DNA of 64,000 nucleotides, from the UHGV virus genome UHGV-0038492; one strand, written 5' to 3'. Below the pieces are notes generated by a model, which did not search any database, was not told the origin of the DNA, and was given only the letters and a program-made list of their open reading frames with translations. Within the stretch, counting starts at the first letter, position 1, and each line of letters opens with the position of its first letter. Shown here piece after piece: positions 1 to 64,000 of the stretch. The position numbers were made by a program, and so were the translations under genes. This stretch comes from a virus.

Positions 1-3000
1 ACACCTTGTGCAAAACGGAGAATGAGTTTGTGGCGATAACGACTTGCAGCAGCCTTAGTCGTACTCCACTCATTATTCCAGGATGTATGGAGTTCATTCT
101 TCTTCGCCATCAGTGAACCACGAGAAAGTTTACGTGGGAAGAATTGTGCTGGTAATTGCCCATCGTGGGAAATCGCCACGCTCCCTTGTCCTGTTGGAAG
201 TGCTATCGTTTCCGTAGGGCAGTAACTTAGCCCGTACTCGTATGTAGTAGGATCAATCAATTTTTGATAGTAATCACCATCTTTACTCTCCGCCAACCAA
301 CCAACGGAAGAGTCCATATACGACTCAAACAGCGAACGTAGATAATGATACTTATCAATATCGATATTACCCGTTTTCGGATCAATTAACGCGTGGTTAA
401 TAACGAGGCAGCATTTTTCACTCAAACCTTTAAACGCCAGCCCCACACCATCACCGGTAAAATAGTCTACCAGATCAAATGGGAACATTATCTCTATTTG
501 TCGTAAATCGATGGTTGTTGAACCAAACTGCGAAAAAGATAGCGCTAAACGTAACACACGCGTACTCACGTTATAGCGATAACGAATCATGCCACGTGGC
601 GCATGGTTTGCAGAGATTTTATCGCCGCTTGTTCCCCAGCCAATCAAATCGAGAATTGATGCGTTTGTTAGTTCTCCATTAAACAAAACATCTTTGGTCG
701 TAATTTCAACCGATGTTTCACTTCCCGCATCCATTAACATCGAACCATTATTCTTCTCGAAGCTCTTATGCCAAACCTCTGAAGAAGAAACGGCACCTAC
801 ACCCACCTTACAAGTTTTGCTAGTAAGATCAATCCGCACATAGCGACGACCCACTGTACTACCTTGTGAGCCTGCGCAGAGAATAAGATCAGGGGCTACG
901 GATAATGCCTTAGTACCTCCAATATCGTCAACATCAAAGACGAAAGAACCTTCAAATGTTGGCGCATTATTTTCTTTCGGATTAAACGGTGTAAACCAAC
1001 AATAGGGTGTCGCACCCTCTGTTGAAAATATCAACTCTAAATCGGTTTTAACATTTAATCCGTGAGAATAAGAAAAAAGACCACGACTTAAACTACAAAT
1101 TGTACCGCCGCTGCCGCTACCTAACATTTTTTGGTATATTAGAGCTCTCGGTTCCGGGGTAGCACGGTTTAATAACGGCAACCGTGGGTTATCCGTTAAC
1201 GCCCAGTCTACAGAACTGAGTCCGTGTGCTTTACGCGTGTCAATGTGCTCACTAACCTCGGCACTTTTCCCGAAATCAAACGTGGTTTCGAACCCTACCG
1301 TTTTATTCGCGTAATTCTCACCAGCAACAACATCAACGTAACCGATATAACCACGTTCAGGATCAACTGCGATGCTCTGAATCGGTTCAGCACGCGAATA
1401 TAGAGAGCCCGTGAGCATGTTAACGTACAGATAGTGACGAATCCCTACGTGCGTGGTAACAAACTCCTGGAGAAGCTCTACGCGCGTTTCAGGGCCACTG
1501 AAGTAAACAGGGTAATTCCCATCGTAAACTTCAAACTGTACCGCTGCGGACTTAGCCGTATCGCTACATTCGGCTTTAACCGCTACTGTGTAGTTTTCAA
1601 CGTCTGATGACGTTTCGTACACTGCAACGAGCGGAGACTCGCCTGACGCTGCCAGGACACCGTTAATGTAAACCGTAACTGGACCGCCCCCTGCGGCATA
1701 AACCCAGAGCTTCGGTTGGTACGCCCTTACACGCGTCTTTGCCAGTACCGTAACAACTGACTGGTCACCCATCTGCGTGGCAGTCTTACCTACCGGGACA
1801 GACTGGAACCCCATCAATGGCGGTTCTTCAATACCCGTCCAGTTGATCCCCGTACCGTTACTGACCTTACCCGTAGGCCAAGTCAGTTCAAGCTGGTTGT
1901 TCGGTGAGAACCAGTTAAACATCGGGGTGGTTTGCAGGTCAATCGCACCGGTAACGGTACTGTCACCTTTCGTGCCGTCCAGCAAATAGAAATATTTCAA
2001 ATCCTGAACGGAGATTGACGTACCCTGGCTATTAAAACGCCAGTCTGCCCCTTTCACAGCAGCGAAGTCAGTTACCGTGCCTTCTTTCGCGTTTGCAATT
2101 GCAGCAGCGACCACATCTAAACGGGCTGAAAGCTCTTTTAGGATGTTCGGTACCACTGCACGGTTTTCAACTAAGCCGTTCTGGTTAGTTGCGTAACGAC
2201 CAATACCGTAAACCGTCTGCGAGGCTTTATAAATACCTAACTCTGACCAGTCGTGATGGTGACCGACGTCTGCTAAACCACTAACCGAAGCATTCAGTGC
2301 GGTAGACAACGGTTTGTCAAGGTCTGCGGTGTTATCCGCTTGCCCTAATCCCAGGTCAGCTTTCGTGATTGTCCTGGAACCGTCATTCATCGGCTTACCG
2401 TTAATCATGGTCGTTTTAGTCACGTACCCTGATAAGTCGGTTGAATACGGCGTTAATGACGCAGGGGTTGCTGCAACCCCAACCGTTTCTGTGCCTTTAC
2501 CGGTTTTGAGTTTTACAACACCTTTTTCAGCGGTGGTCGCTTTCGTCGGGTCGATAGTCCCCACGATAGGATCGGTACGAGAACCTTTACCGGTAAAACT
2601 AATCCCGTTACGGCCTTCGATATACACTTTGGAGTCATCAGGATCGCTACCGCCGCCACCTGCATCTGGGTCTTGCTGATACTCCATCAGCGCTGTGGTG
2701 GTTAGCAACGGGTTACCGTTCAGGGTGAGTTTGTTCATTCCTAAAGCGTCACCGGTTGACTCGATGCGTAAAACATTGTTACCCGCACGCCAGTTAATGT
2801 AACGTCCCGCACCTGTGCCTTCCAGATGACCTACCGCTAATACCACAGAACCGTTGGATTTTAACGTAAAGCCATCATTCGCAAAAATGATTTCTGACTC
2901 ACCGTTTTTCGAACGGAACTGCGCACGGTTTCCTGACACTGTACAGTTAAACACACCCCGTACTTCCGAAGAAATCCAGTGGGAGATATACGTGTCAATA

Positions 3001-3746
3001 ACTGACTGTGGTAAACGAAACGCTTTCAGTTCTTCCGTTAACGCTTTCAACTTTAACCCGTACGCCATAAAGGTATCAGGTGTTTTCAGGTTAACGGGAT
3101 GAGCATTAATTTGTGCGTTTGTGGTTTCGTGTGGGTTCGTTGCGGCGATATGTGCTGGGTAGTTAAACGCTTCAATTTCTTTCCCCAACGCAGTCACTAG
3201 CGCTTTAACTTCGGCTAATTTATCTTTAATTAGCTGGTTAGCGTCATCGGTTTTCAACTCAATGTCGTGAATCGCCGACGCTAAGTATTTTTTGTTCAGC
3301 AAATCCGCCCAGGACGTTGCCGCAGGCGTAGCTGGGTATAACGACGGTCTACCGTCTAACAACAGCCAGTCTGCACTGACTGGGTTATTCAAATATTTCA
3401 CCAACTCGTCGAGCATGTCAACGAACGGGTCGTAGAACGTACCGCCGAGCATTTGTCCTTCAAAGGTTACGATGCCTTTGATGGATGGGTTGATAAGGTG
3501 TACCCCACAATACACGTTGGCTGCTACCGAGTCATCCAGTTCCGTCAGCTGATATTGCAGTTCGTAGTCCACCCCACGGCTCAGTGGGGTGGTTGAACCT
3601 GGTTGTCTGACGACTAAGTCTTCAAAGAACGGGCGATGGTCTAAAATCACCACCCGGTCATTGTTGTTTTCTGACCCGATGATACGCTCCTCTAAGAAGT
3701 GATTCTCGGTTTTCGTCCCCCGAGGATCGTAAGGATACGCTTTCAT
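1..3746 (-). CDS. tail fibre protein, N-terminal >1240 aa (partial; ORF continues beyond window start)
   Basis: Minus-strand ATG at 3744-3746, 9 nt downstream of AGGAG; N-terminus MKAYPYDPRGTKTENHFLEERIIGSENNN; the track reports no complete minus ORF here, consistent with one frame open to position 1; segment ATTAEKGVVKLKTGKGTETVGVAATPASL (around 2450-2540) resembles the short repeats of T4-type tail fibres. Confidence 0.6.
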   Translation of the reverse strand, partial: MKAYPYDPRGTKTENHFLEERIIGSENNNDRVVILDHRPFFEDLVVRQPGSTTPLSRGVDYELQYQLTELDDSVAANVYCGVHLINPSIKGIVTFEGQMLGGTFYDPFVDMLDELVKYLNNPVSADWLLLDGRPSLYPATPAATSWADLLNKKYLASAIHDIELKTDDANQLIKDKLAEVKALVTALGKEIEAFNYPAHIAATNPHETTNAQINAHPVNLKTPDTFMAYGLKLKALTEELKAFRLPQSVIDTYISHWISSEVRGVFNCTVSGNRAQFRSKNGESEIIFANDGFTLKSNGSVVLAVGHLEGTGAGRYINWRAGNNVLRIESTGDALGMNKLTLNGNPLLTTTALMEYQQDPDAGGGGSDPDDSKVYIEGRNGISFTGKGSRTDPIVGTIDPTKATTAEKGVVKLKTGKGTETVGVAATPASLTPYSTDLSGYVTKTTMINGKPMNDGSRTITKADLGLGQADNTADLDKPLSTALNASVSGLADVGHHHDWSELGIYKASQTVYGIGRYATNQNGLVENRAVVPNILKELSARLDVVAAAIANAKEGTVTDFAAVKGADWRFNSQGTSISVQDLKYFYLLDGTKGDSTVTGAIDLQTTPMFNWFSPNNQLELTWPTGKVSNGTGINWTGIEEPPLMGFQSVPVGKTATQMGDQSVVTVLAKTRVRAYQPKLWVYAAGGGPVTVYINGVLAASGESPLVAVYETSSDVENYTVAVKAECSDTAKSAAVQFEVYDGNYPVYFSGPETRVELLQEFVTTHVGIRHYLYVNMLTGSLYSRAEPIQSIAVDPERGYIGYVDVVAGENYANKTVGFETTFDFGKSAEVSEHIDTRKAHGLSSVDWALTDNPRLPLLNRATPEPRALIYQKMLGSGSGGTICSLSRGLFSYSHGLNVKTDLELIFSTEGATPYCWFTPFNPKENNAPTFEGSFVFDVDDIGGTKALSVAPDLILCAGSQGSTVGRRYVRIDLTSKTCKVGVGAVSSSEVWHKSFEKNNGSMLMDAGSETSVEITTKDVLFNGELTNASILDLIGWGTSGDKISANHAPRGMIRYRYNVSTRVLRLALSFSQFGSTTIDLRQIEIMFPFDLVDYFTGDGVGLAFKGLSEKCCLVINHALIDPKTGNIDIDKYHYLRSLFESYMDSSVGWLAESKDGDYYQKLIDPTTYEYGLSYCPTETIALPTGQGSVAISHDGQLPAQFFPRKLSRGSLMAKKNELHTSWNNEWSTTKAAASRYRHKLILRFAQG

Positions 3747-3759
3747 CAAAAAATTCTCC

Positions 3760-6700
3760 TTAATCGCGAATGATTACCGCCTGCACTTTATTGTTGGTGT
3801 CGATAAACGACATTACGCGCTCCTTGTTAAGATAAGGAGGTATCGGTAACGCAGCGTAATCCGCCAGGTTGTTATTAAACTCGGTTGCCACTAGCGCATT
3901 AAGCGTTTCGGGGTCTGAGCTTGTCCCGGCCAATTCCATAACACGTACACGATTTAACGAGGAGTAGTTGCTGATATAATCCAACAGCGTACCGTAGAGT
4001 TTATTCCCGGTTATGCTGTCCGCCGTAGAGCGGATATTGGCACGCACTTCGTCCTCATAAAGTCCCCCTAATCCGTAGTAAATAGGGGTGTACGGATCGT
4101 TAACGATAGGCGCGAGGTTGAACCCGGTTAAACGGTCGGTCAGCGAGATTTTCTGCGTAGTACCACCTGCCGCCGTACAGCTTACGTATTTATCTGCCGC
4201 AGACAAATACACCACAATGGTGTAAACAGTACCTGCTAAGGTCAGCGTTGCGTTAAACGTTAATTCGTTATTCGCACCACGCGTGTGGGTAAATGACACG
4301 TCAGGTTGTAACGTACTCCACGGTGCTGGGGTAACACGTTTGGTCGGCGTGAAGCCTAACACCACAGATCTCCCGTTACCGAAGTTTAAACCAAACCCGG
4401 CGTAACAATACTCACCGTTACTGTCGGTTAAACGATAACCACGGGTGATAAGTAACGACAATCGCATAAACTCGTCATCGGTATTTTTCCAGCAACCCAG
4501 GACGGTTTCTAGCACCGTACCGGTTTTTGCGTTGCTTTCGGTTTCCCAACTGACACGCATCCCCGCATTGTTAAATACCGGGAACAGGTTGTGGATAAAT
4601 CCGTGAACGTTATCACTTACCCCTTTCGCATCAAACACCCACTTCGACGCAAGCTGGTCGTATTTCACACCATCGAGTGCTTTATATTCGTCACCAACCA
4701 CATAACGCCAGTCTGCTTCGCCACGCGCAACCGCTTGAAGTCCAGAAGCCCAGCAGGGCGCACCTACTGTTAAATTGCTTAACCCCAGCACTGCGCGCGA
4801 AGCAGAACGCTGAATGTGTGCGTTGTCATTGGCGATGTGGTCTTTCAGCTCACGGAAATCACCTAACCGTGTCACGTTACGTAGTTCAGTAACGAACACT
4901 TCAGAAAGGTCGTTAATACCGATCAGCCCCACGCGCGTCATGGTATCCGTTTCAGCCTGACTGTAGCTGTCGTGAATAATGTACTTCGCTTTGTTATCGA
5001 CAATGTCAACAAAAATCCCTGCGTAAACTTCCTTATTCAGATTTGGGAAACGTTCAGTGACGTTAACCGACATCAACGGCACGTCGTACGTTTCACCGCC
5101 AATGAAATACGTGGAAGCAGGAAGTGTCACCAGGATATTGTCTTTAACCGTAACGTCGATTAAGTCGTTACCGGACTTACCAAAGCGAATAATGTCAACG
5201 CGCGCACCCGAGTCAACCCCGCCGACGGTGTTCTCCAAATTTTCAATCTGGGAAGTCTGCGCCATCACCACACTACTATCGAGTGCTAAAGTGGCATCAT
5301 CCACATCCAGACCGAATTTAATCAGACCCCGTTTCGTGGTGTCTGCGTTTTCAACACCGAACACAGAAGACGGGTGTTGGTGAACCTTCGGTGAGTATTT
5401 GTCTAACTCAGTCTGTTGTGCAACAGAAATCGGCAGGTCGAGGTCCGGGGTATTCGCAACGTTACCTAAACCAAAGGTAATTTTGTCGATAGTGACCGAA
5501 CTGGTAAGCTGCATCTCGTTGATGTACGACTTGGCAGCAACCAACTTACCGGTAAACTCTGCGTCCAGTTTTTCAATTAGCGCAGGAGTCGCCGCGAGGT
5601 TTTCAGCCGTACCAAACTCGTCAGTCAACTGCCAACATGCTAACGTCGTGACGTCATTGGCAACCGGAAGGATAAACGTTGCGACAAACGGCGATGCTTT
5701 AATCCCGCTACCCGTAAGTTCCACGGTAGACGTCGACGCACCGTAGAACAGTCCTGTACCGCCTGCGGTATTACCCGGCAAATACGGCCCGACCGTAGTG
5801 GGGTCTAAGAGCTTCTTACCACGCCACAACAGTCCACGGTCATCGGGGTATAGCACAAGCTGGTTACCGCCTGCTTGTAACGTAACAGGGTTATTACCCA
5901 CGTTAACATCGGTGGAGCCTTGACCAATGAACTTAATGGATTTCGGATCAACGACGAACTGGGCACCTAAACGTTTTTCGTCAACTACACCAGGGGCCTT
6001 TTTGATGGTGACGTAGTTTCTGCTGTGGGAAGACTGGATACTGACCCTATCTGCAACGTTATTGATAAATCTCTTGAAGTGATAACGGTTTTCCAGTGCT
6101 TCTAACTCGGCATCCATGTTGTCGAAATTGACACGCGCACTGTAGGTTTTCCCGTTTACCGTAACGATAACGTCAAAAAGATTACCGGTTCGTTTCATCT
6201 GGAAACGTAACGTGAAATCACCATCAGGTATCACCGGGTCGGGTGCTTTGGAGATATAACGGACTTGTGGTACTGTACCGACGCCATATCCGCTAAGCGA
6301 CACTTCGATAGAAAGGCTATTCCCCCAGAGTGAGCCCTCCAACTCGACAAACTTACCAGAGTCGGTGCCCGGATTCTCGTAGAATCGCATCTGTACCGCA
6401 CCGACCGGTGAGTTATCTCCTGCAACTCTTGTACCCGTTACAATAAAGTCGATATCTTGTAAATCAGCGGGAACGCCGTTAAAATAACATCCGAATCCGT
6501 TTCTAGTTCCGCTGTAGCGAAGCGCCCCGTGGTATCTAATTCCGTCCGAAACGTAATATTCGCTAAAATACTGACTAACGTATTTCGACATCGACACAGG
6601 GTCGACTTCGGTAGTAAATGACGTAAAGCCAGGAAGCGTCGTAATCGTGCCGTTAGCGTTCTTGCTCGCCGATTCACGAAGCAGTTTTCTCTGGGCGGTT

Positions 6701-8085
6701 AGCGTTGCCTGTGTTGGGTATTTAGCGTTAACGTAGTCCGTTAACTGTTGCTTGGTTTTCCCGTAGGTTAACGCTGCATCGGACGCAATGCCGTTTAACT
6801 CTAACGCACGAATCGGACCCCAGGTGTCAGCGTGTGGGTTGTCTTTACGAGTGACGTGTTCGTGCGCAGGTGCGTTACGATAGAGCTGTTCTACTAACTG
6901 ATGGTACTTAACGATTAGCTGATAAACGTCATTACTTACGTCAGCTTCTGGCGCACCAGGTAACGCAAGGAATTGTGCATAATCGTTTTCAGCCGCCCAC
7001 CAGTTTAAGTTAACGTTGGTTTTGTATTTCAGCCACTTCGCAACATCCGTTTTGGTGTAACCTGCTGAGAATTCGTCTGGCGGTGTGTCAACGTTAAAGG
7101 TGTAGTCCATGGACTGTTTGTTGGTCGTCACCTCGATAACGTATACACCGTTACCCGGTTGACGGACAACGCTAAACGTTAACTCGCCTTTTAATTCGTC
7201 GTCGGTCAAACCGTTGATTAACGTATAATCGTAATCGGTCGAACCACTGCCTAACGCAACGGTCAGACGTAGGAAGATCTTACGTTGTTTTAATTGGAGA
7301 CGAAGGATACTTGCACCACCATTCGCGTAGCACAGCATCCAATCGATTTGTTCGTTCGGGTTAATACTCCCCATGTTCGGAAAAATAGCCGGGATACGGT
7401 ATTTCATCGACAGGGAATATTCATTTAACGTGGTGGTTTTGTACGTAACGGAGAAACGACGTTTAGCGGTATTGTAGGTATACCCACCTTTGTTGTCGTA
7501 CGTTGCGTACTGTTCAGACGTGATAACCGTACCATTAGCACGATGTTCGATATCTAACGTGTTACGCGCAATCGGGTCTACCCGATTCACCACGTTACCT
7601 AACGAATCACCTAAGCCCGCAATGGCCTGCATTAATTCCAGTTCGCCTTTCCAGTTTTCCCAGTCGAACTGAATGTCGACCGGTGGAAAGTAAACATCGC
7701 CGATAACGGTATCCCATTGACACGCAGACGGGTATTTATCTTTATTGAGTTCGCGTTCTGCGGTAATCTGTTCTTGGGTCGCTTCACCACAACCTACGGC
7801 GTGGTAATCTACCGTGAAATTCGATTTGTATTTGTCGTTAACAATCCAAATCATCCCGTGCACGAGATAGGCTGTGCGCAACATACCGGTCTCGTACGGG
7901 TGTGTAATAACGTAATCGTCGCCTAAGGTCAGTATTTTGCCGCCGCTCTTGACCACCAGGGATGTGGTGAAAAAAGGGGCGTGGGCAGGTACCAACATTC
8001 GGTACTTCGTACCAATGACGGCGACCGCTTCACCGGTTATTTTATTCCCCGGTTCTTTGAAGTGTGGGTCTAGGACGACAGCCAT
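3760..8085 (-). CDS. large virion structural protein (1441 aa), putative tail fibre / tail spike component
   Basis: Complete 1441-aa ORF in track; its stop lies 14 nt upstream of the start of the downstream tail-fibre gene (same strand); function inferred from size and neighbourhood only. Confidence 0.75.
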   Translation of the reverse strand: MAVVLDPHFKEPGNKITGEAVAVIGTKYRMLVPAHAPFFTTSLVVKSGGKILTLGDDYVITHPYETGMLRTAYLVHGMIWIVNDKYKSNFTVDYHAVGCGEATQEQITAERELNKDKYPSACQWDTVIGDVYFPPVDIQFDWENWKGELELMQAIAGLGDSLGNVVNRVDPIARNTLDIEHRANGTVITSEQYATYDNKGGYTYNTAKRRFSVTYKTTTLNEYSLSMKYRIPAIFPNMGSINPNEQIDWMLCYANGGASILRLQLKQRKIFLRLTVALGSGSTDYDYTLINGLTDDELKGELTFSVVRQPGNGVYVIEVTTNKQSMDYTFNVDTPPDEFSAGYTKTDVAKWLKYKTNVNLNWWAAENDYAQFLALPGAPEADVSNDVYQLIVKYHQLVEQLYRNAPAHEHVTRKDNPHADTWGPIRALELNGIASDAALTYGKTKQQLTDYVNAKYPTQATLTAQRKLLRESASKNANGTITTLPGFTSFTTEVDPVSMSKYVSQYFSEYYVSDGIRYHGALRYSGTRNGFGCYFNGVPADLQDIDFIVTGTRVAGDNSPVGAVQMRFYENPGTDSGKFVELEGSLWGNSLSIEVSLSGYGVGTVPQVRYISKAPDPVIPDGDFTLRFQMKRTGNLFDVIVTVNGKTYSARVNFDNMDAELEALENRYHFKRFINNVADRVSIQSSHSRNYVTIKKAPGVVDEKRLGAQFVVDPKSIKFIGQGSTDVNVGNNPVTLQAGGNQLVLYPDDRGLLWRGKKLLDPTTVGPYLPGNTAGGTGLFYGASTSTVELTGSGIKASPFVATFILPVANDVTTLACWQLTDEFGTAENLAATPALIEKLDAEFTGKLVAAKSYINEMQLTSSVTIDKITFGLGNVANTPDLDLPISVAQQTELDKYSPKVHQHPSSVFGVENADTTKRGLIKFGLDVDDATLALDSSVVMAQTSQIENLENTVGGVDSGARVDIIRFGKSGNDLIDVTVKDNILVTLPASTYFIGGETYDVPLMSVNVTERFPNLNKEVYAGIFVDIVDNKAKYIIHDSYSQAETDTMTRVGLIGINDLSEVFVTELRNVTRLGDFRELKDHIANDNAHIQRSASRAVLGLSNLTVGAPCWASGLQAVARGEADWRYVVGDEYKALDGVKYDQLASKWVFDAKGVSDNVHGFIHNLFPVFNNAGMRVSWETESNAKTGTVLETVLGCWKNTDDEFMRLSLLITRGYRLTDSNGEYCYAGFGLNFGNGRSVVLGFTPTKRVTPAPWSTLQPDVSFTHTRGANNELTFNATLTLAGTVYTIVVYLSAADKYVSCTAAGGTTQKISLTDRLTGFNLAPIVNDPYTPIYYGLGGLYEDEVRANIRSTADSITGNKLYGTLLDYISNYSSLNRVRVMELAGTSSDPETLNALVATEFNNNLADYAALPIPPYLNKERVMSFIDTNNKVQAVIIRD

Positions 8086-8152
8086 TATCTACTCCTATAG
8101 TCCGTGGGCGTCGAGTTCATACTATGACTTGAATCTATTGAGGAAAAGAGCT

Positions 8153-9415
8153 GTGACTACTGCTTATCAAGTGCGGCCTGACAGCGCTTTTGGCTTCTCT
8201 CGTGAGACCCGTACCTGGGGAGCCATCGACGTCACGCAACCCTTAGAAACCTTGTGTTCTGATTACCATATTTTCGAAGTCGGTCTGAGTGCGCTTGGTA
8301 GAGACTATACGTTAATTAGCCAATATCACCTCGCTGACTTACAAAACCGTACCGATACATTACAAGACTGGCTGAATGAAAAAGCCGGTGTGGTTATCTC
8401 TGCATTAAAAGACGGTTTACCGACGTTAGAGTTTGATTGGGCACACTACCAATCGATTAATGCCGACGTTCCAGTAGAAACCTACCTGTGTCCTCCCGGT
8501 TATCATTACAGTCAAGATTTCAGTACAGACGATGCTGACGACGTTGTGGTGGTGTGTGAAGATAAATGGAAAGACAAATACCGTAACGGGGTGTTGTACA
8601 ACATCAACGGACAGTGGGTGCCGCATCAATCCGATACTGTTGGCGTACGTTTACCGGGTGCGGGTAAGATAGTACGTCGTGCGGGGACACCGGATATCGG
8701 GTGTATGGTCTTTAGTAAATTGGGGAATGTTAAGACGTACCCCATTGCTAATTTGACCTTAAACAAACTCGACACCACCCGTGACTATTATTCCACGTTA
8801 ATGATTTCTTTACCGGAATCTATTACAGATAAAACCGTGGGGTTTGTTATCGGGGGACTGATACACTGGTTACCGGTTACTGGGTACTTCTCCGACAAAG
8901 CCATTATGGTGTCGCTACCGAACTTTGACGTTGCGCGTACTGTGTTAGAAACCCGACGTTATTACGACTGGGACAGCATTGGTGTGGGTGATTTGTCATC
9001 ACCGACCAACGTACAGCGTATCCGTAACCCAGAAACGTTAAAGGCGCTTTTAACCCACGAGTCGTCGTTTATCTTTACGGTGGATAATCCGTATCTGGAA
9101 GAAGAAGTTGTGGGGGTTTCTCACAACGCTATCTGGGGACGTTTATACCTTAAAGATCCTACCGACCCTGATGGGGAAAAACAACTGGGGTATCTGTTAA
9201 ACCGCTTCGGTAAAACCGTTGCCTATTGGCCGACGTGGGAAGAAGGGGAATGGGTATTTAACACCACGGAGTTTGACAGTCAAAACTACGTGTTCCGTGA
9301 AGCCCGTTGGTATAACCAGAAGAAAATTAACGATGCACAGGCAATCGTAGGGCCTTTCGGTCCCTGGGAAAAAGTCTATTTAGAAATGCATCGTTTCCGT
9401 GCAAGAAAAAAATAA
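8153..9415 (+). CDS. hypothetical protein (about 420 aa)
   Basis: Track ORF 7937-9415 trimmed to the first start codon clear of the divergent minus gene: GTG at 8153 preceded by GAGGAAAAGAG (alternative TTG at 8138); followed by a hairpin terminator. Confidence 0.6.
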   Translation: MTTAYQVRPDSAFGFSRETRTWGAIDVTQPLETLCSDYHIFEVGLSALGRDYTLISQYHLADLQNRTDTLQDWLNEKAGVVISALKDGLPTLEFDWAHYQSINADVPVETYLCPPGYHYSQDFSTDDADDVVVVCEDKWKDKYRNGVLYNINGQWVPHQSDTVGVRLPGAGKIVRRAGTPDIGCMVFSKLGNVKTYPIANLTLNKLDTTRDYYSTLMISLPESITDKTVGFVIGGLIHWLPVTGYFSDKAIMVSLPNFDVARTVLETRRYYDWDSIGVGDLSSPTNVQRIRNPETLKALLTHESSFIFTVDNPYLEEEVVGVSHNAIWGRLYLKDPTDPDGEKQLGYLLNRFGKTVAYWPTWEEGEWVFNTTEFDSQNYVFREARWYNQKKINDAQAIVGPFGPWEKVYLEMHRFRARKK

Positions 9416-9420
9416 ATAAC

Positions 9421-9462
9421 CTCCTACCCTCTTAGAGGGTAGGAGTAGCACGTTTTTTTTTT
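9421..9462. terminator. bidirectional intrinsic terminator hairpin (CTCCTACCCT / AGGGTAGGAG, 10-bp stem)
   Basis: Perfect 10-bp stem 9421-9430 / 9436-9445 with 5-nt loop; T-run 9453-9462 on plus strand; on the minus strand the stem is followed by GTTATTTATTTTTTT; sits between convergent gene ends 9415 (+) and 9466 (-). Confidence 0.7.
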
Positions 9463-9465
9463 CAC

Positions 9466-9675
9466 TTAGTCTTTTTTGTAGACGATCGCGTTACCGTGCA
9501 GTTTGTTGTTACCGGAAATACCGATAACTTTAAACGCTTCACCGCCGATCTTTTCAGCTTCGACAGCCAGCTTAGCAGTAACGTCGTCTACGGTGTCACC
9601 GAAAGCACTTACGTTACCAATTTTCTTGAACTCTTCAGGAATGTGTTCAGCAGAAGAGAATTCTTTAATAGCCAT
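9466..9675 (-). CDS. DUF1471 (YhcN / BhsA-like) domain protein, 69 aa, no signal peptide
   Basis: C-terminal FKVIGISGNNKLHGNAIVYKK matches the conserved end of enterobacterial DUF1471 proteins (BhsA-like ...TLHGTAVIYK, recalled from memory); N-terminus is hydrophilic with no hydrophobic leader. Confidence 0.6.
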   Translation of the reverse strand: MAIKEFSSAEHIPEEFKKIGNVSAFGDTVDDVTAKLAVEAEKIGGEAFKVIGISGNNKLHGNAIVYKKD

Positions 9676-9735
9676 AGCTACTCTCCAGTTAAAGAAAGGA
9701 AGGACTGTATCGTGTTACAACCAAAGCATAAGATA

Positions 9736-9755
9736 GCTCCTCCCTTCTGGGAGGA
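9736..9755 (-). terminator. candidate hairpin terminator downstream of the 321-aa minus gene
   Basis: 8-bp stem CTCCTCCC / GGGAGGAG with 4-nt loop, about 120 nt past the stop at 9876; weakly U-rich on the minus strand. Confidence 0.3.
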
Positions 9756-9875
9756 GTAGAGTGCGCGAAAAAAGTGGCCTGCTTAACTAAACGATGAGGT
9801 TTAAGAAAAGTGTTGATAAGAAGCTTACCAACGTCAGGTCACAATATATAATACCAACGTAAGAAAAAGGGGAAA

Positions 9876-10841
9876 TTAGCGCGGGCCTGAAGTTGGACCA
9901 TGTACACCGTCGTGGATGTGTACGCTGAAGGTAATACCGGAAATCACCGCATCCTTAACTGTAAAGACGCCCACACCTTCACCCGTACCACCGTATTTGA
10001 AGTTCTTAGCAACTTCCAAATTACCGGTGAACATCGCCTCATTACCTTCTTGCTTAAAGTTCGGCGTTTTATACGTTGTGGAACCAGAGGCTTCGGTTAG
10101 CCACGTTTCTGTTTTAAAGGTAACCGATTTCGACGCTTCGGTATTCCGAACTTCGCATTTCTCATTAATCGTTTTCGTTTCCAGGTTAATCGAACGTTTT
10201 GCGTAAATGAACGCATCTTCTTTGTTGATGTTCACCTTCGAAAGCATCGCGTTCTCAAAACCTAGATCGTCTTCCACCGAGTTAATGTAATACTTATTCC
10301 CTTTATGGTCAACGCACTGCCACGATCCGTTAGCGTTATCGAATTGGAATAACCACGCCGCTTTCTCCCCGTTCACCATGCTTGTTCTTAGGGTAACGTG
10401 TTTGTCAATCGTTGAGACGTTTAACACATACGCGTTCGACAAGTCATCCGCCATCTGGTTTTCAGGGTCAGCAGACCACGCGTAAACCGCATCCTCTAAT
10501 CGCTTAACGTTAGCGAAATTCAAATCAATCCAAAAATAAATATCGGTTTGCCCTAGACGTAGCAAGATAACGTAATCTTCACGCTTAACGTCTGGGGAAT
10601 TAATTCGGTTGGAATTAAACTTCCACCACTTTGCAGTAATCGTGTTACCGGTTTTAATCGTTAGGTTGTCGGTAGCACCCCCGGCTTCGTGTACCTTTTC
10701 AGCGGTTGAGGAAACCGATTGTACAACGGTAGGGTTCGCAAAGTTGGTTTCAATGGGAATAACACTCACCCGATCCGTACCACGAGGTTTATCTTCCGCG
10801 ACGATACCAATCGAGAAAAAGTCAACGCTGGATTTCTCCAT
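9876..10841 (-). CDS. hypothetical protein (321 aa)
   Basis: Track ORF; minus-strand ATG preceded by AAGGAA with 7-nt spacer. Confidence 0.65.
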   Translation of the reverse strand: MEKSSVDFFSIGIVAEDKPRGTDRVSVIPIETNFANPTVVQSVSSTAEKVHEAGGATDNLTIKTGNTITAKWWKFNSNRINSPDVKREDYVILLRLGQTDIYFWIDLNFANVKRLEDAVYAWSADPENQMADDLSNAYVLNVSTIDKHVTLRTSMVNGEKAAWLFQFDNANGSWQCVDHKGNKYYINSVEDDLGFENAMLSKVNINKEDAFIYAKRSINLETKTINEKCEVRNTEASKSVTFKTETWLTEASGSTTYKTPNFKQEGNEAMFTGNLEVAKNFKYGGTGEGVGVFTVKDAVISGITFSVHIHDGVHGPTSGPR

Positions 10842-10895
10842 TAGGTCGTTCCTTAGATCGGAAATGTAATCAGATATATTTTACTTAAGTGAATA

Positions 10896-10920
10896 GGGGC
10901 TGAACTCGCACTTCAGCCCC
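10896..10920. other. 9-bp stem-loop (GGGGCTGAA / TTCAGCCCC) in the divergent intergenic region
   Basis: Perfect 9-bp inverted repeat 10896-10904 / 10912-10920 with 7-nt loop; no adjacent T-run, so more likely a regulatory or processing structure than a terminator. Confidence 0.4.
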
Positions 10921-10973
10921 TATGGGCACGTTTCTTTCGAAACGGAGTTACCACGTGATTAGGAGACAGACCA

Positions 10974-11051
10974 ATGTCTACTGAGAAGAAAAGCGGATTG
11001 AACGAAGTAATCGTACTGTTCAAACGCGACAACCCGGCTATTCCTCGGTAA
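10974..11051 (+). CDS. small ORF (25 aa, MSTEKKSGLNEVIVLFKRDNPAIPR)
   Basis: ATG 10974 preceded by AGGAGA with 7-nt spacer; too short for the track; real-gene status uncertain. Confidence 0.2.
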   Translation: MSTEKKSGLNEVIVLFKRDNPAIPR

Positions 11052-11229
11052 TCATAGTATTACTTAAAATTTACAGATTATCCCTTTATTCTGCTACTCG
11101 GGATACCGGTAGGGGGTAGGGGGCAATATGTATACGGATATAAATAGCGGAGGTATACGTAGTATACCGACATACTCTTCCCAGAGGAACGTAGTGACTT
11201 CCTTATTCCTTTTTAGGAGAATAAACCCC

Positions 11230-11964
11230 ATGAGAGAATTGATTGACGATATCTTTACCAATACCAGTTTAGAACTTTCTTCTACGGTGGTTAACGATCT
11301 AATAGGACAACCGTATCCTGCTAAGTTAATGTCAGTCGGTACCATTAAACCTGAAGATTATCCAGACAATGACATTATCGACTGTATAATTGACGAATAC
11401 ACGATAGCCAGTTACGCCAGTCGGGTCTTCTTTGTTCTTAATAGCGAAACCAGTGTCATTTTAATCTATAAGTTGATTAGTGGTGCTGAACTTGAAGTTG
11501 TAGCCGACCACATTCGTCTTATTGCGAGCACGATTGATGATTTCGCTGATGCGCTTTTTGGAGACAGTTGGCCTTTGCAACCCCTCTTCTCTTACTTCCC
11601 TCTATTTAAACATGGAATAGGGTTAATCCGACATGCAGAAAACCTTCCCGATAACGTAGAGCTATCGCTGCTTGGACCCGGCATCGATCTTTATCCATTA
11701 GAAGACGAGGGCACGCTATATGGTTTGCGCATTTATGTTTCTGTGTTAGAGGGATACCGCGTTATTGAATTGATTGCATCAGATTTAGCAAAACAGATCC
11801 CTGAAGCAGAAACGATTTCTAAAGCCACCCACCTGGTTGAGTTTAACCCAGCCGATCCGTTATTAAAATATCACAAAGAAATTGACATTCGTAAAATCGC
11901 CACGGTAAGAGGGTGGGGTTGTGTTGAGATTACGAATAATAACCTGTTACTAGTACGTAAGTAA
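11230..11964 (+). CDS. hypothetical protein; divergent member of the GW...LLF C-terminal-module paralogue family
   Basis: Track ORF 11128-11964 trimmed to ATG 11230 preceded by AGGAGAATAAA; C-terminus IATVRGWGCVEITNNNLLLVRK aligns with the module of the next three genes. Confidence 0.6.
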   Translation: MRELIDDIFTNTSLELSSTVVNDLIGQPYPAKLMSVGTIKPEDYPDNDIIDCIIDEYTIASYASRVFFVLNSETSVILIYKLISGAELEVVADHIRLIASTIDDFADALFGDSWPLQPLFSYFPLFKHGIGLIRHAENLPDNVELSLLGPGIDLYPLEDEGTLYGLRIYVSVLEGYRVIELIASDLAKQIPEAETISKATHLVEFNPADPLLKYHKEIDIRKIATVRGWGCVEITNNNLLLVRK

Positions 11965-11987
11965 AAAACCTAAAAGGAGAATATACC

Positions 11988-12542
11988 ATGTTTCAAACTG
12001 AACTGAAAAATGAAATTATCCAATCCCTTGAAAAAGGCGTAGGCGAACATTTCTTTGTCTGTCCTTATACTGTACTGACCAATACCATTATTCAGCCAGG
12101 CGCGATGATAGTAGGGGTGAGTGTACAAGCTGTGGAGGAAACCCCGCTGCGTCGCAACATCACTCGTAAAAACCATATTCCATTTAGAACGGGTTTTACA
12201 GATTACTTTCAGAGCTTACTGAAAGATAGCGTTTGGAAAACAGGTAGTTTCTTCCACGAAGGGAAAACATCCACGCTGGTTTATAAAGAGAATACCAAGT
12301 ATCTGGTTGATTTTCTCTTAGCGCGTCAATACGCTTTCTTTCCTTCACCCACCGGTCTCACCCCAGACAATCCGAGTAAGCTGTTAAACCAAGACGAAGC
12401 CGAAGCACTGCGTGCACAACTAAGAAAAGAAGGTTGTGATGTCGATGACTGGGAAACGTTGATCGCAGTCGCTAAAGCACACGGTTGGTATACCGTGCGT
12501 AATCTCGGTCAGCAATTGTTGTTCTTAGCTTACCCTGCTTAA
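11988..12542 (+). CDS. hypothetical protein (184 aa); GW...QLLF module family
   Basis: Track ORF; RBS AAAGGAGAA; C-terminus IAVAKAHGWYTVRNLGQQLLFLAYPA. Confidence 0.75.
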   Translation: MFQTELKNEIIQSLEKGVGEHFFVCPYTVLTNTIIQPGAMIVGVSVQAVEETPLRRNITRKNHIPFRTGFTDYFQSLLKDSVWKTGSFFHEGKTSTLVYKENTKYLVDFLLARQYAFFPSPTGLTPDNPSKLLNQDEAEALRAQLRKEGCDVDDWETLIAVAKAHGWYTVRNLGQQLLFLAYPA

Positions 12543-12571
12543 GTAACGAAAAACCCTAAAGGAGAGTAAAG

Positions 12572-13723
12572 ATGCGAAATATTATTTCTAAACCAGGACA
12601 TGCCAAGATCCTAAAAGAACTGATGGACAGATGCTATAATCAGACTTGGCCTCTGCCAAGCTTAACCATCGAGTCTTCATTACAACGCGAGTTGTTTGGT
12701 TATAACTTGGGCTGCTGTGTACTGAGTGAATACGATGAGATTATCGCGCCTGTCGATGTTTGTACTTACGATGAAGAAATTGAAGGTTACCAGTTCGCGG
12801 TTTACTCAAATTGTGGACTAAATTACCGTAAACTCGTTGTTAGAGAAAAGAGTAGCGGCAGGAAGATTATGTTTAAGGTCTTCCCAAGTGGTAAAGTCAG
12901 CAATTTATGTTTTCAGCTTGAGCAAGTGCCGTTTCACGGTGCAGCTATTTTAACTAAAGCAGAACGTGCGTTATTAAGCGGGTTAATCGGCTTTGAAGCA
13001 AAAACCATCAAAGTAGAACAGGAACTCACACAAAACGATTTCGGCTCGACCTGGTACGAAAGTTTCTTCCGCTACGAAATATTAAGTGATAAAGCTATCA
13101 AACTCACTTACCGTTCTACCGACGATCTCGTTTACCATATTTTAGTTAGCGGTGAACCCCACCTGATTATTGAAGACAAAGGAGAAAATCAAATGTCTGC
13201 CTTAAAAGACGAATTAGCCCAATTCATTCGTGATGTTGAAGAGAAAAGCAAGAGCGATCACATTTTCTCACAACGTTATCCTGAACTTATTGACGAAACC
13301 ACCGATAGTGTCGTCGACGGTATACGCATTTTCCCAAGTGGTCTTGCAATTTACCGACTGCCTAGCGTTAACCAGCTTAAAGTCATGGAAATGCTAAAAG
13401 ACGTTTTAGCAGAAGCGGGTTGGGAATATCGCTTCGATTGCAATTTCGAAGGGATGGCGTTATTCGTTACAAAGAAAAATTATACGTTGTCAATCGATCT
13501 ACCTAAAAGTCAATATTACAGTTTCTTCCCGAAAGCGGATGACCGCACTGAAAAAGAACCTGCATTGTTACTTGATGCGGCAGAATCCAATACGCTAATG
13601 ATGCGTCTGCGGATGGTTGACAAAAAATTAAATACCGGTCATCTAACGACGATCGGTAAAGATTACGGTTGGAAATCTGTCGAACCGTACGGCAGTCAGC
13701 TGCTGTTTGTTGCTGACCTTTAA
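12572..13723 (+). CDS. hypothetical protein (383 aa); GW...QLLF module family
   Basis: Track ORF; RBS AAAGGAGAG; C-terminus TTIGKDYGWKSVEPYGSQLLFVADL plus a degenerate internal copy (LAEAGWEYRFDCNFEGMALFV). Confidence 0.75.
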   Translation: MRNIISKPGHAKILKELMDRCYNQTWPLPSLTIESSLQRELFGYNLGCCVLSEYDEIIAPVDVCTYDEEIEGYQFAVYSNCGLNYRKLVVREKSSGRKIMFKVFPSGKVSNLCFQLEQVPFHGAAILTKAERALLSGLIGFEAKTIKVEQELTQNDFGSTWYESFFRYEILSDKAIKLTYRSTDDLVYHILVSGEPHLIIEDKGENQMSALKDELAQFIRDVEEKSKSDHIFSQRYPELIDETTDSVVDGIRIFPSGLAIYRLPSVNQLKVMEMLKDVLAEAGWEYRFDCNFEGMALFVTKKNYTLSIDLPKSQYYSFFPKADDRTEKEPALLLDAAESNTLMMRLRMVDKKLNTGHLTTIGKDYGWKSVEPYGSQLLFVADL

Positions 13724-13749
13724 TAAGTGAAACTACACTTTCTCTAACT

Positions 13750-13775
13750 GCCGCGCTTTAGTCGCGGCTTTTGTT
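13750..13775 (+). terminator. intrinsic terminator (GCCGCG / CGCGGC stem + TTTTGTT)
   Basis: 6-bp GC stem 13750-13755 / 13763-13768, 7-nt loop, T-rich tail; between genes ending 13723 and starting 13791. Confidence 0.55.
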
Positions 13776-13790
13776 AAGAAGGAAATAGAA

Positions 13791-14564
13791 ATGAAAGTCC
13801 AATTAGACGACCTCTTTAAAACTGAACCGTATATGATTAAAGGTTCACTGGCTTCACTGTTGTTAGATGATAGATTTCATCGAACGCTCCAATTACAATC
13901 GGTCGAATCCGCACCAACAGAAGACGCGAGTCTTTATCAACGTATCACTTACACACGCGGAGAATATCGGCGATATAAACCTGATACGCTAACCGTTAAG
14001 CTCTGGCAAGTGGCCACAGGCAAAGTATTAACTTATCGCACTGTTGGTCTATACTACGTTGAACGTGCCTACGCGTGGTTAGAAGAAGTTAAAGAAATGG
14101 ATTACGACCGCTTAAGCAAAAGACTGCGCGATAACAACGCCAGTTTACCGATACGCAATTATTTCTCCACAATTGAAAATAGTCGTTGTTTCGTTTCACG
14201 CGAATCCATGATATTGCCTGGGGCTGATGTTCAGACGACACTAAAAGATGTGGTTGTGAGGAAAATCTTTCATGAATCTGAACACGTTGGATTTCGTATC
14301 TATTTAACGCACAAGAGGCCATTTACCGTGATTCATGTTGTTACCGTACCCGAAGGCTCATCAGTCGTTCGTGAGCTTCCTGACGCACGTGATCGTAGTC
14401 CTAATGAGCCACTTTACTTAATGTCAGGAACAAAATCAGAATCTTTGATGTCCCGTTACAGCATGGTTGATGTTGTTGATACTGCTATGAAGTTAGGTTG
14501 GAAAGAAGTACAGCAGCACGGCAAACAATTGCTGTTTATCGCAGATGTAAATCTCAATAACTAA
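13791..14564 (+). CDS. hypothetical protein (257 aa); GW...QLLF module family
   Basis: Track ORF; RBS AAGAAGGAAA; C-terminus VDTAMKLGWKEVQQHGKQLLFIADVNLNN. Confidence 0.75.
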   Translation: MKVQLDDLFKTEPYMIKGSLASLLLDDRFHRTLQLQSVESAPTEDASLYQRITYTRGEYRRYKPDTLTVKLWQVATGKVLTYRTVGLYYVERAYAWLEEVKEMDYDRLSKRLRDNNASLPIRNYFSTIENSRCFVSRESMILPGADVQTTLKDVVVRKIFHESEHVGFRIYLTHKRPFTVIHVVTVPEGSSVVRELPDARDRSPNEPLYLMSGTKSESLMSRYSMVDVVDTAMKLGWKEVQQHGKQLLFIADVNLNN

Positions 14565-14576
14565 AGAGGTGGTACC

Positions 14577-15155
14577 GTGTACCGATTAATAGAAATGAGA
14601 AAAGACGTTTGGTTGGAAAACCTCGTCGATGGGGAGCTCGAGGGAATAGAGCTTTCCTTACCAGAGAGAGCGGACACGGTATTGGCCTTTCTGGTAAAAC
14701 AGGCAGACCGTGAACCGGTAGGAATCTTCACTGTGGACTATAAAGATCCACGAGGAATTCATTTACGGAACATTTGCAGTGGTTTGGAAAGCTTACCGGC
14801 TAACCCTTTCTTAAACTACGCAAAACGTAAACTCCAACCGGGACAACACCTCTGGGTAACGTTATCGCCTGACGTTAGAATCATACGTGACGATTACTCG
14901 GCGTTTGTACAGGCAACGAAAGTCAGTCTGTATAACCCGAACGCAGAGCGTACCGATATGCCGTTTATAATTACCTTAGAAGACGATGGAACGCAAGAAG
15001 GTATTGAGGCAATTACGGAATTAGTAAACTCTTATCCGGTTGCCACTATCGAGTTAGAAAACCCAAGCCGACTACCGTTGGGTGACCTGCTCGAATGGAT
15101 CGAACTGAATACAGAATTCTTAATCAGTTCGCGTCAGTATCGATTCGATGTATAA
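14577..15155 (+). CDS. hypothetical protein (192 aa)
   Basis: Track ORF, GTG start preceded by AAGAGGTGG; followed by a strong terminator. Confidence 0.7.
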   Translation: MYRLIEMRKDVWLENLVDGELEGIELSLPERADTVLAFLVKQADREPVGIFTVDYKDPRGIHLRNICSGLESLPANPFLNYAKRKLQPGQHLWVTLSPDVRIIRDDYSAFVQATKVSLYNPNAERTDMPFIITLEDDGTQEGIEAITELVNSYPVATIELENPSRLPLGDLLEWIELNTEFLISSRQYRFDV

Positions 15156-15159
15156 CAAC

Positions 15160-15190
15160 GGTGGGGTGTAAGCCCCACCTTTTATTTTTT
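15160..15190 (+). terminator. intrinsic terminator (GGTGGGG / CCCCACC stem + TTTTATTTTTT)
   Basis: 7-bp stem 15160-15166 / 15173-15179, 6-nt loop, immediately followed by a T-run. Confidence 0.8.
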
Positions 15191-15195
15191 GTTCG

Positions 15196-15226
15196 CTGAC
15201 ATTAAAAATAATCTCAGATATATATT
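15196..15226 (+). promoter_or_regulatory. sigma70-like promoter candidate (-35 CTGACA, 17-bp spacer, -10 TATATA; also contains TATATTAC)
   Basis: CTGACA 15196-15201, 17-nt AT-rich spacer, TATATA 15219-15224; lies between the terminator at 15160-15190 and the first gene of the secreted-protein cluster; the polymerase that would use it is unknown. Confidence 0.35.
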
Positions 15227-15284
15227 ACCTAGGGGAGAGTTAAGATTAACTCTTTTACTTGTTAACCCCACGAGGAGCAAAACA

Positions 15285-15746
15285 ATGAAAATCTTCACTT
15301 CCTTTTTAATCGCCCTTTTCGCAATCGGATTCAATACTGCAAACGCTGCAATCAATAGTTGGGAACAATTACTGAACCCAGGTCAGGCTGTTTACGAAAT
15401 TGAAGACATCGCCGGAAACGGACTGTCTATCAACTGTGACACTGAAACTGCGAATCGCAAATTTTACGGTCGGATGGTTTGGTATTACGGGGAACCTGTA
15501 GGCGCAACTAACGCTGAAGATAACACGATGGATATCGTCGTAAATGGCAAAACCTACAACATCCCTACGGTGGATGGTAGTGACAAAGCAGAACACGCTT
15601 GGGTGGCTTTCGTTAATGCTATCGGTAACGCCAAAACTTTCAGTGTGAATATCAATGGTAACGAAGCCGCTAACTTTACCGTAGAAGGCGAACGTCTGTC
15701 TGAAACTTTCTTCCAGAACTGTGGACACACCCGTCCTAACAAATAA
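15285..15746 (+). CDS. small secreted protein 1 (153 aa precursor, Sec signal peptide)
   Basis: Track ORF 15189-15746 trimmed to ATG 15285 preceded by GAGGAG; N-terminus MKIFTSFLIALFAIGFNTANAA is a typical signal peptide; two Cys in the mature part. Confidence 0.7.
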   Translation: MKIFTSFLIALFAIGFNTANAAINSWEQLLNPGQAVYEIEDIAGNGLSINCDTETANRKFYGRMVWYYGEPVGATNAEDNTMDIVVNGKTYNIPTVDGSDKAEHAWVAFVNAIGNAKTFSVNINGNEAANFTVEGERLSETFFQNCGHTRPNK

Positions 15747-15768
15747 GTAATAATCTTTTTTAGAGTGC

Positions 15769-16161
15769 GTGAAAATGAATATCAGAACTATACTTTATAC
15801 CATCATTATTTTCTGTGCAGTCGGTATTACCGGCACTTATGCTTTCGGCGATTCGGACGTCCGCCATTACGAACCGGCTCCTGACTCACCCATTATCAAC
15901 CCGGATGAGTCACCTACGTTAATGCGTAGTTTCGGTAAACTGCAAGTTTATCGCTTAGTGCGTGGTGAAACGTGTACCGGATTACTCATTGCTGACACCC
16001 GTGCACAAGTCTATCAACGTCTGACGGATATCGCCTGCGAACAACCAAAAGTCATGTCGGTCAGTATTCATCCGTTAGAGGTCGGTAACTATACTGCTGT
16101 GGACTTCTTCCATAATGCAGAACTGATTGGCCGTATTACTTTAAATCGTAGCGCTGAATAA
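15769..16161 (+). CDS. small secreted protein 2 (130 aa precursor)
   Basis: Track ORF, GTG start; hydrophobic N-terminus ILYTIIIFCAVGITGTYAFG; two Cys in the mature part. Confidence 0.65.
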   Translation: MKMNIRTILYTIIIFCAVGITGTYAFGDSDVRHYEPAPDSPIINPDESPTLMRSFGKLQVYRLVRGETCTGLLIADTRAQVYQRLTDIACEQPKVMSVSIHPLEVGNYTAVDFFHNAELIGRITLNRSAE

Positions 16162-16179
16162 TTTAATGGAGAATTTACA

Positions 16180-16662
16180 ATGAAACGTTTACATACCCTG
16201 ATGTTCTTCGTGGCTATTCTGTTCACAGGCTTTACCTTTAACGCAGAAGCGGCTACCGTAAAACAAGCACTTAGCTGTAACCCGGAAGCCTGGGCTGAAC
16301 AACCTGGTGCGTGTCCTGATATCAATACGCTCTATACCGACGATGCTACTTATAAAGCCGCAATCGATAAAGCGTTGAAACCTGTCGGACTGGACGGAAT
16401 GTTCGGTAAAGATGGTGTGATGGATGGTCCTGGCAGTGATGTTATTCCTGTGAAAATCAACGGCAAAGTCTGGCTTGAAGCTACTGGTTGTAAAAGCAAC
16501 GCCTGTGGCTGGGAATATATCACAACGCTTTATAACCCGCAGACCCATGTCGTGGTAGGTTACTATTACAACGTCGACCCAGGTTACCTGGTTTGGTTCG
16601 GCGATATCGGCGTTAATGAATTCGCTTATCTGGTTAAGAAATACGTAGCTACGGTTAATTAA
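16180..16662 (+). CDS. small secreted protein 3 (160 aa precursor) with an Ivy-like C-K-x3-C loop
   Basis: Signal peptide MKRLHTLMFFVAILFTGFTFNAEA; mature part has GCKSNACGWEY, same Cys spacing as the CKPHDC loop of Ivy-family periplasmic inhibitors but without the His. Confidence 0.7.
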   Translation: MKRLHTLMFFVAILFTGFTFNAEAATVKQALSCNPEAWAEQPGACPDINTLYTDDATYKAAIDKALKPVGLDGMFGKDGVMDGPGSDVIPVKINGKVWLEATGCKSNACGWEYITTLYNPQTHVVVGYYYNVDPGYLVWFGDIGVNEFAYLVKKYVATVN

Positions 16663-16677
16663 TTTAAGGAGTCTATC

Positions 16678-17088
16678 ATGAAAACGTTTATCAAAACTTT
16701 ACTCGTTGCTGTAACTGTTCTGTTCTCTCTTAACGTGGCAGCAAAAACAGTAAAACTACCGGCGGGTATCAAATACGTCAACAGTACCGATGAATTCTAC
16801 TGCACAGAAATTGACGGTCTGTATTGCCAGACAAAGAATTTGTTTGAATACAAAGGTAACAGATATGTTTTCGTTGTTGAGCAAGGCGGTGCCTGGTGCT
16901 ACGACAGCCCTATGTCGGTACTCAACCTGGAAACTTGGAAAGCACAGAAAATTGAATACAAAGATAACCAACTGTGCTCAGGCGAAAACAAACCGTTCTT
17001 CAAAATCAAAAATGGTGTGCCGACTGTAGGTGTTATCGACACCTCTGGAGCACCAATCGTTGTAGCTCAGGACAAACTTAAAATCTAA
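16678..17088 (+). CDS. small secreted protein 4 (136 aa precursor)
   Basis: RBS AAGGAG; signal peptide MKTFIKTLLVAVTVLFSLNVAA; four Cys in the mature part. Confidence 0.7.
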   Translation: MKTFIKTLLVAVTVLFSLNVAAKTVKLPAGIKYVNSTDEFYCTEIDGLYCQTKNLFEYKGNRYVFVVEQGGAWCYDSPMSVLNLETWKAQKIEYKDNQLCSGENKPFFKIKNGVPTVGVIDTSGAPIVVAQDKLKI

Positions 17089-17098
17089 GGAGTAAACC

Positions 17099-17488
17099 AT
17101 GCGTCTTATCTGCGCTTTGTTGGCGTTTTTCTCAATCGGAGTTATGGCTTCTACACACATCGACGATTTATTACTTACCCCGGCAACGAACACAGACTAT
17201 CACTACAACCCACCGGGTTTTGAAGTCTGCGAAGGTGATGCAGGCGAATGCCAAGAAGTTGGCGCAGATGGACGCTATATACTCGTAAAAGCAGACGGCG
17301 GGACAACCTGCCCTGCGGGTTATTATTTCGTACTTGACTCTGTAGCAAAAGAGGTGCTTCCTGTAACGACCAAAACGTGTGACCCCACAGTTGTACTAAC
17401 GCTTGCGAAAAGCAAATCACGTGACCGTCATCTTATCGTCATCGAAGAACGCGGTGAGATGCTAGGTGCTATTGAATTAGATTACTGA
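17099..17488 (+). CDS. small secreted protein 5 (129 aa precursor)
   Basis: RBS AAGGAG; signal peptide MRLICALLAFFSIGVMAS; five Cys in the mature part. Confidence 0.7.
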   Translation: MRLICALLAFFSIGVMASTHIDDLLLTPATNTDYHYNPPGFEVCEGDAGECQEVGADGRYILVKADGGTTCPAGYYFVLDSVAKEVLPVTTKTCDPTVVLTLAKSKSRDRHLIVIEERGEMLGAIELDY

Positions 17489-17499
17489 TGTGTAGTCTT

Positions 17500-17548
17500 G
17501 ACCCCGGTTCGTGCCGATTCGTCCGGGGTCCTTTTTACGACTTGTTTT
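17500..17548 (+). terminator. intrinsic terminator (GACCCCGG / CCGGGGTC stem + CTTTTT...TTTT)
   Basis: 8-bp stem 17500-17507 / 17523-17530 with 15-nt loop, followed by a T-rich tract; closes the secreted-protein operon. Confidence 0.65.
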
Positions 17549-17567
17549 ACCTAAAGGAGAATTAAAA

Positions 17568-18044
17568 ATGCGTTTATCTAATGTTTATCAAGCAGCCCAA
17601 TTCCATCACGAACTGACGGCTAAGCCTGAATATATTCGCCACAACTTAACGGTGGCTTGGAAACTGTTATTGATTGCTGATGCTGCACGGCACAACGACC
17701 AGGAAACTATTATCAAAACTGTGCGTACTTTACGCCCTATTGACCTGGAAACGATTTGGTCGTTTGACTTAACTCGAATTTATCATCGTCGTTTTAATGC
17801 GGCGGTGGATGCTATACGTCCTTATTTCCACTATTTGCAAGCAACATCGGACTGTGGTCCATCCTTAGAGTGGGTCTTGGTACAAAGCGTATGGAGCGAT
17901 TACATTTATCTCCTATCTTTAGAGACGGGTGAATGCATTATCGCTAACGAGGTATTCTCAACCAACGCTGAAATGTATCGTTCCCACGCTACTATCCAGG
18001 GTGTCTCACAGCCTATCTTATCACTCACGCACTTAGGGCTGTGA
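17568..18044 (+). CDS. hypothetical protein (158 aa)
   Basis: Track ORF 17511-18044 trimmed to ATG 17568 preceded by AAAGGAGAA. Confidence 0.65.
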   Translation: MRLSNVYQAAQFHHELTAKPEYIRHNLTVAWKLLLIADAARHNDQETIIKTVRTLRPIDLETIWSFDLTRIYHRRFNAAVDAIRPYFHYLQATSDCGPSLEWVLVQSVWSDYIYLLSLETGECIIANEVFSTNAEMYRSHATIQGVSQPILSLTHLGL

Positions 18045-18052
18045 TTAGCCCG

Positions 18053-18080
18053 GCCCCGCTGTGTACGGGGCTTCTTTTTT
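18053..18080 (+). terminator. intrinsic terminator (GCCCCG / CGGGGC stem + TTCTTTTTTG)
   Basis: 6-bp GC stem, 7-nt loop, T-run. Confidence 0.7.
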
Positions 18081-18098
18081 GCCCAAGGAAACTGAAAC

Positions 18099-18707
18099 AT
18101 GAACGAAATTACTTTGGTTCGTTTTATCGAAGCGATGCATCGAAACGAAGCTAATCCACACTCTCCATTATTCATCGATTTAATGGAGGAAGAAGTCGAA
18201 GGGTTCTTAGCGTACCCGCGTTTGAAAGCGTATTTTGAACGTAAAACACCAAGCGCTTACGAAAAGCTGATGTACGCGTTAGATAACCGTACTACGCTAA
18301 ATAATACGCCGTTTAAAGCGCTGGAAGCAATAGACCCTACCGGGGGTGCAGGTATCCCACAACGCGTTGTGTTCTACTACATCGACAACGGCCGTATTAA
18401 AGCCGACGTTGTAAACTGGATCTCCGAAGGGGAAATCCCGGAAACGCGTACTTTTAACCTCTGCCCGGTAGAAGAAGGTTGGGTCGCAGGAACGCATTAT
18501 TCCTATCCGTATCAAAGCATCAAATCACCTTATCTGTATCCGGTGTATTTAGATGACGTTACGCCAGGGAAATGTATTCCCGTTACCAATCTGATTTGTT
18601 TACTGACGATGGAAGTTGTTGCGTCAGATGCAGGCCAGGCTTGGGTTGAGCAATCGAAAAATATCCAAAACTGGCAGGAGATGGGCTACAAGCTCTATCA
18701 GCCGTAA
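18099..18707 (+). CDS. hypothetical protein (202 aa)
   Basis: Track ORF; RBS AAGGAAA. Confidence 0.7.
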   Translation: MNEITLVRFIEAMHRNEANPHSPLFIDLMEEEVEGFLAYPRLKAYFERKTPSAYEKLMYALDNRTTLNNTPFKALEAIDPTGGAGIPQRVVFYYIDNGRIKADVVNWISEGEIPETRTFNLCPVEEGWVAGTHYSYPYQSIKSPYLYPVYLDDVTPGKCIPVTNLICLLTMEVVASDAGQAWVEQSKNIQNWQEMGYKLYQP

Positions 18708-18713
18708 TACCAC

Positions 18714-18762
18714 GAGAGAACCTTCGGGTTCTCTCCCTTCTCTTTTATTTTTTTTCTTTTTA
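18714..18762 (+). terminator. intrinsic terminator (GAGAGAACC / GGTTCTCTC stem, TTCG loop, long T-tract)
   Basis: 9-bp stem 18714-18722 / 18727-18735, tetraloop TTCG, followed by CCTTCTCTTTTATTTTTTTTCTTTTT. Confidence 0.85.
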
Positions 18763-18791
18763 CACCACGCTCCGTGAATATGGAGGTGGAC

Positions 18792-21296
18792 ATGTTAAAA
18801 GTTGAACGTATTGTACTTAAAGGATTTACCGGAATGGGATTACACGAAATCGAAACCTTCGATTTTACTATCCATTCCCCGACCACCATTATCCTCGGTG
18901 GTAACGGCTGCGGTAAGACCAGCTTACTGTCCGTGTTTCTACCTATCGCACCTTCGAAATCCGAATTCCGTGACGGGGGTTCCTACACCAATATCTGTTT
19001 GGTTAACGACCATCGTTACAAGTTTAAAGTTGCACGTAAAGGCAACTCACTGGTTTGCGATATCGAGAACCTGACGACGGGTACCAAAATCGTCGAGCAA
19101 GGTAATGCGAAAGTGTACAACTCTCGCGTGGAAGAAATCACGGGTATTACAAAAGAGATTAAAGAGTTACTGAACGGAGAAGTGCTTTTAACGGATGCAG
19201 GAACGGAACTGCGTCGTAAGTGGTTCTACCGTTTAAGTACATCAGACTTAACGTACGCGTTAGGTTTTTATCAACGTTTACGAAAAAACCTAACGATGTT
19301 AAACGGCGGTATTGAAATCACCAGCCGCAAAATTGCAGAGTTGCGTACCCGCGTGATTGATAACGAGGAAGAACGTCAGCAGTTAGCAACACGGTTAAAA
19401 GCATTAGAAGCGGATTTACGTGAACTCAACAAACAGATCGAACAGCTGCCAGGTCTGAATCGTGACGTTACGGTGGCAACGATTCAATCGCTATTGCTTA
19501 AAATCGAAGCACCGATTAATGCTATCTTGGAACACCGTGGCGGATTACCTACGGAAGAACAGGTAGAGGAAGCACGACGCGTTGAAGCCACTGCCCGTGA
19601 AGCGGTGGTCTCTGCTGAAACAGAGCTGTCTATGCTAAACAAAGATTTGTCTTTGTTGATGGACGAGTCTACCCGCCAAGATTACCTGATGCGAAATCAT
19701 GAAGGGTTAAAAAACACGGTTGCGAAACTGCGCGAGTTATTAAAGCAGTGGGACACCGAACACCTTTTCCCTGAACTGTTTGCAGAGACCGTTAACATCG
19801 ACCAGCTTAAAGCAGCGACGGATGCGCGTGTCTGGGGACAACGTTTAGGAACAACGCTGGACGCCATTAAGTCAACGGAGCGGTTGAACGTACTGGAAGA
19901 GAAGCTGTTGACCTTAGACCAAAACTCGTCTGGGTTGCGTGACCGACTACAACGCGTTGAAAACGTATTGCAGAACCTCAACCACGAACGGAATCACTAT
20001 TTGGAAACCGCCGAGGTTGATTGTCCGCAGTGTCAATTTAAATTCCGTCCGGGTGTGCGTCGATCGCTGCCTGAATTGGAAGAAGCCATTCGTGGGCAGA
20101 TGGAGCAACGTAATACGTTACAGACTCAGCTTGATTCCGTGTTGCGAGACCGTACGGAATTAGAATCGGACGTTAATTACATGCGTCAAGTACGGGAAAT
20201 CGTTTTAACGTATTCGAAAGACCCGGTATTGAGTTTGTTCTTTAAACGTCTCCAGGAGCGGAATGTCTTTACGGATAACCGCAGTCAGTTCGGCAGTTTG
20301 TGCGCGGAGTTCGATCGTGAACTTTATTCTGCAATTGAGTACCACGAAACGATACACCGTTTTGCTAAAGCGGAAAAAGAGTGGGAAAATGCAGTTGCAG
20401 CGGTAGGTAACGTTGACGGTGCACTACAGCAGAAAATTGCCTTCCAGCAGGAACGTTTGGGTAAGGCGACAGAAACGCTCTCAGAGCGCCGTAGAGAGCA
20501 CGCAGTTGCTAATGATACCTTTTGTTATCTAAACGAACTTAAAGCCACTGTAGACAATTTTAATGCGGTTTTTGAGCGTTTAGAGAACGATGTTAAGGTA
20601 ACATTAACCAACACGGTGGTCGAAACGTTATTAAACGCCCGAGAAAACAAGTTGGATGCGTTCACCACAGCACGGGAACGGTACCGTCAAATGGAAAACG
20701 AACTCAACCAACTTACTGCGTTAGAAAAGGAGTTATCAGATTTACAAGCGCAGCAATTTAATAACAAACTGATGATTCAAGCGTTCTCACCTGAGAAAGG
20801 GGTGTTACGCAAATACTTCTACAACGCTATCGTGAGAATCACGGAATTGATGACGCGGTATATCGAACAAGTCTGGACCTACCCTATGCGGGTCATGCCG
20901 TGTGACTTAACCGACGGTGACTTAGACTACACGTTCCCAGTGCAGTTGAAAACCCATCCTGAACCGGTACCTGACGTACGGAAAGGGTCGAAAGCGCAGC
21001 GAGCCATCTTTAATTTGATGTTTCGTTTAACCGCTTACAAGGCCCTGAAACTTCATCAGTATCCGCTACTGTTGGATGAACCGTCAGAAGGGATGGATGA
21101 AGAACACCGAAATAACCTCGTTGGGTTTATTAAAACCTTGGCGAATTCTGGTGAGTTCTCTCAGTTACTGGTGGTGTCTCACGAAGCAGAAATTCATTCA
21201 AAACTTAACGAAGCCGCATACTGTGTTATTGAACCTGAAGGCGTAACACTGCCTGCGGTTTACAACGAAGGAGTAAAAATTGTCTACGCAAACTGA
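18792..21296 (+). CDS. Rad50 / SbcC-like ABC ATPase with coiled coil and CxxC zinc hook (834 aa)
   Basis: Track ORF 18774-21296 trimmed to ATG 18792 preceded by GGAGG; N-terminal Walker A GGNGCGKTS; central coiled-coil-like region with CPQC; C-terminal Walker B LLLDEP and H-loop VVSHEA. Confidence 0.8.
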   Translation: MLKVERIVLKGFTGMGLHEIETFDFTIHSPTTIILGGNGCGKTSLLSVFLPIAPSKSEFRDGGSYTNICLVNDHRYKFKVARKGNSLVCDIENLTTGTKIVEQGNAKVYNSRVEEITGITKEIKELLNGEVLLTDAGTELRRKWFYRLSTSDLTYALGFYQRLRKNLTMLNGGIEITSRKIAELRTRVIDNEEERQQLATRLKALEADLRELNKQIEQLPGLNRDVTVATIQSLLLKIEAPINAILEHRGGLPTEEQVEEARRVEATAREAVVSAETELSMLNKDLSLLMDESTRQDYLMRNHEGLKNTVAKLRELLKQWDTEHLFPELFAETVNIDQLKAATDARVWGQRLGTTLDAIKSTERLNVLEEKLLTLDQNSSGLRDRLQRVENVLQNLNHERNHYLETAEVDCPQCQFKFRPGVRRSLPELEEAIRGQMEQRNTLQTQLDSVLRDRTELESDVNYMRQVREIVLTYSKDPVLSLFFKRLQERNVFTDNRSQFGSLCAEFDRELYSAIEYHETIHRFAKAEKEWENAVAAVGNVDGALQQKIAFQQERLGKATETLSERRREHAVANDTFCYLNELKATVDNFNAVFERLENDVKVTLTNTVVETLLNARENKLDAFTTARERYRQMENELNQLTALEKELSDLQAQQFNNKLMIQAFSPEKGVLRKYFYNAIVRITELMTRYIEQVWTYPMRVMPCDLTDGDLDYTFPVQLKTHPEPVPDVRKGSKAQRAIFNLMFRLTAYKALKLHQYPLLLDEPSEGMDEEHRNNLVGFIKTLANSGEFSQLLVVSHEAEIHSKLNEAAYCVIEPEGVTLPAVYNEGVKIVYAN

Positions 21297-21480
21297 TTGG
21301 TGGCGTCAGTTACTAAGCGTTTTAGGGTTTAGCGTCATGGTGCTGGTTGCCATTCTGTACGTGCTATTTTGTATAACGGCGATTTTATGGGTGGTCTTAG
21401 CGTACGCGATTAGACTCGCCTGGGGTTCAATTTGGCACCAACGCGAATGTGAGTGGCGGTGTGTTGGAGGGAAGTCATGA
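21280..21480 (+). CDS. small membrane protein (66 aa)
   Basis: TTG start preceded by AGGAG, overlapping the end of the ATPase gene; very hydrophobic, about two transmembrane segments. Confidence 0.45.
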   Translation: MSTQTDWWRQLLSVLGFSVMVLVAILYVLFCITAILWVVLAYAIRLAWGSIWHQRECEWRCVGGKS

Positions 21481-21587
21481 TTGAGGGTATTCTGTTAACA
21501 CTTGGGTCGTTGTGGATTATTGGGAAATCCCTCAACTGGCTGATTAAAAAGTACGGATGGGCTTTCAAAGGCTCTACGCACAGTTAA
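21477..21587 (+). CDS. micro membrane peptide (36 aa, MIEGILLTLGSLWIIGKSLNWLIKKYGWAFKGSTHS)
   Basis: ATG overlaps the preceding stop (ATGA); one predicted TM helix; too short for the track. Confidence 0.3.
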   Translation: MIEGILLTLGSLWIIGKSLNWLIKKYGWAFKGSTHS

Positions 21588-21595
21588 GTTAGAAC

Positions 21596-21625
21596 CCCCT
21601 CCTGGGTAACTGGGAGGGCGTTTTA
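21596..21625 (+). terminator. weak hairpin terminator candidate (CCCTCC / GGAGGG + GTTTT)
   Basis: 6-bp stem with 10-nt loop and a short T-run. Confidence 0.3.
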
Positions 21626-21637
21626 CGAGGGAAAACC

Positions 21638-21766
21638 ATGACTGTTGTCAATACTACCAATGCTGCAATTGGCGCTTTATACAACGCGGAACTAACATGG
21701 GGTGCGGGATTTATTACCGTACTGCTTCTTGCCGCAGCCGCTTTTATCATTGGACGTTGGTTTTAA
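21638..21766 (+). CDS. micro membrane peptide (42 aa, MTVVNTTNAAIGALYNAELTWGAGFITVLLLAAAAFIIGRWF)
   Basis: ATG preceded by GAGGGAAAACC; one predicted TM helix. Confidence 0.35.
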   Translation: MTVVNTTNAAIGALYNAELTWGAGFITVLLLAAAAFIIGRWF

Positions 21767-21799
21767 TTTCAATCTTTTTGCGTCTGTAAGGTCTGATAA

Positions 21800-22243
21800 A
21801 TGGAAATTTATTTGTTGAACGCACTTTCTAAAATCGGTGAAGAACAAGCGAAAGATTTACTCGCACTTCATTACCGTTACTTAGATCACCAAGCAACGAT
21901 GCTGAAAATCAAAACCGCTGTACCGAAATTAAACGTGCGTCAACTGATCGAAGGCAACTGTGTTGTTCTGATTTATATCGACGATGTTGCGGTGGGTTAT
22001 TGCAGTTACCGTAATCGCAACGGGGTACTCAAAATTCGTTCGTTATACGTGCTACCCGATTACCGTCAGCGCGGGGTAATGAAAGAAATCTTCAAAGCGA
22101 TAGCCGCTGATGAAACATTCGGTGAAATTGCCATTGGGATGTACACGAAGTGCAAAGAAGCGAAAGAGTATTTCATTCGTCGTGGCTACAAAGCAACCTA
22201 TTCTCACGATAAAGAATGGGTGGATTTCAGCAAAACTTTCTAA
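21800..22243 (+). CDS. GNAT-family N-acetyltransferase (147 aa)
   Basis: LKIRSLYVLPDYRQRGVMKEIFKAI resembles the GNAT acetyl-CoA-binding motif region. Confidence 0.7.
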   Translation: MEIYLLNALSKIGEEQAKDLLALHYRYLDHQATMLKIKTAVPKLNVRQLIEGNCVVLIYIDDVAVGYCSYRNRNGVLKIRSLYVLPDYRQRGVMKEIFKAIAADETFGEIAIGMYTKCKEAKEYFIRRGYKATYSHDKEWVDFSKTF

Positions 22244-22253
22244 AACAATAAAG

Positions 22254-22304
22254 GCTCTCTTGACGTTCCTCACTATGAGTGTGAGATTTTTACGTCAGGA
22301 GAGC
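22254..22304 (+). promoter_or_regulatory. stem-loop that base-pairs the Shine-Dalgarno of the gene starting at 22310
   Basis: 12-bp stem GCTCTCTTGACG (22254-22265) / CGTCAGGAGAGC (22293-22304) with one G-U pair, enclosing a smaller CTCAC / GTGAG hairpin; the right arm contains the AGGAG ribosome-binding site. Confidence 0.4.
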
Positions 22305-22309
22305 TACTT

Positions 22310-22546
22310 ATGTTAAACAGTTTCGGTGTAGGTGGAATGGATACAAGCATTTGCTGGAAAGAATACGAACGCGCAAAAGCATTTCTCCAGCATCCCAACG
22401 TGGGTAAGATCGGTCAGGTGTGTTTTGGTAAACCTGCACTGACAGCCTGTATTCAAGGTGCGTTAGGAACGCTGCCACCTGAATCACCTTTCGAGCCTAA
22501 GGAGAATCCAGATGTTACCAGGAACCCAAACCCCGTATCTATTTAG
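22310..22546 (+). CDS. hypothetical protein (78 aa)
   Basis: Track ORF; RBS AGGAGAG; overlaps the next ORF by 35 nt in another frame. Confidence 0.5.
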   Translation: MLNSFGVGGMDTSICWKEYERAKAFLQHPNVGKIGQVCFGKPALTACIQGALGTLPPESPFEPKENPDVTRNPNPVSI

Positions 22547-22886
22547 TGAACCACTGGATAACAGCGACATCTTACAAATCTGTTATCAGTGTCACGAAAT
22601 CGGTGGCAGTGAACTTACGCGGGTTAATAAACTACTGTGGCTGATTCCAGAAATCGAATTACCGTTCGTTAAGCCGAGTTTGTGGCGTCGTGGTGCGTGC
22701 CGCGAAGCGTATATGCTGTCAAGATTTAACATTAATCTGGAGAAGGTCTGGGAGAAAATGAATGACGCCCAAACCCGAGAACAGATTACGCACACGCTAG
22801 AATTGCACCTTGCCATGAATCGCCTCGGTCTCGAACACGAAGGGCTGGAGTCCGTTATCAGTCAATGGGTGAAAAGGAATCGTTAA
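22512..22886 (+). CDS. hypothetical protein (124 aa)
   Basis: Track ORF; RBS AAGGAGAA. Confidence 0.55.
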   Translation: MLPGTQTPYLFSEPLDNSDILQICYQCHEIGGSELTRVNKLLWLIPEIELPFVKPSLWRRGACREAYMLSRFNINLEKVWEKMNDAQTREQITHTLELHLAMNRLGLEHEGLESVISQWVKRNR

Positions 22887-22993
22887 TGTCTAAAACGTAT
22901 ATAGCGATTTTGGTTGAGTTGGCGATTGGCGGAACGCGGTTTATCCCTGTGCATCAATTATGCTTACCTCACTCGGTAAGACCGTTATGTTAA
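22886..22993 (+). CDS. small ORF (35 aa)
   Basis: ATG overlaps the preceding stop (TAATG); RBS AAAGGAA; overlaps the start of the macro-domain gene; real-gene status uncertain. Confidence 0.25.
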   Translation: MSKTYIAILVELAIGGTRFIPVHQLCLPHSVRPLC

Positions 22994-23484
22994 CGATACT
23001 TCCAGAATCGGATATTGACAACGACCTGTTTAATGCGCCTGAGCGCTTCAAGGTCGTTACGATAAATTGCGTAGGGGCAATGGGTCGGGGTATCGCTTTA
23101 GCGTGCAGAGAACGCTATCCTGGGCTTTATCAGGACTACCGAGAACGTTGCTTCGCTAACGAAATACGAATAGGGAATGTGTATGTTTATCCCGAGGAAA
23201 ACTGCATTCTCTTACCAACCAAAACACATTGGAAACTAAAATCCCAGGTTTCTTATGTTATCGCGGGTATCACCGCGTTGGCAGATGCCGCAGAAAATTT
23301 AGAGGGTGGGGTGGCTTTACCGCCGTTAGGGATGGCTAACGGTTGGTTGACAAAAGCTGAACGTCAACAAATCTTTTTGTTTATCGAAAAGAAACTCGTA
23401 CCGAGGAGACAACATTACCGTTTCTATTTACCCGATACGCTTTACCAAGAAGCAAAACCTTTAATTCCAAACCTTTTTAAATAG
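22987..23484 (+). CDS. putative macro-domain (ADP-ribose binding / hydrolase) protein
   Basis: VVTINCVGAMGRGIALAC resembles the Gly-rich ADP-ribose-binding loop of macro domains and LPPLGMANGW the second conserved Gly motif; alternative start at 22960; assignment is motif-level only. Confidence 0.5.
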   Translation: MLTILPESDIDNDLFNAPERFKVVTINCVGAMGRGIALACRERYPGLYQDYRERCFANEIRIGNVYVYPEENCILLPTKTHWKLKSQVSYVIAGITALADAAENLEGGVALPPLGMANGWLTKAERQQIFLFIEKKLVPRRQHYRFYLPDTLYQEAKPLIPNLFK

Positions 23485-23584
23485 ATATTATCATTAGGGC
23501 ACACAACAAAGGAGTACCAGCTGTCCGCGCCGTGATTTCGTTCTACGGAACACGGAAATGTATAAATCCAACTGGAGAACTAGT

Positions 23585-24271
23585 ATGTTTCGTACCTTCT
23601 TTCTTTTACTGGTAACACTTTTCGCGTTTAACGCATACGCATCCAAATCCGCACCCAGTGCCAAACACCATCGTGAATTCGAAATGATTCAAGACCGTTT
23701 CGAACGTGTAAAACCGTTGATTGTGGAAATCTCCCGAAAGCAGGGTGTTGATCCTAAGTTGATGACCACGCTAATCTATCGAGAATCACGGTTTAATCCG
23801 AAGGCGTATAATCGAACGTCTAAAGCGCACAGTCTGGTTCAGATGCTACCGAGCACAAAGCGTAATTTACTAAAACTCTACGGCAACGAAATCGGACTTA
23901 GTCGTAACGCGGATTTGTATAATCCTCGTAATGCGGTGCTATTGGCTTCCGTCTACGTTAAACATTTAGAAAAGGGGTTGACTAAACGACTCAAACGCAA
24001 GCCCACTATTGCAGAAATTGCATTGGCTTATCACTGGGGTGAAAGTGGTGCACACGCCAGGATTAAAAGCAAGTCTCGGGCGGCACAACGAGAAATGGCG
24101 AGCTTTATGAAAGATGCAACGTTCTACAGTGCGAAAATCGACAAGCCTGTAGCATCTCGTCAGCTTGCGTTTGCGAAGAAACCAGAACGCCAGATTCAGT
24201 TAGCGGAAGTTAACCGAATTTGGGATACGATAAACACCAGTTTTCCATTTAAACAAGGAGTCACCCTTTGA
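23585..24271 (+). CDS. secreted lytic transglycosylase (SLT-domain, candidate endolysin)
   Basis: Track ORF 23558-24271 trimmed to ATG 23585 preceded by GGAGAA; signal peptide MFRTFFLLLVTLFAFNAYA; SLT family-1 signature YRESRFNPKAY...AHSLVQM. Confidence 0.8.
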   Translation: MFRTFFLLLVTLFAFNAYASKSAPSAKHHREFEMIQDRFERVKPLIVEISRKQGVDPKLMTTLIYRESRFNPKAYNRTSKAHSLVQMLPSTKRNLLKLYGNEIGLSRNADLYNPRNAVLLASVYVKHLEKGLTKRLKRKPTIAEIALAYHWGESGAHARIKSKSRAAQREMASFMKDATFYSAKIDKPVASRQLAFAKKPERQIQLAEVNRIWDTINTSFPFKQGVTL

Positions 24272-24777
24272 GCATCGTTGTAACCGATTGGTATAAAGGT
24301 ATCACTAAGGCTACCCAACTCACTGCCCAGGACGTATATAGCATCGTTCGTAGCAGTAGCGAAGACCAGATAAAGTCCGACGAAGACTTTGCAACGCGTC
24401 ATGAGTTTTACGATGCCCTTAAAACGGCTTTCGGTGATGACGAAGAAGAAGGTTTAGAGTTTGACTGGAACGTCAACCTTGCCTTGTTGTGGATTTGCGG
24501 ATTACGTCCGAGTGTGAAAGACACGGAGCAAGGGAAAGTTCTGTTGTGGCACTACACCGGTAAATACAATCCGAACCAGGTCTTTAAAGAAGCGTATATG
24601 GAAGCCACTGTAGAGTTACAGAATCTGCTGTTGGGTGAGAACACCTACTGTCAGCGTAGCTTCCTGACGATTCTGGAGAAACTGGCGACTACGCACAAAA
24701 TCTGGCGACAGGCAGATGCCCCTGAACACATCTTCGTTCTGGAATTTACTGTGATTCCAAACCAACCGTTCTTTTAA
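24268..24777 (+). CDS. hypothetical protein (169 aa)
   Basis: Track ORF, TTG start preceded by AAGGAG. Confidence 0.6.
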   Translation: MSIVVTDWYKGITKATQLTAQDVYSIVRSSSEDQIKSDEDFATRHEFYDALKTAFGDDEEEGLEFDWNVNLALLWICGLRPSVKDTEQGKVLLWHYTGKYNPNQVFKEAYMEATVELQNLLLGENTYCQRSFLTILEKLATTHKIWRQADAPEHIFVLEFTVIPNQPFF

Positions 24778-24783
24778 TACTTG

Positions 24784-24822
24784 CCCCTAATCCAATCGGA
24801 TTAGGGGTACTTTCATTTATTC
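24784..24822 (+). terminator. hairpin terminator, CCCTA...TAGGG family (CCCCTAATCC / GGATTAGGGG)
   Basis: 10-bp stem 24784-24793 / 24798-24807, 4-nt loop, moderately T-rich tail. Confidence 0.55.
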
Positions 24823-24840
24823 CCCTAAAGGAGCAAAGGT

Positions 24841-25320
24841 ATGTTGAAGTTTATCTGGCGTTACCCAACCCGCTTTTGGTTCGTGGTATTAGAGGTAATC
24901 ACCGTTCTACTGTTAGTGACGTTCGTAAACGTCCCTACGAAACAAATGGTGATTTTCTGTGTATTCGTGGCTATACCGCTGTGGGTGTTTGCAAAGATTA
25001 TTAAGTTTTGCATGATAAGCTGGGCGAACTACACCTGTCCATTTAAACCCAGAGAAATCATGAATTGGCTGATGTATATCGAAGACCGTTTACCCGCTCA
25101 GTCTAAAACACTGGGCTGGGAATCGATGTTGGATATTGCGCTAGAAACGAATGCAAAATTCCCTGGGTCAAAGAATCCCTATTTGCTGCTGGCCGTTATT
25201 GTTGCCCAGCAGAAACGTGCGGGTGAACGCTGGCTACCGGAAGAAGCGAAAGACTATATTCGTAAGCACCCGAAGGCTTTCTATTCCGTAGGTCAATGGC
25301 GTAACCTCCCACTCTTTTAA
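24841..25320 (+). CDS. membrane protein (159 aa, two N-terminal TM helices)
   Basis: RBS AAAGGAG; hydrophobic segments FWFVVLEVITVLLLVTFV and MVIFCVFVAIPLWVFAKII. Confidence 0.7.
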   Translation: MLKFIWRYPTRFWFVVLEVITVLLLVTFVNVPTKQMVIFCVFVAIPLWVFAKIIKFCMISWANYTCPFKPREIMNWLMYIEDRLPAQSKTLGWESMLDIALETNAKFPGSKNPYLLLAVIVAQQKRAGERWLPEEAKDYIRKHPKAFYSVGQWRNLPLF

Positions 25321-25373
25321 CTTTTTTACAAAACCCTTAGTTGATTTGAACAAACCTAAAGAGGACTATTAAA

Positions 25374-26318
25374 ATGACTTTTCCATCTGAAGTAATCTAC
25401 ACACTGGCTAATATTTTTCGCCGTGGCCATAATTTCCCACAGTTCCGGAAATCAGCAGATGTTACAGCCGACTTTCTGTTTAATTATCTAATTGGTACCG
25501 ATCCTGCAAGCGTTACGCAGGAAACAATTATGGATATTGAACGTGTCTCGGAAATTATCCCGATCGACTACGCCTCAGGGTATCAAGACGGAGTTAAGTT
25601 CAACTTCTCAATGGGTATGCGTCGGACTTCCATTGACATTAAGCCACGCACGAGTAACGAAACCCTTCCAGCAGCAAACTACAATCACGAAGCTCACGGT
25701 AACTGGTTAGTTGTTGTAGAGCAGGGTAAGAATCAGTATGAAGTCGTCGCGGCTAAAGAAGAAAACTATTTCGACCTGGGTCAGATTTCTCGTACTGAAG
25801 AAATCTTTTTTAATGCACGTCAGGGCAATATCGGTGTAACTGGAAGTACGGTTTGTTTCATTCTAAGCAGCTGGCCGCATATTGGTTACGTCTTAACCAA
25901 CGCCTCCAAAACATTCCACACTTTAAAAATAGAGCACAGTCATAAAGTGCTGGGTGATTTGTTTGCTGCCGACGACGAACTACCAGTCCCTGGTACAGAA
26001 GTCGCTGTCTGTGAAAACTACGATGATCTGAAATCTGTGCTCGTTAAACGTGATGTTTTCGAATCGTTAAACCTGGATTTCCCTGGTGACGAAAAAGAAA
26101 TATCCGTAGCTGACCTGGTAGAAGCATTGTGTCAGAAAGACCAAGCTAATGAGATCAGTGACGAAGAAGCGGAACTCTTCCAAGTTCAACAACTCGTCAG
26201 CAAGGTTATCGGCGGCCAGGAAATCGTTGACACCCTTATGGCTTTACCGCCGAAGAAACGTACTCAAAAGTACATTCGTGAACTGGTTCTTGAAAACCTG
26301 GGTCAAGCCAAAAAGTAA
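25374..26318 (+). CDS. hypothetical protein (314 aa); paralogue of the gene at 26379
   Basis: RBS AAAGAGGA; N-terminus MTFPSEVIYTLANIFRRGHNFPQF...FLFNYL parallels MFPSSEYLTHLAYGIRRGSVFRTR...FLFDRL of the next gene. Confidence 0.75.
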   Translation: MTFPSEVIYTLANIFRRGHNFPQFRKSADVTADFLFNYLIGTDPASVTQETIMDIERVSEIIPIDYASGYQDGVKFNFSMGMRRTSIDIKPRTSNETLPAANYNHEAHGNWLVVVEQGKNQYEVVAAKEENYFDLGQISRTEEIFFNARQGNIGVTGSTVCFILSSWPHIGYVLTNASKTFHTLKIEHSHKVLGDLFAADDELPVPGTEVAVCENYDDLKSVLVKRDVFESLNLDFPGDEKEISVADLVEALCQKDQANEISDEEAELFQVQQLVSKVIGGQEIVDTLMALPPKKRTQKYIRELVLENLGQAKK

Positions 26319-26326
26319 TTTAAGTC

Positions 26327-26360
26327 CCCTACTCCTCCGGGAGTAGGGTTATTCTTTTTT
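26327..26360 (+). terminator. intrinsic terminator, CCCTACTCC family
   Basis: 9-bp stem CCCTACTCC (26327-26335) / GGAGTAGGG (26340-26348), 4-nt loop, followed by TTATTCTTTTTT. Confidence 0.8.
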
Positions 26361-26378
26361 CCATCTTAGGAGTATTAA

Positions 26379-26927
26379 ATGTTTCCATCGTCTGAATATT
26401 TAACCCACCTGGCTTACGGTATTCGTCGTGGTTCTGTTTTCCGTACACGTTTAAAGGATATAAATTTCCTGGCTAATTTCTTATTTGACCGTTTGGGAGA
26501 TGGCAATAGCGTTTACAAAAAGATCACCACAACACAACTTTATTCCCTTATAGCAGCGTCTGAAATTGTACCTACAGATATTTGGCGATTCAAACGGTAT
26601 TGCGAGGGAATTACGATCAGTTTTCTTGATCATTCACCGATTACCGTTGAAATCGTCGATCGTGTTGATATTAATAGTGAAGTATCAGGTTGGAAGATTC
26701 TGTTTGATTGTGGCAATCGTTATGCGGTACTTGGTTCTTCTGATGAGCGCGACTTCCCATTCGACAAACCCTACTACTACCTCAACGAAGATGAATTCCC
26801 GGATAAAGAATCCAATATCTTTTTAAACGGGAATACCGTTTACTTCATTTTTCGTACCTGGAACGATGTTGCTGCTATGATTGCTCAAGGCGTCATCGAT
26901 TACCGTAAACTAGAAGTCGACATTTAA
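26379..26927 (+). CDS. hypothetical protein (182 aa); paralogue of the gene at 25374
   Basis: RBS AGGAG; N-terminal similarity to the preceding gene. Confidence 0.75.
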   Translation: MFPSSEYLTHLAYGIRRGSVFRTRLKDINFLANFLFDRLGDGNSVYKKITTTQLYSLIAASEIVPTDIWRFKRYCEGITISFLDHSPITVEIVDRVDINSEVSGWKILFDCGNRYAVLGSSDERDFPFDKPYYYLNEDEFPDKESNIFLNGNTVYFIFRTWNDVAAMIAQGVIDYRKLEVDI

Positions 26928-26937
26928 AATAAAAGCT

Positions 26938-26975
26938 ACCCTACTCCCGAAAAGGAGTAGGGTAATTTCTTTTAG
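26938..26975. terminator. bidirectional terminator, CCCTACTCC family
   Basis: 10-bp stem ACCCTACTCC (26938-26947) / GGAGTAGGGT (26954-26963), 6-nt loop; U-rich flanks on both strands; between convergent gene ends 26927 (+) and 26972 (-). Confidence 0.75.
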
Positions 26976-27595
26976 TTAACTAACCCGTTAGCTTTAAGAA
27001 TCTCTAACATCTGGTTGTTTAACTCTTTTAATTTTTTGTTTTCGTTTGTCAACGAAGTAACTTGTTCCGACAACGGAATAGCCTCTCGAATTTTCCTTTT
27101 CCGAGCTGCTTCCATTTGCAGGTGTTGCTCCTCCGTCACTTTCCCTTCATACTCCATGGTCGTGATTTCGACTTTCGGGTCAATACCCAACGTACGGGTA
27201 AGAATATCCGAAACGTCTTTAGTCATCACCGACACATCTACATAATCCGGTACAAACGATAAGTCCACCACCATCACATTACGCTGATACGCAATTCCCG
27301 ATAAACCAGGACACGATTCTACGTAAGTGTCAGGAATATAAACGACTTGGCCATCGCGTGATTTAAACGTAAGTATTGACGCGTTAACGGTAGCATCAGC
27401 AAGATATTCTTCTCGCTCCAACCCGACGGGCTTGTAATACTCGTTGTAAACATCAATATTCTGACGTACTAAATCTGGGAAGGTACGTGATGCCTCCACC
27501 GTGAAGATAACCGTTTCGGCTAACGTAAACGGTGTTTTTACCTTAAATAAACCCGTTGTGTTGACGGGAACCAAAAGAGGTAAACGCGTAGCCAT
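26972..27595 (-). CDS. hypothetical protein (207 aa), coiled-coil C-terminus
   Basis: Track ORF; second gene of a two-gene minus-strand island. Confidence 0.7.
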   Translation of the reverse strand: MATRLPLLVPVNTTGLFKVKTPFTLAETVIFTVEASRTFPDLVRQNIDVYNEYYKPVGLEREEYLADATVNASILTFKSRDGQVVYIPDTYVESCPGLSGIAYQRNVMVVDLSFVPDYVDVSVMTKDVSDILTRTLGIDPKVEITTMEYEGKVTEEQHLQMEAARKRKIREAIPLSEQVTSLTNENKKLKELNNQMLEILKANGLVN

Positions 27596-27598
27596 TCA

Positions 27599-28972
27599 TT
27601 ACTCCTCGTCGATTTCAGTGTACCATTTCGCTTTACGAGACAGTATACGGTATTCGACGTTATCGTATTCGAACACCCAGAAGTAGTTATCTGGATCGGC
27701 TTCATCAACGAGTTTCACGACGTCCAGACTGGTCTGATACGGATGGTATTCTTCCGCTGCTATTAGCGCCTGGAAGAACAACGCTAACCACTCGGTGGTG
27801 GATTTCGACATTCGTGCAATGTCTGGGTTTGTTGTTGCAATCAGTGCGTAGTCTGGTAACGTTTCGTGTAAGGTATTCTTACGAGTGTCGTTCTCAGGGC
27901 CACTGATAACCACCATGTTCAGCGATTTATACACGGTCGGTAAATCGGTAACATCCGTCGTCGGTTTGCTTACCGTATTACTATTTCTTTCTGCAACAGA
28001 CTGATCAGACCATTCCCCAAACTTTGTAATGGCTTTGACCCAGAAATCATATGGAAGGATGGGGGAATAGAGAGCCGCCACGTCTTCCTCATTCGGTATA
28101 CCACGGATTTTCCACCCCGGAACCATTGTGAATTTCGTGGTGGTAAAGATCTCAGGGAATACCTTCACTCCAATCGGAACCGTAAAGCTGGAGTTTGCAA
28201 GAATATGTTCACGCAACGCTTGCTTTATTTTCGTTGGGTTTTTTCCTGCACGTCCGTAAATGATAACCGACATTGGAACAACCAGTGTTGACTCGTAGTT
28301 TTCTTGGTCATGCCAGGTGTAGTAGTTAGTCTGGATGGCAGTATACGGGAACCCTGCCATTAACTCGTTGATTTTCTTATGGTGTTCGGTAAGGTTAAAC
28401 CCTTCCATCGCTTTTTCAACGACTGACTTCGTGGCCAAAAACGTGTCGATTGGCTCAATCGGCATTTGCACTTCGATTTCATAACCCGTGTAGTCCTGGT
28501 CGAAGTCTTCATCCGAGAACCAAACTATGATTTGGTTATCTACATCAGTGTCATCTTGTACTTGATCTGCTGTTGCTTCATATTTCCAGCTCACCCAACG
28601 TGGGAACCAGTTACTGTTCGTCTGGATCATCGCACCGGACTGGACACCGGAAATGGTTGATTGGAATTGGCCTAATAATAGGCGCTGGAATTCAAGTTCG
28701 TCATTTCTCAGATTCCCCAAGATGGCTTGCTGGTAAATCCATTGAGAAACGGTTAGAATATGATCAGAAAACTCGGCTGGAACAACAACCGTCTGTTTTT
28801 CTCGTTTAGACGTAAATGTCACCAACTGCACTTGCAGATTGGATTTAGTAAACGTCTGTTTACTCTTCGCGTACGAGAGGGTCAAATCAGACAGCTCACC
28901 TACCGGAGCGGTGACGCCGTCCTGATTGTCAAACAGAGCCGGTATCTGAATAAAACCTTGTAAGTCTAACAT
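27599..28972 (-). CDS. hypothetical protein (about 457 aa)
   Basis: Track ORF 27599-29032 trimmed to the internal ATG at 28970-28972, which has GGAG upstream; the 29032 ATG has no RBS and would overlap the divergent plus gene. Confidence 0.65.
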   Translation of the reverse strand: MLDLQGFIQIPALFDNQDGVTAPVGELSDLTLSYAKSKQTFTKSNLQVQLVTFTSKREKQTVVVPAEFSDHILTVSQWIYQQAILGNLRNDELEFQRLLLGQFQSTISGVQSGAMIQTNSNWFPRWVSWKYEATADQVQDDTDVDNQIIVWFSDEDFDQDYTGYEIEVQMPIEPIDTFLATKSVVEKAMEGFNLTEHHKKINELMAGFPYTAIQTNYYTWHDQENYESTLVVPMSVIIYGRAGKNPTKIKQALREHILANSSFTVPIGVKVFPEIFTTTKFTMVPGWKIRGIPNEEDVAALYSPILPYDFWVKAITKFGEWSDQSVAERNSNTVSKPTTDVTDLPTVYKSLNMVVISGPENDTRKNTLHETLPDYALIATTNPDIARMSKSTTEWLALFFQALIAAEEYHPYQTSLDVVKLVDEADPDNYFWVFEYDNVEYRILSRKAKWYTEIDEE

Positions 28973-28997
28973 AATTAAAAATACTCCGAGGTGAGCA

Positions 28998-29501
28998 ATG
29001 GGTTCATTTCTTAAAGTGCTTCCGTTCTTCATTCAGATGTTGATGGAAGCATTTAAACCAGGAGAAGGAGAAAACGTATCAAGAGCAAACAAGATAATGA
29101 CTTTAATCATCACGGTCTTGTTATCCTACTCGGCTTTCGTCTCCTATGCGTACGTAGTGCAGTTTCACAAGCTCGTTACAGTACAATCTCATGATCAATA
29201 CATGTCGCAATCTTACCAAGAGATGAAGCAAGATCGTGACAAACTGAAAGATGATAATGGTAGACTATACGACAAGCTCTTTATTTGCCTCGGCCAGAAA
29301 CCGCCATATGAAAGCGGGTACAGCTCGGTAAAAGAAGACAACTCTACCAAAGATTTAACACCTAAGAAACCAGAAACTCCTGTTAGCCCAGCTTCAACAC
29401 CAGAACAACGCAGAGAAGCTTCGGCGCGACCTGTTGGTAGTCAAAACGCTAACAGTTTCCGTCAGGAGATCATAAAGACGTTATCCTCACCTAAGGAGTA
29501 A
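28998..29501 (+). CDS. membrane protein with one TM helix and coiled-coil region (167 aa); spanin-like architecture
   Basis: RBS GAGGTGA; hydrophobic segment IMTLIITVLLSYSAFVSYAYVV followed by a charged helical region. Confidence 0.65.
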   Translation: MGSFLKVLPFFIQMLMEAFKPGEGENVSRANKIMTLIITVLLSYSAFVSYAYVVQFHKLVTVQSHDQYMSQSYQEMKQDRDKLKDDNGRLYDKLFICLGQKPPYESGYSSVKEDNSTKDLTPKKPETPVSPASTPEQRREASARPVGSQNANSFRQEIIKTLSSPKE

Positions 29502-29504
29502 CTG

Positions 29505-29960
29505 ATGAAATTGCTGTTATTCATCATGATTTTGTGCGTGGGTTTGGTGAGTAATAGCTATGGAGAACCCGGTAAACGGCCATCCTATACTGCGTTACAA
29601 CCTCCGCCAGCGCCGCCTATCATGCTAAATTGGAAAATTGATAAAGACGCGATGCGGGAATATGTTGCGGATGTGAATACATACGCTTATTACGTTTATC
29701 TCTACACACGAAACTTAAATCAACAAGCAGTCAAACGCGGGTGGAATCCACCGATGTTAGCACCTATCTGCGAACGGTTTGAAATTCCTAAATTACATTC
29801 CGTTCCAGAAAAGATGTTATTAGACGACAAAGCGTTAACGCCACAAGAAATCAGTCGGGATTTATCACGTAAACTGAATTCGTTGTTGTGGAATTATCGC
29901 TCTGACCGGCAAGCTTTATTAGACGCCTACGATCAGTATCTGACAACGTGTTTGAACTGA
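29505..29960 (+). CDS. secreted proline-rich protein (151 aa precursor)
   Basis: Start 4 nt after the preceding stop; signal-peptide-like MKLLLFIMILCVGLVSNSYG; PPPAPP stretch; no canonical lipobox. Confidence 0.65.
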   Translation: MKLLLFIMILCVGLVSNSYGEPGKRPSYTALQPPPAPPIMLNWKIDKDAMREYVADVNTYAYYVYLYTRNLNQQAVKRGWNPPMLAPICERFEIPKLHSVPEKMLLDDKALTPQEISRDLSRKLNSLLWNYRSDRQALLDAYDQYLTTCLN

Positions 29961-29965
29961 CAACG

Positions 29966-30005
29966 CCTCCTGTACCCTTCGGGGTACAGGAGGTATTTTC
30001 TTTTT
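29966..30005 (+). terminator. intrinsic terminator (CCTCCTGTACCC / GGGTACAGGAGG, TTCG loop)
   Basis: Perfect 12-bp stem 29966-29977 / 29982-29993, followed by TATTTTCTTTTT. Confidence 0.85.
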
Positions 30006-30047
30006 AACGTTTAACCCCCTTCTAATGTATAGAGAAAGGAGCTTAAC

Positions 30048-30782
30048 ATGACATACCCGAAAACGATTCAACCCACCTTACCGACGCTGGTAATTGGTGC
30101 TGACGCAGAAACCAAATCACTGCGTCCTGATGCGTATTTGTTAACCACAGGCTTAGTTGCCTTTGATGTACCGACTTTAAAAATGGTAGGGTCGTCGTAT
30201 ATGCGTATTGATCCTAATGACCCTAAAGCAAAAGCTGTGTTCCACGAAGACCCACAGACCGTAGGATGGTGGGAAGGTAAAGGGGAACCTGAATACGCAC
30301 CGTCTCGTGAAGCCTACACGGAAGCATGGGGCGGTACAACACCTATGCCGGAAGCGCTGTGGGCAATGCGTAAGTGGTTAGACGAAATCACCGGTAAGCA
30401 CAATTTTGTTATCACCATGCGTGGGCCGGATTTCGATTCGCCTATTTTCATGAACGCGTTCGCACAATGTGACGTCCCTCCAGGTAAATTCCGTAAGTTC
30501 AGCGCGTTAGACAGTGACCGTACCGCAGAACGTTTAGCGTTGGCGTTTGGTTTTGAACCCGACTTGACCGTTGAGCAAGTTTACTGGACGCGCGGTAAAC
30601 CGGCATTTGAACACCATGCATTGTGGGATGCTGCGAAAGAAGCTTACACCACTGCACGTATTTATCACCTTGCACTGATTACCCGCGAGTACGGGTACGA
30701 ACGTGCTAAAGCCTGTCACGAAGAACTGAAGACCGGTGAGTATATTCCACCTCAGATTCGTGATCAGTTAACCAGGGATTAA
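30048..30782 (+). CDS. DEDDh-type 3-prime-5-prime exonuclease (DnaQ-like fold)
   Basis: Exo I-like VIGADAETKSL, Exo II-like RGPDFDSPIF, Exo III-like HHALWDAAKEAY. Confidence 0.7.
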   Translation: MTYPKTIQPTLPTLVIGADAETKSLRPDAYLLTTGLVAFDVPTLKMVGSSYMRIDPNDPKAKAVFHEDPQTVGWWEGKGEPEYAPSREAYTEAWGGTTPMPEALWAMRKWLDEITGKHNFVITMRGPDFDSPIFMNAFAQCDVPPGKFRKFSALDSDRTAERLALAFGFEPDLTVEQVYWTRGKPAFEHHALWDAAKEAYTTARIYHLALITREYGYERAKACHEELKTGEYIPPQIRDQLTRD

Positions 30783-30784
30783 GA

Positions 30785-32296
30785 ATGAAGAACGTTGATG
30801 TTGCTGTACTTTATACCGACGGTAGCCATTTAACCTCACCGATGGGAACAGGCGGTGGGATTCACGGCTACCTGTTTAACAAGGAAGAGATTGTTGACGG
30901 TGGCGTTTATCGCCACCCTACCATTCCCGAAGGGATTACGACCTCTGGTTATCGCCAGATTAACAAAGAGGAAAAACTTCCTGCGTTACCGGACTCCGTT
31001 GAGTTCGTGGACTGCGTTATTCCGGTACCGAAACACCACCACTCTGACGTTGCAGAAATCGTTGCTTTTTTAACCGTTTTCGAAAAAGCACCGTTCGTTG
31101 CAAAGAACTACATTATCTATATCGATGCGTCTTACGTTGTGAATACGTTTAACGATTGGATTGACGGTTGGGCTAAGCGGGACTGGCGGCGGGCTGATGG
31201 AACCCCTATCGCAAACCTTGAGCTGGTTCAACGGATGTGGGAAATTAAGAAACGTCTGAAGAAAGAAGGAAAAGGGATTCGTGTTCTTAAAATCAAAGGA
31301 CACTCTGGTCACTACGGTAACGAACGGGCTGACGGGCTGGCACGAAAAGGATCGTCCATCTCTGCACACGGGGAAGGCTTAGATTATCAGGCGTACTGGT
31401 CAGCAGACGAAATCCCCGAAGAACAGCAGGAAGAAATCGTTAGCGAAGGCGTTAACGTTGCCGCGTTTCCTGATATTTGCGTAACCAAGTTCTGCTACCC
31501 AATGGTAAATGAGCAACACCCTACGGTTAAGGTAAACGGTGAAAATCTCTATTACATGTTCGGGGGTAACCACGCAAAACAGAAGGATGATATTGTCTTC
31601 GTTGGGAAATACATTCCTGATGCGCAGTTCTGTGTGATGTTTACACGTGAGCCGTGGACGAACGTTTACGATTTGGTTAACGCCCACGCTGCTAAAGCCT
31701 GGGAGGGCGTACCACGTTTGCGTCAGTTTGACCCTATCGCTGTTGTGTTCAACCTGTTCGTAAAACGTAAGAAGTTTGCGGAAGCAGCGGCTAACGGTAT
31801 TCCGGTTGACAAAATGCACTTTAGCGAAGACAAGAACCTGTGGATGTACGAAGACTTGTCTATCAGTCGTATTCTGCGTCCCGCGTTATTGTCTTACCGT
31901 TGCATTTCCATTCGTGATGAACTGGCAGAGTGGCTGCGTGACTGTCTGGAAGGGAAATCGAACGTTGTCTTAAACGACATTACCGATTTGCTTTATGACG
32001 AAAAAGGTAAACCCACCAAAGACTTTTACCGAAACGTGGATAAAGGGTTTGACGTCTCCATTAAAATCCCTAACGGGAAGGTTGGCGTTAAAGCTATTTT
32101 GACACGCGCTATCGACCTACCGACGCGTACGGAAATCAACCGTATCAAAGAACCGAATGGACGATTCTACGTCGCTGTACGTCGTCCAGAACGTCAGTAC
32201 GTTGAATACGCGTTAGTGTATATCGGTGAGAAGTATCACGGTCTGTGGTGTGGTTATTATTCAAACAAACGAATATTGACCGATAAGGAACTTTGA
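30785..32296 (+). CDS. RNase HI-domain protein with about 300-aa C-terminal extension (503 aa)
   Basis: N-terminal LYTDGS (catalytic Asp), E in SDVAEIVAF, D in IYIDAS, and KIKGHSGHYGNERADGLA matching the RNase HI GH...NE.AD motif. Confidence 0.8.
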   Translation: MKNVDVAVLYTDGSHLTSPMGTGGGIHGYLFNKEEIVDGGVYRHPTIPEGITTSGYRQINKEEKLPALPDSVEFVDCVIPVPKHHHSDVAEIVAFLTVFEKAPFVAKNYIIYIDASYVVNTFNDWIDGWAKRDWRRADGTPIANLELVQRMWEIKKRLKKEGKGIRVLKIKGHSGHYGNERADGLARKGSSISAHGEGLDYQAYWSADEIPEEQQEEIVSEGVNVAAFPDICVTKFCYPMVNEQHPTVKVNGENLYYMFGGNHAKQKDDIVFVGKYIPDAQFCVMFTREPWTNVYDLVNAHAAKAWEGVPRLRQFDPIAVVFNLFVKRKKFAEAAANGIPVDKMHFSEDKNLWMYEDLSISRILRPALLSYRCISIRDELAEWLRDCLEGKSNVVLNDITDLLYDEKGKPTKDFYRNVDKGFDVSIKIPNGKVGVKAILTRAIDLPTRTEINRIKEPNGRFYVAVRRPERQYVEYALVYIGEKYHGLWCGYYSNKRILTDKEL

Positions 32297-32964
32297 TGCT
32301 GATTGTTTTTAGTCAAGCGTTATCGATGGCACCGAGTTATATCCAGATACGCTTTTCAACAATTGCGCGTCAGCAGTGGGGCTTTAAAGCCCCCTATTCT
32401 GACGACCACTATACACTCGGTGAAATAGCACTTGAACTTGCTTTACGTTCATTGTGGGAAATCATCGCATTGTATAATGCGGGTTGTGATATACCGAAAG
32501 ATTGTTTCCCACAACGGGTGATTGCGCAAGGTACTACGAACACTTACGGTAATCCAGCATTGGTAGAAGAGTGCTTAGGCTACGCTAACCAGTCTGGGGA
32601 ACTGCAACACAACTTTAATCTGGTGATTAACAAAGTCTGGAGTGAGCTGGAAAGCTATCCTGAAAAGATTATCTGGTTTGATCGTAACCAATTCGTTAAG
32701 GAGGTGGCCAGTAAACGACCTGTACGTTTAGTTACCTTAAAACCTACCGATCTTGATTTGAAACAAACGTATCCCTTCCCGGAAGAAATTCGACTTTCTC
32801 CCGAAACTGTAGGTCACACTATTTTCAAACAAGGTGACGCCTGGATATTGCCTCACGATCTAGACCGTTTCCTGCTCAATTCCGATCAGATTCACTCCGG
32901 CTATGATTCTCTCGTAAAAGAGTTTCATATCGATCCCTATTTCACTAAAAACTTTCTTAGATAG
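32293..32964 (+). CDS. hypothetical protein (223 aa)
   Basis: Track ORF; start overlaps the preceding stop. Confidence 0.6.
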   Translation: MMLIVFSQALSMAPSYIQIRFSTIARQQWGFKAPYSDDHYTLGEIALELALRSLWEIIALYNAGCDIPKDCFPQRVIAQGTTNTYGNPALVEECLGYANQSGELQHNFNLVINKVWSELESYPEKIIWFDRNQFVKEVASKRPVRLVTLKPTDLDLKQTYPFPEEIRLSPETVGHTIFKQGDAWILPHDLDRFLLNSDQIHSGYDSLVKEFHIDPYFTKNFLR

Positions 32965-33001
32965 ATATTATTCAGGTGTAGAACCCTCGGAGTTAATCAC
33001 C

Positions 33002-33739
33002 ATGTTGAAAGTTTATGTCCCTCAATTACAACGTATTAATCCCTCGTTGTTCGAGGGATTCTTTTATAAAAACTGGCCACGGTTCTTCGAAGAATCCCTC
33101 AAAGATCCTAAGTGGACGACGATACAGGGGGAATTTTTCTGGACTGCACAATCGGCCTGTACCAACATCTTTGCTAACTTTGTCGGCGAAGTTATCAACA
33201 GTATCAACTCAAATATTCCTTTTGACCTAGAAAACGTAACCGTAGACCTGACCTCGATTTACGACGGGTATGATTGTTCCGATGTTAACTTCGAACATTT
33301 CTCTTCGGAAGAGGTTTGGGAGAAAGTGTATAACTGGTTGGAACATTATGTTAATACGCTGCTCTCACCGTCGATGTTATCGGGGTTCAATAAAGCGATT
33401 CTTCCTATCTACCACGACTTACTGAACGTTAAAGTAACGACGGGTTTAGTAGGGTACTGGTATTCCACCTACGACATGGAAAGCACGTTGTGGGAGAAAC
33501 AAATCAATGCGTACGGTATCGAGTACGGTGACTTTGAAGAAGTCTATCGCGGTTACTGGCCACACAGTTTCTACAGAAACAGAGAAGTGGGCGAACCATA
33601 TCTGTGGTCGTTTTATCGTTGCAACACCACGGGTGTTATTTATCTCGAAGACACCGGTGTGCAAATCCCTAACGGTGCTGATGTGACGTATTGTCAAATA
33701 CGCAAAGACCGGGGACACGTCATTTATAAGGATTATTAA
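33002..33739 (+). CDS. hypothetical protein (245 aa)
   Basis: Track ORF. Confidence 0.65.
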   Translation: MLKVYVPQLQRINPSLFEGFFYKNWPRFFEESLKDPKWTTIQGEFFWTAQSACTNIFANFVGEVINSINSNIPFDLENVTVDLTSIYDGYDCSDVNFEHFSSEEVWEKVYNWLEHYVNTLLSPSMLSGFNKAILPIYHDLLNVKVTTGLVGYWYSTYDMESTLWEKQINAYGIEYGDFEEVYRGYWPHSFYRNREVGEPYLWSFYRCNTTGVIYLEDTGVQIPNGADVTYCQIRKDRGHVIYKDY

Positions 33740-33740
33740 C

Positions 33741-34283
33741 ATGAAATTACTTATTGATTTCTCTCTGAGCTCGTCACGCGACAGGCTAAATAAAATACTT
33801 ACTGAAATGCGAAGTAAGGTGAGGTTAGAACTGCACGACGCAATAGCGGTGTACGAGAGAAAACTGACGAAAGAGAACAACGGGGAAACCGTGGTGATCT
33901 TAGACGCTAAGGCGATGGTGGATTTTCTGGTAAACATGTTAGAAAGGCGGATTCACGCGGTGATAGAGCGACCTTACTTAGTTCGTGTAACTGACCCAGA
34001 CACTACGGTAGAATCAATACTGGAAAAGGCGTTCGTCGACGCAGCACACTATTTACAAAGGCATTCCCCAGACGATTTCGAAACGATTTACGTTGGCGTT
34101 ATACAGCAACAGAATGCTGAAACCAACATCGTGGATACCGTGTGCTGGAGCGATATCCTTACTAATGAAACCATATCTCGTGTCCGGGACATCTTTATTG
34201 AAAATTTGGCATTAGTGAAAAGGGTGTGTAGTTCCGAGATTATTTACTTGTCATCAAAATACGAAAAAACTAAAGGAGTATAA
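33741..34283 (+). CDS. hypothetical protein (180 aa)
   Basis: Track ORF, 1-nt gap from the preceding stop. Confidence 0.65.
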   Translation: MKLLIDFSLSSSRDRLNKILTEMRSKVRLELHDAIAVYERKLTKENNGETVVILDAKAMVDFLVNMLERRIHAVIERPYLVRVTDPDTTVESILEKAFVDAAHYLQRHSPDDFETIYVGVIQQQNAETNIVDTVCWSDILTNETISRVRDIFIENLALVKRVCSSEIIYLSSKYEKTKGV

Positions 34284-34285
34284 CC

Positions 34286-34810
34286 GTGGATATTTTAATT
34301 CAATTTCGTAAGAAAACAACCATTACCACGCCGATTGAGTTAGAGGAGAAAATCTCTAGCGCGGTTGCACGCAAGCTCTGTGGTGCTCACGGCTTCAGCA
34401 GTCATCAAGAACAGGTCGTTACTGCCGCCACATTACACAACTTACGACACACAGTACATTACTGTTTAGTTGACAACGTCACCATCACTCTTGATGATAC
34501 CGCAAAAGTCGACCAACTGCGTCGTGAAATTGACCACAAGATCGGCGTTTATAAAAGACGTTTTGATCGTGCCTGCGCACGTTTAACCGACAACGAGGCA
34601 TTATGGAAACGTTTGAAACTTGAAATTGAGTATGCGGCGCAGCGTTACGGGATTGGCAGTACCGAACCGTTGCTGACCGAACAAGAAATCATGTTAGCAA
34701 TCGAAGTTTACATCACCATTTGTCTCGCCAACCTAAAAGAAACCAACTACGAAATTACAAAAGCGCTGTTAAACACCATTGACAGTCTCTACCCAATCTT
34801 AGGACAATAA
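34286..34810 (+). CDS. hypothetical protein (174 aa)
   Basis: Track ORF, GTG start preceded by AAGGAG. Confidence 0.65.
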   Translation: MDILIQFRKKTTITTPIELEEKISSAVARKLCGAHGFSSHQEQVVTAATLHNLRHTVHYCLVDNVTITLDDTAKVDQLRREIDHKIGVYKRRFDRACARLTDNEALWKRLKLEIEYAAQRYGIGSTEPLLTEQEIMLAIEVYITICLANLKETNYEITKALLNTIDSLYPILGQ

Positions 34811-34811
34811 A

Positions 34812-35297
34812 ATGAACTTAAATGCAATTATCAATCTCTCTAATAGCGACTTTGTCCACGAGTTTCTGAACCACTGCGATCGCACAGAACAGTCTATCCG
34901 TAACTTGTTAGCTCCGAAAACAGTGGACGCCATCTGGATAGCTTCACATGCAGCGAGCGCTATCGTTGCGAGATACCGTGCGATGTTGCTAATGAATCTG
35001 GACAATTTCTTCAGTCATTCAGGTCCTATTACATGGACTTCTATCGGGCGTCGGCTTTACGACGTGCGTATCAAAACCCTACTCTCGATAACTAATGACT
35101 TGCACAGTGGATATATGCCTGACGTGATCGTACCGTACACTGTTCCCGAATGGCGACGCTTTTATAGTCAGATATGGAGTAATGAAAGCGTTTATCATGA
35201 AATAGTGGCTCTTATCAGTGCTGACCAAAACCAACTTGCATATCAGCTGTGGGAGTGGCTAAAAGCTAATTATCCAAACTACGTCAAGATCGACTAA
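34812..35297 (+). CDS. hypothetical protein (161 aa)
   Basis: Track ORF. Confidence 0.65.
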   Translation: MNLNAIINLSNSDFVHEFLNHCDRTEQSIRNLLAPKTVDAIWIASHAASAIVARYRAMLLMNLDNFFSHSGPITWTSIGRRLYDVRIKTLLSITNDLHSGYMPDVIVPYTVPEWRRFYSQIWSNESVYHEIVALISADQNQLAYQLWEWLKANYPNYVKID

Positions 35298-35302
35298 TAA
35301 AC

Positions 35303-35333
35303 ACCCTAGCTTCGGCTAGGGTTATTTTATTTT
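35303..35333 (+). terminator. hairpin terminator, CCCTA...TAGGG family (ACCCTAGC / GCTAGGGT, TTCG loop)
   Basis: 8-bp stem 35303-35310 / 35315-35322, followed by TATTTTATTTT. Confidence 0.75.
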
Positions 35334-35355
35334 AACCATTTTAGGAGCATATACC

Positions 35356-36288
35356 ATGTATTTGTACAAAAGTAAAAAAGTAAAAGGTATTAAAGACTGC
35401 CTTAGACAAATGGGGAGTCAGCATCTAGAAAATGTCATGGAAGAAAACCAAACAAAAGAAAATCCTGTCTCGAAATGGATAAAAAAGAATCGTAACCATT
35501 TAACCAATTCCTTTATACCCTACGACACTGAGTTAGGTCTCAAAGATCCACGTTCCCTTCACGCACAAACGTTGGCAATCGGGTGGCTATATGGCGGGGT
35601 TTCCTTAATATCCAACCAAGCACTTAGAGAACTTGTTTTCGAGACTGAGATGCCCAGTAAATTCCCTGAAGAATGGTTGGACTTTATACCCGCATGGACT
35701 GTGGCAATCGACGTAGGTAAAGAGGATGAGACTTTCTTTCTCGGCTATCGAAAAAATGGGAAGAGAAGGTTTATTATAATCGCTACAAATACTGATTACG
35801 GGTTAACAGAAGGAGTTACCACAATTGCCACTTGTTCGTTAGAGCTTCGTAGTGCAGGGAACGGGCTTGTGGAAATCGACTACGACGACGGTGTGGAGAA
35901 CGAACAAGAAAGGATGTTATGGTTATCTCTGGCCAAAGCCGCCACATCGATGATATTTCTGTGCACGCTAATCCCGCCTAATTACAGGGAGTCTTTTAAT
36001 GATATTAAGTTCAGGGAAATCAAAAAGAACGGTAGTATTAGTTACGACGTTAAACCGCGAGAACGTGATGTTAAGGTAGATATCACACCAGGACAAGTAA
36101 AATATCTAAAAGGATTTAACACCGACTTGAAAGCCATGCAGGGTATCAAACACGCCAAAGCTGCGCACATTCGTCGTGCCCACTGGCGTAGATATTGGGT
36201 TGGCCCAAGAAACGGTGAAAGAAAAAGAAAACTTTGCTGGATTCCACCGACATTTGTCCGAGGCTACGTACCCCACACGCAAGACTAG
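35356..36288 (+). CDS. hypothetical protein (310 aa); HIRRAHW-motif paralogue A
   Basis: RBS AGGAG; C-terminus KAAHIRRAHWRRYWVGP...CWIPPTF. Confidence 0.7.
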   Translation: MYLYKSKKVKGIKDCLRQMGSQHLENVMEENQTKENPVSKWIKKNRNHLTNSFIPYDTELGLKDPRSLHAQTLAIGWLYGGVSLISNQALRELVFETEMPSKFPEEWLDFIPAWTVAIDVGKEDETFFLGYRKNGKRRFIIIATNTDYGLTEGVTTIATCSLELRSAGNGLVEIDYDDGVENEQERMLWLSLAKAATSMIFLCTLIPPNYRESFNDIKFREIKKNGSISYDVKPRERDVKVDITPGQVKYLKGFNTDLKAMQGIKHAKAAHIRRAHWRRYWVGPRNGERKRKLCWIPPTFVRGYVPHTQD

Positions 36289-36298
36289 GAGAATTATA

Positions 36299-37183
36299 AT
36301 GTTAAGACGCAGAATTTATGGAGATACGCTTCGACGTATTAGTGAAGCTATAGAGACTGCACACAAAGACTTGTTTGGTCTGAAAGAAGATCGGTTTCTA
36401 ACGTTTGTCAGGGAACACAAGAGACAACTCCCCGTAACCTTTCTGCCCGTTAACGACCCAACGTACCGTGAGTTCGGCACCACCAAACAGGTGCCGTATT
36501 CTATTCGCCAGTCGTTAGGTTTGGGTTGGCAATACGCAGGTATTGAAATTATCTCTGATAACGAGTTGATGGGATTACTTGCAGACACAGAACGTTTAAC
36601 GGATATTCCGTACGCGTGGATTGAAGCCATCCCATCATTCACCTTTTCCGTGACTGTCAAGATTAATGAACTTCCTGCTACGCTCTTTATCGGTCGTCGT
36701 AAATTCGAAGGTGAAGAAGTATTGTTCGTTTTACGATGGGTGGAGATAAATCAGCGGCACTGTTGGACGACCAAGATTTATCGGTTCAACAGAAAGGCAG
36801 ATGACTTTGTTAGTTTAGAGCCTTACTTTGCTAACGAGTCAAAGGACGAGGAACTTCTGGATGAGGTACATATCGGTTTATATCTTTCCTCGCGGGTGAA
36901 GAAATCGGAACGCGAGAGACGGGAATACCGTGGTAGAACGACACGTTACGTACCTGATACAGAAATCCTTCCACGCAGAGAACCTGTCGTTGTTGACGTA
37001 AGTCCAGTACAACGCGAAGACTTAGAGAAACAACGCAGGGAAGGTAGGAGAATCTGTTTAACGCCGCATCGCGCAGCACACATACGCAGGGCACATTGGA
37101 AACGGGTCTGGTGTGGGCCAATGACAGGACCACGCTGGCAGGAGTGGCGATGGATTGCACCCACCTTTATATCCGGTTTTTAG
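36299..37183 (+). CDS. hypothetical protein (about 294 aa); HIRRAHW-motif paralogue B
   Basis: Track ORF 36176-37183 trimmed to ATG 36299 preceded by AGGAGAA; C-terminus RAAHIRRAHWKRVWCGP...WRWIAPTF; full-length similarity to paralogue A. Confidence 0.7.
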   Translation: MLRRRIYGDTLRRISEAIETAHKDLFGLKEDRFLTFVREHKRQLPVTFLPVNDPTYREFGTTKQVPYSIRQSLGLGWQYAGIEIISDNELMGLLADTERLTDIPYAWIEAIPSFTFSVTVKINELPATLFIGRRKFEGEEVLFVLRWVEINQRHCWTTKIYRFNRKADDFVSLEPYFANESKDEELLDEVHIGLYLSSRVKKSERERREYRGRTTRYVPDTEILPRREPVVVDVSPVQREDLEKQRREGRRICLTPHRAAHIRRAHWKRVWCGPMTGPRWQEWRWIAPTFISGF

Positions 37184-37200
37184 CGTGAAAATAAAGATTA

Positions 37201-37249
37201 CCCCTAGACCACAAGGTCTAGGGGTAGCTTTTACTTTTTATTTTTTGTT
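37201..37249. terminator. bidirectional terminator, CCCTA...TAGGG family (CCCCTAGACC / GGTCTAGGGG)
   Basis: 10-bp stem 37201-37210 / 37215-37224, 4-nt loop, followed by TAGCTTTTACTTTTTATTTTTTG; sits between convergent gene ends. Confidence 0.8.
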
Positions 37250-37993
37250 TGCCTTCAGCGCTTTCAGGCGTTCAGCCGTCACGTTCAGACATTCAATCAA
37301 TTCGTTCACTTGTTTCATGAACAAACCAAACAGTTCAACCCAATCGGATGCAAAGTCTAACATCGCTGTCAGCTCTTTTGCTACGTTAGGATGGATGTTT
37401 TGTTCAGACAGAATCGTTGCAGAGGCTTTAATGGACTCGATGGATTTGTCGATGTTCGTACGAAGTTTCTTCGTAATTTCAACGTTCAGTGCTTTTGCAC
37501 GGTTAAACGCAATATCGATTTCCGTAGCACTGTGGTACGTTTTCTCAATCGGACGCTGATCAATAACGTTGTTGGTGTAGGACTTAGCCAACTGGTTAAC
37601 CAGGTCTTTCGGATTCACGTTACGTAACGGAATGTTAACGTTTTTATAACGGAAGCCGATAGGTAATGACAGTACGCCCACATCATGTGTAAGGGCGGAA
37701 AGTTGCAACTCAACAGGTAAAAGGACACCGTCGTAGATCTTCTGTAATGAACTCCACACCGATTCTAAGCGGTTAATGTGATCCATTACGTAGGTATTGA
37801 AGCCTGGCGGTACAATAACCAACATGCCTGCAAAGTGTAAGAATTTTTCCTGTTGCATCCACTTGGAAACGTCTGACATGTCGTCGTAAGTGGTTAATGC
37901 AATCTCTTGTTGAGGGCCACTGAACCCTTTGGGTAAGATTGCAGACGCTTTAGCGGCAAAGCTAGTTAACGCTGCAAGTGGATTTACGTTCAT
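37238..37993 (-). CDS. hypothetical protein (251 aa), single-gene minus-strand island
   Basis: Track ORF. Confidence 0.7.
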   Translation of the reverse strand: MNVNPLAALTSFAAKASAILPKGFSGPQQEIALTTYDDMSDVSKWMQQEKFLHFAGMLVIVPPGFNTYVMDHINRLESVWSSLQKIYDGVLLPVELQLSALTHDVGVLSLPIGFRYKNVNIPLRNVNPKDLVNQLAKSYTNNVIDQRPIEKTYHSATEIDIAFNRAKALNVEITKKLRTNIDKSIESIKASATILSEQNIHPNVAKELTAMLDFASDWVELFGLFMKQVNELIECLNVTAERLKALKANKK

Positions 37994-38090
37994 TTAAAAC
38001 CTCGGATTATAAGTCAGGGTTACATAGTAAAGTCTTTTTACAGTTCATCCTGAACTTATGACCGAGATTATCTCACAAAGGTAAAGCTCG

Positions 38091-38390
38091 ATGAAAATCA
38101 AATTACTGACTCGAAACACCACGCCTCGTCTGGAACCGGAAATCTATCTTACCCCGGTGAAAAAAGACAAAGAAGGTAAACCTATTCAAGTAGGTAAGAT
38201 TCTTAGCGTGACCTCTTTACCGAACGGTAAGCGCGTGATGGAATTAGAAATCGACGAGCGCAACAAACGTCGTTTCGAGTCTATTGAGAACCCCTATCCT
38301 GAAAAATCGGAAGAAGTTACCGAGTGGGCAGAGACCTACTTTGAATTCTGGCACAAACGCCGTCTTCTTCTTCCGACCAAGAATCGTTAA
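38091..38390 (+). CDS. hypothetical protein (99 aa)
   Basis: Track ORF; RBS AAAGGTAAAG. Confidence 0.6.
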   Translation: MKIKLLTRNTTPRLEPEIYLTPVKKDKEGKPIQVGKILSVTSLPNGKRVMELEIDERNKRRFESIENPYPEKSEEVTEWAETYFEFWHKRRLLLPTKNR

Positions 38391-38405
38391 TTATTGGAGC
38401 GCTAA

Positions 38406-39902
38406 ATGGCAGGCCCAACTAAGCAAGTTATCGGTGAAGTAATTCGTCCTCGTTTTAACGTTTATACCATCATGGACCACGCCTTAGGCAACTACGAAAG
38501 AGGCGAAGATGGTTTATACTACCTTAACGGTGGTTTTGCCCACATCATGGGTTTCGCGGGTCGTGGTAACACCTTCAAATCTACACTGTTGGATTTCTGT
38601 ATCTTCCAAATCCTGCAACGCTATAAAGCAGAGTGGGGTTCGAAATACGATACTGAAGTGTCTGCTGCCCTCGATCGCTTAGAGACCGGTTATATTTCTG
38701 CCATGCACGCCAACGGTATTGACGATGGAACTTCGGTACTGGAACTTATTCACGAAGGTCGTTATAACCTCGTTGGTTCTGACGTGATGCCAGGGGAACA
38801 GTATTACAGTGACTATATTCGTGATGAAGTGGAAAAACGCTTCAAGCAGTATATGTCTGGTAAAACCCGCGTAACGCCGTTCCTTGACCCGGTTCGTCGT
38901 AAGCAAAAAGAAATCCTTGACCCGTGGCTGTATTCTATCGACTCCCTGTCGGAGTGGCACTCGTCTTCTCTGGAAGACAAGCACGCTAAAACAGATATCG
39001 GTGATTCCGATCAGAACATCCTCAACGCCCACGACGCCTTGCAGAAATCGAACATGATGAGTCGTTGGCCGTCTGCGTTTGCCCGTGGTGGTTTCTACAT
39101 GGGCTTTGTTGCACAGATGGCCGATGACTCCGGTAAGGCGATGGCGGGCGGTCGTCAAGGACAGAAAGCAAACGCGAAGCTGTTGGACGATGCGAACGAC
39201 GATCTCAAATTCGCAGGGATTCCTCGTCGTCAGTTAAGCTTCCTGACTAACTCGTTTATTGTTGCGACAAAATCAGGCGAGCTGAAAAAGGACCAGAGTT
39301 ATAACGCGCAGACCGGTGTTAACGAAGAACTTTACCCAACCGCACGTTCAAAAGCCATGAACGCGTCGGTTAACGACCTGAAAGTCATCACCTTTACACA
39401 ATACCGTGCTAAAGGCGGTCACACGGGCGTGAAGTTCCAGATGATCTTCTCGCAAGAGATGGGTCTACTGTACCACCTGAGCTTGTGGCATTACCTGAGC
39501 GACACCCTGAAAAAATCCGAATTTGGCTTTACGTCCAGCGGTAGCGGTGGTTCCATTAAAGAACTCCAGATTCTGCCTGGTGTTAAATTCCAGCGTACGA
39601 CGATTCGTGACATGATCGACGATAACCCGAAACTGCGTCGGGCATTAGAAATCACGGCTGCGATTGCGTACATGCAAAACAACTACCATCGTTTAGAGGT
39701 TAAATATCACCTCACGATGGAAGAAATCTACAAACTCATTGATGAAAAATGGGATTGGAATGAGATTCTGGAGAACACCGTAGAATACTGGATGTTTAAA
39801 GACCAGGAAACGAAAGGCGGTAAACGCACGTTAACTGCCCGTACGATTCTGGGTATGGCCGTGGACGGCCTGGAACCGAAGTTCCTGACCAAAAAGAAAT
39901 AA
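38406..39902 (+). CDS. hypothetical protein (498 aa) with deviant P-loop-like motif
   Basis: GFAGRGNTFKST resembles a deviant Walker A; no confident family assignment. Confidence 0.7.
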   Translation: MAGPTKQVIGEVIRPRFNVYTIMDHALGNYERGEDGLYYLNGGFAHIMGFAGRGNTFKSTLLDFCIFQILQRYKAEWGSKYDTEVSAALDRLETGYISAMHANGIDDGTSVLELIHEGRYNLVGSDVMPGEQYYSDYIRDEVEKRFKQYMSGKTRVTPFLDPVRRKQKEILDPWLYSIDSLSEWHSSSLEDKHAKTDIGDSDQNILNAHDALQKSNMMSRWPSAFARGGFYMGFVAQMADDSGKAMAGGRQGQKANAKLLDDANDDLKFAGIPRRQLSFLTNSFIVATKSGELKKDQSYNAQTGVNEELYPTARSKAMNASVNDLKVITFTQYRAKGGHTGVKFQMIFSQEMGLLYHLSLWHYLSDTLKKSEFGFTSSGSGGSIKELQILPGVKFQRTTIRDMIDDNPKLRRALEITAAIAYMQNNYHRLEVKYHLTMEEIYKLIDEKWDWNEILENTVEYWMFKDQETKGGKRTLTARTILGMAVDGLEPKFLTKKK

Positions 39903-39908
39903 AAGCGT

Positions 39909-39933
39909 TAGGGTAGGGTAATCCCCTACCCTA
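39909..39933 (+). other. CCCTA/TAGGG-family hairpin in inverted orientation, directly upstream of an RBS, no U-tract
   Basis: 10-bp stem TAGGGTAGGG (39909-39918) / CCCTACCCTA (39924-39933), 5-nt loop; followed by GCTAAGGAG and ATG 39948, not by a T-run. Confidence 0.5.
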
Positions 39934-39947
39934 GCTAAGGAGTCGTT

Positions 39948-40247
39948 ATGCGTTATCAAACGGAGATTGTGGAACGCTTAAGTGAAGGTTTAGCCAGCGT
40001 CAGCCTGGAAACAGCAGCGGCATTTCGTGAGACTTTCGCTACTTTCTTTCCCGATCGTGAATCTTTTTGTTTAAAGGTCGGTGAATATTATTCCAAGTTA
40101 CTCGAACACTACGGTTATCCGCCGGTGAAATTCGACGTACCTGAAAACACCGACGACATCAGTTATTGGATTGAAACCCTCGAAGCAGGGACACTATCCA
40201 ACTTGCGTAAGGCGGTAGAAAATGAAACTCGATCCAGCGCGGCGTAA
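39948..40247 (+). CDS. hypothetical protein (99 aa)
   Basis: Track ORF; RBS AAGGAG. Confidence 0.6.
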   Translation: MRYQTEIVERLSEGLASVSLETAAAFRETFATFFPDRESFCLKVGEYYSKLLEHYGYPPVKFDVPENTDDISYWIETLEAGTLSNLRKAVENETRSSAA

Positions 40248-40890
40248 AAAAGCAGAAGCTTACGCCTTACAAATCTTAAACCTGGTTGACCCCTCTGGGA
40301 TTAACGCGGAAGCAGCAAAGAAAGCCTTTGCTCGAATGACGGACGAACAGTTTAATCGTCTTCGTGAAGGGCTACCGATTTACAACCCGGTCGGTAGTAA
40401 AGTTAAAATAGACCACATGCGAAACGTTAAGCTTTGTCGTGTTTTAGGTTTGAACCTGGAACAACGGTTGTGGTTAACTGAACCGAAAACGGGTGTTTTC
40501 CATCGTACTCGCTATCCTCATCTGGTGCTACGTTTACCTGCGCGTCGTCAAACACAGATGCAAGAAAAGAAAATGGCGGTAGCGAAGAACGACAAAGTTC
40601 GTGATAAACTCTCCGGTCAGGTTGTTGGTCCTTCTAAAGCATCTGGTGTGTCCTTCCCAGAAGCGTACATCATGTACTCCGATGGTCACGACTGGACACT
40701 GAAAGAGTTTCTGTGGGCGCGTGGGGGTAACGAAGCGTTACAACGTGCGTTCTATCAATCGTTACGTCAAACCGGTAAGGGACGTATTGACCTACCGGGG
40801 GCAGAACGTACCAGTTCAAAAGCAACACGTACCTGGTCTGCGTATCTGAAAGCGATGCACATTGGTAACAACATAGGCCATCCGTCATGA
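40222..40890 (+). CDS. hypothetical protein (222 aa)
   Basis: Track ORF; overlaps the upstream gene by 26 nt. Confidence 0.6.
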   Translation: MKLDPARRKKAEAYALQILNLVDPSGINAEAAKKAFARMTDEQFNRLREGLPIYNPVGSKVKIDHMRNVKLCRVLGLNLEQRLWLTEPKTGVFHRTRYPHLVLRLPARRQTQMQEKKMAVAKNDKVRDKLSGQVVGPSKASGVSFPEAYIMYSDGHDWTLKEFLWARGGNEALQRAFYQSLRQTGKGRIDLPGAERTSSKATRTWSAYLKAMHIGNNIGHPS

Positions 40891-41609
40891 GATTTTCTCG
40901 ACGTTTTTTGATTGATATCGATGCGTTGTTTGACACCCGAATCGGTTGGGTCAAAGCCATCAAACCTGAAAGATTGGAAATTATGGATTACGACGTTTAT
41001 CGTCGTCGTTTTACGGAGGAATGGGCGACTGTCTTGGGGTTTGAGAATTGGAAAGAGGAGTATCAGAAACGCGATAAACGCGCGTTGATGAATGCGGAAC
41101 CCACCGAACTGTTGTTGACGATGAAGAACGAGTTCGAATGCATGTTACTCGAAATCGAGATGCATTCGCCTATCGAAAAACCGACGCTGACGATCAACAC
41201 CTGGCCGTATACTGACCTTACCGACCAAGAAATGCAAACGTTCTTGCAAATGTTCCGTATCTATTACGATATGGTACAGGTTGAGCTAGTGTCGTGGCCA
41301 CATTCGGAACTCACACCAGGTCGTTTAGCGACAGCTTGGGATTGTTGGATAATGTACGATTGGTTCGCTTGGATTGAACTCAATGCGAAACATCTGAAAA
41401 AGCCTATCCCTAGCTTTACCATTACACACCCTGCCCTGCTAACACCGGAACTTACAAAAGAGACGGTAGAGCAGCTTAAACGCGATGGTGTAAATCCATT
41501 CAAGGAACACATCCGGTTTATGGCAGAGTGGGTCGGTGTCGACCCACGTGATTCTGCGTTATTTAGTCTGGCTCGTCCGAAGAAGGACGCGCAAACGCCG
41601 CAGTCATAA
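40887..41609 (+). CDS. hypothetical protein (240 aa)
   Basis: Track ORF; start overlaps the preceding stop. Confidence 0.65.
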   Translation: MRFSRRFLIDIDALFDTRIGWVKAIKPERLEIMDYDVYRRRFTEEWATVLGFENWKEEYQKRDKRALMNAEPTELLLTMKNEFECMLLEIEMHSPIEKPTLTINTWPYTDLTDQEMQTFLQMFRIYYDMVQVELVSWPHSELTPGRLATAWDCWIMYDWFAWIELNAKHLKKPIPSFTITHPALLTPELTKETVEQLKRDGVNPFKEHIRFMAEWVGVDPRDSALFSLARPKKDAQTPQS

Positions 41610-42027
41610 TGGACTTCACGTCAATTTGTTCGCCAACCGGAGCCAACTCCCCTTCCGAGATTTCGACGTTAGGAATGTCTGGAAGGGTGGGTTGGTAACT
41701 ATTATTTTCATCAGGTTCTTCGTCGTGACGTTTTATTTTCACGTTGCCACGCTGCATCAGAATCGTATTCAGTGCGTTAGCCAAGTCTTGGTTCGCTTCA
41801 CTGTTTTTCTGGGCAGCAGCAACACGACGTTTAGAAATGATTTGCTTATCTAGGTCGTTTAATAACGTCCCGATACGATCCACGGTCTTTAAGTCTTTGT
41901 GAGCATTAGGATCGTCTAAGATTAAATTGACAATTCTGACACGGGCTTGTTGCGTTTGGCGGAGAAGCGATTCTTCGTCGTCTACTTCACCATCTAACGC
42001 CTGGTATTTCACTTCTTCTTCAGCCAT
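41563..42027 (-). CDS. hypothetical acidic protein (154 aa)
   Basis: Minus-strand ATG preceded by GAGGTGG; 3-prime end overlaps the convergent plus gene by 47 nt. Confidence 0.55.
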   Translation of the reverse strand: MAEEEVKYQALDGEVDDEESLLRQTQQARVRIVNLILDDPNAHKDLKTVDRIGTLLNDLDKQIISKRRVAAAQKNSEANQDLANALNTILMQRGNVKIKRHDEEPDENNSYQPTLPDIPNVEISEGELAPVGEQIDVKSIMTAAFARPSSDEPD

Positions 42028-42099
42028 TTAAAACCACCTCATTTTCAAAAAGAAGTCAGACAGATATTATTTACGTGAGACATTCTTTCGGAGTGAATT

Positions 42100-42648
42100 A
42101 TGTTTACAGGATTAATAACGCGTTTTAAGAAACGTCTACAGCAAAAGCGTTTACAGGCTCTCAGAGAGTCTCTAAGGCAGGAGTTTCATAAGAACATCCA
42201 TAACCCCTACGTGAGAACGTTTAGCGGCTTACGGTTGCTTACGTTACCTATAAACGTAGATACCGAACCCTACCACCCCAGCTTACGTGGTAATCTCGAG
42301 TTACGTATCGCTAATCTCGATATTCTTTACCAACGTCTTGGTTTTTATATCAACGAATACCAACGCACGATTAACGGCACGTCTATCGAGTGGTTATCCC
42401 TGCCAGAGTCGTTAAGTAAGCAAAAAGACTCATCAGAAAACCGCTGGTTAGACACTTATTTTGGGACGTCCAATCCGGCGGTTGCCTATTATAAGCTAAC
42501 GCAGTTACTCGAGCTTATCGAACCTTACGAAGATATTTTCTTAAAGCCCAAGACCGATGAAGATCGGGCATTGGTGAATCACTGTGCACATTTGTTTCGT
42601 GAAATGGAGGTACTCATCGAACACTACCTTTTAAACCGACCTGTTTAA
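42100..42648 (+). CDS. hypothetical protein (182 aa)
   Basis: Track ORF. Confidence 0.65.
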   Translation: MFTGLITRFKKRLQQKRLQALRESLRQEFHKNIHNPYVRTFSGLRLLTLPINVDTEPYHPSLRGNLELRIANLDILYQRLGFYINEYQRTINGTSIEWLSLPESLSKQKDSSENRWLDTYFGTSNPAVAYYKLTQLLELIEPYEDIFLKPKTDEDRALVNHCAHLFREMEVLIEHYLLNRPV

Positions 42649-42681
42649 TAACCAGTTAACCCCTTGTAACAAGGTGAAGTG

Positions 42682-43494
42682 ATGGACAACGAAGCAAAAG
42701 CAAAACTGCAACGAGACGAAGACGAACGTGCGGGTAAACCGTTGCAAAAACTTTACTGGGAATATAAAACTCAGATTGGGTGGGAACCTAAAGATTATAA
42801 GCTTGCAGTTGCAAGACACATCCTGTCCCCTGATTTCCGCACACGTTCGAAGGCCGTTCTCGAAGATCGAGTACAACGCATCTCAACGAAACTTACCTCA
42901 GGTAACAACCGTGACTTACCGGTTGACCTTACGTGGCGTGGGTTCACGGAAGGGTTAGTGATTACCGGAGTGGAATCGTTGAGAATCTGTATAACGACTT
43001 ACCGTGGACGTTTCCAGACAAAAACCATTTCTGAAGTCACCACACGAGTGCGTGACGATCTTATCCGCTACGATTTTGAAGACTGTAACGAGAAACCGAC
43101 GGCCAGTGCCAGTACGGAATTAAATCGTTTCTTCCGAGATTGTGCGGGAACCGCAAAGACGATGGAGCACCCCCTTTCGAGACTCCTGTGGACAATCTTT
43201 GCGAATATCAAAATGACTTCGGATTGGTGGCATCGACTTTCAACGAACTATGTTAATAATCCAGAGAACTGTCTTCCTATCTCTTCTAAACGCAATGACA
43301 TGCGGCACAATATGCAGCACAACATGCGACTGAAAAAGAAGCTGTCTTGGAAATGGTTTATGAGGATACTCAAGGCGATTGATGTGAAGAAATTCGATAT
43401 TCTGTTGACGTTAAAACGCAAAAACGACAACAAGATTTACGAAGTCGTTCACACGGTTGACCTCGAGGCTTATCAATTTCGGAGTACAGAATGA
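42682..43494 (+). CDS. hypothetical protein (about 270 aa)
   Basis: Track ORF 42679-43494; ATG at 42682 preceded by AAGGTGAAG. Confidence 0.65.
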   Translation: MDNEAKAKLQRDEDERAGKPLQKLYWEYKTQIGWEPKDYKLAVARHILSPDFRTRSKAVLEDRVQRISTKLTSGNNRDLPVDLTWRGFTEGLVITGVESLRICITTYRGRFQTKTISEVTTRVRDDLIRYDFEDCNEKPTASASTELNRFFRDCAGTAKTMEHPLSRLLWTIFANIKMTSDWWHRLSTNYVNNPENCLPISSKRNDMRHNMQHNMRLKKKLSWKWFMRILKAIDVKKFDILLTLKRKNDNKIYEVVHTVDLEAYQFRSTE

Positions 43495-44765
43495 AACTCG
43501 ATCAGATAACCGGCCAGATTAACAAAGGTCAATCGGCTATCGACAACTCGGTTAATACCGCGAAGAATGCGGTTAACCGAGTACAGTCTACGGTAGAAAA
43601 CGCCGAACGTGGCATTCAGAATACCGTAGATAAAGTCAGTCAGCTTTCCGATCGTGCTGGCGAAACCTTTAACAAACTCATCAGCGGTGGGAGCGAACTG
43701 ACCTCAAAAATCGGTAACCTCTTCGGCGGTAGTGACATTGCCAGCGTAGGGGGTACCAAAACAGCAGGTAGCTCCACCTCCGGTGTTTCCCCAGGACAAA
43801 AAGTTCCTGGGTTTGCTTCTAACACCAAAGAGACACTACCTGTTCTCGACCCGCAGAAGCGCGATGTGTCAGAACCTTTCAAAAAGGTTAATGAGGAAGG
43901 GCTTAAAGCACTAGGATATCTGTCACCGGGTGACTCAGGAAGTTTACTGGGTAAAGGTTGGAACAGTCTTTCGTCGCTTAGTGATTCTCTTCTGTCAGGA
44001 ATCGGTACTGACTTTTCCTCCGTGAAGAAACGTCTCGAAGGAACGCTGAATATCGCAGGCCAACTGGCTAAGCTTCCTTCGGAAATCAGTCATGAAGTCA
44101 ACAACTTTATGTCTGAAGTCAACAGTATGCGTTACCAGATAACCTCGGTTATTGATGACGTACAACACACGTTTGACAGCTACAAAGACCTTGACGATTT
44201 CTTAGCTATCGACAACTTGATTAACAGTTTCAAAGGCAGCGACAGTTTTTCAGCGTTAGACATTAACACATCGTCTGCGCTGATCTACGGTTTGTCTACG
44301 AAACTTAACAGTTACGGACTGCCTGCAAAAATCGACCCGATGATTCAGGCTATTACTGACGATCAAGCAAAAGAGGCGCTTTACGGGGAGTTGATGATTC
44401 AAGCTGCCGCTACCGGTAACTTGGACTCAACGGAATATTACCTGGGCAAACTTCAGGAAGGTCAGGGCAAACAGATTGCGGAAACCGTGATTCAAAACAT
44501 CATGGCTAACTTGCGTGTAGAACCCGGTACGAGCTTTAGTACGTACGGGACACGAATGTTGGCGTTGTTTAAAGCACTGGATGCCAAATGGGATAAAACG
44601 AAAAACGTTACTCCCGAAACTACCGAATTGAAACTCTATACTTACGCAGGCGCTAACGCGATACAAGCGCTGATGACCACCGAAAAACGTAACTACGTTT
44701 TAGCGGCAGGTAGTGTAAGTTATCAGTCTACCGATGAAATCGTGGAAGACTACTTTGCAATCTAA
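43491..44765 (+). CDS. hypothetical Ser/Gly-rich protein (424 aa)
   Basis: Track ORF; start overlaps the preceding stop. Confidence 0.7.
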   Translation: MKLDQITGQINKGQSAIDNSVNTAKNAVNRVQSTVENAERGIQNTVDKVSQLSDRAGETFNKLISGGSELTSKIGNLFGGSDIASVGGTKTAGSSTSGVSPGQKVPGFASNTKETLPVLDPQKRDVSEPFKKVNEEGLKALGYLSPGDSGSLLGKGWNSLSSLSDSLLSGIGTDFSSVKKRLEGTLNIAGQLAKLPSEISHEVNNFMSEVNSMRYQITSVIDDVQHTFDSYKDLDDFLAIDNLINSFKGSDSFSALDINTSSALIYGLSTKLNSYGLPAKIDPMIQAITDDQAKEALYGELMIQAAATGNLDSTEYYLGKLQEGQGKQIAETVIQNIMANLRVEPGTSFSTYGTRMLALFKALDAKWDKTKNVTPETTELKLYTYAGANAIQALMTTEKRNYVLAAGSVSYQSTDEIVEDYFAI

Positions 44766-44775
44766 GAGGCCGGAT

Positions 44776-45597
44776 ATGTCCGAACCACAATTACTGCGTT
44801 CCGTATTGAAGAAAATCAAAAGTCAACGTGAAGACATTCAATCACTGGCTATAACGCTCGGTTATGCGCCGGGTGACTTACGTTCTAAATCCTACGTGAA
44901 CGCGTCAAGCATTGTACTCACACCTGATGAGCGCCTTGCTTATGTCCTGTACCTGAGACGGTTAGGCTATGTTTGTGCGTTACCTGAACAACTCCCGTTT
45001 ACCGATGGGGTGAACCACATCAACTTTTACTCCAACGGCCGTACTACCGTGGGTAAGATGATCAGTAACTTCTACGCGAAACCTGACGGGTCAAAATTCG
45101 ACACGATACACGGTCAGTTCCTGACGTTAGAAGGTTACTATCACTACTTGCGTATCGTTGACTACATGTTACACATGGGTTACTCGATTAAAACGATGGG
45201 TCGTCTGGAAACTGAATTTCCTGATATTCTTCGTTTACGTACGTTAACGGGTACCGAGTGTATTCAGTTAGGTCGTCGATTAAAAGCGGCAATTTACGGG
45301 AAAACGGATTACCGTCCGGGCGAGTTTAGTAGCTACGCGACTGGCGCATTTAAGAATGCACTGCTGCGTAAGTTACACTTATTACAATACGACGGGTCTT
45401 GTTTAGGTAATACCCTGTCTTACTGCCATTCGATGAATCTTCCGTTCTTGCATTACTACGTTATGAACGGTCGGGTGATTACACCACCGCATTCTGAATG
45501 GCTTCCTAATCTGGTGATTTCTATTGTAGAAAACATCGACTATAACGACTCGACGTTCGATATTACGGACGTCAGTGAACGTATGGGATTAATCTAA
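44776..45597 (+). CDS. hypothetical protein (about 273 aa)
   Basis: Track ORF 44734-45597 trimmed to ATG 44776 preceded by AAGAGG. Confidence 0.65.
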   Translation: MSEPQLLRSVLKKIKSQREDIQSLAITLGYAPGDLRSKSYVNASSIVLTPDERLAYVLYLRRLGYVCALPEQLPFTDGVNHINFYSNGRTTVGKMISNFYAKPDGSKFDTIHGQFLTLEGYYHYLRIVDYMLHMGYSIKTMGRLETEFPDILRLRTLTGTECIQLGRRLKAAIYGKTDYRPGEFSSYATGAFKNALLRKLHLLQYDGSCLGNTLSYCHSMNLPFLHYYVMNGRVITPPHSEWLPNLVISIVENIDYNDSTFDITDVSERMGLI

Positions 45598-46256
45598 TGG
45601 GATTGTTCGATACCCTAGCGCGGCTGGATAAAGCGCAGGAAGAAGAAATCATTCGTGTTGCAGGTGAATCCATTAAACACGAAGTCGAAAAGGAATACTG
45701 CGTTTGGGTAAGACCGACGCAAGCGGGATGGGATTGGCTCCACGCACAAGAAGCCAAGATGTTCATGGACATTCTCATGCCGATAGAAGGCGGGCGTCGT
45801 CGTATCCGTATTAAAGAAGACGGAACGGCACAGCTGACGCTTAAGCGTAAATTCCTGGACGGAAAGGTTGAAGAGAATTCGGATATCGGGATTAGTTCCG
45901 CACTCTCTTTTTACAAAGATGGCTATTTGGCACACCTGGTGAAGCGTATTCACTTAAAGCCAGGTGAATTAGCCGACAAAGGCGCTAAGCATTGGGATAT
46001 TGATATTTTCACTATCACCACCGGGCACCCTGCAATTGAAGTTTCGGCTGACTTTAACGATCTCCTCACCGAGATGCGTAGTAGTACCAGCGTCGGAGAC
46101 TGGGTGAAAGTTGAACTGGAAGTCGAGCGTTACGAGATTGCGGATGTGCTGTCTGTAATTCCGTTTGAGTTTGACGGCCACATTCCGGCTACACCAAAAG
46201 ATCCTGAAGACCAAGAATATCTTCGCGATTACTGGGATTCAGTTACCCGTATGTAA
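45597..46256 (+). CDS. hypothetical protein (219 aa)
   Basis: Track ORF; start overlaps the preceding stop. Confidence 0.65.
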   Translation: MGLFDTLARLDKAQEEEIIRVAGESIKHEVEKEYCVWVRPTQAGWDWLHAQEAKMFMDILMPIEGGRRRIRIKEDGTAQLTLKRKFLDGKVEENSDIGISSALSFYKDGYLAHLVKRIHLKPGELADKGAKHWDIDIFTITTGHPAIEVSADFNDLLTEMRSSTSVGDWVKVELEVERYEIADVLSVIPFEFDGHIPATPKDPEDQEYLRDYWDSVTRM

Positions 46257-46261
46257 CACCT

Positions 46262-46300
46262 ACCCTACTCCTGTCTGGGAGTAGGGTATTTTCATTTTTT
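46262..46300 (+). terminator. intrinsic terminator, CCCTACTCC family
   Basis: 10-bp stem ACCCTACTCC (46262-46271) / GGAGTAGGGT (46278-46287), 6-nt loop, followed by ATTTTCATTTTTT. Confidence 0.8.
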
Positions 46301-46320
46301 ACCCTAAAGGAGAATTTACC

Positions 46321-46689
46321 ATGCAAGCTCAGTTTTTTAATACCCCCAACGGGTTCGGTTTTAGATTCCCTGAATTTGTTTTACCAAAACAAGTTATTGA
46401 AGTACCCTTCCCCCGTTATGTGCTATTAGGACTGCGCACTGTACTTGCCAACTTTTCGGGAAAGACTGTGGAAATTCGTGTGTGGTCAGGTTCGGGAAGT
46501 CCTGGTGGTGTTTTGTTTGTCGATTACAATTGGATTAAAACTACAGGTTTTCCGCTTGTACGAAAAGTTGAAGCTGTACACGGATTATCCTTCCACACTC
46601 TACTAGGGGATTTATCGTTTCCTGAAACCGGCGATTATTCTTCTCCTGCGGATGACGAATACCAAATTCATCTTGTCTTGTTGAAATGA
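46321..46689 (+). CDS. hypothetical protein (122 aa)
   Basis: Track ORF; RBS AAAGGAGAA. Confidence 0.6.
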   Translation: MQAQFFNTPNGFGFRFPEFVLPKQVIEVPFPRYVLLGLRTVLANFSGKTVEIRVWSGSGSPGGVLFVDYNWIKTTGFPLVRKVEAVHGLSFHTLLGDLSFPETGDYSSPADDEYQIHLVLLK

Positions 46690-46750
46690 TTTTTACAGTT
46701 GGGAACAGACTTATGTCTCCCCGAACTACATTCAAGCGGAGAAAACGATT

Positions 46751-47299
46751 ATGCGTACATATATTCTCGAACTTGCAATTTCCGTAGAGGAACTTGTGGA
46801 AAAACTCGGTGGTACTGGTCGCGGACTTCATGAGAAGACCAAAAGCATAGCCTATCTTCTCGAACCAAAATACGAACGGAAACTCCATATGATTGCTTCC
46901 GTTCGCAACAAAGCCTCTCACAGGAGAATTCTTCCCGATCGCATAGACGTCTATGAACAGGCTGTGGAAGAAACGAGGCTCTATTTAGAAGAGCTGATTA
47001 AGAAAATTGAAGAACGGAAACGTCAACGGGCTGCGGAAATGAATGCCCGAGCTGCGGAGATAAACGCCAGATATCTAAATCGTGAAGCGTTGTGGAAACA
47101 GGTAGAAGACGAAATCGAACGTAATGAAGTTGAGACAGAACGCATGAGGGCGCAAGCCTTCTCAGCGAATACTGGCTCGTCTACTACGGAAGAGAAGAAA
47201 TGGTCCGATTTGACTGTAGTAGAAAAGATAGGTTGGGGTGCCGGTATTGCAATCATGGGAGCTGCGGTTGCGTACCTTAAAATAAAGTCTCGTGACTAA
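46751..47299 (+). CDS. hypothetical protein (182 aa) with RNxxxH motif, coiled coil and C-terminal TM helix
   Basis: IASVRNKASHRR contains an R-x4-H (HEPN-like) motif; C-terminal IGWGAGIAIMGAAVAYL is hydrophobic. Confidence 0.65.
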   Translation: MRTYILELAISVEELVEKLGGTGRGLHEKTKSIAYLLEPKYERKLHMIASVRNKASHRRILPDRIDVYEQAVEETRLYLEELIKKIEERKRQRAAEMNARAAEINARYLNREALWKQVEDEIERNEVETERMRAQAFSANTGSSTTEEKKWSDLTVVEKIGWGAGIAIMGAAVAYLKIKSRD

Positions 47300-47313
47300 A
47301 TCGGGTATCGGAA

Positions 47314-47859
47314 ATGAAACAAATACAGTTAACTGATCACGTTAATGCGTTTAAACACTTTCTGGATAACGCGGGTATAAAACCCGGCGAACAGACAGAC
47401 GCATGGACTGCACGTGTTTACGGAAGTATCGGCAAAGTCTGTGAATCCACGACGACACACGACGGGTTGTTTGTTGCTAAAGCAGTAGGTATTGCCTTGT
47501 GGGATATTGTCGCTCTAGTTTACGTGATGAATAACGGGGATTTACGTCCCCTTGAAAAATCACTGCACCGACTACTAGCCATTAAGAAATGGAAAAATGA
47601 ACATCCTGAGTCAATCGCGGTTACGTTGATGCCAGAAGCGGTACTTGCTATCAAAGCGGTACGAAGTTGTACCGCTCGCGCACAAATGGAGCGGCGTCTA
47701 CATCTCGCGACGCTCTTTTATCAATTGGCCAGAATTGTAAAGATGAACGGCCTAATCTTCGACCGGGTTCTACAGAACGGACGTATAAGTTGGACAGAAG
47801 AACTAAGTAGTTCTCCGTTCTATACAAAACTAAAACTTAAAGACATTTTGAAGGATTAA
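47314..47859 (+). CDS. hypothetical protein (181 aa)
   Basis: Track ORF. Confidence 0.65.
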   Translation: MKQIQLTDHVNAFKHFLDNAGIKPGEQTDAWTARVYGSIGKVCESTTTHDGLFVAKAVGIALWDIVALVYVMNNGDLRPLEKSLHRLLAIKKWKNEHPESIAVTLMPEAVLAIKAVRSCTARAQMERRLHLATLFYQLARIVKMNGLIFDRVLQNGRISWTEELSSSPFYTKLKLKDILKD

Positions 47860-47860
47860 C

Positions 47861-48169
47861 ATGGAAAACTATTCGGGTTGGGCAATTTCGCAGTGCATTG
47901 GCTATTCTTTACGTTCTTTAGTGCGTACACTTTATAACAAAAACTCGGGTGAAAGCATTTCACCACAGTTACTGGGCAAATTGGAAGTCGAAGTTAACCA
48001 CAAATTAAAACAGTTACTCGACAGCCACGTAAGAACATTGCGTTGGGAGTTTTTGTTACGTGGTAAAAAGCCGTCAATTACCGTTGTAGCAGAAGGCAGT
48101 GAAATCGTTCTCCAATCCAACGCAGACCTGTTTGAAATTTTAACTGAACTAGAAAAGGACAAAATCTGA
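47861..48169 (+). CDS. hypothetical protein (102 aa)
   Basis: Track ORF. Confidence 0.6.
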
Positions 48170-49209
48170 TGAAACAGTATTTAGCATTAATGCAAGACAT
48201 TCTGGATAACGGTGTTGTCAAGAAAGATCGTACAGGCGTAGGGACACTTTCTGTGTTTGGTCGTCAACTACGTTTTGACCTGAAAGAAGGTTTCCCATTA
48301 GTTACTACGAAAAAGGTTCACCTGAAAAGTATCATTCACGAACTACTGTGGTTCTTAGACGGTGACACTAATGTGAAGTACCTGCAAGAGAACGGGGTAA
48401 AAATCTGGAACGAATGGGCGAATGAAGAAGGGGAATTAGGTCCTGTCTACGGACAACAGTGGCGGGAATGGATGGACACCAAAATGCTTTATCTTTGGGA
48501 CGAGCGTAGTAAAGACGTGTTGAGAAAGCGGGGATATCACTACATTGGGACTATTGCAGAGGACAACCCTGAAGAAAGTATCGTTATTTATAGCAAATCT
48601 CACGACCAGATCAGCAAAGTCATCCAACAACTTCGTGAAGATCCTGACTCCCGCCGTATTATTGTTAGTTCCTGGAACGTAAGTGATCTGGACGATATGG
48701 CACTTAACCCGTGTCACAACTACTTCCAATTCTACACAACGGAAATGTCACTACTTGAGAGACTGGAATGGTACGAAGTAAACGAACCGGAAAAAATTGC
48801 GAGCGCACCGCTTATTAAACACGAAGATATTGATGATGAAGAACGACTTCATGTAACTTTAGATCGTGAAGGTATTCCGCGTCGTAAACTTTCGTGTTTC
48901 TTCCTGATGCGATCAAATGACGTGTTCTTAGGTTTACCGTTCAACATCGCTTCGTACGCGTTGTTAACACACATCGTTGCTCAACAACTGAACATGGTTC
49001 CAGACGAACTTGTTTACAGTGGTGTAGATGTCCATCTGTACTCTAACCATCTGGAGCAAGCAAAACTTCAGCTTACACGCGAACCTTACCCGTTACCTAA
49101 ACTCGTTATCAAACGTAAACCTGATTCTATCTTCGAATACAAATACGAAGACTTCGAATTAGTCGGCTATCAAGCTCATCCACATATTGCGGCCCCTGTC
49201 GCGGTTTAA
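48169..49209 (+). CDS. thyA: thymidylate synthase (ThyA family) with two insertions; could alternatively be a dUMP hydroxymethylase
   Basis: Near-identical to bacterial ThyA in the conserved blocks: [51 protein letters not shown], catalytic [29 protein letters not shown]-terminal PVAV; about 35-aa and 45-aa insertions relative to E. coli ThyA (recalled from memory). Confidence 0.9.
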
Positions 49210-49239
49210 ATTACCACCTAATTAAAAGGGTATGATAAA

Positions 49240-49686
49240 ATGTCTAAAACTCATGTTAACTATAACATCGTAGTAGAAGAATTATCAAAAGGTTTAACCG
49301 ATCTGGATTCTAAAGATAACCCGTTTACCGAACGTTATGGTCCCAATGCTTTATCTGAATTTCGTACTATCCGCTACGGTACAGGCAGACAGATGGGGCT
49401 TACAGACTTTGCTGTTGAATTAGCTAAGAACCATAAAGGGAAAGTGTTGTTCGTTAACCCAAAAGGGTTCTTAGAAGACGATGTGCTATTCCGTTTGGGT
49501 CTCGAAGAATTACCGGAGAATATCACACAAATCAGCGGTTACCAAATGGGTACAGAAAAAGAAAAATACAGCCTTGTCATTGTAGACGACGCTGGGGTTT
49601 TCTTTAGCATGTTCCGTTACATGAAGTTCTTCCGCTTACTTGCAAACTCAGTAACTAAAGACGTTGTAATCCATTTAATGGGTTAA
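49240..49686 (+). CDS. hypothetical protein (148 aa)
   Basis: Track ORF. Confidence 0.6.
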   Translation: MSKTHVNYNIVVEELSKGLTDLDSKDNPFTERYGPNALSEFRTIRYGTGRQMGLTDFAVELAKNHKGKVLFVNPKGFLEDDVLFRLGLEELPENITQISGYQMGTEKEKYSLVIVDDAGVFFSMFRYMKFFRLLANSVTKDVVIHLMG

Positions 49687-49717
49687 TTAGAACCTATCAC
49701 ATTCGAGTGGAAATCTA

Positions 49718-49942
49718 ATGAAGAAGCCACGCTTTCACAGCCTGAGATACTTTACAGGTACTCTATATTTTATTGGCTACAACCGTGTACGTAAGGGTCC
49801 TGGTAAATCGAAGATGCGCATCGTGCGATATAAAGAAACGCCGCCAGGTCTAGCACCGATGGCGAAACTTCTGTCGCCGTTCGCTAACCTTAATATCAAA
49901 ACTGTTAACCCCTTTGTAAGAAATTTGGAAACTAAAAAATGA
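49718..49942 (+). CDS. small basic ORF (74 aa)
   Basis: Track ORF; weak RBS; real-gene status uncertain. Confidence 0.3.
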   Translation: MKKPRFHSLRYFTGTLYFIGYNRVRKGPGKSKMRIVRYKETPPGLAPMAKLLSPFANLNIKTVNPFVRNLETKK

Positions 49943-50082
49943 CTGAAGAAGTTAAAGTAGAAACCGTTAAAGAAACTGACGAATTTGCAATCCCTGGCTT
50001 AGACCCGGAAGCGACCGTAGAGAAGGGTGCTGACCCAACTACGGAAGACGATAACTGCTCAGGCGGGGCTTGCAAAATTTAA
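49939..50082 (+). CDS. small acidic ORF (47 aa, ends ...DDNCSGGACKI)
   Basis: ATG overlaps the preceding stop (ATGA); followed by a terminator hairpin; too short for the track. Confidence 0.3.
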   Translation: MTEEVKVETVKETDEFAIPGLDPEATVEKGADPTTEDDNCSGGACKI

Positions 50083-50090
50083 CAGTTCAC

Positions 50091-50130
50091 GGGGTGCTTA
50101 TGTAGCACCCCTAATCATTATTCTTTTTTT
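50091..50130 (+). terminator. hairpin terminator (GGGGTGCT / AGCACCCC)
   Basis: 8-bp stem 50091-50098 / 50104-50111; T-run TTCTTTTTTTG about 10 nt downstream. Confidence 0.6.
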
Positions 50131-50152
50131 GTTAATCTAATGGAGTTTTAGA

Positions 50153-50983
50153 ATGGGCGAACGTTTTGACATCAACGCTATTTACAACATCGTAGTTAAT
50201 CCTGGTCAACACCTGGAAGAAGTTAACGCACAACTGCGTGCTCTGAATGAGAAGGCAATACAGTTCGACGCCATTTACACAATCGGTGTAAACCCTGGTA
50301 CCAGTCGTATTCGCGTGGAAGGTAAACGACACACCGGCACTCAAGAACTGGACATCGAAACGATTGAAGCACCGATTAAACTTACCGACGCCGTTTATAA
50401 CGGTACGGTAATGCACACCGTGTCGGTTCCGGTCTATTCTATTGCGAACTGTGCAGAACATGTTAAAGGCTGGTCTAAAGAACGCGGCATCCTCGATAAC
50501 GGTAAACTGGAAACTCAAATCACGAAATTCTTTGAAGAGTTTGGTGAAATCGCAACAGGTATCAGTAAAAACAAACCTGAACTGATCATGGATGGCATCG
50601 GTGATGCGTTAGTGGTTTTAGTGAACATCCTGGAACTGGGTAAAGACAAACTGTCTGGTGAAATGACAACCGCTGAAATCATCGAGCACGGTTTACAATT
50701 GCAGGTAGATGATGTCGCTGACGTTGAAGAACGTTTTGATGACAACGGGTATCCGCACCATTTGTATCTCCACGCTACCGAAATCTTCGCTACCGCATTT
50801 ATTCGCTCCGATGCTGGGTTCGATCAACTTAACTGGGCTTTGTACCGCCTTGCGAAACTGGCTCTCTACTATCGTCTTGACATTCGTCATTGTTTCTCTC
50901 TAGCCTGGCACGAAATCAAAGACCGTAAAGGCTATCTGAACGCTGACGGTATCTTTGTAAAAGAAGCAGATTTGGCGAAATAA
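50153..50983 (+). CDS. MazG-like nucleoside triphosphate pyrophosphohydrolase with N-terminal extension (276 aa)
   Basis: ITKFFEEFGEIATGI ... DGIGDALVVLVNILE ... AWHEIKDRKG resemble the MazG EExxE / D-loop helices. Confidence 0.7.
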   Translation: MGERFDINAIYNIVVNPGQHLEEVNAQLRALNEKAIQFDAIYTIGVNPGTSRIRVEGKRHTGTQELDIETIEAPIKLTDAVYNGTVMHTVSVPVYSIANCAEHVKGWSKERGILDNGKLETQITKFFEEFGEIATGISKNKPELIMDGIGDALVVLVNILELGKDKLSGEMTTAEIIEHGLQLQVDDVADVEERFDDNGYPHHLYLHATEIFATAFIRSDAGFDQLNWALYRLAKLALYYRLDIRHCFSLAWHEIKDRKGYLNADGIFVKEADLAK

Positions 50984-50991
50984 ATAAAAGT

Positions 50992-51028
50992 ACCTACCTC
51001 CGAAAGGAGGTAGGTTAACTTTCTTTTT
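50992..51028. terminator. bidirectional terminator (ACCTACCTCC / GGAGGTAGGT, GAAA loop)
   Basis: 10-bp stem 50992-51001 / 51006-51015, followed by TAACTTTCTTTTTTTTCTTTTTTT; U-rich on the other strand as well; between convergent gene ends 50983 (+) and 51038 (-). Confidence 0.85.
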
Positions 51029-51037
51029 TTTCTTTTT

Positions 51038-51601
51038 TTAGGCGTCTGGAACGATTCCAGAAGAGATATACGTCAAACCGTCAAGTTCGGTAACTTTAAT
51101 CAGTTTCGAAATATCCTTACCGTCAGACGGCAGTTCAGTTAAGTACACTTCCAACTGACCTGTCCAAGCCAAAGATCTCCCGTTCATGATAATGATGGTT
51201 TTATCTCTGCTGTCTGGTGCAGCCGTTGGGTTCTCAACTTCGTCATCCGTAATCTGCAAGTTATACTTCGTACGGAACAGTTCCAATACTTCAGAAACGG
51301 TAGTAGCGTTCACACCTGCGACAGAGACAACGAAATCACCCAACAGATGTTCCAAATCCAACCGACGATAAATAACGTCAATTTTACCAAACGTTTTTTG
51401 TTCAATAATTCCCTGGACGCTGAGTTGAGTATTTAATCGTGTAAATTGAGTTTCTGGTGTTTCTACTGCGGGGATATGTGCCGGTGTGCCGAAATTCAAT
51501 TTATCGATTGTAATACCTTTCTCTACCAAACCTGGATTCTTTTTTACTAATAACTCATAAACCAGTTGTTTTCCTGATTTACCTAATAGCGTATTAGCCA
51601 T
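51038..51601 (-). CDS. hypothetical virion-module protein (187 aa)
   Basis: Track ORF; last gene of the minus-strand operon with the 2377-aa and 733-aa genes. Confidence 0.7.
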   Translation of the reverse strand: MANTLLGKSGKQLVYELLVKKNPGLVEKGITIDKLNFGTPAHIPAVETPETQFTRLNTQLSVQGIIEQKTFGKIDVIYRRLDLEHLLGDFVVSVAGVNATTVSEVLELFRTKYNLQITDDEVENPTAAPDSRDKTIIIMNGRSLAWTGQLEVYLTELPSDGKDISKLIKVTELDGLTYISSGIVPDA

Positions 51602-51617
51602 TATTTCCTCTCAAACA

Positions 51618-53819
51618 TTAACGTGCTTGCGGCAGGAAGATGTTCGCGATCTGGCGTGCTGGGATAACATCCAGTGCCGAGTTAATAAAACTACCCTGTG
51701 ACCATGCAGATGCCCAGTTTTGTGCCCAGATGCTCGCATTAATCTTGGCACGCGCAATACCGTTAGTACGTTCGTACAACGTAGCACCACCTAAACACGC
51801 CATAAATTCACTGAATTTGTTATCATCATCCCACACACCTGTGTCAGTAACAATGGGCATGTACATAACGCGAGTCAAATCACGAATAGTAACAGAGATG
51901 TCGCAAGACAGTGGGACGGAATCACCTGGCCGCCAACCTAAACCACCCACACCGAACTGTAACGACATCGACGTTACCATCGCATTACGGAACGAGAAAC
52001 GTCCTTGAGAGTAACACTCTAAGTAGAACGGGTGGGTAAAGGATTGTTTACCGGTTGCGAGCGGACACACTGCTGCAATCCAAAACGAAAGCGGAACTAA
52101 CAAATCCTGGAAAATATCCAGGTCGTTACCCGACCAACAACGTAAAGGAATGGTTAAAGTAATGTCGTCTCCTGATGCGTCAGAACTATCCCAGACTTCT
52201 GGGAAGTCTATCACCGAGGAGTTGTACAACGACATTATCCCTGTCAAATGTAGGGTGTCTGCAACGCCTCGCATCGCTGACTTAATACCGGAAACTAAAG
52301 CATCGACCGCACTAAAACCGGTTTGTCCACCCGACAGGTTAACCTCCAACGAACGCGCTTTTGCTGTTGCGGAGTTTACCATCCCGGAAATTTCAGGTTC
52401 TTTCGTGGAGTTAGAGAACGAACGCGAAACGGTGTCTTTACCATCAATACGCCAAGTAACCCATTGTGAACCGTTCTTAATCTCTGACAGGACGTTATCG
52501 CCAACATCCGCAACCATATCGGTAAACTCTTTAAAGAACGTTCCTACTTTGGATTCATCTTTACCTTTGTTCATCCAATCTTGAACTTCGACAATATCGC
52601 CCTCAGTAAGATCCTCCGGGTTCTTTTCATCCAACGTAGAATTCAACTGCTTAGCTGCTGCCGCACGTTTCTCCATAGCCTGACGGGTTTTTTCCTGCTC
52701 TGACTGGATTTCTGCGGCTTGCTGTTGTAGTTCATTAGCGGTACCACCCACCACCAGGCTATTACTCATCTGTCCGATGAGCTGGTCTTCCTGACTGTCA
52801 ATATCCTGTATCGGAGAAGCGTAACCACCCTTTTCACTTCTGGCAACTTTTTCCAAGTCGTATAGTGAGACTTCGAACTGTTCTGCTTTTAGACGTACGT
52901 TATCGCTGTAAGTAGCATTATAGTAAAACGCACGTAAGCGACTAGCAAACAATTCTTCATCGTCACCGGATTCTACACGAATCGCATCGATAGTTTTAGC
53001 CTGATAGTTCGCCAAGGTCTGGTAACGGTTAATCATTCGGTAAATGTCAAACTCACCGTTCGCTTTCCAGACTTCGGGTAAGGATTTATACCACTCTTCA
53101 CGATCTTTATGGTAACTATTTTCTTTGCTTTCGGTATCGTAGCCCAACGCAAAAGTCCCTAACACCCCTGTAGGTACCAAACGACGGTAAATTAGCTGGG
53201 TATTCAGGATGTTTTGCACCGCGCGCAAATACAGATGCATTGTGGGCTTAACGTAATAGTATCTTGACGTTTCTTTATTCAGCGCTGCCGAAAGAATTCT
53301 CGGTGTAATCAGAATCACCGCAAACGCTACAGTACCCACCGTCGCCCAAATAGCAGCCGCACCGATATACGATGCTGCTGTTCGAATAATTCCTGGATAG
53401 TCACCTGTACGCGCAAGATACGCCAGGTTAGAATCGTACATGTTCGCAAAGAACGAAGCCATACCCAGATACTTCGGTTTACCGAAACGGCAATGAACGT
53501 AAAATGAGTTCTGGCTGATACTTTCGTAGTAATACGTCCCTAAGCGATAAGACCCTGCGGCTGAGGAGTTATAAAGAGACTCGGTACCGCTCTTAGTCGT
53601 GTCGGGTTGTGCAAACGCGCCTGTTGAGGAAGGGTCTGCAAAAAGTGTAAACTGGGGCGGTGTGTTAATCGCTTTACTGCCACCAACTGTGGTGTCTTCA
53701 AACGACATCATACCACCGGAATAGCGGCGCAAGGCCAGGAAACGTTCATCTCGGCCATCGACTGCGCCATTAAATAGGTTTTTGACCCAGCTTGAGTCGT
53801 TAACTGTTCTAGCGTCCAC
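51618..53819 (-). CDS. putative virion structural protein (733 aa)
   Basis: Track ORF; immediately downstream of the 2377-aa gene on the same strand. Confidence 0.75.
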   Translation of the reverse strand: MDARTVNDSSWVKNLFNGAVDGRDERFLALRRYSGGMMSFEDTTVGGSKAINTPPQFTLFADPSSTGAFAQPDTTKSGTESLYNSSAAGSYRLGTYYYESISQNSFYVHCRFGKPKYLGMASFFANMYDSNLAYLARTGDYPGIIRTAASYIGAAAIWATVGTVAFAVILITPRILSAALNKETSRYYYVKPTMHLYLRAVQNILNTQLIYRRLVPTGVLGTFALGYDTESKENSYHKDREEWYKSLPEVWKANGEFDIYRMINRYQTLANYQAKTIDAIRVESGDDEELFASRLRAFYYNATYSDNVRLKAEQFEVSLYDLEKVARSEKGGYASPIQDIDSQEDQLIGQMSNSLVVGGTANELQQQAAEIQSEQEKTRQAMEKRAAAAKQLNSTLDEKNPEDLTEGDIVEVQDWMNKGKDESKVGTFFKEFTDMVADVGDNVLSEIKNGSQWVTWRIDGKDTVSRSFSNSTKEPEISGMVNSATAKARSLEVNLSGGQTGFSAVDALVSGIKSAMRGVADTLHLTGIMSLYNSSVIDFPEVWDSSDASGDDITLTIPLRCWSGNDLDIFQDLLVPLSFWIAAVCPLATGKQSFTHPFYLECYSQGRFSFRNAMVTSMSLQFGVGGLGWRPGDSVPLSCDISVTIRDLTRVMYMPIVTDTGVWDDDNKFSEFMACLGGATLYERTNGIARAKINASIWAQNWASAWSQGSFINSALDVIPARQIANIFLPQAR

Positions 53820-53864
53820 TTTCTACCTCTTTAAGATGGGGGTGGTTTCCCACCCCCGTATGTA

Positions 53865-56800
53865 TTAACCTGCACGTCTAACGTTAAGCTGTCGTGCTGG
53901 CTGTTCAACGGACATTTGTCGTGATGCTGAACCTGCTGGTGCCGTAGGTTTAGACGATACAGTGTTTTGTACCGGCTGCGGGCGTTGTTTAAGGATCGTG
54001 ACAATCTCTTTGAGATAACCCGCCGATTCTTTTGCAACAGCCAACTGTTGAACACTAATCGGATCACCACTGCTGAGAGTAGGCCCGTTTTGTGCATCAG
54101 AAGTAACCGCAGGTGCCGGTTTACTCGTCGCTGCTGCACGCTGCACAGCACCTTCTTTCACCTTCTCGACATCCTCTTCCGGCAACCCTTCATTTCTGGC
54201 TCCGGCTGCAACAGTCTCCCCAATCACTGAGGCATCACCGCCTGCACTACTACCGCCAGGTGACGGTACTGCTGGGCCACCACTGGTTGCGGCTTTGACG
54301 TTGTCAGCACCCATCGCGCCTTTCTCTGCTAACGCATCGTCACGACGCTCAGCATTCGATGCAGGTAGGTTATCAGCCGGATCAGAAATCGACGGATCAT
54401 TAGCTGCTCCTGCTGCTACCGCCGGAGAGGAGGCAACCGCAGGCGTTAGCCCTTTCACCATGTCTTTCGTTGAAGCCGGATTAGCCGCAATTTCGTTTGT
54501 CGCCACAGCACCCATGCGGCGGTTCAGTTCATTAATAACTTCACCAACAGTACGAATACGAACAATCTGTTTGCCACGCATTTCGTAGAAGACCCCCTTA
54601 TTACCTCTAAGGATTTGAGGAGTAATGCCTTCTGCTTTGTCGGCTGGCATGTTCGGATTCTGACGCCACGCATTAAGGAACTTCTTACCACCGCCTGGAC
54701 CCAAGAAGTGATACAGATACGCAACAGCCGGAGGCGGCTCTACACCACCCAGGTCTTTCTGCGCCTGCATGATATTGTCACGAATAAACTGTACGCCGAG
54801 GATGGTATTTGCCCACGGGTCATACTGGTTTACTTGCGGTATACCGTACCGACGAGAATATCCTTTCATCATTCCAGACCACGTTTTGTCAATGAACTGG
54901 AACAACCCTGCTGCCGACGCACCTGGGTTCTTGACACCGTATTTGAAACCAGATTCGGCGTTCGCCATCGCAATCGCGACCGCAGGCGGAACACCTAAGG
55001 TATTTGCGACATCCGCAATCATCGCTTTAACGCCGTCTACGTTAGGTGACTCACCACTACCCAGTTTACTGATTGGATATTTCTCAGCCAAGGTTTTGTA
55101 GTCACCCTCTTTGACGTCTCCGAGTTTAATCCCAGATTGGCCCGTAGAGAACTTCGCGTAATTGCTAATACCCATCTCACCCACAACTTGAGACAAGTCG
55201 CCCGGAGTACCGTAAGACGCACCACCGTTTGGCAAGTACCCATCGTTAGACGCTGTACCCCAATCAACGACACCTTTGAAACGATCTTTGGTGTCTTCGT
55301 CGGTTTGGTACATTCTCGTCGCACGATCGGCTTTCTGCCACTTCGCACGTTTACCCGCTGCGGGTGTAGACCGCAGGGTATTACGAACAGCCAGGTCAGG
55401 TTCTTTGGACAGTTCTTTCAGGTTGGCAAGTTCGGTAGCAACAGAACCTGCGTCGGTGTTTGCTTCTTCACCCAGTGGGTTGAATGGAATCTCCCACACG
55501 GACTGACGAATACCACCCTTCATGTTGTAAGCGCCACGAATCATCAACGCCAATTCGTACATGAACCCACCGGATACTTTCAGTTCGGTAGGGTCTGCTT
55601 GCGGAATGTAACGTTTCAGACCAACAACGTAGGTCATATACGCCGGTAAGAAACGGTTGTAGAACCAGTTCTTACAACGCTCCTCTTTAGGGCCACCTAT
55701 CAGGTCAGGCGAGATAACCGCAATGGCTTCTTTCCAGTTGCCTTTATAGGTACAGTTCTTCACATCAATGTCTTTCAACACGTTCTTCTCTAACAGCGTG
55801 AAAAGATTACGTGTTGTTTGGTTGATAGTAACTGCGCCATAGGTCTTCCACCTGATCGATTCCAGGTCTTCCAAATCGCTTTTCTTCGGTAACGAATGCC
55901 AATCAACTTGGATTTGAACCTGCTCGGTTCCATCTTCCCAACCTTCAACCTTCGCAACTTTCTCGTTACGTTCAGCATCCGCATTCGCCAGTACCTGACT
56001 GGTTTCAGCAACAGACGCAACTTTATGTCCTTCGACAGCGTCACGCATACCCGAACGTTGTTTCCGTTTGTCGTCAGTACGCATGTTGATTGACCGCCAC
56101 ACACGTTCCTGTGCTTCGACAACCTCTTCCCCTGACAAGAACTCTGCCGGAGTAAAGGTAACGAAGTCCCACGCTTTAGAGAACCAACCCTGGTTAACTT
56201 TACGCGGGTCAGTCAACGAACGGAACTCCGCAGAATCTTTACCCATCTTCATTTTGTTGTAGAGGGTAATCATGTCCGCTTTCGACACTTTCTTCGGATC
56301 ACCGACATCTGCTAGAGCGATATCGTTATCCATGGACTTCAGTGCTGAAATCCAGCGGAGGTAAATCGGTGCGAAACGTTGTAGCATAAACGCAGTAAAT
56401 GCTAACATCTCACCACGTTCTTCTAAGTTAACACCGAACCCTTCTGCGAGTTTCTTCACGTCTTCGGAAGACAAGCCACGTAATTGTGCTTCACCCCCTT
56501 CGGTATACGAGACGTAAGGTTTCAAAGCGTCTTCTAAATAACGGGCTTTCATACCGTCTTCAGAAGACCACTGGTCGTAGTCACGGAAACCGTATTGTGC
56601 CAGACGCATATAGTCGAGGTATTGTGCTTTCACACGGGTGGCGCATTTATACGCCCAATAACCCAGACCAGCGACAGTCGCACCGATCGCAATTGCAGGC
56701 CATCCCACCGCCGCTACCACCGTAGACGCAGCCGAGGCTACCGCAGTCACTGCCGGAACCGCTAAACGTTGTACGGCAAACTTACCAACGTTCCACGCTG

Positions 56801-59800
56801 CTTTACCAAGGAACCCGGTGGGTTTAAAAATACCCCACTTCGCAACTTTACCCAGTATCGAACCCACCGTACCTAAGATACTCACGATTGGCCCTACTAA
56901 CGGTAAGTCTTTGAGGAAGTCCATCACCCCGCCTTTACGTCCTTTCTGCTCAGCGGTTTTCTTGGCTTTCTCTTCTTCTTTAGAACGTCTACGACGACGG
57001 AAGAATTGGAAGTAGTCACGTTTTTCATCGTTGGCTGCCGGTTTGTTACGCTGTCCGAACTTACTGAACATCGTACGAATCAGGCCATCTGGTGCACCGG
57101 CTCGCTCCGCAGAATCACGCATGGTGTTAAACCAGGACATTTCCTGAAGGTTAACCATCCGGTTCAAACGTTCCAGTAATGCTGAACCAACACTCTTCGC
57201 TTTCTGCTTACCTTTGTTGATAACGCGTCCTGCGGTATCCGTTGCGGTTTCGAAATCCTCCTTCGCTGCGTTAAACACGCGTGTTGGAGAAACCTTACCA
57301 CGAGCGTACAAGTGTTGGCGGTAAAACTCCGCAACGTCGTCATCACGACCTGCTAAACGCGACTCCGCCCGATAACGTGTGGCAATGTCGTAGCGTGGAT
57401 CACGGAAACTATCTACTGTTTCGCCAAAGCGTCCACGGAAACGGCCAAACCACCCTTTACCCGCAGCACCCCAACGAGACAGTCTATCGCCAACGCCATG
57501 ACGGAAACGTGAGAATCGGTCACGTTGTCTGCCTCGCCAATCCCGGAAATTCTGGAAGTAGTCTTTAAATCCGTCGCGGAAATCCTTAACACGGTTAAGC
57601 ATCCCTTTGATAGATTTCGAGCCAACGTTTTTCTCCAGTTGCTCCGTCCAGGATTCATCTTCAGGCTCACCGTCTAAACGACGGTTAAGGAGTTTATAGA
57701 TACGAATCAGGATATGGTTGGTCTTACGGCCATTCGACCAAGAGAACATGCTGAAGCCACCGCCAGAACCACCTTCCTTACGATTCTGCCACCACCGGGT
57801 AAGCGGGTTGTCAGTCGCTAACTCTTTGAATTTCTCAAAGCCACGTTTTGCATTGTTCCACAAACGAGCAGGCATTCCGGTTACGCGAGAAATCATGCTT
57901 TGTAAACGCGTTTTCTCACTGCCCTCAGGAATCTCATTAAGCCACTCACGCGCTTTCTCGAAGATAGACGCTGCTCTTGGCGAGATTAGTCCAATCAGTT
58001 TCTTCGGTAAGTTAACAGCTTTGTTTACTGCTGTACCTGCTTTACCGGAGATATACTGGAACAGGGCCTGGAGTTTACCGCCTTTATAGAAGCGCAATTT
58101 ACCTGCTGCCGCTAGATCGGCCGCTGCGAGAATCAAGTTCCCGGCTTCGTCGACAATATCACGACCTAGCTTAATGTCGTCTAACGAACGGAGTTGTACC
58201 AGCTTATTAGTCTTAGGGTCAGCCTGATAATACTCACCTGCCTCTAAGCGGCTACCTTGTAAAACGACATTGCCTTTTTCGTCGTAGATGTCTCGAACAC
58301 CAAGAACACCTTTCCCGAAGGCGACCGCTGAATTCCAGCCTGTGGACAATGTACCAGTAACTAAACCTTTCAGTCGTTCAAAAACACCCGGGCCGTCAGA
58401 TGGGCCACCGGAGAATTTCCCACGGATAAAACTGCCCAGTGACTGTAAACGTCCTTTCCCTCTCAGGAACATGTTCTTCGCAAAACGACCTGCACCCGTA
58501 CCGGTGTCCCAAAGTACGCCCGCCCAACGACGGAACAGACCGCTTTCACCAAGCACGATGCGTTTACGCTTGCGTTTGTTACCGGCGCTACCTGCATCTT
58601 CAGAAGTGTCATCCTCACCGTCACGACCACCGCCTAAGCTGGCCAGCAGAATACCCTCCTCATCCATGTTCTTGACATGTTTCAGAATTTCCTGCACGGT
58701 GTTGGATTCGGATTTGTTACGGATAGCATCGACGATTCTATCAAACTGCTGTTCTAGTCCTGCGGTGGTATCAGGGCGTTCACTTAACAGTTCAACAAAG
58801 TTGGTGGATTTTTCACCGTAAAGGACAGCAGCAAGTTGTCGTGCTGACAGTCCACGACCACCACGACCGCCTTTACCTTTAACGGAGTCAATCGTCGACT
58901 CGTCACCGGTTACGGAGGCGTCTACCCCTAAACGACGCAAATAGTCACCTAACGCAGAACCGTTTTTCAGTTTGCGCTGGATTTCTTGTTCACGCGTTAA
59001 CGAACGGCCGGAACGGGTTTTCCCCATGGCCAGGTCATTAAACAGCGTATACGGATCGTTAATGTCTTTATCTACATCAAACCGATCGTTCTTCGCATCG
59101 TACTTAAAGATGCCTGCATCACGTAACGCATTCTCACCGTAGATAATTGAAGCTTCGTCTACCGTGTTTTGACGTGCACGTATCGTTGACTGAATGGCTG
59201 AAATCTTACTAGCAATCTCATTGCTAAGTTCGTGATGACCGCCTGTCAGTTCTGAAGACCGTGCTTCTAAGACCGCCTGAATCGCTTCTACCGCGTTTGC
59301 ATTCATGTAACGATACATGTGCATCGGGTCTTTCAGCAGACTGCCTACGTCGAATGCCTTACCTTCAGACGCACGGGATTCAATATAGTCCGCCAGCGCC
59401 TGGCGAGTTTTCGAATCCAGGGTTTTGTCTTTGTCGATAAAGTCAACGGTTTCGTTAATGTACTGCTGTAAACGCTTCCGCTGTTCATCGTTCGCAACCG
59501 CTTTACGGACACGGTTACCGATAACTTTACGGTCAATCATCCCACGCGTGGTTAAATCGTACACCTGGTCGTGGTGTTCGCCGTACCCGCGACGAATAGA
59601 TTTGTTAATCTCCGTCAGCAAAGTCGGGATGACTTCCGTGATGCTAAGATACGCTTTACGGTCGAACTTCGCGGCGGCGGATAACGCTTCTGCTGAACGT
59701 TCTTCTAAAGCTAATCCCTCACGACGCAGCGGTGTCACTAACCCCATCTCGTGCATTAAACGGAAGACGGTGGCCAATGGGCCGTCTATCTCACCAGCAA

Positions 59801-60998
59801 TCGCCGAGTTAGAGATAGACGATAAGTTACCGAACCCGTATCGTGCCAGCTGAAGCCGTTTCATGACTTCTGGGTTCTTTTCTAACTCACTGCGTGTCCA
59901 GTTCTGTAAACGTTCTACCTGAGGCTGTAAGAATCGTTTTGCTAACCAACTACCAGCAAACCCTGCGACTTTACCTCGGGAGTTCGTACGACGACGTTCT
60001 GGCGACAGCGTAGAACTATCTTCCATGCCGAAGTCGTCTTCCTGACTCATTGACAGAACTTGTTCTAATATCCCGCGTCCGTCGCTGAAGATATTCGAAA
60101 TCTTTTTCTTCGCGTTCTCACGAATCTGATCAATAAAGTTATCCGCGTAACGCAAGGGGTTCATCCATTCGGCAGCTTTACGTTTTACGTTAGCCCAACG
60201 AACTTCAGAGAATTCCTCTTTTGCGTAGTCCGGCAACGCGGTGTTTTTAACAATCGCTTCAAGTGCCGGGGTGTTACGGCTAAACTCATCCTGTTTAAGT
60301 TTAGCAATATCTTGCAACGCGAATAACGTACGGTATTGCAGCTCTAACTGTTTACGCTGAACGTTAAGCATTACCCCACGACTTAAACTGGTCGTCAGGT
60401 TAACGTCTTTCGCAATACCGATAACCGTCTGGAACAGCGCATCGGACTTCATGTCCTTGATGGTGTCGCGAAGACGGTCTTCTACCATTCCTTCCTGAAC
60501 CTCGCGTTGTTGTTCAGGTGTTTGTGGTGTGCCTGCAAAAACAGAGTCTAACTCACGATCCATTAACGCTTGTTTAGGATCGTAATTCCCGTAATCGTAC
60601 TGGTCGCTTTTCGCCCACTTGTCGATCTTACGGGTTACACTGTCAGGCAAATACCGTTTTAGGGTTGGGCCTAACTGACGAGCTTGTGCCTTCACTACAC
60701 GGGAGGTCTTTTCAATCTCGTCTTTCGTATGGGCCAGAATGTCTTGACCTGCGGCTTTGACGTTCTTATAACCTTCATAAGCGTCAGTCGCCGGTTTTGG
60801 CATTCCTTTTAAAATGACCTGATCACGTTTATTTTCGGGCCAGATAGTCGACAACGCCGACTTACGGGCAGCACGAAATGTGTCCATGACCGGGTTACGC
60901 GATTGGTCTTGTTGACGAGGGGGCTCATCAAAATCGTCCCAGTCGTCCATGTTATCAAGATCGATTTCATCGAAATCGTCTTTACCTTTTTTAGCCAT
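53865..60998 (-). CDS. giant virion protein (2377 aa) with internal hydrophobic region and soluble-lytic-transglycosylase domain; resembles phiKZ gp181-type tail / ejection protein
   Basis: Single 7134-nt ORF; N-terminus MAKKGKDDFDEIDLDNMDDWDDFDE; hydrophobic stretch LPLVGPIVSILGTVGSILGKV...AVTAVASAASTVVAAVGWPAIAIGATVAGLGYWAY; SLT motif NAESGFKYGVKNPGASAAGLFQFIDKTW encoded near 54880-54950. Confidence 0.85.
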   Translation of the reverse strand: MAKKGKDDFDEIDLDNMDDWDDFDEPPRQQDQSRNPVMDTFRAARKSALSTIWPENKRDQVILKGMPKPATDAYEGYKNVKAAGQDILAHTKDEIEKTSRVVKAQARQLGPTLKRYLPDSVTRKIDKWAKSDQYDYGNYDPKQALMDRELDSVFAGTPQTPEQQREVQEGMVEDRLRDTIKDMKSDALFQTVIGIAKDVNLTTSLSRGVMLNVQRKQLELQYRTLFALQDIAKLKQDEFSRNTPALEAIVKNTALPDYAKEEFSEVRWANVKRKAAEWMNPLRYADNFIDQIRENAKKKISNIFSDGRGILEQVLSMSQEDDFGMEDSSTLSPERRRTNSRGKVAGFAGSWLAKRFLQPQVERLQNWTRSELEKNPEVMKRLQLARYGFGNLSSISNSAIAGEIDGPLATVFRLMHEMGLVTPLRREGLALEERSAEALSAAAKFDRKAYLSITEVIPTLLTEINKSIRRGYGEHHDQVYDLTTRGMIDRKVIGNRVRKAVANDEQRKRLQQYINETVDFIDKDKTLDSKTRQALADYIESRASEGKAFDVGSLLKDPMHMYRYMNANAVEAIQAVLEARSSELTGGHHELSNEIASKISAIQSTIRARQNTVDEASIIYGENALRDAGIFKYDAKNDRFDVDKDINDPYTLFNDLAMGKTRSGRSLTREQEIQRKLKNGSALGDYLRRLGVDASVTGDESTIDSVKGKGGRGGRGLSARQLAAVLYGEKSTNFVELLSERPDTTAGLEQQFDRIVDAIRNKSESNTVQEILKHVKNMDEEGILLASLGGGRDGEDDTSEDAGSAGNKRKRKRIVLGESGLFRRWAGVLWDTGTGAGRFAKNMFLRGKGRLQSLGSFIRGKFSGGPSDGPGVFERLKGLVTGTLSTGWNSAVAFGKGVLGVRDIYDEKGNVVLQGSRLEAGEYYQADPKTNKLVQLRSLDDIKLGRDIVDEAGNLILAAADLAAAGKLRFYKGGKLQALFQYISGKAGTAVNKAVNLPKKLIGLISPRAASIFEKAREWLNEIPEGSEKTRLQSMISRVTGMPARLWNNAKRGFEKFKELATDNPLTRWWQNRKEGGSGGGFSMFSWSNGRKTNHILIRIYKLLNRRLDGEPEDESWTEQLEKNVGSKSIKGMLNRVKDFRDGFKDYFQNFRDWRGRQRDRFSRFRHGVGDRLSRWGAAGKGWFGRFRGRFGETVDSFRDPRYDIATRYRAESRLAGRDDDVAEFYRQHLYARGKVSPTRVFNAAKEDFETATDTAGRVINKGKQKAKSVGSALLERLNRMVNLQEMSWFNTMRDSAERAGAPDGLIRTMFSKFGQRNKPAANDEKRDYFQFFRRRRRSKEEEKAKKTAEQKGRKGGVMDFLKDLPLVGPIVSILGTVGSILGKVAKWGIFKPTGFLGKAAWNVGKFAVQRLAVPAVTAVASAASTVVAAVGWPAIAIGATVAGLGYWAYKCATRVKAQYLDYMRLAQYGFRDYDQWSSEDGMKARYLEDALKPYVSYTEGGEAQLRGLSSEDVKKLAEGFGVNLEERGEMLAFTAFMLQRFAPIYLRWISALKSMDNDIALADVGDPKKVSKADMITLYNKMKMGKDSAEFRSLTDPRKVNQGWFSKAWDFVTFTPAEFLSGEEVVEAQERVWRSINMRTDDKRKQRSGMRDAVEGHKVASVAETSQVLANADAERNEKVAKVEGWEDGTEQVQIQVDWHSLPKKSDLEDLESIRWKTYGAVTINQTTRNLFTLLEKNVLKDIDVKNCTYKGNWKEAIAVISPDLIGGPKEERCKNWFYNRFLPAYMTYVVGLKRYIPQADPTELKVSGGFMYELALMIRGAYNMKGGIRQSVWEIPFNPLGEEANTDAGSVATELANLKELSKEPDLAVRNTLRSTPAAGKRAKWQKADRATRMYQTDEDTKDRFKGVVDWGTASNDGYLPNGGASYGTPGDLSQVVGEMGISNYAKFSTGQSGIKLGDVKEGDYKTLAEKYPISKLGSGESPNVDGVKAMIADVANTLGVPPAVAIAMANAESGFKYGVKNPGASAAGLFQFIDKTWSGMMKGYSRRYGIPQVNQYDPWANTILGVQFIRDNIMQAQKDLGGVEPPPAVAYLYHFLGPGGGKKFLNAWRQNPNMPADKAEGITPQILRGNKGVFYEMRGKQIVRIRTVGEVINELNRRMGAVATNEIAANPASTKDMVKGLTPAVASSPAVAAGAANDPSISDPADNLPASNAERRDDALAEKGAMGADNVKAATSGGPAVPSPGGSSAGGDASVIGETVAAGARNEGLPEEDVEKVKEGAVQRAAATSKPAPAVTSDAQNGPTLSSGDPISVQQLAVAKESAGYLKEIVTILKQRPQPVQNTVSSKPTAPAGSASRQMSVEQPARQLNVRRAG

Positions 60999-61027
60999 AA
61001 CGTTTAATCCGTATCAGGAGATTTAGC

Positions 61028-62653
61028 GTGAATAAACTTAATTGGGTTGACTTTTATCTGCTCAATGTAAACAAGTCTCTTGTGTCGCGATTACGACCCG
61101 TCACGACCACAGATACTTTTCAAGGGTTGACAAAAAACTTTCACCCTGAAGGGTTATACTCCACGGAGATATTCGGTCTTACGGGAAGTGAAGCCCGAGA
61201 CTCAACGTTTTCTTACATTGATATTAAATTAGATATCATTTCGCCGACGGTGTGTTTGGCGTTATTCCAACTAAAACAACTCTACGAAGAAATTTGTTCT
61301 GGAAAACGCTACGCAACCTGGAGCGAAAAAGAAAAAGATTTTGAACCGGCTTTGCCTGGCGACGCTGGCGCAGATACCGGTTTTAACTTTTTCCTTAGTC
61401 ACTACAACGACTTAAAACCCGGACGTAACGAATCGTTACAACGTGACGAAACGGTGGATTTCTTCGAGAAGTTCCGTCCCGTGAGTCTTAGCCGCTATGT
61501 TCTCGTATTACCCGCGGGCTTACGTGATTTGGTGGTTAGACAAGACGGTAGGGAACAGGAAGAGGAAATCGGCGGGTTATATCGTCGTTTGATTTCTTTG
61601 GCCAGGGCGATTCCTGACCGTGCTACACGGGTTGAATTAACGAACCCTGTGCGATGGAAGCTCCAACAAACCTTTAACGAAATCTGGATGTACTTCTTTA
61701 ACATCCAGGACGGTAAAGGGGGCTTCCAACGTCGTAAAGTGACGTCACGTAAACTGATGAACGGGACACGTAACGTATTGTCCTCATTCTCCACAGGCTC
61801 TAAATGCATGGGGCGTGAGGATGCGATTCGACCAACTGACACCAAAATTGGTTTGTATCAGGGTCTGAAAGCGTTACTGCCGGTTGCGCAATACCAGATA
61901 CGTGAACGTTACCTCGGTAACATTCGTGCTGGCGATGGCAACCTTTACGGCGTAAACACCAAAACGCTTAAACGCGAGTTCTTGGAAGTTGGGGGTCGAG
62001 TTTACGACACCTTTACCACGGACGACGGTATCGAAACATTAATTAACCGGATGGAAGCTCGCGAGCTTCGTCATCAACCGTTAATGATTAACGATACCCA
62101 TTACGTCGCGTTGGTCTACCAAGACAACAAACATTTTAAGGTGTTCTACGATATCGATGAACTGCCTAAAACGTTTGACCGTAAAAACGTCCATGGAATG
62201 ACCCTGGTAGAACTACTCTACTTATCGGGTTACGATCTGTGGAACAACTATTTCGGTTTCGTTACACGTTATCCCGTCACCGGTCGAGGCTCGACGTACT
62301 CATCGACCATAAGATTGGAGACCACCACGTCATCTTTATACTTAAAAGAACTGGAAGATGACTGGGAGACTGAAAAGCCTCGCGGGGCAATCAGTTATCC
62401 TGACCGCTCGGTTCCAACCTTTGTTGAGTCGATGGCACCGCACCCGTCACGACTGGGTGGCTTAGGGGGCGACTACGATGGTGACACCGGTTCACTTAAC
62501 GCGCCTATGTCGCAAGAAGCGCTCGAGGAAAACCGTAACTGGATACACTCGAAGAACTACTGGTTCGATTCTGACGGGAATTTCAAAATCAATCCTGTCA
62601 ACAACGTGATTAAACGTGCGACGCAAGCGTTATTAAAGAATCCAAAAGGCTAA
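61028..62653 (+). CDS. beta-prime-like subunit fragment of a split multisubunit RNA polymerase (N-terminal part incl. catalytic DxDGD), 541 aa
   Basis: GTG start preceded by AGGAG; [14 protein letters not shown] resembles beta-prime [36 protein letters not shown] resembles [44 protein letters not shown] resembles the catalytic [22 protein letters not shown] (E. coli beta-prime recalled from memory). Confidence 0.8.
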   Translation: [541 protein letters not shown]

Positions 62654-62656
62654 TCA

Positions 62657-64000
62657 ATGCTGCTCATTAAACAGTTTAACCAACGCTTCTCTGTGCGTAA
62701 AACAGACGAGTTTGGTAATCCGAGGATTATCCCGCTCGAGAAGCTCCAGATACCACGAGGCTCCATACTGCACGTCGTGGATCTCGATCAGGTGGTCTTA
62801 GCACCACCTGCTACGCTGGAAATCATCCAGCCGTTGGAAAAACCTGCACAAATTCGCCACCACTTTAAACTTCCCGAAGAAGGGATTAGTGGGCATCCAC
62901 GTAACAAACCTGTGCAGGGGCAAGAACGTGCTATCTTTGCGTACCATCGCGCTAACCGTCCAATTCGTCGTCTGACTTCAGATGACCTGATTCGTAAAGA
63001 CTTAAAAGTTCTCCTTATCGAGAACTACACACCGATGTTATCGCACTACTATTATCCAGACACACAATTAGCCTGGTACGATAGACTGCGTAACATCCAG
63101 CTGTTAATGACCAACCAGTTCAAATACGACACGCAGGAATACATGCGTCAGAACTACTTCGTAATTGAGCTGGGGTCAACGTTACCGTCTTTCCAGAAGT
63201 TCCAAACGACGTATAACGATCGCGTTAAAAGCAAGATTGAAAAGTTCCAGGACTTTAACCTGCTGTGGTTGTTGGAACTGTTCGCTTGGGCGTACGGTAA
63301 ACAGTCTGATTCTCTGTTTGCGGGAATGGACTTAACGCAACTGTCTCGAATGAACTTCATCTTCACCCACAACGGCGGCTTTACGTCGATGAACATGGGT
63401 GTCGTGGAGAAGATGCGTAAATCGTCCGGTGGTCGTTTAAGTGACGACCAGATGGCCAGGATGTTCTATCGTACGTTAGTGCGTGTAATGACACAAGCAC
63501 CGTCTAATGCGTACGAAGCTGAATTCCTGACACCGGAAGGTGATGAACGTATCTTTGTTAAAGACATCGAAGAAGAGACGGTTGACGTCGCTGACGATGG
63601 AGACGTTGTTAACGACGCTGTGGTTGAATCGGATAACGCTTTCGATGAAAAAGAAGACCTCGTTATTGAGGAACCGAAAGAAGACGTTAAGCCGACGACT
63701 ATCGTTATCGAAAAAACGATTGCCCACGATGACATTATCAAACAGGAAGCGCAGAAACTGGCTGAGGCGGGCCGCTTAAGCTCTAAAGCGTATCAGTTCC
63801 TGTCTGATTCGACTAAACGTTTCGTTCAGTTACCGAACCCGTATAACCCGAAAGAAACTTACGGTGAAGCATTAACCGTTCACGAAAAAGACATTGCCGT
63901 GAAAGCGGAACCGAAGAAAGTCCAGCGACTGGTTACGGATGAAGGTTGGGCAGAAAACGTCACCGACCAAATGGTGAAACAATACAACCAGACCATGATG
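62657..64000 (+). CDS. hypothetical protein, N-terminal 448 aa (partial; continues past window end)
   Basis: ATG 62657 four nt after the preceding stop; frame appears open to the window end (not in track, consistent with no in-window stop). Confidence 0.6.
   Translation, partial: MLLIKQFNQRFSVRKTDEFGNPRIIPLEKLQIPRGSILHVVDLDQVVLAPPATLEIIQPLEKPAQIRHHFKLPEEGISGHPRNKPVQGQERAIFAYHRANRPIRRLTSDDLIRKDLKVLLIENYTPMLSHYYYPDTQLAWYDRLRNIQLLMTNQFKYDTQEYMRQNYFVIELGSTLPSFQKFQTTYNDRVKSKIEKFQDFNLLWLLELFAWAYGKQSDSLFAGMDLTQLSRMNFIFTHNGGFTSMNMGVVEKMRKSSGGRLSDDQMARMFYRTLVRVMTQAPSNAYEAEFLTPEGDERIFVKDIEEETVDVADDGDVVNDAVVESDNAFDEKEDLVIEEPKEDVKPTTIVIEKTIAHDDIIKQEAQKLAEAGRLSSKAYQFLSDSTKRFVQLPNPYNPKETYGEALTVHEKDIAVKAEPKKVQRLVTDEGWAENVTDQMVKQYNQTMM

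What the first reader, a model, noticed from the sequence alone, without database searches (positions are those of the whole stretch)
22254..22304. Long stem that sequesters the ribosome-binding site of the gene at 22310
GCTCTCTTGACG (22254-22265) pairs over 12 positions (one G-U) with CGTCAGGAGAGC (22293-22304); the right arm contains the AGGAG SD six nt upstream of the ATG. A small CTCAC/GTGAG hairpin sits in the loop. This looks like a translational on/off structure rather than a terminator.
Basis: seen in the sequence. Interest (0 to 1): 0.4.

Follow-up and report, generated by a model that had tools for sequence, protein, structure and literature searches.

The report
Conserved jumbo-phage hairpin locking a ribosome-binding site
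Between two genes of an E. coli jumbo phage related to SPN3US, a conserved RNA hairpin buries the ribosome-binding site of a small gene resembling the start of EF-Tu, and phage promoter-like and terminator-like signals sit inside it, so the gene can probably be translated only from RNAs that begin inside the hairpin.

Summary
G22253-T22266 pairs with A22292-T22305 (14 bp, 2 G-U). This buries AGGAG (22297-22301) upstream of ATG 22310, and a small CTCAC/GTGAG hairpin sits inside. The fold is -30.1 kcal/mol (z -4.2), and this is the most occluded Shine-Dalgarno (SD) site of 61 genes in the window.

The same two-tier hairpin sits between the orthologous GNAT gene and the small ORF in all 20 distinct relatives. 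It keeps pairing through compensatory changes, favours the sense RNA strand, and evolves about nine times more slowly than synonymous sites.

The hairpin also sits at a junction between transcription units. The inner hairpin plus T-run looks like a terminator. Its loop holds a phiKZ-type TATG start motif in four of six clades, always 33-34 nt before the ATG. The conserved TTTTACG...TATG is one copy of a bipartite box, TTTAC(R)-N14-TATG (4 hits against 0.37 expected).

Best reading: RNAs arriving from upstream cannot translate the ORF, while RNAs starting at the loop TATG can. This parallels T4 genes e, soc and I-TevI. No transcript data exist. Two clades lack the loop TATG, so the release step remains inferred.

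The parts
21800..22243 (+). Upstream GNAT acetyltransferase gene. Its stop codon TAA 22241-22243 lies 9 nt before the stem.
   Evidence: Pfam Acetyltransf_1/7/10 and phrog_3810. The same gene precedes the hairpin in all relatives.
22253..22266 (+). 5' arm of the outer stem (anti-SD: GGCTCTCTTGACGT).
   Evidence: RNAfold. Alignment columns 19-31 pair with 72-84 in 94.6% of cells, with 4 pairs showing compensatory changes.
22269..22285 (+). Inner hairpin CTCAC / loop TATGAGT / GTGAG. It is weak in this phage and 7-10 bp long in relatives.
   Evidence: Every relative has an inner hairpin. Stem covariation is seen, for example CACT-ATG-AGTG against CATT-ATG-AATG.
22274..22277 (+). TATG in the apical loop: a candidate phiKZ-type start site ('P1'), with predicted +1 at G22277, 33 nt before the ATG.
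   Evidence: CACTATGAGTG is invariant in four clades, and the G-to-ATG distance is 33-34 nt in all 13 variants that carry it. TATG is a conserved footprint at other promoters of this phage group. The phiKZ motif comes from PMC4666361. No TSS data exist.
22287..22294 (+). T-run plus ACG (TTTTTACG). It could be the terminator-like tail of the inner hairpin, and TTTACG 22289-22294 is the upstream box of a bipartite promoter-like motif ('P2').
   Evidence: Near-invariant in 20 sequences. The same tail follows canonical terminators. TTTACR-N14-TATG is enriched: 4 hits against 0.37 expected.
22292..22305 (+). 3' arm of the outer stem. It contains the Shine-Dalgarno AGGAG 22297-22301.
22309..22312 (+). 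TATG made of a T plus the start codon ATG. It is the downstream box of P2, exactly 14 nt after TTTACG. The predicted +1, G22312, would exclude the SD and the AUG.
   Evidence: The T before the ATG is invariant.
22310..22546 (+). Guarded gene: a 78-aa protein (SPN3US gp192 family, phrog_28329) resembling the N-terminus of EF-Tu.
   Evidence: EF-Tu chains, E = 5e-5 with a relative. pN/pS is 0.10-0.23.

Best explanation
The element is a conserved junction between two transcription units of SPN3US-like jumbo phages, built as a two-tier RNA hairpin.

Shown:
- In any RNA that carries both arms, the outer 14-bp stem pairs the SD of the EF-Tu-like small gene with an anti-SD placed just after the GNAT stop codon.
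- This pairing has been kept by selection in sense-strand RNA across six clades.

Inferred:
- RNAs coming from the GNAT unit either end at the inner hairpin plus U-run or, if they read through, carry a locked SD. The small gene is therefore silent on them.
- In most clades the apical loop holds a phiKZ-type TATG start site. RNAs beginning at G22277 lack the 5' arm, are unstructured, and present a free SD 33 nt downstream, so they are translated.
- A second box, TTTACG-N14-TATG, overlaps the SD arm and the start codon. It would start RNAs at the G of the AUG, serving only the downstream genes.

Functionally this is the arrangement of T4 genes e, soc and I-TevI, transposed to a phage that uses its own multisubunit RNA polymerases.
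For: Structure:
- MFE is -30.1 kcal/mol, z -4.2, with pair probabilities of about 1.0 in long contexts.
- The SD is the most occluded in the window (0.01 against a median of 0.44) and in the SPN3US region (gp192 lowest together with gp189, with the most negative MFE).

Conservation:
- All 20 distinct orthologous intergenic regions fold alike, at -28 to -37 kcal/mol.
- The outer stem is 94.6% paired, against 38-51% in slid controls. Compensatory changes occur at 4 pairs, including a changed SD (GGGGAAG) matched by CTTCCC.
- About 20 G-U cells are seen against 1 A-C. The sense fold is stronger than the antisense fold in 11 of 14 sequences. The covariance model scores 77-81 bits on the sense strand and 27-29 on the antisense strand, with a single copy per genome region.
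- The intergenic region differs at 6 of 72 positions between clades whose synonymous sites differ by 0.71, and the ORF has pN/pS of 0.10-0.23.

Promoter reading:
- In phiKZ, TATG with G as +1 is required by the non-virion RNA polymerase (PMC4666361).
- TATG blocks are conserved in otherwise diverged intergenic regions of all clades.
- The loop sequence CACTATGAGTG is invariant in four clades while the stem around it covaries, and the G-to-ATG distance is 33-34 nt.
- An RNA starting at G22277 folds at only -6.6 kcal/mol, z +0.84.
- TTTACR-N14-TATG occurs 4, 5 and 4 times against 0.37, 0.26 and 0.20 expected.

Precedent: T4 e, soc, 49 and I-TevI (PMC3014915).
Against: - No transcript 5' or 3' ends are available for any of these phages.
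- TATG alone is not enriched in intergenic regions.
- Erskinevirus and the Wellington-like clade lack the loop TATG, yet they keep the hairpin. In Erskinevirus the ORF is still under purifying selection. So another way of freeing the SD must exist there, and it may be the general one.
- The inner hairpin of this particular phage is weak (5 bp), so its terminator role is doubtful here.
- The best-supported promoter box (P2) predicts a start at the G of the AUG, which cannot express the guarded ORF.
Confidence: 0.5

Rival explanations
1. The element is essentially a nested, two-stage intrinsic terminator and 3'-end stabiliser for the GNAT transcription unit, fused to the next unit's promoter. 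The SD lies in the 3' arm only because the junction is compact, and translational silencing is a by-product.
For: - It starts 6-15 nt after the GNAT stop codon in every clade.
- The inner hairpin is followed by TTTTTACG, the tail seen after canonical terminators.
- The outer stem is followed by T-rich TAYTTATGTT.
- The same order (terminator, T-run, TTTACA, N14, TATG) stands upstream of the SMC gene.
- Elongated terminator stems and a TTAT-tailed terminator motif are reported in phiKZ and 201phi2-1.
Against: - Other terminators in the window are GC-rich tetraloop hairpins that leave the next gene's SD outside the stem.
- When the SD changed in one clade, the 5' arm changed with it.
- The U-tracts are short or interrupted.
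- The guarded ORF is under purifying selection, so it must be translated from some RNA.
Confidence: 0.2
2. The SD is freed on full-length RNA by a trans-acting step common to all clades. Candidates are endonuclease processing (an RNase III-type cut in the two-tier helix, or an RNase E cut in the AUUUUUA internal loop followed by decay of the 5' part), or a protein or helicase that binds the inner hairpin.
For: - Clades without the loop TATG keep both the hairpin and a constrained ORF.
- The architecture (12-15 bp lower stem, asymmetric U-rich internal loop, 5-10 bp upper stem) resembles T7 RNase III sites. That resemblance is from my own knowledge and was not tested.
- The loop sequence is conserved in four clades.
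Against: - After a single cut the 12-14 bp outer duplex would still hold the SD.
- The loop is free to vary within Erskinevirus.
- No candidate factor was identified.
Confidence: 0.15
3. Translational coupling: ribosomes terminating at the GNAT stop codon open the stem and allow initiation at 22310.
For: The stop codon is always close to the stem, at 6-15 nt.
Against: A ribosome with the stop codon in its A site reaches only about 6-8 nt beyond it (established ribosome footprint geometry, from my own knowledge). That opens at most 0-2 of 12-15 pairs, and none in the clades with a 9-15 nt spacing.
Confidence: 0.05
4. A DNA-level palindrome (protein-binding site or cruciform), or a sigma-70 promoter using TTGACG, with no RNA role.
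For: TTGACG 22260-22265 resembles a -35 hexamer, and the element is an inverted repeat.
Against: - G-U pairs are tolerated while A-C pairs are not, and the sense fold is more stable than the antisense fold.
- TTGACG is not conserved; relatives have CTTACG, CTCACC or TTTCG.
- The promoter scan found no sigma-70-like site here.
- phiKZ-like phages transcribe with their own RNA polymerases.
Confidence: 0.03

Closest known systems
T4 gene e (lysozyme), soc, 49 and I-TevI leaders: an RBS-sequestering hairpin bypassed by late promoters inside it (PMC3014915)
   Same: The SD lies in a stable helix on RNAs that arrive from upstream. A phage late-type start signal sits between the two arms, so its RNAs lack the 5' arm and are open.
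   Different: There is no sequence relationship. The promoter would be a TATG-type site of a phage multisubunit RNA polymerase, not the gp55 TATAAATA promoter. A terminator-like hairpin is nested inside, and a second promoter-like box overlaps the SD and AUG. No transcript mapping has been done, and two clades lack the loop motif.
mobE RBS-sequestering hairpin of phage Aeh1 (Gibb & Edgell 2009, listed in the references of PMC3014915)
   Same: An intercistronic hairpin in a large lytic phage that occludes the RBS of a small gene.
   Different: Different phage family, gene and sequence. I did not read that paper, so this is a lead only.
phiKZ / 201phi2-1 transcription signals: late TATG (+1 = G), middle AAanTTACc at about -24, and conserved terminators followed by TTAT (PMC4666361, PMC10914365, PMC11512511)
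   Same: A TATG start motif. A TTAC-containing box about 20 nt upstream, here TTTAC(R)-N14-TATG. Terminator and promoter are tightly juxtaposed.
   Different: Here the SD of the next gene lies inside the promoter spacer and inside an RNA stem. No such SD clamp turned up in the papers I searched.
Rho-independent terminators of the same genome (for example 24782-24809, 26327-26348, 29965-29994)
   Same: A hairpin just after a stop codon, followed by a T-rich tail that often ends in TTTTTAC/TTTTAAC.
   Different: Those are single GC-rich tetraloop hairpins and leave the next SD unpaired. This one is two-tiered, with a 25-nt interior, and its 3' arm is the SD.

Membership tests
T4 e/soc/I-TevI-type translational gate (works-like test) | The SD and/or AUG is held in a stable helix in the long transcript. 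| tested here: met
   14-bp stem, -30.1 kcal/mol, z -4.2, SD unpaired probability 0.01. Conserved with covariation.
T4 e/soc/I-TevI-type translational gate (works-like test) | A promoter lies between the arms, so that its transcripts lack the 5' arm and are open. | tested here: inconclusive
   The loop TATG is conserved at 33-34 nt from the ATG in 4 of 6 clades, and the truncated RNA folds at only -6.6 kcal/mol. It is absent in Erskinevirus and the Wellington-like clade. No TSS data exist.
T4 e/soc/I-TevI-type translational gate (works-like test) | Transcription from upstream reads into the hairpin. | not testable with these tools
   There is no separate terminator between the GNAT gene and the stem. 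RNA data are needed.
T4 e/soc/I-TevI-type translational gate (membership by descent) | A T4-type late promoter TATAAATA and homology to the T4 leaders. | tested here: not met
   No TATAAATA is present in 22244-22309. The host phage is SPN3US-like.
Intrinsic terminator | A stable hairpin directly followed by a U-tract, placed downstream of a stop codon. | tested here: inconclusive
   The inner hairpin plus ATTTTT was flagged by the scan, and its TTTTTACG tail is shared with canonical terminators. However, the inner stem is only 5 bp here, and the tract after the outer stem is interrupted (TACTTATGTT).
phiKZ-type non-virion RNA polymerase promoters | A TATG with G as +1 (late type), and an upstream TTAC-containing box about 20-24 nt before the start (middle type). 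| tested here: inconclusive
   The motifs are present: TATG at 22274 and TTTACG-N14-TATG at 22289-22312. The bipartite motif is enriched (4 against 0.37, 5 against 0.26, 4 against 0.20) and conserved at orthologous sites. Start sites were not measured.
Any Rfam family (riboswitch, leader, known phage RNA) | A match to a curated covariance model. | tested here: not met
   cmscan of 21500-23000 at E <= 10 gave no hit at the element. No alternative fold competes with the stem.
RNase III processing site (T7 R-site type) | Cleavage by RNase III in a roughly 20-bp irregular helix. | not testable with these tools
   Only an architectural resemblance: two stems and an asymmetric internal loop.

The most novel reading that the evidence does not exclude
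SPN3US-like nucleus-forming phages, where transcription and translation are separated in space, may use a compact 'terminator + promoter + SD clamp' cassette. The start site of the next unit sits in the apical loop of the previous unit's terminator, and an anti-SD arm makes any read-through RNA untranslatable. Promoter choice alone (loop TATG or TTTACG-N14-TATG) would then decide whether the EF-Tu-mimic gene, or only the genes after it, is expressed.
Probability: 0.3. Interest if true: 0.6.

Novelty: new member of a known kind. Interest (0 to 1): 0.45.

Why it matters
This would be a comparatively supported cis-regulatory RNA in the SPN3US group of jumbo phages, whose promoters and terminators have not been mapped. 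Neither the paper library nor Rfam returned one.

It gives a precise and cheap experimental target: one 70-nt intergenic region with predicted RNA ends at G22277, about 22291 and G22312. It also yields a bipartite promoter motif, TTTAC(R)-N14-TATG, that could be used to annotate these genomes.

The guarded gene encodes a protein that resembles the N-terminus of EF-Tu. Tight translational control of such a protein hints at an interaction with the host translation or defence machinery. If the hairpin proves to be only a compact terminator, the finding is ordinary.

Tried and rejected
- **Sigma-70 promoter using TTGACG.** It was not found by the scan and is not conserved.
- **Repeated or mobile element.** The arm sequence is not repeated, and the covariance model R1 finds one copy per 50-64 kb.
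- **Rfam.** No match.
- **Alternative or competing folds and a thermosensor.** The stem persists in 300-600-nt contexts and at 25-42 C.
- **TATG enrichment in intergenic regions.** It is not enriched. Only its conservation and the bipartite motif are informative.
- **A loose ACTATG/CTTATG motif.** This was post hoc. It was superseded by the TTTACR-N14-TATG test.
- **Descent of the hairpin from a host tuf leader.** A blastn search against E. coli genomes found only a phage-like 'plasmid'.
- **The MAFFT alignment of the inner hairpin** is not in structural register, so its pair counts (56-74%) understate pairing.
- **Alignment A3** from cmsearch contained three antisense hits and was not used.
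- **My 'hairpin then TTTTA[AC]' scan** was too permissive, so only the clear intergenic cases are cited.
- **An early-promoter-like reading of the Erskinevirus interior (AGATAT...)** did not fit the AGATAT(AT)nTAC consensus.
- **Literature search** for TSS data on SPN3US-like phages, or for SD-sequestering structures in phiKZ-like phages, found nothing.

Full report
**1. Observation**

RNAfold extends the stem by one pair at each end. G22253-T22266 pairs with A22292-T22305, giving 14 bp with two G-U pairs. The stem encloses CTCAC 22269-22273 / GTGAG 22281-22285.

The 87-nt region folds at -30.1 kcal/mol, against -16.9 +/- 3.1 for shuffles (z -4.2). The stem has pair probabilities of about 1.0 in 87-, 301- and 601-nt contexts and persists from 25 to 42 C.

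Stems of at least 12 bp with loops of 3-45 nt occur 10 times in the window, against about 1 in shuffles. Six of the ten are ordinary terminators. AGGAG is 22297-22301, and ATG 22310 starts a 78-aa ORF. Among 61 gene starts in the window this SD is the least accessible, with mean unpaired probability 0.01 against a median of 0.44.

**2. Context**

The window is from a jumbo phage.
- Upstream lie an SbcC/SMC-like gene and a GNAT acetyltransferase (21800-22243).
- Downstream lie the 78-aa ORF, a 124-aa ORF, a macro-domain protein and an SLT transglycosylase.
- Megablast finds no close relative among deposited phages.
- tblastn places the window with SPN3US (Seoulvirus) and the Erwinia phages of Erskinevirus and Machinavirus. 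The region is collinear with SPN3US 150-200 kb and phiEaH2 74-124 kb.
- A circular 221,873-bp 'plasmid' of an E. coli urine isolate (NZ_CP173450.1) is 97.6% identical over 3 kb. The host is therefore probably E. coli.

**3. Conservation**

Loci were found through the neighbouring proteins, not through the RNA. They comprise ten phage records and IMG/VR and metagenome contigs.

All have the same layout: the GNAT stop codon, 6-15 nt, the hairpin, then the ATG. The 20 distinct intergenic sequences each fold into the same two-tier hairpin at -28 to -37 kcal/mol.

On the alignment:
- The outer stem is paired in 94.6% of cells, against 38-51% when the partner is slid.
- Four pairs show changes on both sides: UA to AU in SPN3US; CG to UA and UA to CG in the Wellington-like clade, where the SD itself became GGGGAAG and the 5' arm became CTTCCC; and GC/CG/UA/UG at column 28-75.
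- RNAalifold recovers the same 12 pairs.
- About 20 G-U cells are seen against one A-C cell.

Other measures agree.
- The sense strand folds better than the antisense strand in 11 of 14 sequences.
- A covariance model scores 77-81 bits on the sense strand and 27-29 on the antisense strand, with one copy per genome region. The structure therefore acts in sense-strand RNA and is not a repeat.
- Between the window and its 85%-identity sister clade, the intergenic region differs at 6 of 72 positions, while synonymous sites of the adjacent ORF differ by 0.71.
- The ORF has pN/pS of 0.10-0.23 in three clade pairs. Both the hairpin and the gene it guards are under purifying selection.
- In SPN3US, gp192 has the lowest SD accessibility of 63 genes (tied with gp189) and the most negative MFE.
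- Rfam has no match.

**4. What else is inside the hairpin**

(a) *Terminator-like module.* In every sequence the inner hairpin is followed by a T-run and ACG, giving (A)TTTTTACG. The same tail, a T-run ending in TTTTTAC/TTTTAAC, follows canonical intergenic terminators in the window, SPN3US and phiEaH2.

(b) *Loop TATG.* In four of six clades the apex reads CACTATGAGTG.
- The stem around it covaries, for example CATT-ATG-AATG in Caitlin.
- The 11-mer is invariant, and its G lies 33-34 nt from the ATG in all 13 variants.
- In phiKZ the late promoter of the non-virion RNA polymerase is 5'-TATG-3' with G as +1. All four bases are required, and the beta-like subunit reads them on the non-template strand.
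- TATG alone is too short to be enriched, but it is a clear phylogenetic footprint in this group. The divergent region upstream of 37238(-)/38091(+) keeps a TATG on each strand, about 30-35 nt before each ATG, in all clades. The regions upstream of the orthologues of 3760-8085(-), 46751 and the SMC gene do the same.

(c) *Bipartite box.* The unexplained invariant blocks TTTTACG and T-ATG turned out to be one copy of a bipartite motif, TTTAC(R)-N14-TATG.

| Region | Hits | Expected from shuffles |
|---|---|---|
| Window | 4 | 0.37 |
| SPN3US region | 5 | 0.26 |
| phiEaH2 region | 4 | 0.20 |

- All but one hit (an extra one in SPN3US at L055 40956, not checked further) lie at four orthologous intergenic sites: the SMC gene, this element, and the gp215 and gp227 orthologues.
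- The spacing is exactly 14 nt. The spacer sequence is unconserved except in this element.
- The geometry matches the phiKZ middle promoter, AAanTTACc at about -24 with a TATG at the start.
- In this element the spacer is the SD arm, and the TATG is a T plus the start codon. The predicted start, G22312, would give RNAs without the SD or AUG of the small ORF.

**5. Mechanism**

Shown: any RNA carrying both arms has its SD locked in a very stable helix that is under selection.

Inferred:
- RNAs from the GNAT unit end at the nested terminator or carry a silent small ORF.
- RNAs initiated at the loop TATG (G22277) lack the 5' arm, fold at only -6.6 kcal/mol (z +0.84), and are translated.
- RNAs from the TTTACG-N14-TATG box would serve only the downstream genes.

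Functionally this is the design of T4 e, soc, 49 and I-TevI, where long early RNAs hide the RBS and late promoters inside the structure give open RNAs. From my own knowledge, these phages are nucleus-forming. If so, their RNAs fold fully before they meet ribosomes, and a -30 kcal/mol clamp should be close to absolute.

**6. Weak points**

- No RNA end data exist for this phage group.
- Erskinevirus and the Wellington-like clade lack the loop TATG but keep the hairpin. The Erskinevirus ORF is still constrained. Either another internal start exists there or a common trans-acting release (processing or a binding factor) operates.
- Within Erskinevirus the loop varies freely. This argues that the invariant loop of the other clades has a sequence-specific role, but it does not say which.
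- The inner hairpin of this phage is weak.

I give the full model 0.5. The narrower statement, that this is a selected SD clamp on read-through RNA, I put at about 0.8.

The rivals are a compact nested terminator with incidental SD overlap (0.2), factor- or nuclease-dependent release (0.15), translational coupling (0.05; the geometry opens at most 0-2 pairs), and a DNA-level palindrome or sigma-70 promoter (0.03; contradicted by the G-U asymmetry and by the non-conservation of TTGACG).

**7. The guarded gene**

Relatives of the ORF carry [16 protein letters not shown]...[10 protein letters not shown], which matches EF-Tu residues of about 9-36. phmmer against PDB sequences gives E = 5e-5 to EF-Tu chains. 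Pfam GTP_EFTU matches below threshold. The P-loop GKT is replaced, so the protein is not a GTPase. The window copy is more degenerate. Why such a protein needs tight control is unknown.

**8. Novelty**

RBS-sequestering hairpins bypassed by internal promoters are textbook in T4. This is an undescribed, well-conserved example in a different phage lineage with different transcription machinery. It is nested with a terminator-like module and two promoter-like boxes.

I rate it a new member of a known kind, of moderate interest. The by-products, the TTTAC(R)-N14-TATG motif and the EF-Tu-like gene, may be as useful as the hairpin itself.

Noticed in passing
window 22310-22546; L009 1465-1797; L002 1501-1710: The small ORF behind the hairpin resembles the N-terminus of EF-Tu. 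Relatives carry [26 protein letters not shown], matching EF-Tu [24 protein letters not shown] (E = 5e-5 against PDB EF-Tu chains). The P-loop GKT is lost. It may be a decoy or mimic, but its function is unknown. pN/pS is 0.10-0.23.
   Followed up: partly
window 18759-18782, 38037-38060, 46692-46715 (and 22289-22312): The bipartite motif TTTAC(R)-N14-TATG occurs 4 times against 0.37 expected. It is always intergenic, on the gene strand, and at orthologous sites in SPN3US and phiEaH2, with exact spacing and a variable spacer. It is a likely promoter class, with geometry like the phiKZ middle promoters.
   Followed up: yes
window 23483-23491, 32963-32971, 42062-42070: Three exact copies of AGATATTAT, all intergenic and upstream of + strand genes. 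SPN3US and phiEaH2 have AGATAT(AT)nTAC, often followed by GGTGAG/GTGAGA, at orthologous places. This is a candidate early (virion RNA polymerase) promoter.
   Followed up: partly
window 20756-23818 against NZ_CP173450.1 (L057): A circular 221,873-bp 'plasmid' of E. coli strain 98232 (urine isolate, Egypt) is 97.6% identical to the window here. It is evidently a jumbo-phage genome deposited as a plasmid. PGAP left the small ORF unannotated. No close relative exists in the phage isolate collection, only metagenome contigs of 220-228 kb.
   Followed up: partly
window 8118-8126: The overlapping divergent TATGs CATA-C-TATG (palindrome TCATAGTATGA) sit 33 nt upstream of the 1441-aa gene 3760-8085(-). 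They are conserved in SPN3US (gp170/gp171) and phiEaH2, and look like back-to-back start sites.
   Followed up: partly
window 50091-50111: The hairpin GGGGTGC-TTATGTA-GCACCCC is followed by a T-rich tail, has a TATG in its loop, and lies 51 nt before gene 50153. It is a second case of a TATG in the apex of a terminator-like hairpin. phiEaH2 has one before its gp227 orthologue (GCGGGTGT..TATG..ACACCCGC).
   Followed up: partly
window 9421-9445, 26327-26348, 26937-26964, 46261-46288: Terminator hairpins share a sequence family, CCCTACTCC...GGAGTAGGG. This is reminiscent of the conserved terminator motif reported for phiKZ.
   Followed up: no
window 33050-33103, 51442-51503, 19258-19295: Three other stems of 12-14 bp with large loops (14-38 nt) lie inside coding regions. 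They are unexplained.
   Followed up: no
window 11100-11130: The SD region of the putative gene 11128 (GGTAGGGGGTAGGGGG) is the second most occluded in the window, with unpaired probability 0.06. The start call was not verified.
   Followed up: no
window 17511-17571 and 18774-18794: Longest-ORF starts are probably wrong. ATG 17569 (after a terminator and the SD AAAGGAG) and ATG 18792 (MLKVERI, as in relatives) are the likely true starts.
   Followed up: partly

Follow-up and report, generated by a model that had tools for sequence, protein, structure and literature searches.

The open reading frame (ORF) at 22987..23484 (+) of the 64-kb window, by which we mean the whole stretch of viral DNA that was analyzed, is best explained as the AdfM gene of an SPN3US/Asesino-like nucleus-forming jumbo phage, the product of which would erase DarT2 marks from phage DNA. 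We assign this reading a probability of about 0.8. The analysis established the macrodomain fold of the protein, its affinity with the DarG subclass, its catalytic residues, its orthology and synteny, and its orphan status. On the strength of published homologues, the protein would be expected to have DNA ADP-ribosylglycohydrolase activity, to be specific for DarT2 products, to localize to the phage nucleus, and to serve a counter-defense role.

The coding sequence of this stand-alone, DarG2-like AdfM orthologue specifies 165 aa, and its coordinates include the stop codon (TAA at 23482..23484, +). The mechanical ORF start is an alternative in-frame ATG that adds 22960..22986 (+) and gives 174 aa, which is also the length of the gene call on the Logan contig. 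Relatives at 91%, 78%, and 62 to 64% identity are 165 to 166 aa long, and the alignment with them begins at the Met encoded at 22987. Because the closest homologues have this length and align from that Met, the ATG at 22987 is preferred as the better start, and the ATG at 22960 is probably not the true one. The ORF marked out in a preliminary description of this DNA is real and lies on the plus strand, with its 165-aa start supported by homologues. A strong Shine-Dalgarno sequence is absent before both ATG codons. A 42-aa ORF (22865..22993, +) overlaps the macrodomain start at 22987 through the sequence ATGTTAA, and in SPN3US the small ORF gp071 likewise overlaps the start of gp070. This overlap suggests that translational coupling of the small ORF and the macrodomain gene is possible. 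When 21700..24400 was scanned for promoters and terminators, no signal above shuffle expectation was found.

The Pfam Macro model (PF01661) matched the protein with 19.2 bits versus a gathering score of 22 (E, 1.2e-3), which is below threshold. Pfam alone would leave the macrodomain call ambiguous, and on that model alone the caution of the preliminary description, which had offered a motif-level assignment, would be justified. The protein also matched PHROG 335 (E, 4.5e-29; PHROG label, "phosphatase"), the NCBIfam model antitoxin_DarG (NF048014; E, 6.5e-31; model positions 7 to 154 of 338), and the PADLOC DarG model (E, 3.8e-31; model positions 7 to 150 of 329). In a phmmer search of the PDB, the top match was 5M3I, the DarG macrodomain of Mycobacterium tuberculosis (E, 2.5e-20), followed by 5M31/5M3E, the DarG macrodomain of Thermus aquaticus (Taq; E, 6.4e-18), and then by 7OMU, a Thermosipho DarTG fusion. 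The DarG macrodomains are ~35 to 37% identical to the window protein. A profile built from 28 members of the clade was run against the PDB and recovered DarG (E, 1.8e-33 and 9.2e-31), 7OMU (2.1e-20), human TARG1 (~6e-4), and nothing else. The single-sequence search also gave a weak match of residues 82 to 150 (~23230..23436) to HalA, the Hailong defense effector (9NYI; E, 0.0039). HalA was absent from the clade-profile search at E <= 0.01, and its match probably reflects chance or a remote likeness in fold.

An AlphaFold2 model, computed with the clade alignment as input, had a pLDDT of 95.4 and a pTM of 0.91 and consisted of alternating strands and helices. These form the three-layer alpha/beta/alpha arrangement of a macrodomain, with a central mixed beta-sheet. 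Foldseek placed the model closest to 5M3E, 5M31, and 5M3I (E, 2.6e-13; TM, 0.77/0.84; root mean square deviation, 2.2 Å), and 7OMU, TARG1 (TM, ~0.70), and then generic viral and cellular macrodomains ranked below DarG. At E <= 1e-3 the model had 194 fold matches in the PDB; the 50 fold matches listed were macrodomains apart from 5LNC, a carrier construct with an SPX domain, and some designed serine hydrolases. Sequence (DarG models, ~1e-31) and predicted fold thus agree on the macrodomain assignment. The structure prediction that had been suggested as a check returned a macrodomain that superposes best on DarG 5M3E. The comparison class named with that check did not hold up, since no MacroD or YmdB chain appeared in the PDB phmmer or clade-profile searches and none was recognized among the top 50 fold matches; DarG and TARG1 came first. 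As judged from sequence and model together, the window protein is a macrodomain of the DarG/TARG1-type subclass.

Database names for this family point in other directions. "Appr-1-p phosphatase," "RNase III inhibitor," and "protein-ADP-ribosylation protein" were rejected as inherited generic names; the "RNase III inhibitor" label of 5M3I is the depositor's name for M. tuberculosis DarG. It is very improbable that the protein is an Appr-1''-p phosphatase acting in tRNA/RNA repair metabolism, as the PHROG 335 label and the many orthologues named "putative Appr-1-p processing protein" would have it and as a weak match to yeast Poa1p (6LFT; E, 0.05) might be taken to support. These labels are generic macrodomain names rather than tested functions, and the Poa1p-type matches are marginal by sequence and stand at rank 28 by fold. 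A DarG-type catalytic Lys and the DarG-specific profile matches also disfavor such an activity, and no RNA ligase or tRNA-repair gene was present among the neighbors of the macrodomain gene.

The Gly-rich motif and the LPPLGMANGW motif that had first been likened to macrodomain ADP-ribose-binding loops are both present and align with the loops of DarG. Loop 1 (VVTINCVGAMGRGIALAC; residues 23 to 40; 23053..23106, +) is the ADP-ribose-binding loop that carries Asn27, and loop 2 (LPPLGMANGW; residues 111 to 120; 23317..23346, +) is the diphosphate/distal-ribose-binding loop. Their counterparts in the DarG macrodomain, VNTVNTVGVMGKGVALQF and LPPLGAGNGG, can be aligned with them column for column. 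Loop 1 aligns with Taq DarG T20, N22, K29, V31, and Q34, which correspond to T25, N27, R34, I36, and A39 of the window protein. Loop 2 aligns with Taq DarG G117 to G122, where G117 corresponds to G115, G119 to A117, N120 to N118, G121 to G119, and G122 to W120. At the remaining positions compared, Taq DarG N8 corresponds to D13, L9 to L14, T79 to T78, K80 to K79, H82 to H81, and W83 to W82. The residues of Taq DarG in contact with ADP-ribose are N8, L9, T20, N22, V31, Q34, T79, G117, G119, N120, and G121, and the loop from G117 to G122 closes over the ligand (PMC5179494). Besides the catalytic residues, T25, T78, G115, N118, and G119 are kept in the window protein relative to Taq DarG, and the clade shows no variation at the loop 2 residues P112, P113, L114, G115, G119, and W120.

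The DarG/TARG1 subclass is marked by a Lys in a PTK(x)HW motif together with an Asn in loop 1, and the window protein has both residues. The Lys, Lys79 (codon AAA, 23221..23223, +; PTKTHW), corresponds to Taq DarG K80, PhiKZ AdfM K78, and TARG1 K84 and is present in all 28 clade members. The Asn, Asn27 (codon AAT, 23065..23067, +), corresponds to Taq DarG N22 and PhiKZ AdfM N23 and is present in 27 of the 28. K80 is the catalytic lysine of Taq DarG; the K80A mutant is dead, and the N22A, K29E, and G119E substitutions strongly impair activity (PMC5179494, Jankevicius et al.). Mutation of the Asn (N23A) impairs PhiKZ AdfM as well (PMC13309987).

The clade member without this Asn, P0011 (from ENA; 157 member sequences; a 1371-nt contig), is 75% identical to the window protein and has Tyr at the position of Asn27 (TIYCVG). 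This substitution may mark it as a naturally occurring variant, altered or low in activity. A close relative of this kind, together with the fact that macrodomains can be pure binders, is what would favor a noncatalytic role as an ADP-ribose reader or sponge, in which molecules derived from ADP-ribose are sensed or sequestered. We consider such a role highly unlikely for the window protein; the invariant Lys and the nearly invariant Asn, which the window protein retains, contradict it, and the homologous PhiKZ AdfM is a multiple-turnover enzyme (PMC13309987). The first proposal had been that the protein would "reverse or sense" ADP-ribosylation. Reversal is the part that stands, and sensing is less likely, since the protein retains the catalytic Asn and Lys.

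The clade departs from DarG at three ligand contacts: Taq DarG Q34 is A39, G119 is A117, and G122 is the invariant W120. The second loop of this SPN3US/Asesino-like clade reads G-M/L-A/V-N/S-G-W throughout its 28 members. Ala117 (23335..23337, +) is Ala or Val in the clade and occupies the position of Taq DarG G119, at which Glu is inhibitory. PhiKZ AdfM, with a loop 2 of GCANGG, has Ala at this position too, and because that enzyme is active, Ala is compatible with activity there. Trp120 (23344..23346, +) is invariant in the clade, whereas DarG and PhiKZ AdfM (NGGL) have Gly. From the alignments, Trp120 appears to be the sole feature that sets the SPN3US/Asesino branch apart from both DarG and PhiKZ AdfM. 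It is conceivable, if rather doubtful, that the loop remodeled by W120, A117, and A39 gives the enzyme a substrate range unlike that of PhiKZ AdfM or DarG2, such as another base, RNA, or marks made by divergent DarT-like transferases able to enter the phage nucleus.

These same loop changes would also suit a TARG1-like hydrolase with a non-DNA substrate, that is, an enzyme that removes protein or RNA marks made by host or phage ADP-ribosyltransferases or that deacylates O-acyl-ADP-ribose. TARG1 is the next-best structural class after DarG and has the catalytic Lys in common with it (PMC5179494), and macrodomains are common in jumbo phages, with varied proposed roles (PMC9503650). We nevertheless regard this as unlikely. 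With the clade profile, the similarity to DarG exceeds that to TARG1 by >25 orders of magnitude, DNA modified by DarT2 is the substrate of the characterized homologue, and the Asesino orthologue enters a nucleus that contains DNA. Moreover, Taq DarG W83, which may stack on thymine (PMC5179494), has a W or F counterpart in every one of the 28 clade members, which argues against a non-DNA substrate. By analogy with the homologues, the mark removed is most likely the ADP-ribose that DarT2 places on thymidine in single-stranded DNA (ssDNA) rather than a protein mark.

Since DarG is the antitoxin of a toxin-antitoxin pair and the best family-model matches are to DarG, the ORF could have encoded the antitoxin of a DarTG module carried by the phage. 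The score against antitoxin_DarG was 107.8 versus an equivalog cutoff of 250, with only positions 7 to 154 of the 338 matched. The protein stops at the end of the macrodomain, at 165 aa, and is without the DarT-binding C-terminal domain of full DarG (~330 to 350 aa). Its neighbors are a GNAT acetyltransferase, small ORFs without an assigned role, and an SLT transglycosylase; none is DarT-like or otherwise toxin-like, and none of the 10 ORFs neighboring the macrodomain gave a Pfam match to DarT/DUF4433. When the whole 64-kb window was searched in all six frames with DarT2 (tblastn and phmmer), nothing was found (best E, 1.5); the query was a single Pseudomonas aeruginosa DarT2 sequence (from PMC13309987), which a very divergent DarT could escape. 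A DarTG module is effectively refuted for this window. The window contains no second macrodomain, and there is one copy of the AdfM gene per genome. The gene is an orphan antitoxin-like enzyme gene and no part of a toxin-antitoxin module, because a DarT partner is lacking, only the macrodomain half is present, and the neighbors are free of toxins.

By tblastn, homologues of the ORF were found in 244 phage records, mostly of jumbo phages, whose hosts include Pseudomonas, Erwinia, Escherichia, Salmonella, and Serratia. SPN3US-like phages ranked highest, at 64%, together with Erwinia phage Asesino, at 62%. SPN3US gp070, which carries the RefSeq name "macro domain-containing protein," is 64% identical to the window protein. 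Asesino gp217 (YP_009290835.1) is a syntenic orthologue with 62.2% identity (E, 2e-76), and PhiKZ gp104, translated from the construct in PMC13309987, is 34.6% identical (E, 2e-25). Protein copies with 78% identity also occur on large contigs in Salmonella enterica assemblies.

The window, SPN3US, and Asesino have a common gene order of SMC-like ATPase, GNAT acetyltransferase, small ORFs, macrodomain, and SLT transglycosylase (gp080, gp075, gp070, and gp068 in SPN3US and gp207, gp212, gp217, and gp218 in Asesino for the SMC, GNAT, macrodomain, and SLT genes, respectively). In the window, the order begins with an 840-aa SMC/Rad50-like ATPase (18774..21296, +) that has long coiled coils and a Pfam SMC_N match split over residues 10 to 814; its SPN3US and Asesino orthologues are named "SMC domain-containing protein." The GNAT-family acetyltransferase (21800..22243, +; Pfam Acetyltransf_1/7/10) keeps its position in SPN3US gp075 and Asesino gp212. 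In all three phages, two to five small ORFs separate the GNAT gene from the macrodomain gene downstream of it; a GNAT gene likewise adjoins the macrodomain match of Serratia phage Yaphecito. Directly downstream of the macrodomain is the SLT lytic transglycosylase (23558..24271, +), which has a hydrophobic N-terminal signal-like segment and is kept in SPN3US and Asesino.

The rest of the window is that of a phiKZ-like phage. It encodes phiKZ-type virion proteins and a split/fragment-type RNA polymerase (RNAP) beta subunit (61028..62653, +), which is typical of phiKZ-like phages with their multisubunit RNAP. Other genes specify an Rv2179c-like 3'-5' exoribonuclease family protein (30048..30782, +; PF16473), an adjoining RNase H-like "ribonuclease" of 503 aa (30785..32296, +; PHROG 3265), a UvsX-like recombinase (38406..39902, +), and a tail protein of 2377 aa (53865..60998, -) that contains an internal transglycosylase domain. 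A nucleotide search with 4 kb around the macrodomain gene against GenBank phages returned only 130 nt at 81.5% identity, in Erwinia phage pEa_SNUABM_29, which covers 3% of the query. With no close GenBank phage match at the nucleotide level, comparisons were therefore made at the protein level. A 16-kb Logan contig (SRR29013974 contig 91, locus L003) is 97.9% identical to window positions 16261..31484; a near-identical phage was therefore present in that sample. From these sequence comparisons, we take the window to be from an SPN3US/Asesino-like jumbo phage that is absent from the GenBank phage collection. SPN3US and Asesino are experimentally documented nucleus formers, and from its relatedness to them, the split RNAP beta subunit, and the colinearity, we infer that the window phage would form a nucleus of the chimallivirus type.

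AdfM ("anti-DarT factor macro") is the name given to PhiKZ gp104, PhiPA3 gp108, Goslar gp83, and Asesino gp217 (Morgan et al., Cell Rep 2026, PMC13309987). According to that study, the macrodomain of PhiKZ gp104 is DarG2-like; the protein is imported into the phage nucleus, and it strips the ADP-ribose made by DarT2 from the second T of TNTC in ssDNA. PhiKZ gp104 fully rescued DarT2 toxicity in E. coli and was required for PhiKZ growth on DarTG2-positive clinical strains; without it, PhiKZ DNA was modified, and replication and packaging failed (PMC13309987). The preliminary description had anticipated a phage protein that counters host ADP-ribosylating defenses, and such reversal has thus been demonstrated experimentally for a homologue; for the window protein, it would hold by analogy. 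About half of chimalliviruses carry an AdfM homologue, and a GFP fusion of Asesino gp217 localized to the Asesino phage nucleus (PMC13309987). Nuclear import was demonstrated in that study for the Asesino, PhiKZ, and PhiPA3 AdfM proteins only. Earlier, gp104 had been used as a model cargo of the PicA pathway (PMC11087766). PicA import depends on non-conserved, phage-specific surface patches, and because of this, localization is not predictable from sequence (PMC11087766).

Put together, the proposed mechanism would run as follows. DarT2 of a host DarTG2 system would ADP-ribosylate thymidines in the ssDNA of the infecting phage, at TNTC motifs, and this modification would block phage replication and packaging. 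The phage macrodomain would be made in the cytoplasm and, as in the homologues, imported by PicA into the phage nucleus, where the phage DNA lies. Its two Gly-rich loops would bind the DNA-linked ADP-ribose; Lys79 would cleave the ribose-thymine bond while Asn27 positions the substrate, and unmodified DNA would be restored. The homologue from which the enzymology comes, PhiKZ gp104, is 35% identical to the window protein.

The AdfM family thereby gains a fairly divergent member from a phage outside the GenBank phage collection, and within the SPN3US/Asesino lineage the macrodomain gene is seen to hold a fixed, conserved position. From the presence of AdfM, the phage is predicted to resist enterobacterial hosts that carry DarTG2, a point of relevance for host-range prediction and for choosing phages for therapy. 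Since the family received its name in a 2026 publication and SPN3US gp070 already carried a macrodomain annotation, no new concept is introduced. The sole possible conceptual addition to the AdfM paper is the branch-specific active-site loop, if it has changed specificity.

Among known systems, AdfM is the closest counterpart. Like the published AdfM proteins, the window protein is a stand-alone macrodomain of ~160 to 166 aa that is closest to DarG2, has the conserved Asn and Lys, and comes from a phiKZ-related jumbo phage. It differs in belonging to the enterobacterial SPN3US/Asesino branch, for which nuclear localization (Asesino) has been published, whereas the enzymology comes from PhiKZ gp104. 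It also differs in its loop 2, GMANGW, whose invariant Trp stands in place of the Gly of PhiKZ AdfM and DarG, and in being basic (pI 8.3) while PhiKZ gp104 is acidic (pI 5.05). With DarG2, the antitoxin of the type II/IV toxin-antitoxin system DarTG2, it has in common the macrodomain subclass, the fold (TM, 0.77/0.84), and the catalytic residues N22 and K80, and judging from these residues the expected chemistry would likewise be removal of ADP-ribose from ssDNA thymidine. In contrast to DarG2, it is phage encoded, lacks the C-terminal DarT-binding domain and an adjacent DarT, and falls below the equivalog cutoff. TARG1/C6orf130 (4J5S) is the nearest structural class other than DarG and has the catalytic lysine at a common position, yet it is ~17% identical, with a profile E value of ~6e-4, and acts on ADP-ribose linked to Glu or Asp of proteins.

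Phages also carry other anti-DarT factors. AdfN, the phage NADAR protein directed against DarTG1, is likewise an orphan copy of the enzymatic domain of an antitoxin and erases DNA ADP-ribosylation (PMC11825919). Unlike the window protein, AdfN has the unrelated NADAR fold, its substrate is DNA modified by DarT1, and its carriers are T-even phages, which are without a nucleus (PMC11825919). AdfA (RB69/T4) and AdfB (ICP1 Gp145) are phage anti-DarT factors as well, but they are small and non-enzymatic, are thought to bind and block DarT directly, and have no homology to the window protein.

Follow-up and report, generated by a model that had tools for sequence, protein, structure and literature searches.

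The window, i.e., the whole stretch of 64,000 nucleotides of the virus genome UHGV-0038492 that was analyzed here, contains at positions 35356-37183 two adjacent genes of the same orientation, called A and B in the following. To judge from the flanking sequence, they form a two-gene cassette with a terminator-like hairpin on either side (35303-35322 and 37198-37227). The features of the locus are given one per line:

35303..35322, plus strand: terminator-like GC hairpin with an 8-bp stem containing 5 GC pairs, followed by a T-run, TATTTTATTT
35343..35347, plus strand: putative Shine-Dalgarno sequence AGGAG of gene A, 8 nt 5' of the ATG
35356..36288, plus strand: gene A, AcrVA2-like protein of 310 aa
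35356..36000, plus strand: variable module of A, residues 1-215, with the helical N-terminal domain and most of the middle domain
36001..36285, plus strand: conserved module of A, residues 216-310, which includes the four-stranded C-terminal domain
36160..36255, plus strand: signature motif in A, AAHIRRAHWRRYWVGPRNGERKRKLCWIPPTF (A269-F300)
36287..36291, plus strand: putative Shine-Dalgarno sequence AGGAG of gene B, overlapping the stop codon of A, 7 nt 5' of ATG 36299
36299..37183, plus strand: gene B, AcrVA2-like protein of 294 aa, within the open reading frame 36176..37183
37073..37168, plus strand: signature motif in B, AAHIRRAHWKRVWCGPMTGPRWQEWRWIAPTF (A259-F290)
37198..37227, no single strand: bidirectional terminator-like hairpin with a 12-13 bp stem, between gene B and the convergent 251-aa gene
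37238-37993: convergent 251-aa gene, adjoining the 3' hairpin of the A-B cassette

The start of gene B is ATG 36299, which is preceded by an AGGAG of its own and agrees with the identical 294-aa gene call in relatives, and the overlap of this AGGAG with the stop codon of A makes a translational coupling of B to A possible. As a predicted terminator, the 5' hairpin marks the end of the array of genes upstream and shields the cassette from its 5' flank. A third gene of the A/B type was not found within the window, and scans of the window for Rfam families and tRNAs returned none. Antisense open reading frames inside A and B (e.g., 36316-36660) were discarded as spurious, since they lie inside genes under purifying selection and are not called in relatives.

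The first-pass annotation, which was made from the letters of the DNA and a list of open reading frames, had described a paralogue pair at exactly these coordinates, and this was borne out by BLASTP, in which A and B share 25% identity over ~300 residues with an E-value of 2e-24, far beyond chance. It had furthermore described an almost identical motif at both C-termini. The pattern AAHIRRAHW[RK]RxWxGP...WI[PA]PTF does end both proteins, but the 'W.W' element that had been included is present in B only (WRW), while A has LCW at this place. The C-terminal 55 residues of both proteins are strongly basic, with a pI of ~11.3-11.4, 12-13 lysines plus arginines and 3-5 tryptophans, whereas the remainder of each protein is near neutral. 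In the structural model of A the motif region is structured, with strands at residues 271-301, and it belongs to a four-strand beta domain.

That the motif could not be assigned to any known family was overturned by the profile and database searches which the first-pass annotation had proposed as a check. A profile of 18 phage homologues searched against the PDB matches AcrVA2 (7ci1_A) over nearly its full length with an E-value of 5.2e-23, profile positions 57-313 being aligned with chain residues 64-320, and A alone finds the same chain among the PDB sequences with an E-value of 7.2e-5, its motif being aligned with residues 277-317, HTKRPHIRRGHWHGYWQGTGQAKEFRVRWQPAVFV. An independent family HMM, built from 146 distant representatives of which none belongs to the phage's own lineage, scores AcrVA2 with 3e-43, FinQ with 6e-62, A with 2.2e-19 (residues 26-303) and B with 9.8e-11, the match in B covering mainly residues 189-292 together with a weak colinear stretch at 77-121. 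PF26125 'AcrVA2-like' is precomputed on P0001 and P0004, which are 100% identical to A and 99% identical to B, respectively, as well as on both genes of the related contigs L001, L002, and L011. Both proteins also match PHROG 6160, to which no function is assigned (for B, E=9.4e-22 to phrog_6160). The family is large, as the 18-homologue profile matches 5158 cluster representatives (E<=1e-3) among 1.84 billion proteins. Local Pfam gave no match for A or B, a null result that is uninformative, as AcrVA2 itself is unmatched there, the model being absent. The local NCBIfam and PADLOC libraries gave nothing useful for A or B, the weak match to mREase_IV (E=0.015) from PADLOC being regarded as noise.

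Structure prediction, which had likewise been proposed, gave a four-strand domain for the tail of A and, for B, a model with a pLDDT of 70 for which Foldseek returned no significant match. AcrVA2 was also not reached by B alone or by a two-sequence profile of B, so that the case for B as a member is made by the profiles of the family and by the relationship of B to A as a paralogue. The three-domain fold of 7CI1, consisting of a helical N-terminal domain, an alpha/beta middle domain and a four-strand C-terminal domain, was found. By these profile matches, A and B are members of the AcrVA2/FinQ family (PF26125; PDB 7CI1/7CI2) and not a new kind of protein, the family being already named, its structure solved and its function partly understood. 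The motif is the signature of this family, since its H, R, H, W, G, W, and P columns, including those of AcrVA2 W295, P298, and G283, are 99-100% conserved in the 146 distant representatives.

AcrVA2 is an anti-CRISPR of a Moraxella bovoculi prophage which, with 322 aa compared to 294-310 aa, is slightly longer than A and B and has the same three-domain layout. It was reported to cause a translation-dependent loss of cas12a mRNA that is independent of promoter and codon sequence, and the substitutions H286A, R288A, and H291A abolish this down-regulation while Cas12a binding is kept; W79A and D89A result in a partial (moderate) loss of function (Marino et al., 10.1101/2022.11.29.518452). AcrVA2 H286 corresponds to H271 in A and H261 in B, R288 to R273 and R263, and H291 to H276 and H266, all three columns being 100% conserved in the 146 representatives. 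W79 corresponds to W77 in both proteins (column 99% Trp), and D89 to N87 in A and D87 in B (column 82% Asp). The core H-I-R-R-[AG]-H-W is identical in AcrVA2, A, and B, and the essential residues as well as W79 are conserved; differences are the Asn of A at the D89 position and the histidine following HW (AcrVA2 H293, 98% of the family), which is replaced by Arg in A and Lys in B. The tail thereby matches what is to a large part a well-characterised domain with known function, a kind of match that the first-pass annotation had set against its own claim: for AcrVA2, from which the family takes its name, a structure has been solved, and mutation has shown that H286/R288/H291 of the motif are required for mRNA down-regulation (10.1101/2022.11.29.518452). 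In a 2026 review the route by which AcrVA2 destroys mRNA is still called unsolved, as it was in Marino et al. (PMC13131331).

These residues also bear on the suggestion, drawn from composition, that A and B bind nucleic acids or membrane surfaces. That both are generic binders belonging to no family and carrying a sticky basic-aromatic tail is extremely improbable. The very basic and Trp-rich composition is real and a contact of the tail with RNA or the ribosome would be compatible with it, but the proteins have a family, the motif forms an ordered domain of four beta strands with an invariant His/Arg/His set instead of a stretch of biased composition, and single substitutions of these residues in AcrVA2 kill activity with target binding kept. 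Membrane-surface binding finds no support: no transmembrane segment was detected in B, and the sole hydrophobic stretch of A corresponds to the conserved helix that is buried in the soluble fold of the AcrVA2-like family. An engagement of RNA or the ribosome by the motif is plausible.

A second characterised relative is FinQ, a fertility inhibitor of IncI1 and F-like plasmids that lowers the F tra mRNA and that falls into the AcrVA2-like family by the HMM score given above. Its tail, PHIRRGHWHTYWTG...WLPP, is equivalent to that of A and B, and an AcrVA2 fragment finds finQ-annotated genes on ~500 enterobacterial conjugative plasmids. FinQ demonstrates that the family is not restricted to Cas12a as a target, and this in E. 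coli and Salmonella, the host range of the phage's relatives. However, A and B resemble FinQ directly in the tail only (46% identity to A over 39 residues, E=3e-8; E=0.006 for B), and FinQ is encoded on plasmids by a solitary gene beside trbA and has a 9-residue insertion in the motif, whereas A and B are phage genes. By sequence, A and B belong to one superfamily with FinQ without being its orthologues.

The window itself is, by its gene content, part of a SPN3US/Asesino-like jumbo phage. It carries phiKZ-like jumbo phage markers, namely split multisubunit RNA polymerase beta genes, UvsX, RNase H, SbcC-like proteins and large virion proteins, and its RNA polymerase beta fragment shares 86% identity with the counterpart in Salmonella phage SPN3US. 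Megablast with the A-B locus gave no DNA-level match among deposited phages, and the relatives are metagenomic contigs of 201-225 kb. SPN3US encodes a diverged homologue of chimallin (PMC9365700), for which reason the SPN3US-type lineage, and with it the phage studied here, is probably nucleus-forming.

This setting, together with the residues that contact the target, makes it very unlikely that A and B are genuine type V-A anti-CRISPRs which down-regulate Cas12a. Such a function would fit the family, the fold and the conserved effector residues, and huge phages were reported to encode proteins that cluster with AcrVA2 and that 'may function as Acrs' (PMC7162821). Outside the tail, however, A and B are only 11-18% identical to AcrVA2. 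Among the Cas12a-peptide contacts E98, D129, and D195, D129 lies in an indel and D195 is replaced by E185 in A and N179 in B, while the equivalent of E98 is Glu in both proteins, though in a poorly aligned region. AcrVA2 is, like A and B, encoded on a mobile element, but there it stands beside acrVA1 in a Moraxella prophage, whereas A and B form a stable tandem pair in a lytic jumbo phage of enterobacteria, the closest phages infecting Salmonella, E. coli, and Erwinia. The CRISPR systems of these hosts are of types I-E and I-F. Furthermore, the homologues of AcrVA2, FinQ among them, are found on plasmids and megaphages, mostly in bacteria without Cas12a (Marino et al., 10.1101/2022.11.29.518452), and a phage nucleus, to which the chimallin homologue of SPN3US points, would already shut out DNA-targeting nucleases. 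One conserved target is also hard to square with two highly divergent copies.

The position of the cassette corresponds to a slot that is occupied by zero, one or two genes in related phages. Its neighbours are an array of small genes located downstream of RNase H and, on the other side, the 251-aa convergent gene, itself upstream of UvsX. The upstream small genes are not paralogous to one another in BLASTP. The slot is empty in SPN3US, in which gp213 abuts gp214, and it holds one AcrVA2-like gene in SaP7, JN03/EC001, Lh1B, Asesino, and pEa_SNUABM_4, the allele of JN03, EC001, and Lh1B being only 40% identical to that of SaP7. These single-copy genes of Erskinevirus, Seoulvirus, Machinavirus, and Alexandravirus jumbo phages (e.g., Asesino gp235 and SaP7 ULF48428) agree with A and B in the syntenic slot, in matching PHROG 6160 and in the tail; they differ in being alone, in sharing only 24-29% identity with A or B and in their annotation as 'hypothetical protein'. 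Two copies are present in the window and in at least nine related contigs (L001, L002, L011, L012, and L014-L018). Two family genes within 5 kb occur in just six of the 78 IMG/VR loci that carry the family; five of these six belong to the lineage of the window and one (L056) is independent. As B resembles A no more than the single-copy genes do, the second copy would be old or separately acquired. As SPN3US lacks a gene in the slot and occupancy varies even inside a single species, A and B are, on comparison of these genomes, accessory genes that are dispensable for the core programme.

Comparison with the relatives shows that A is a mosaic. Although L001 is 95% identical to the window overall, identity drops to 57-85% at positions 34800-36000 and returns abruptly to 95-98% at ~35960-36000, which places a recombination junction at about residue 215 of A; residues 1-215 are covered by 57-75% nucleotide identity against a background of 95-100%. 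Against L001, dS amounts to 1.34 for A residues 1-215 (dN/dS 0.2), 0.19 for A residues 216-310 (dN/dS 0.05) and 0.10 for B (dN/dS ~0.07). Given a dS of 1.34 in the N-terminal part compared to 0.19 in the tail, residues 1-215 have been replaced by a distant allele through recombination, and in-place positive selection on this part is ruled out by a dN/dS of 0.2 with saturated dS. Both copies are, by these estimates, under purifying selection (dN/dS 0.07-0.2). Conservation in related phages, another check that had been proposed, was found for residues 216-310 of A with the motif, which are 96-100% identical at the amino acid level in all relatives. By these patterns, A is modular with a fixed tail, and the most variable stretch of both paralogues lies at ~residues 141-200 in the middle domain.

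The alleles of A and B reassort independently, with at least three combinations: A1/B1 in the window, L014, and L015; A2/B1 in L001, L011, and L017; and A1'/B2 in L016, L018, and probably L012, a contig on which the A-like gene is represented by its final 148 residues only. Several alleles also exist for each of the two upstream genes (245 and 161 aa), and these assort independently of the N-terminal allele of A. The 161-aa gene was considered as a partner of A and set aside as not being an obvious one, as it does not co-vary with the N-terminal allele of A.

The same data speak against only one of the copies being functional with the other being a decaying duplicate or a decoy, which we regard as improbable to a high degree. 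It is B that would be suspected, as it is further from the family consensus than A and as its model has no structural match. But the mapped essential residues are all kept in both proteins, each gene has its own Shine-Dalgarno sequence, and both genes are intact in at least ten contigs, including ones in which B is only 63% identical, with a dN/dS of B of ~0.07.

The explanation that we favor, with some reservation, is that A and B are two accessory, target-specific mRNA-silencing factors which act on different targets, probably not on Cas12a. According to this proposal, each protein would use its variable portion, made up of the N-terminal domain and most of the middle domain (~residues 1-215), to recognise a short peptide in a single target protein, probably in the cytoplasm and during the translation of that target. 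The conserved C-terminal module H-x-R-x-x-H-W...W-x-G...W-x-x-P would then trigger the loss of the target mRNA, which it could do by acting as, or by recruiting, a ribosome-associated RNase. The targets would be proteins of host defence or of competitor elements. As the effector tail is common to both proteins and their recognition parts have almost nothing in common, each of them most likely silences a target of its own. That the variable part sets the specificity is suggested by its variability in A and B and by the structures of the AcrVA2 family, which diverge towards the N-terminus (Marino et al., 10.1101/2022.11.29.518452). The silencing mechanism is transferred from one characterised protein, AcrVA2, as described in a preprint, and is conditional on A and B acting in the same way.

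Silencing of the AcrVA2 type could also be directed at targets outside of defence, either at host physiology through the shut-off of particular proteins or at the phage's own expression programme, which we consider rather unlikely. FinQ provides a precedent in that it lowers the mRNA of the tra operon with no immune system being attacked, in line with an earlier picture in which FinQ inhibits one specific operon at the level of transcription, and the cassette is located among genes for replication, recombination and transcription (exonuclease, RNase H, UvsX, RNA polymerase beta). The slot is, however, empty in SPN3US and variable within a species, and allele replacement and reassortment are typical of conflict genes, even if non-defence host targets are still compatible with both of these observations.

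Starting from two target-specific silencing factors, a more specific and tentative proposal can be made, on which we place less weight. The pair may constitute a two-channel, peptide-guided mRNA-silencing module that operates in the cytoplasm against those defences that the phage nucleus cannot exclude, such as RNA-targeting, translation-level and abortive-infection proteins, and that is re-targeted by swapping a recognition cassette of ~215 residues onto a fixed effector tail. If this were true, the natural alleles (A1, A1', and A2; B1 and B2) would provide a ready set of specificities for studying how nascent peptides are read and how their mRNA is destroyed.

Beyond the family assignment of A and B, novel aspects of the locus are the stable tandem pair at a slot with zero, one or two copies and the natural swaps of the recognition module, the junction at ~residue 215 probably separating specificity from effector functions. 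More than 5000 clusters belong to the AcrVA2 family, and a target at the protein level is identified for one member only (Cas12a for AcrVA2). With its tandem pair and its natural chimeras, the A-B locus is a convenient system for target finding and domain swaps. Finally, PHROG 6160 and, with it, many 'hypothetical proteins' of jumbo phages are assigned to the AcrVA2-like family.

The whole 33.0-36.0 kb stretch looks like a hot spot for the recombination of accessory genes, and besides the N-terminal part of A, the upstream member of the AcrVA2-like pair A and B, it holds two further genes that form part of one array:

34812-35297, + strand: 161-aa gene, directly upstream of A
33002-33739: hypervariable 245-aa gene (phrog_8219), in the same array as the 161-aa gene

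The 161-aa gene, for which a PHROG search returned no match, occurs as several alleles among relatives that are near-identical elsewhere, showing amino acid identities of 43-86% compared to 98-100% in the flanks. In the related contig L011 (4941-5941) it is doubled in tandem and the copies are divergent (28% identity). Its alleles and the N-terminal alleles of A (residues 1-215) assort independently. The 245-aa gene shows an identity of 65-69% in all relatives and a dS of approximately 1.5 against the related contig L001, whereas for the adjoining 180-aa gene most relatives show identities of 94-98%.

The slot of the AcrVA2-like genes varies in other phages as well. SPN3US carries no AcrVA2-like gene; at this site (JN641803.1 186719-186782) a gap of approximately 60 bp separates gp213 and gp214. 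Within the same species the SaP7 allele is only 40% identical to the allele of JN03, EC001 and Lh1B. Among 78 viral loci, the sole unrelated one with two AcrVA2-like ORFs is IMGVR_UViG_3300007802_000022 (2226-5345), in which they lie approximately 1 kb apart; this doubling is independent of the lineage of the window. Family homologues were also found in the temperate Lactobacillus phage JCL1032 and in Erwinia phage RisingSun (MF459646.1 128482-129123), where the annotation 'putative mycothiosynthase' is probably erroneous.

The column of AcrVA2 H293 is occupied by His in 98% of the 146 representatives of the family (H-W-H). Asesino gp235 contains Gln at this position, and the residues in A and B are the following:

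36187-36189: R278 of A, Arg
37100-37102: K268 of B, Lys

Two separate genes have matches to PHROGs of RNA polymerase beta-subunits:

40222-40890: beta-subunit gene (PHROG 3233 match)
61028-62653: separate beta-subunit gene (PHROG 2986 match)

They represent a split multisubunit RNA polymerase, which is typical of phiKZ-like phages, and were used in the analysis solely for placing the phage. Very large ORFs are encoded on the minus strand:

53865-60998, - strand: 2377-aa ORF
51618-53819, - strand: 733-aa ORF, matching phrog_3181 (unknown function)

A block at 54-60 kb with raised G+C content (0.50) and negative GC skew coincides with these very large minus-strand ORFs.

Follow-up and report, generated by a model that had tools for sequence, protein, structure and literature searches.

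The palindrome at positions 39909-39933 of the window, the 64,000-nucleotide stretch of viral DNA analysed here (UHGV-0038492), is, on comparison with related phages, the local copy of a conserved plus-strand RNA stem-loop at the 3' end of the uvsX-like gene in SPN3US-like jumbo phages. It is an intercistronic RNA hairpin of a known general kind and is in the U-less state that is ordinary for this locus. The individual element is fairly ordinary. A hairpin kept at one gene boundary over five genera, with an optional U-run, is nevertheless a natural experiment on the need of the polymerase for a U-tract.

The window is from an SPN3US-like (phiKZ-related) jumbo phage. Its nucleotide identity to the Salmonella phage SPN3US (Seoulvirus), to Asesino and phiEaH2 of Erwinia (Erskinevirus) and to Machina is about 72-75%. 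The features surrounding the hairpin are as follows.

38406..39902, plus strand: UvsX-like recombinase gene, 498 aa (ORF list; PHROG phrog_97, E = 1e-54)
39907..39935, plus strand: RNA stem-loop of 12 pairs including one U.G (folding; positional orthologue in 20 distinct relatives)
39909-39918 and 39924-39933, plus strand: perfect DNA palindrome core, with the loop TAATC at 39919-39923 (sequence)
39937..39942, plus strand: Shine-Dalgarno (SD) sequence AAGGAG of the 99-aa gene (sequence; an AGGAG/GAGGA block is kept there in most relatives)
39948..40247, plus strand: 99-aa gene (MRYQ...) without assigned function (phrog_6181, E = 1.5e-18)
40222-40890, plus strand: RNA polymerase beta-subunit fragment gene (phrog_3233 'RNA polymerase beta subunit', E = 1.7e-93)
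40887-41609, plus strand: phrog_3328 gene, overlapping the 40222-40890 gene (PHROG)
41563..42027, minus strand: convergent gene (phrog_5894, E = 2e-56; annotated in Asesino as gp242 and in SPN3US as SPN3US_0220)

The annotations came from PHROGs, a Pfam search with seven neighbouring proteins having returned nothing useful. The uvsX-like gene ends in a TAA stop at 39900-39902, its protein in ...LTKKK*, and its orthologues carry the annotation 'putative UvsX' in Asesino, Machina and others. The start codon of the 99-aa gene is fixed through conservation of ATGCGTTATCA in most relatives, the Wellingtonvirus-type equivalent being ATGCAGTATCA. Orthologues of the 40222-40890 gene are annotated as virion structural proteins in SPN3US relatives. 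This gene and the one at 40887-41609 overlap and belong to the same apparent unit as the 99-aa gene (40222..41609, plus strand). From the divergent gap at 37994-38090 to position 41609 the genes are head-to-tail or overlapping, and the 45-nt gap that holds the hairpin is the sole sizeable non-coding space between these points.

The focal sequence reads TAGGGTAGGG / TAATC / CCCTACCCTA, in which a perfect stem of 10 bp encloses a loop of 5 nt. In plus-strand RNA the helix is lengthened by U.G and G-C pairs to 12 pairs, 7 of them G-C, spanning 39907-39935 at about -22 kcal/mol and beginning 5-7 nt past the uvsX TAA. A 71-nt segment has a minimum free energy of -22.9 kcal/mol (z = -4.3; 0 of 200 shuffles fold equally well), and the probability of hairpin formation exceeds 0.99 in contexts of 100-260 nt. 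Nine perfect hairpins of at least 10 bp are present in the window, against 0.35 expected from shuffles. The hairpin that was reported in the preliminary description is real and not a product of chance.

The stem is followed by GC-TAAGGAG-TCGTT-ATG. The SD at 39937-39942 starts 1-2 nt past the helix base and ends 5 nt ahead of the ATG at 39948, so that, as first described, the hairpin directly abuts the SD and ATG. Neither the SD nor the start codon is in the helix, and the mean unpaired probability of the SD is 0.41-0.70. The absence of a plus-strand U-tract was also correctly noted: the stem is followed by GCUAAGGAG, the tail GCTAAGGAGTCG has only 2 T in its best 8-nt window, and no U-tract starts 0-2 nt 3' of the stem. 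Searching with Rfam covariance models gave no credible match, the best scoring 16 bits against a threshold of 58.6 bits (E = 0.35). A G-quadruplex in the G-rich arm was rejected, just two G-runs being present there.

The end of uvsX at 39888-39902 is a lysine run, CC AAA AAG AAA TAA (AAG AAA AAA TAA in relatives), and runs of CAAAAAG/AAAAAAA stand ahead of the uvsX stop. This run resembles a dnaX-type slippery site and lies 8-12 nt ahead of the hairpin. Hairpin-stimulated -1 frameshifting and stop-codon readthrough were both rejected, as in the window and in Asesino the frames end after 2-16 codons and never join the next gene.

The gaps between uvsX and the next gene were gathered from GenBank phages and IMG/VR contigs, giving 20 distinct sequences of 39-46 nt, including that of the window, which span Seoulvirus, Erskinevirus, Machinavirus, Wellingtonvirus, Derbicusvirus and the window's own clade. 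All 20 contain a hairpin whose G-rich arm comes first (G-first), with a folding energy between -15 and -25 kcal/mol. It starts 2-9 nt past the uvsX stop (4-8 nt in most) and is followed by the SD of a conserved gene whose product begins MRYQ (MQYQ in the Wellingtonvirus type). Nineteen of the gaps fold better than at least 97% of shuffles; for SPN3US the figure is 92%. The stem sequences vary by lineage (GGCGGGG, GGTGGGG, GTGGCGGG, CGCGGGGCAG, GGGTAGGGG and GTGGGGTGG) yet remain paired. Nearly the window's stem is found in Phobos and EarlPhillipIV (GGGTAGGGG/CCCCTACCC). SNUABM_8 and ChrisDB are exactly one compensatory pair apart, and the window differs from two sister contigs (C and D, below) by A-U versus C-G. 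In the 10 sequences that could be aligned, pairing holds in 86% of cells and 4 pairs are altered on both sides; the covariation score in this set is 0.338, compared with 0.107 in shuffles (0 of 500 reach the observed value) and at most 0.116 for slid registers. Pairing in this hairpin is under selection. The loops, read on the plus strand, are GNRA (GCAA, GAAA, GUAA) in 13 of the 20. The UAAUC loop of the window is not GNRA, nor are GAUUA, UAAU and AUUA in its sister genomes; 13 of the 16 others are GNRA.

These comparisons also identify the strand on which the element works. The plus-strand fold is more stable than the minus-strand fold in 20 of 21 gaps, by a mean of 2.6 kcal/mol when shared ancestry is left uncorrected, the asymmetry being small in the window's own clade (0.5-3.8 kcal/mol). 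G.U pairs occur almost exclusively on the plus strand. Wherever a T-run is present it adjoins the stem on the plus strand, as in Asesino, phiEaH2, SPN3US, SPFM4 and pEa_SNUABM_29, and weakly in SPAsTU and Caitlin. The plus-strand G.U pairs, the GNRA loops and the stem-abutting T-runs indicate that the element works as a plus-strand RNA. The plus-strand RNA role that had been given to the hairpin is thus backed by G.U pairs confined to that strand, by the GNRA loops and by covariation.

It was also stated at first that U-rich sequence follows the stem on the minus strand, which is the case (ACGCTTTTATTTCTTTTT), and that no minus-strand gene is nearby, which is imprecise. The gene at 41563-42027 is transcribed towards the hairpin from 1.6 kb away, with zero intergenic space in between, and this arrangement is conserved in relatives. 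An intrinsic terminator halting antisense transcripts from this convergent gene would fit the minus-strand tail, and a consensus scan lists the site as a minus-strand terminator. This is, however, highly improbable. The tail consists of ACG and then CTTTTATTT, which barely passes a loose terminator scan, and its U-run is coding sequence 3-4 nt off the focal stem. This T-run is simply complementary to the conserved Lys codons (KKK*) that end uvsX, and in every relative 3-6 nt separate it from the stem. Termination here would also imply a 1.6-kb antisense 3' UTR, and both the strand bias of the G.U pairs and GNRA loops and the weaker minus-strand fold in 20 of 21 gaps favour the plus strand.

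Close to the convergent gene there is another hairpin, GTGGGTCG-gtgt-CGACCCAC at 41528-41547, located within the plus-strand gene 40887-41609 and 16 nt past the stop of the minus-strand gene 41563-42027. It is identical in four of four related contigs, two of which are just about 81% identical to the window in this region. It may be a 3' hairpin of the minus-strand gene that is embedded in coding sequence.

The loops of the hairpins were compared between the window and four IMG/VR genomes, referred to here as contigs A to D (loci L040-L047, L004/L005 and L021-L028). Contigs A (UViG_3300014543_000002) and B match the window at about 96-97% identity across most of what they share with it. In contigs C and D the UvsX protein is 96% identical to that of the window, with nucleotide identity of just 75-90% or so. 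Across these five genomes, the exact reverse complement often stands in place of a hairpin loop, between arms and flanks that are unchanged. The focal loop is TAATC in the window and contig B, GATTA in contig A, TAAT in contig C and ATTA in contig D. Flips are also found at 24784-24807, 26327-26348, 26937-26964, 37199-37226 and 50992-51015, and flips accompanied by one extra substitution at 46261-46288 and 53838-53857. The flip pairs are aatc/gatt, tccg/cgga, cgaaaa/ttttcg, acaa/ttgt, taatc/gatta, taat/atta and gaaa/tttc. The 50992 site has the same flip in two non-sister contigs, and the UUCG loops at 18714 and 35303 never flip. Relative to the window, about 7 of 15 compared hairpins are flipped in contig A and 1 of 15 in contig B; flips are present in at least four of the five genomes. 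The density of loop flips in this lineage is striking, as is the difference between contigs A and B, and the flips are the most curious side finding of the analysis.

Loop inversion through template switching is a described type of mutation (PMC8794818). The flips could reflect such mutation at a high rate, a flip-flop mixture in the population or a library artefact, and for contig A a library or assembly effect is possible. The flips indicate that the loop holds no orientation-specific information in the window's clade. That the hairpin might be a DNA-level palindrome (a cruciform, or a replication or recombination site) or a neutral remnant, with no function as RNA, is scarcely credible. Its arms do form a perfect Watson-Crick palindrome, and loop inversion between close relatives requires the DNA itself to undergo intrastrand pairing or template switching. 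Loop inversion is, though, a known mutational by-product of any hairpin (PMC8794818), and the cross-genus covariation, the plus-strand G.U extensions, the GNRA loops and the fixed position between stop and SD indicate RNA.

In the same set of contigs, the 314-aa protein encoded at 25374-26318 is only 63-67% identical to its counterparts (L040-L043) in contigs that are 96-97% identical in nucleotides on either side. This points to a mosaic or replaced gene within a near-identical backbone.

The preliminary description placed the focal hairpin in a family within the window, and such a family exists. About 10 intergenic hairpins combine a C-rich 5' arm (with TACCCTA/CTCC words) with a 3' arm rich in G and a T-run, and the loop is often of the UUCG type.

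9421, 24784, 26327, 26937, 29966, 33038, 35303, 37199, 46261 and 50992: C-first family hairpins

Intergenic gaps show a roughly 9-fold enrichment of the 7-mers TACCCTA/TAGGGTA. The focal arms hold TAGGGTA, GGGTAGG and CCTACCC, 7-mers that are 9-12-fold enriched in gaps, and so share the words of the family. The 5' arm of the focal hairpin has 6 G and 0 C, against 0-1 G and 4-7 C in the family, and neither a T-run nor TTAT is directly 3' of its stem. It had been described as a family member in reversed orientation, which does not hold. A sequence of the form A-loop-rc(A) has A-rc(loop)-rc(A) as its reverse complement, so a G-first hairpin cannot be an inverted C-first copy; the orientation of a palindrome is defined solely by its loop and flanks. 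An inverted family copy was rejected on this logic and on the loop flips seen between genomes that are 97% identical. The focal hairpin belongs instead to a G-first class that is specific to the uvsX locus and present there in all relatives compared. A rule that G-first hairpins never have a T-run also fails: a T-run follows the G-first hairpin at 15160 and those of several orthologues.

The claim that the focal copy is unlike its relatives in lacking a T-run stands within the window and fails at the uvsX locus, where the U-less state is that of the majority. In Asesino, phiEaH2, SPN3US and pEa_SNUABM_29 the hairpin is directly followed by T5-T6. On a neighbour-joining, midpoint-rooted tree of UvsX, the T-run is confined to the clade of Seoulvirus and Erskinevirus, with a short one in Caitlin. 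The SD directly follows the stem, without a T-run, in Derbicusvirus and Wellingtonvirus, which are the outer branches, in most of Machinavirus and in the window's clade; the hairpin in the T-run lineages is 12-15 nt from the SD. Because the T-run is limited to the Seoulvirus/Erskinevirus branch, the U-less form, which is the commoner, is by parsimony probably also ancestral at the uvsX locus. This distribution means that the hairpin has been kept with or without a T-run. With its apparently gained U-run, the Seoulvirus/Erskinevirus hairpin looks like a standard intrinsic terminator. Terminator predictors that require a U-run will miss conserved RNA elements of this sort.

The function tentatively preferred is that of an intercistronic 3' hairpin of the uvsX cistron, acting as an exonuclease barrier, as a weak attenuator with read-through, or as both. 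Given the lack of a U-run, RNA polymerase would most likely read through the hairpin into the 99-aa gene and on into the genes for the virion RNA polymerase subunits. Expression of these downstream genes seems to rely on such read-through, the space between hairpin and SD being too short for a promoter of their own. A very stable hairpin 5-7 nt past the stop would block 3'-to-5' exonucleases, and the uvsX segment would as a result outlive or outnumber the distal part of the polycistronic message, with weak attenuation at the hairpin as a possible added effect. The message for the recombinase would in this way be kept distinct from those of the low-copy virion polymerase genes. In the Seoulvirus/Erskinevirus branch the added U-run would convert the hairpin into an ordinary intrinsic terminator. 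The element could therefore show how expression of a recombinase needed in bulk is separated from that of low-copy virion polymerase subunits. Nothing is published on how transcripts end or are partitioned in SPN3US-like jumbo phages, and a literature search for these phages found no transcriptome data. They use their own RNA polymerases and, by analogy with phiKZ-like phages, transcription would take place inside a protein nucleus.

The multisubunit RNA polymerases of the phage might terminate at a U-less hairpin. A genuine, possibly leaky, terminator for these non-canonical polymerases, at which a U-run is unneeded and only a fraction of transcription or none continues downstream, is considered unlikely. 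Its location right after a stop codon, its high stability and the canonical U-run of the Seoulvirus and Erskinevirus orthologues are what would be expected of a terminator. More than half of the mapped termination sites of phiKZ and 201phi2-1 are not of the ARNold type, yet stable structures are possible in most of these regions. Of the RNA 3' ends mapped in the two phages by ONT-cappable-seq, about 70 of 133 and about 80 of 132, respectively, coincide with stable structures outside the class of canonical intrinsic terminators (PMC10914365, PMC11512511). These data fit either a stabiliser or a U-independent terminator, as 3' ends found by ONT sequencing cannot tell termination from processing. 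These polymerases seem to use U-rich tails, as suggested by the consistent T-runs of the roughly 10 C-first hairpins in the window and by the phiKZ terminator motif, which ends in TTAT. The lack of room for a promoter between the hairpin and the SD also argues against termination.

The tight spacing of hairpin and SD, together with pairing of the SD in Wellingtonvirus and Derbicusvirus relatives, could instead point to a translational role. The 99-aa gene might be controlled by coupling to uvsX translation, with the ribosome melting the helix base, by a standby site or insulator, or by a protein-binding operator beside the SD. The helix begins 5-7 nt past the stop, within the footprint of a terminating ribosome, and its other end is 1-2 nt short of the SD. 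In EarlPhillipIV, Phobos, SNUABM_11, related UViGs and Machina the helix is longer, as bases immediately past the stop pair with some of those of the SD. In nucleus-forming phages, ChmC has binding sites close to start codons, some of them internal (bioRxiv 10.1101/2023.09.22.559000). Translational control is nevertheless distinctly unlikely for the window. Neither its SD nor its start codon is part of the helix, 40-70% of the SD is unpaired, and the T-run lineages have 12-15 nt between hairpin and SD. The variable stems and loops and the loop flips argue against sequence-specific recognition by a protein. The earlier suggestion that the hairpin could gate translation is, as far as masking goes, not borne out in the window, although in some distant relatives the helix reaches the SD.

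In Phobos (L019), EarlPhillipIV (L020) and the Wellingtonvirus-like sequences L018, L030 and L032, bases after the stop pair with the SD and the hairpin tops an SD-masking helix. In these phages the helix would be opened by ribosomes that terminate on uvsX, and translation of the two genes would be coupled. The pairing between post-stop and SD bases is absent from the window.

A stable hairpin near a 5' end can guard mRNA from RNase E-dependent decay, and the hairpin is 13 nt upstream of the ATG. It had been proposed on first description that the structure is 5'-proximal and could stabilise the downstream mRNA. This would need an RNA 5' end just upstream, from a promoter or a processing site, and is very unlikely. 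No promoter-like motif is seen in the 3' end of uvsX, where synonymous sites vary among relatives, in a phage group whose promoters are undefined; no promoter consensus could be derived for the phage. Elsewhere in the window, inspection of the gaps by eye shows AT-rich blocks resembling early promoters (...TATTAC.../GATATTA); none is present in or upstream of the focal gap. A fixed spacing to the stop codon is also not expected of a 5' element. The phiKZ late-promoter motif TATG at 39947-39950, whose overlap with the ATG is mere coincidence, was rejected as a candidate, being absent in all relatives and placing the start of the RNA inside the start codon.

The preferred reading, of a stabilising or attenuating 3' hairpin, is in line with known intercistronic elements. 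Examples are the mRNA-stabilising REP hairpins (malE-malF), reportedly described by Newbury et al. in 1987, and the stable tetraloop hairpins of T4 intercistronic regions, said to have been described by Tuerk et al. in 1988. They likewise are very stable hairpins just past a stop inside a polycistronic unit, without a U-run. Stable tetraloops are typical of them, and are present as GNRA in the relatives of the focal element and as UUCG elsewhere in the window. Conservation of structure over sequence is another shared property, the focal hairpin being a stable structure between co-directional cistrons that is conserved in this way at the uvsX locus. REP differs in being a dispersed repeat, whereas the focal element is single-copy and locus-specific, and the UAAUC loop of the window is no special tetraloop.

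Canonical intrinsic terminators have the same GC-rich hairpin shortly past the stop, but the window copy is without the plus-strand U-run. The conserved terminator motif of phiKZ-like phages, 5'-BCCYCCCCHWWDGGGRRGGBYTTATKYYGT-3' (PMC10914365), has apparent counterparts in the C-first TACCCTA/CTCC hairpins with T-runs in the window, the phages being in the same supergroup. The focal stem has words in common with these C-first hairpins (GGGTAGG/CCTACCC and TAGGGTA/TACCCTA) that are nearly confined to intergenic hairpins. Compared with the phiKZ motif it has the opposite arm polarity, with the G-rich arm 5', and neither TTAT nor a T-run, a form that is unreachable by inversion. Helices that couple translation or mask an SD have the same position of the helix base, within reach of the terminating ribosome, with the SD adjacent. 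The extended helix takes in SD bases in Derbicusvirus and Wellingtonvirus, while the SD of the window is outside it and mostly unpaired.

The architecture of the uvsX hairpin, with a stop, a stem-loop and an SD and without a U-run, is shared by a second element in the window.

53838..53857, minus strand: G-first hairpin with a GAAA loop, between a 2377-aa tail-fibre-like gene and a 733-aa gene

In the minus-strand order (53857-53838) this consists of TAA, 7 nt, GGGGGTGG-gaaa-CCACCCCC-ATCTTAAAGAGG, an AGAGG SD and a GTG start. The position is conserved in Asesino, which has a T-run, and in SPN3US, Machina and Phobos, which have no clear T-run; the loops are GNRA in all four. It is conceivable, if quite improbable, that the U-less, G-first, tetraloop-capped hairpins between stop and SD at uvsX and the tail-fibre gene are a separate class of signal in nucleus-forming jumbo phages, acting as U-independent stop or pause sites for the unusual polymerases of these phages or as landing sites for the RNA-binding proteins that collect close to start codons on exported phage mRNAs. 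If so, the frequent loop flips would show that folding back of these palindromes is unusually common while the phage DNA replicates.

Other gaps of the window contain further repeated or structured sequences. The 11-mer CCCTAAAGGAG has three exact copies (12554-12564, 24823-24833 and 46302-46312), each just 5' of a start codon, where about 0.03 copies would be expected by chance. The gaps at 24778-24840 and 46257-46320 resemble homologous cassettes, made up of a hairpin, GGGTAyTTTCATTTwTT and CCCTAAAGGAG, and this likeness suggests that they are duplicated terminator-RBS modules. The focal gap was not counted as a member of this RBS block, its resemblance being loose (ACCCTAgCTAAGGAG). A G-first hairpin without a T-run, ATAGGGGCTGAA-ctcgcac-TTCAGCCCCTAT, is found at 10873-10923 in a divergent gap, right after the AT-rich promoter-like block ATATATTTTACTTAAG. 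It may form part of a 5' UTR or mark where a short RNA ends. The direct repeat GGTAGGGGGTAGGGGG (11108-11127) is immediately 5' of the ATG at 11128.
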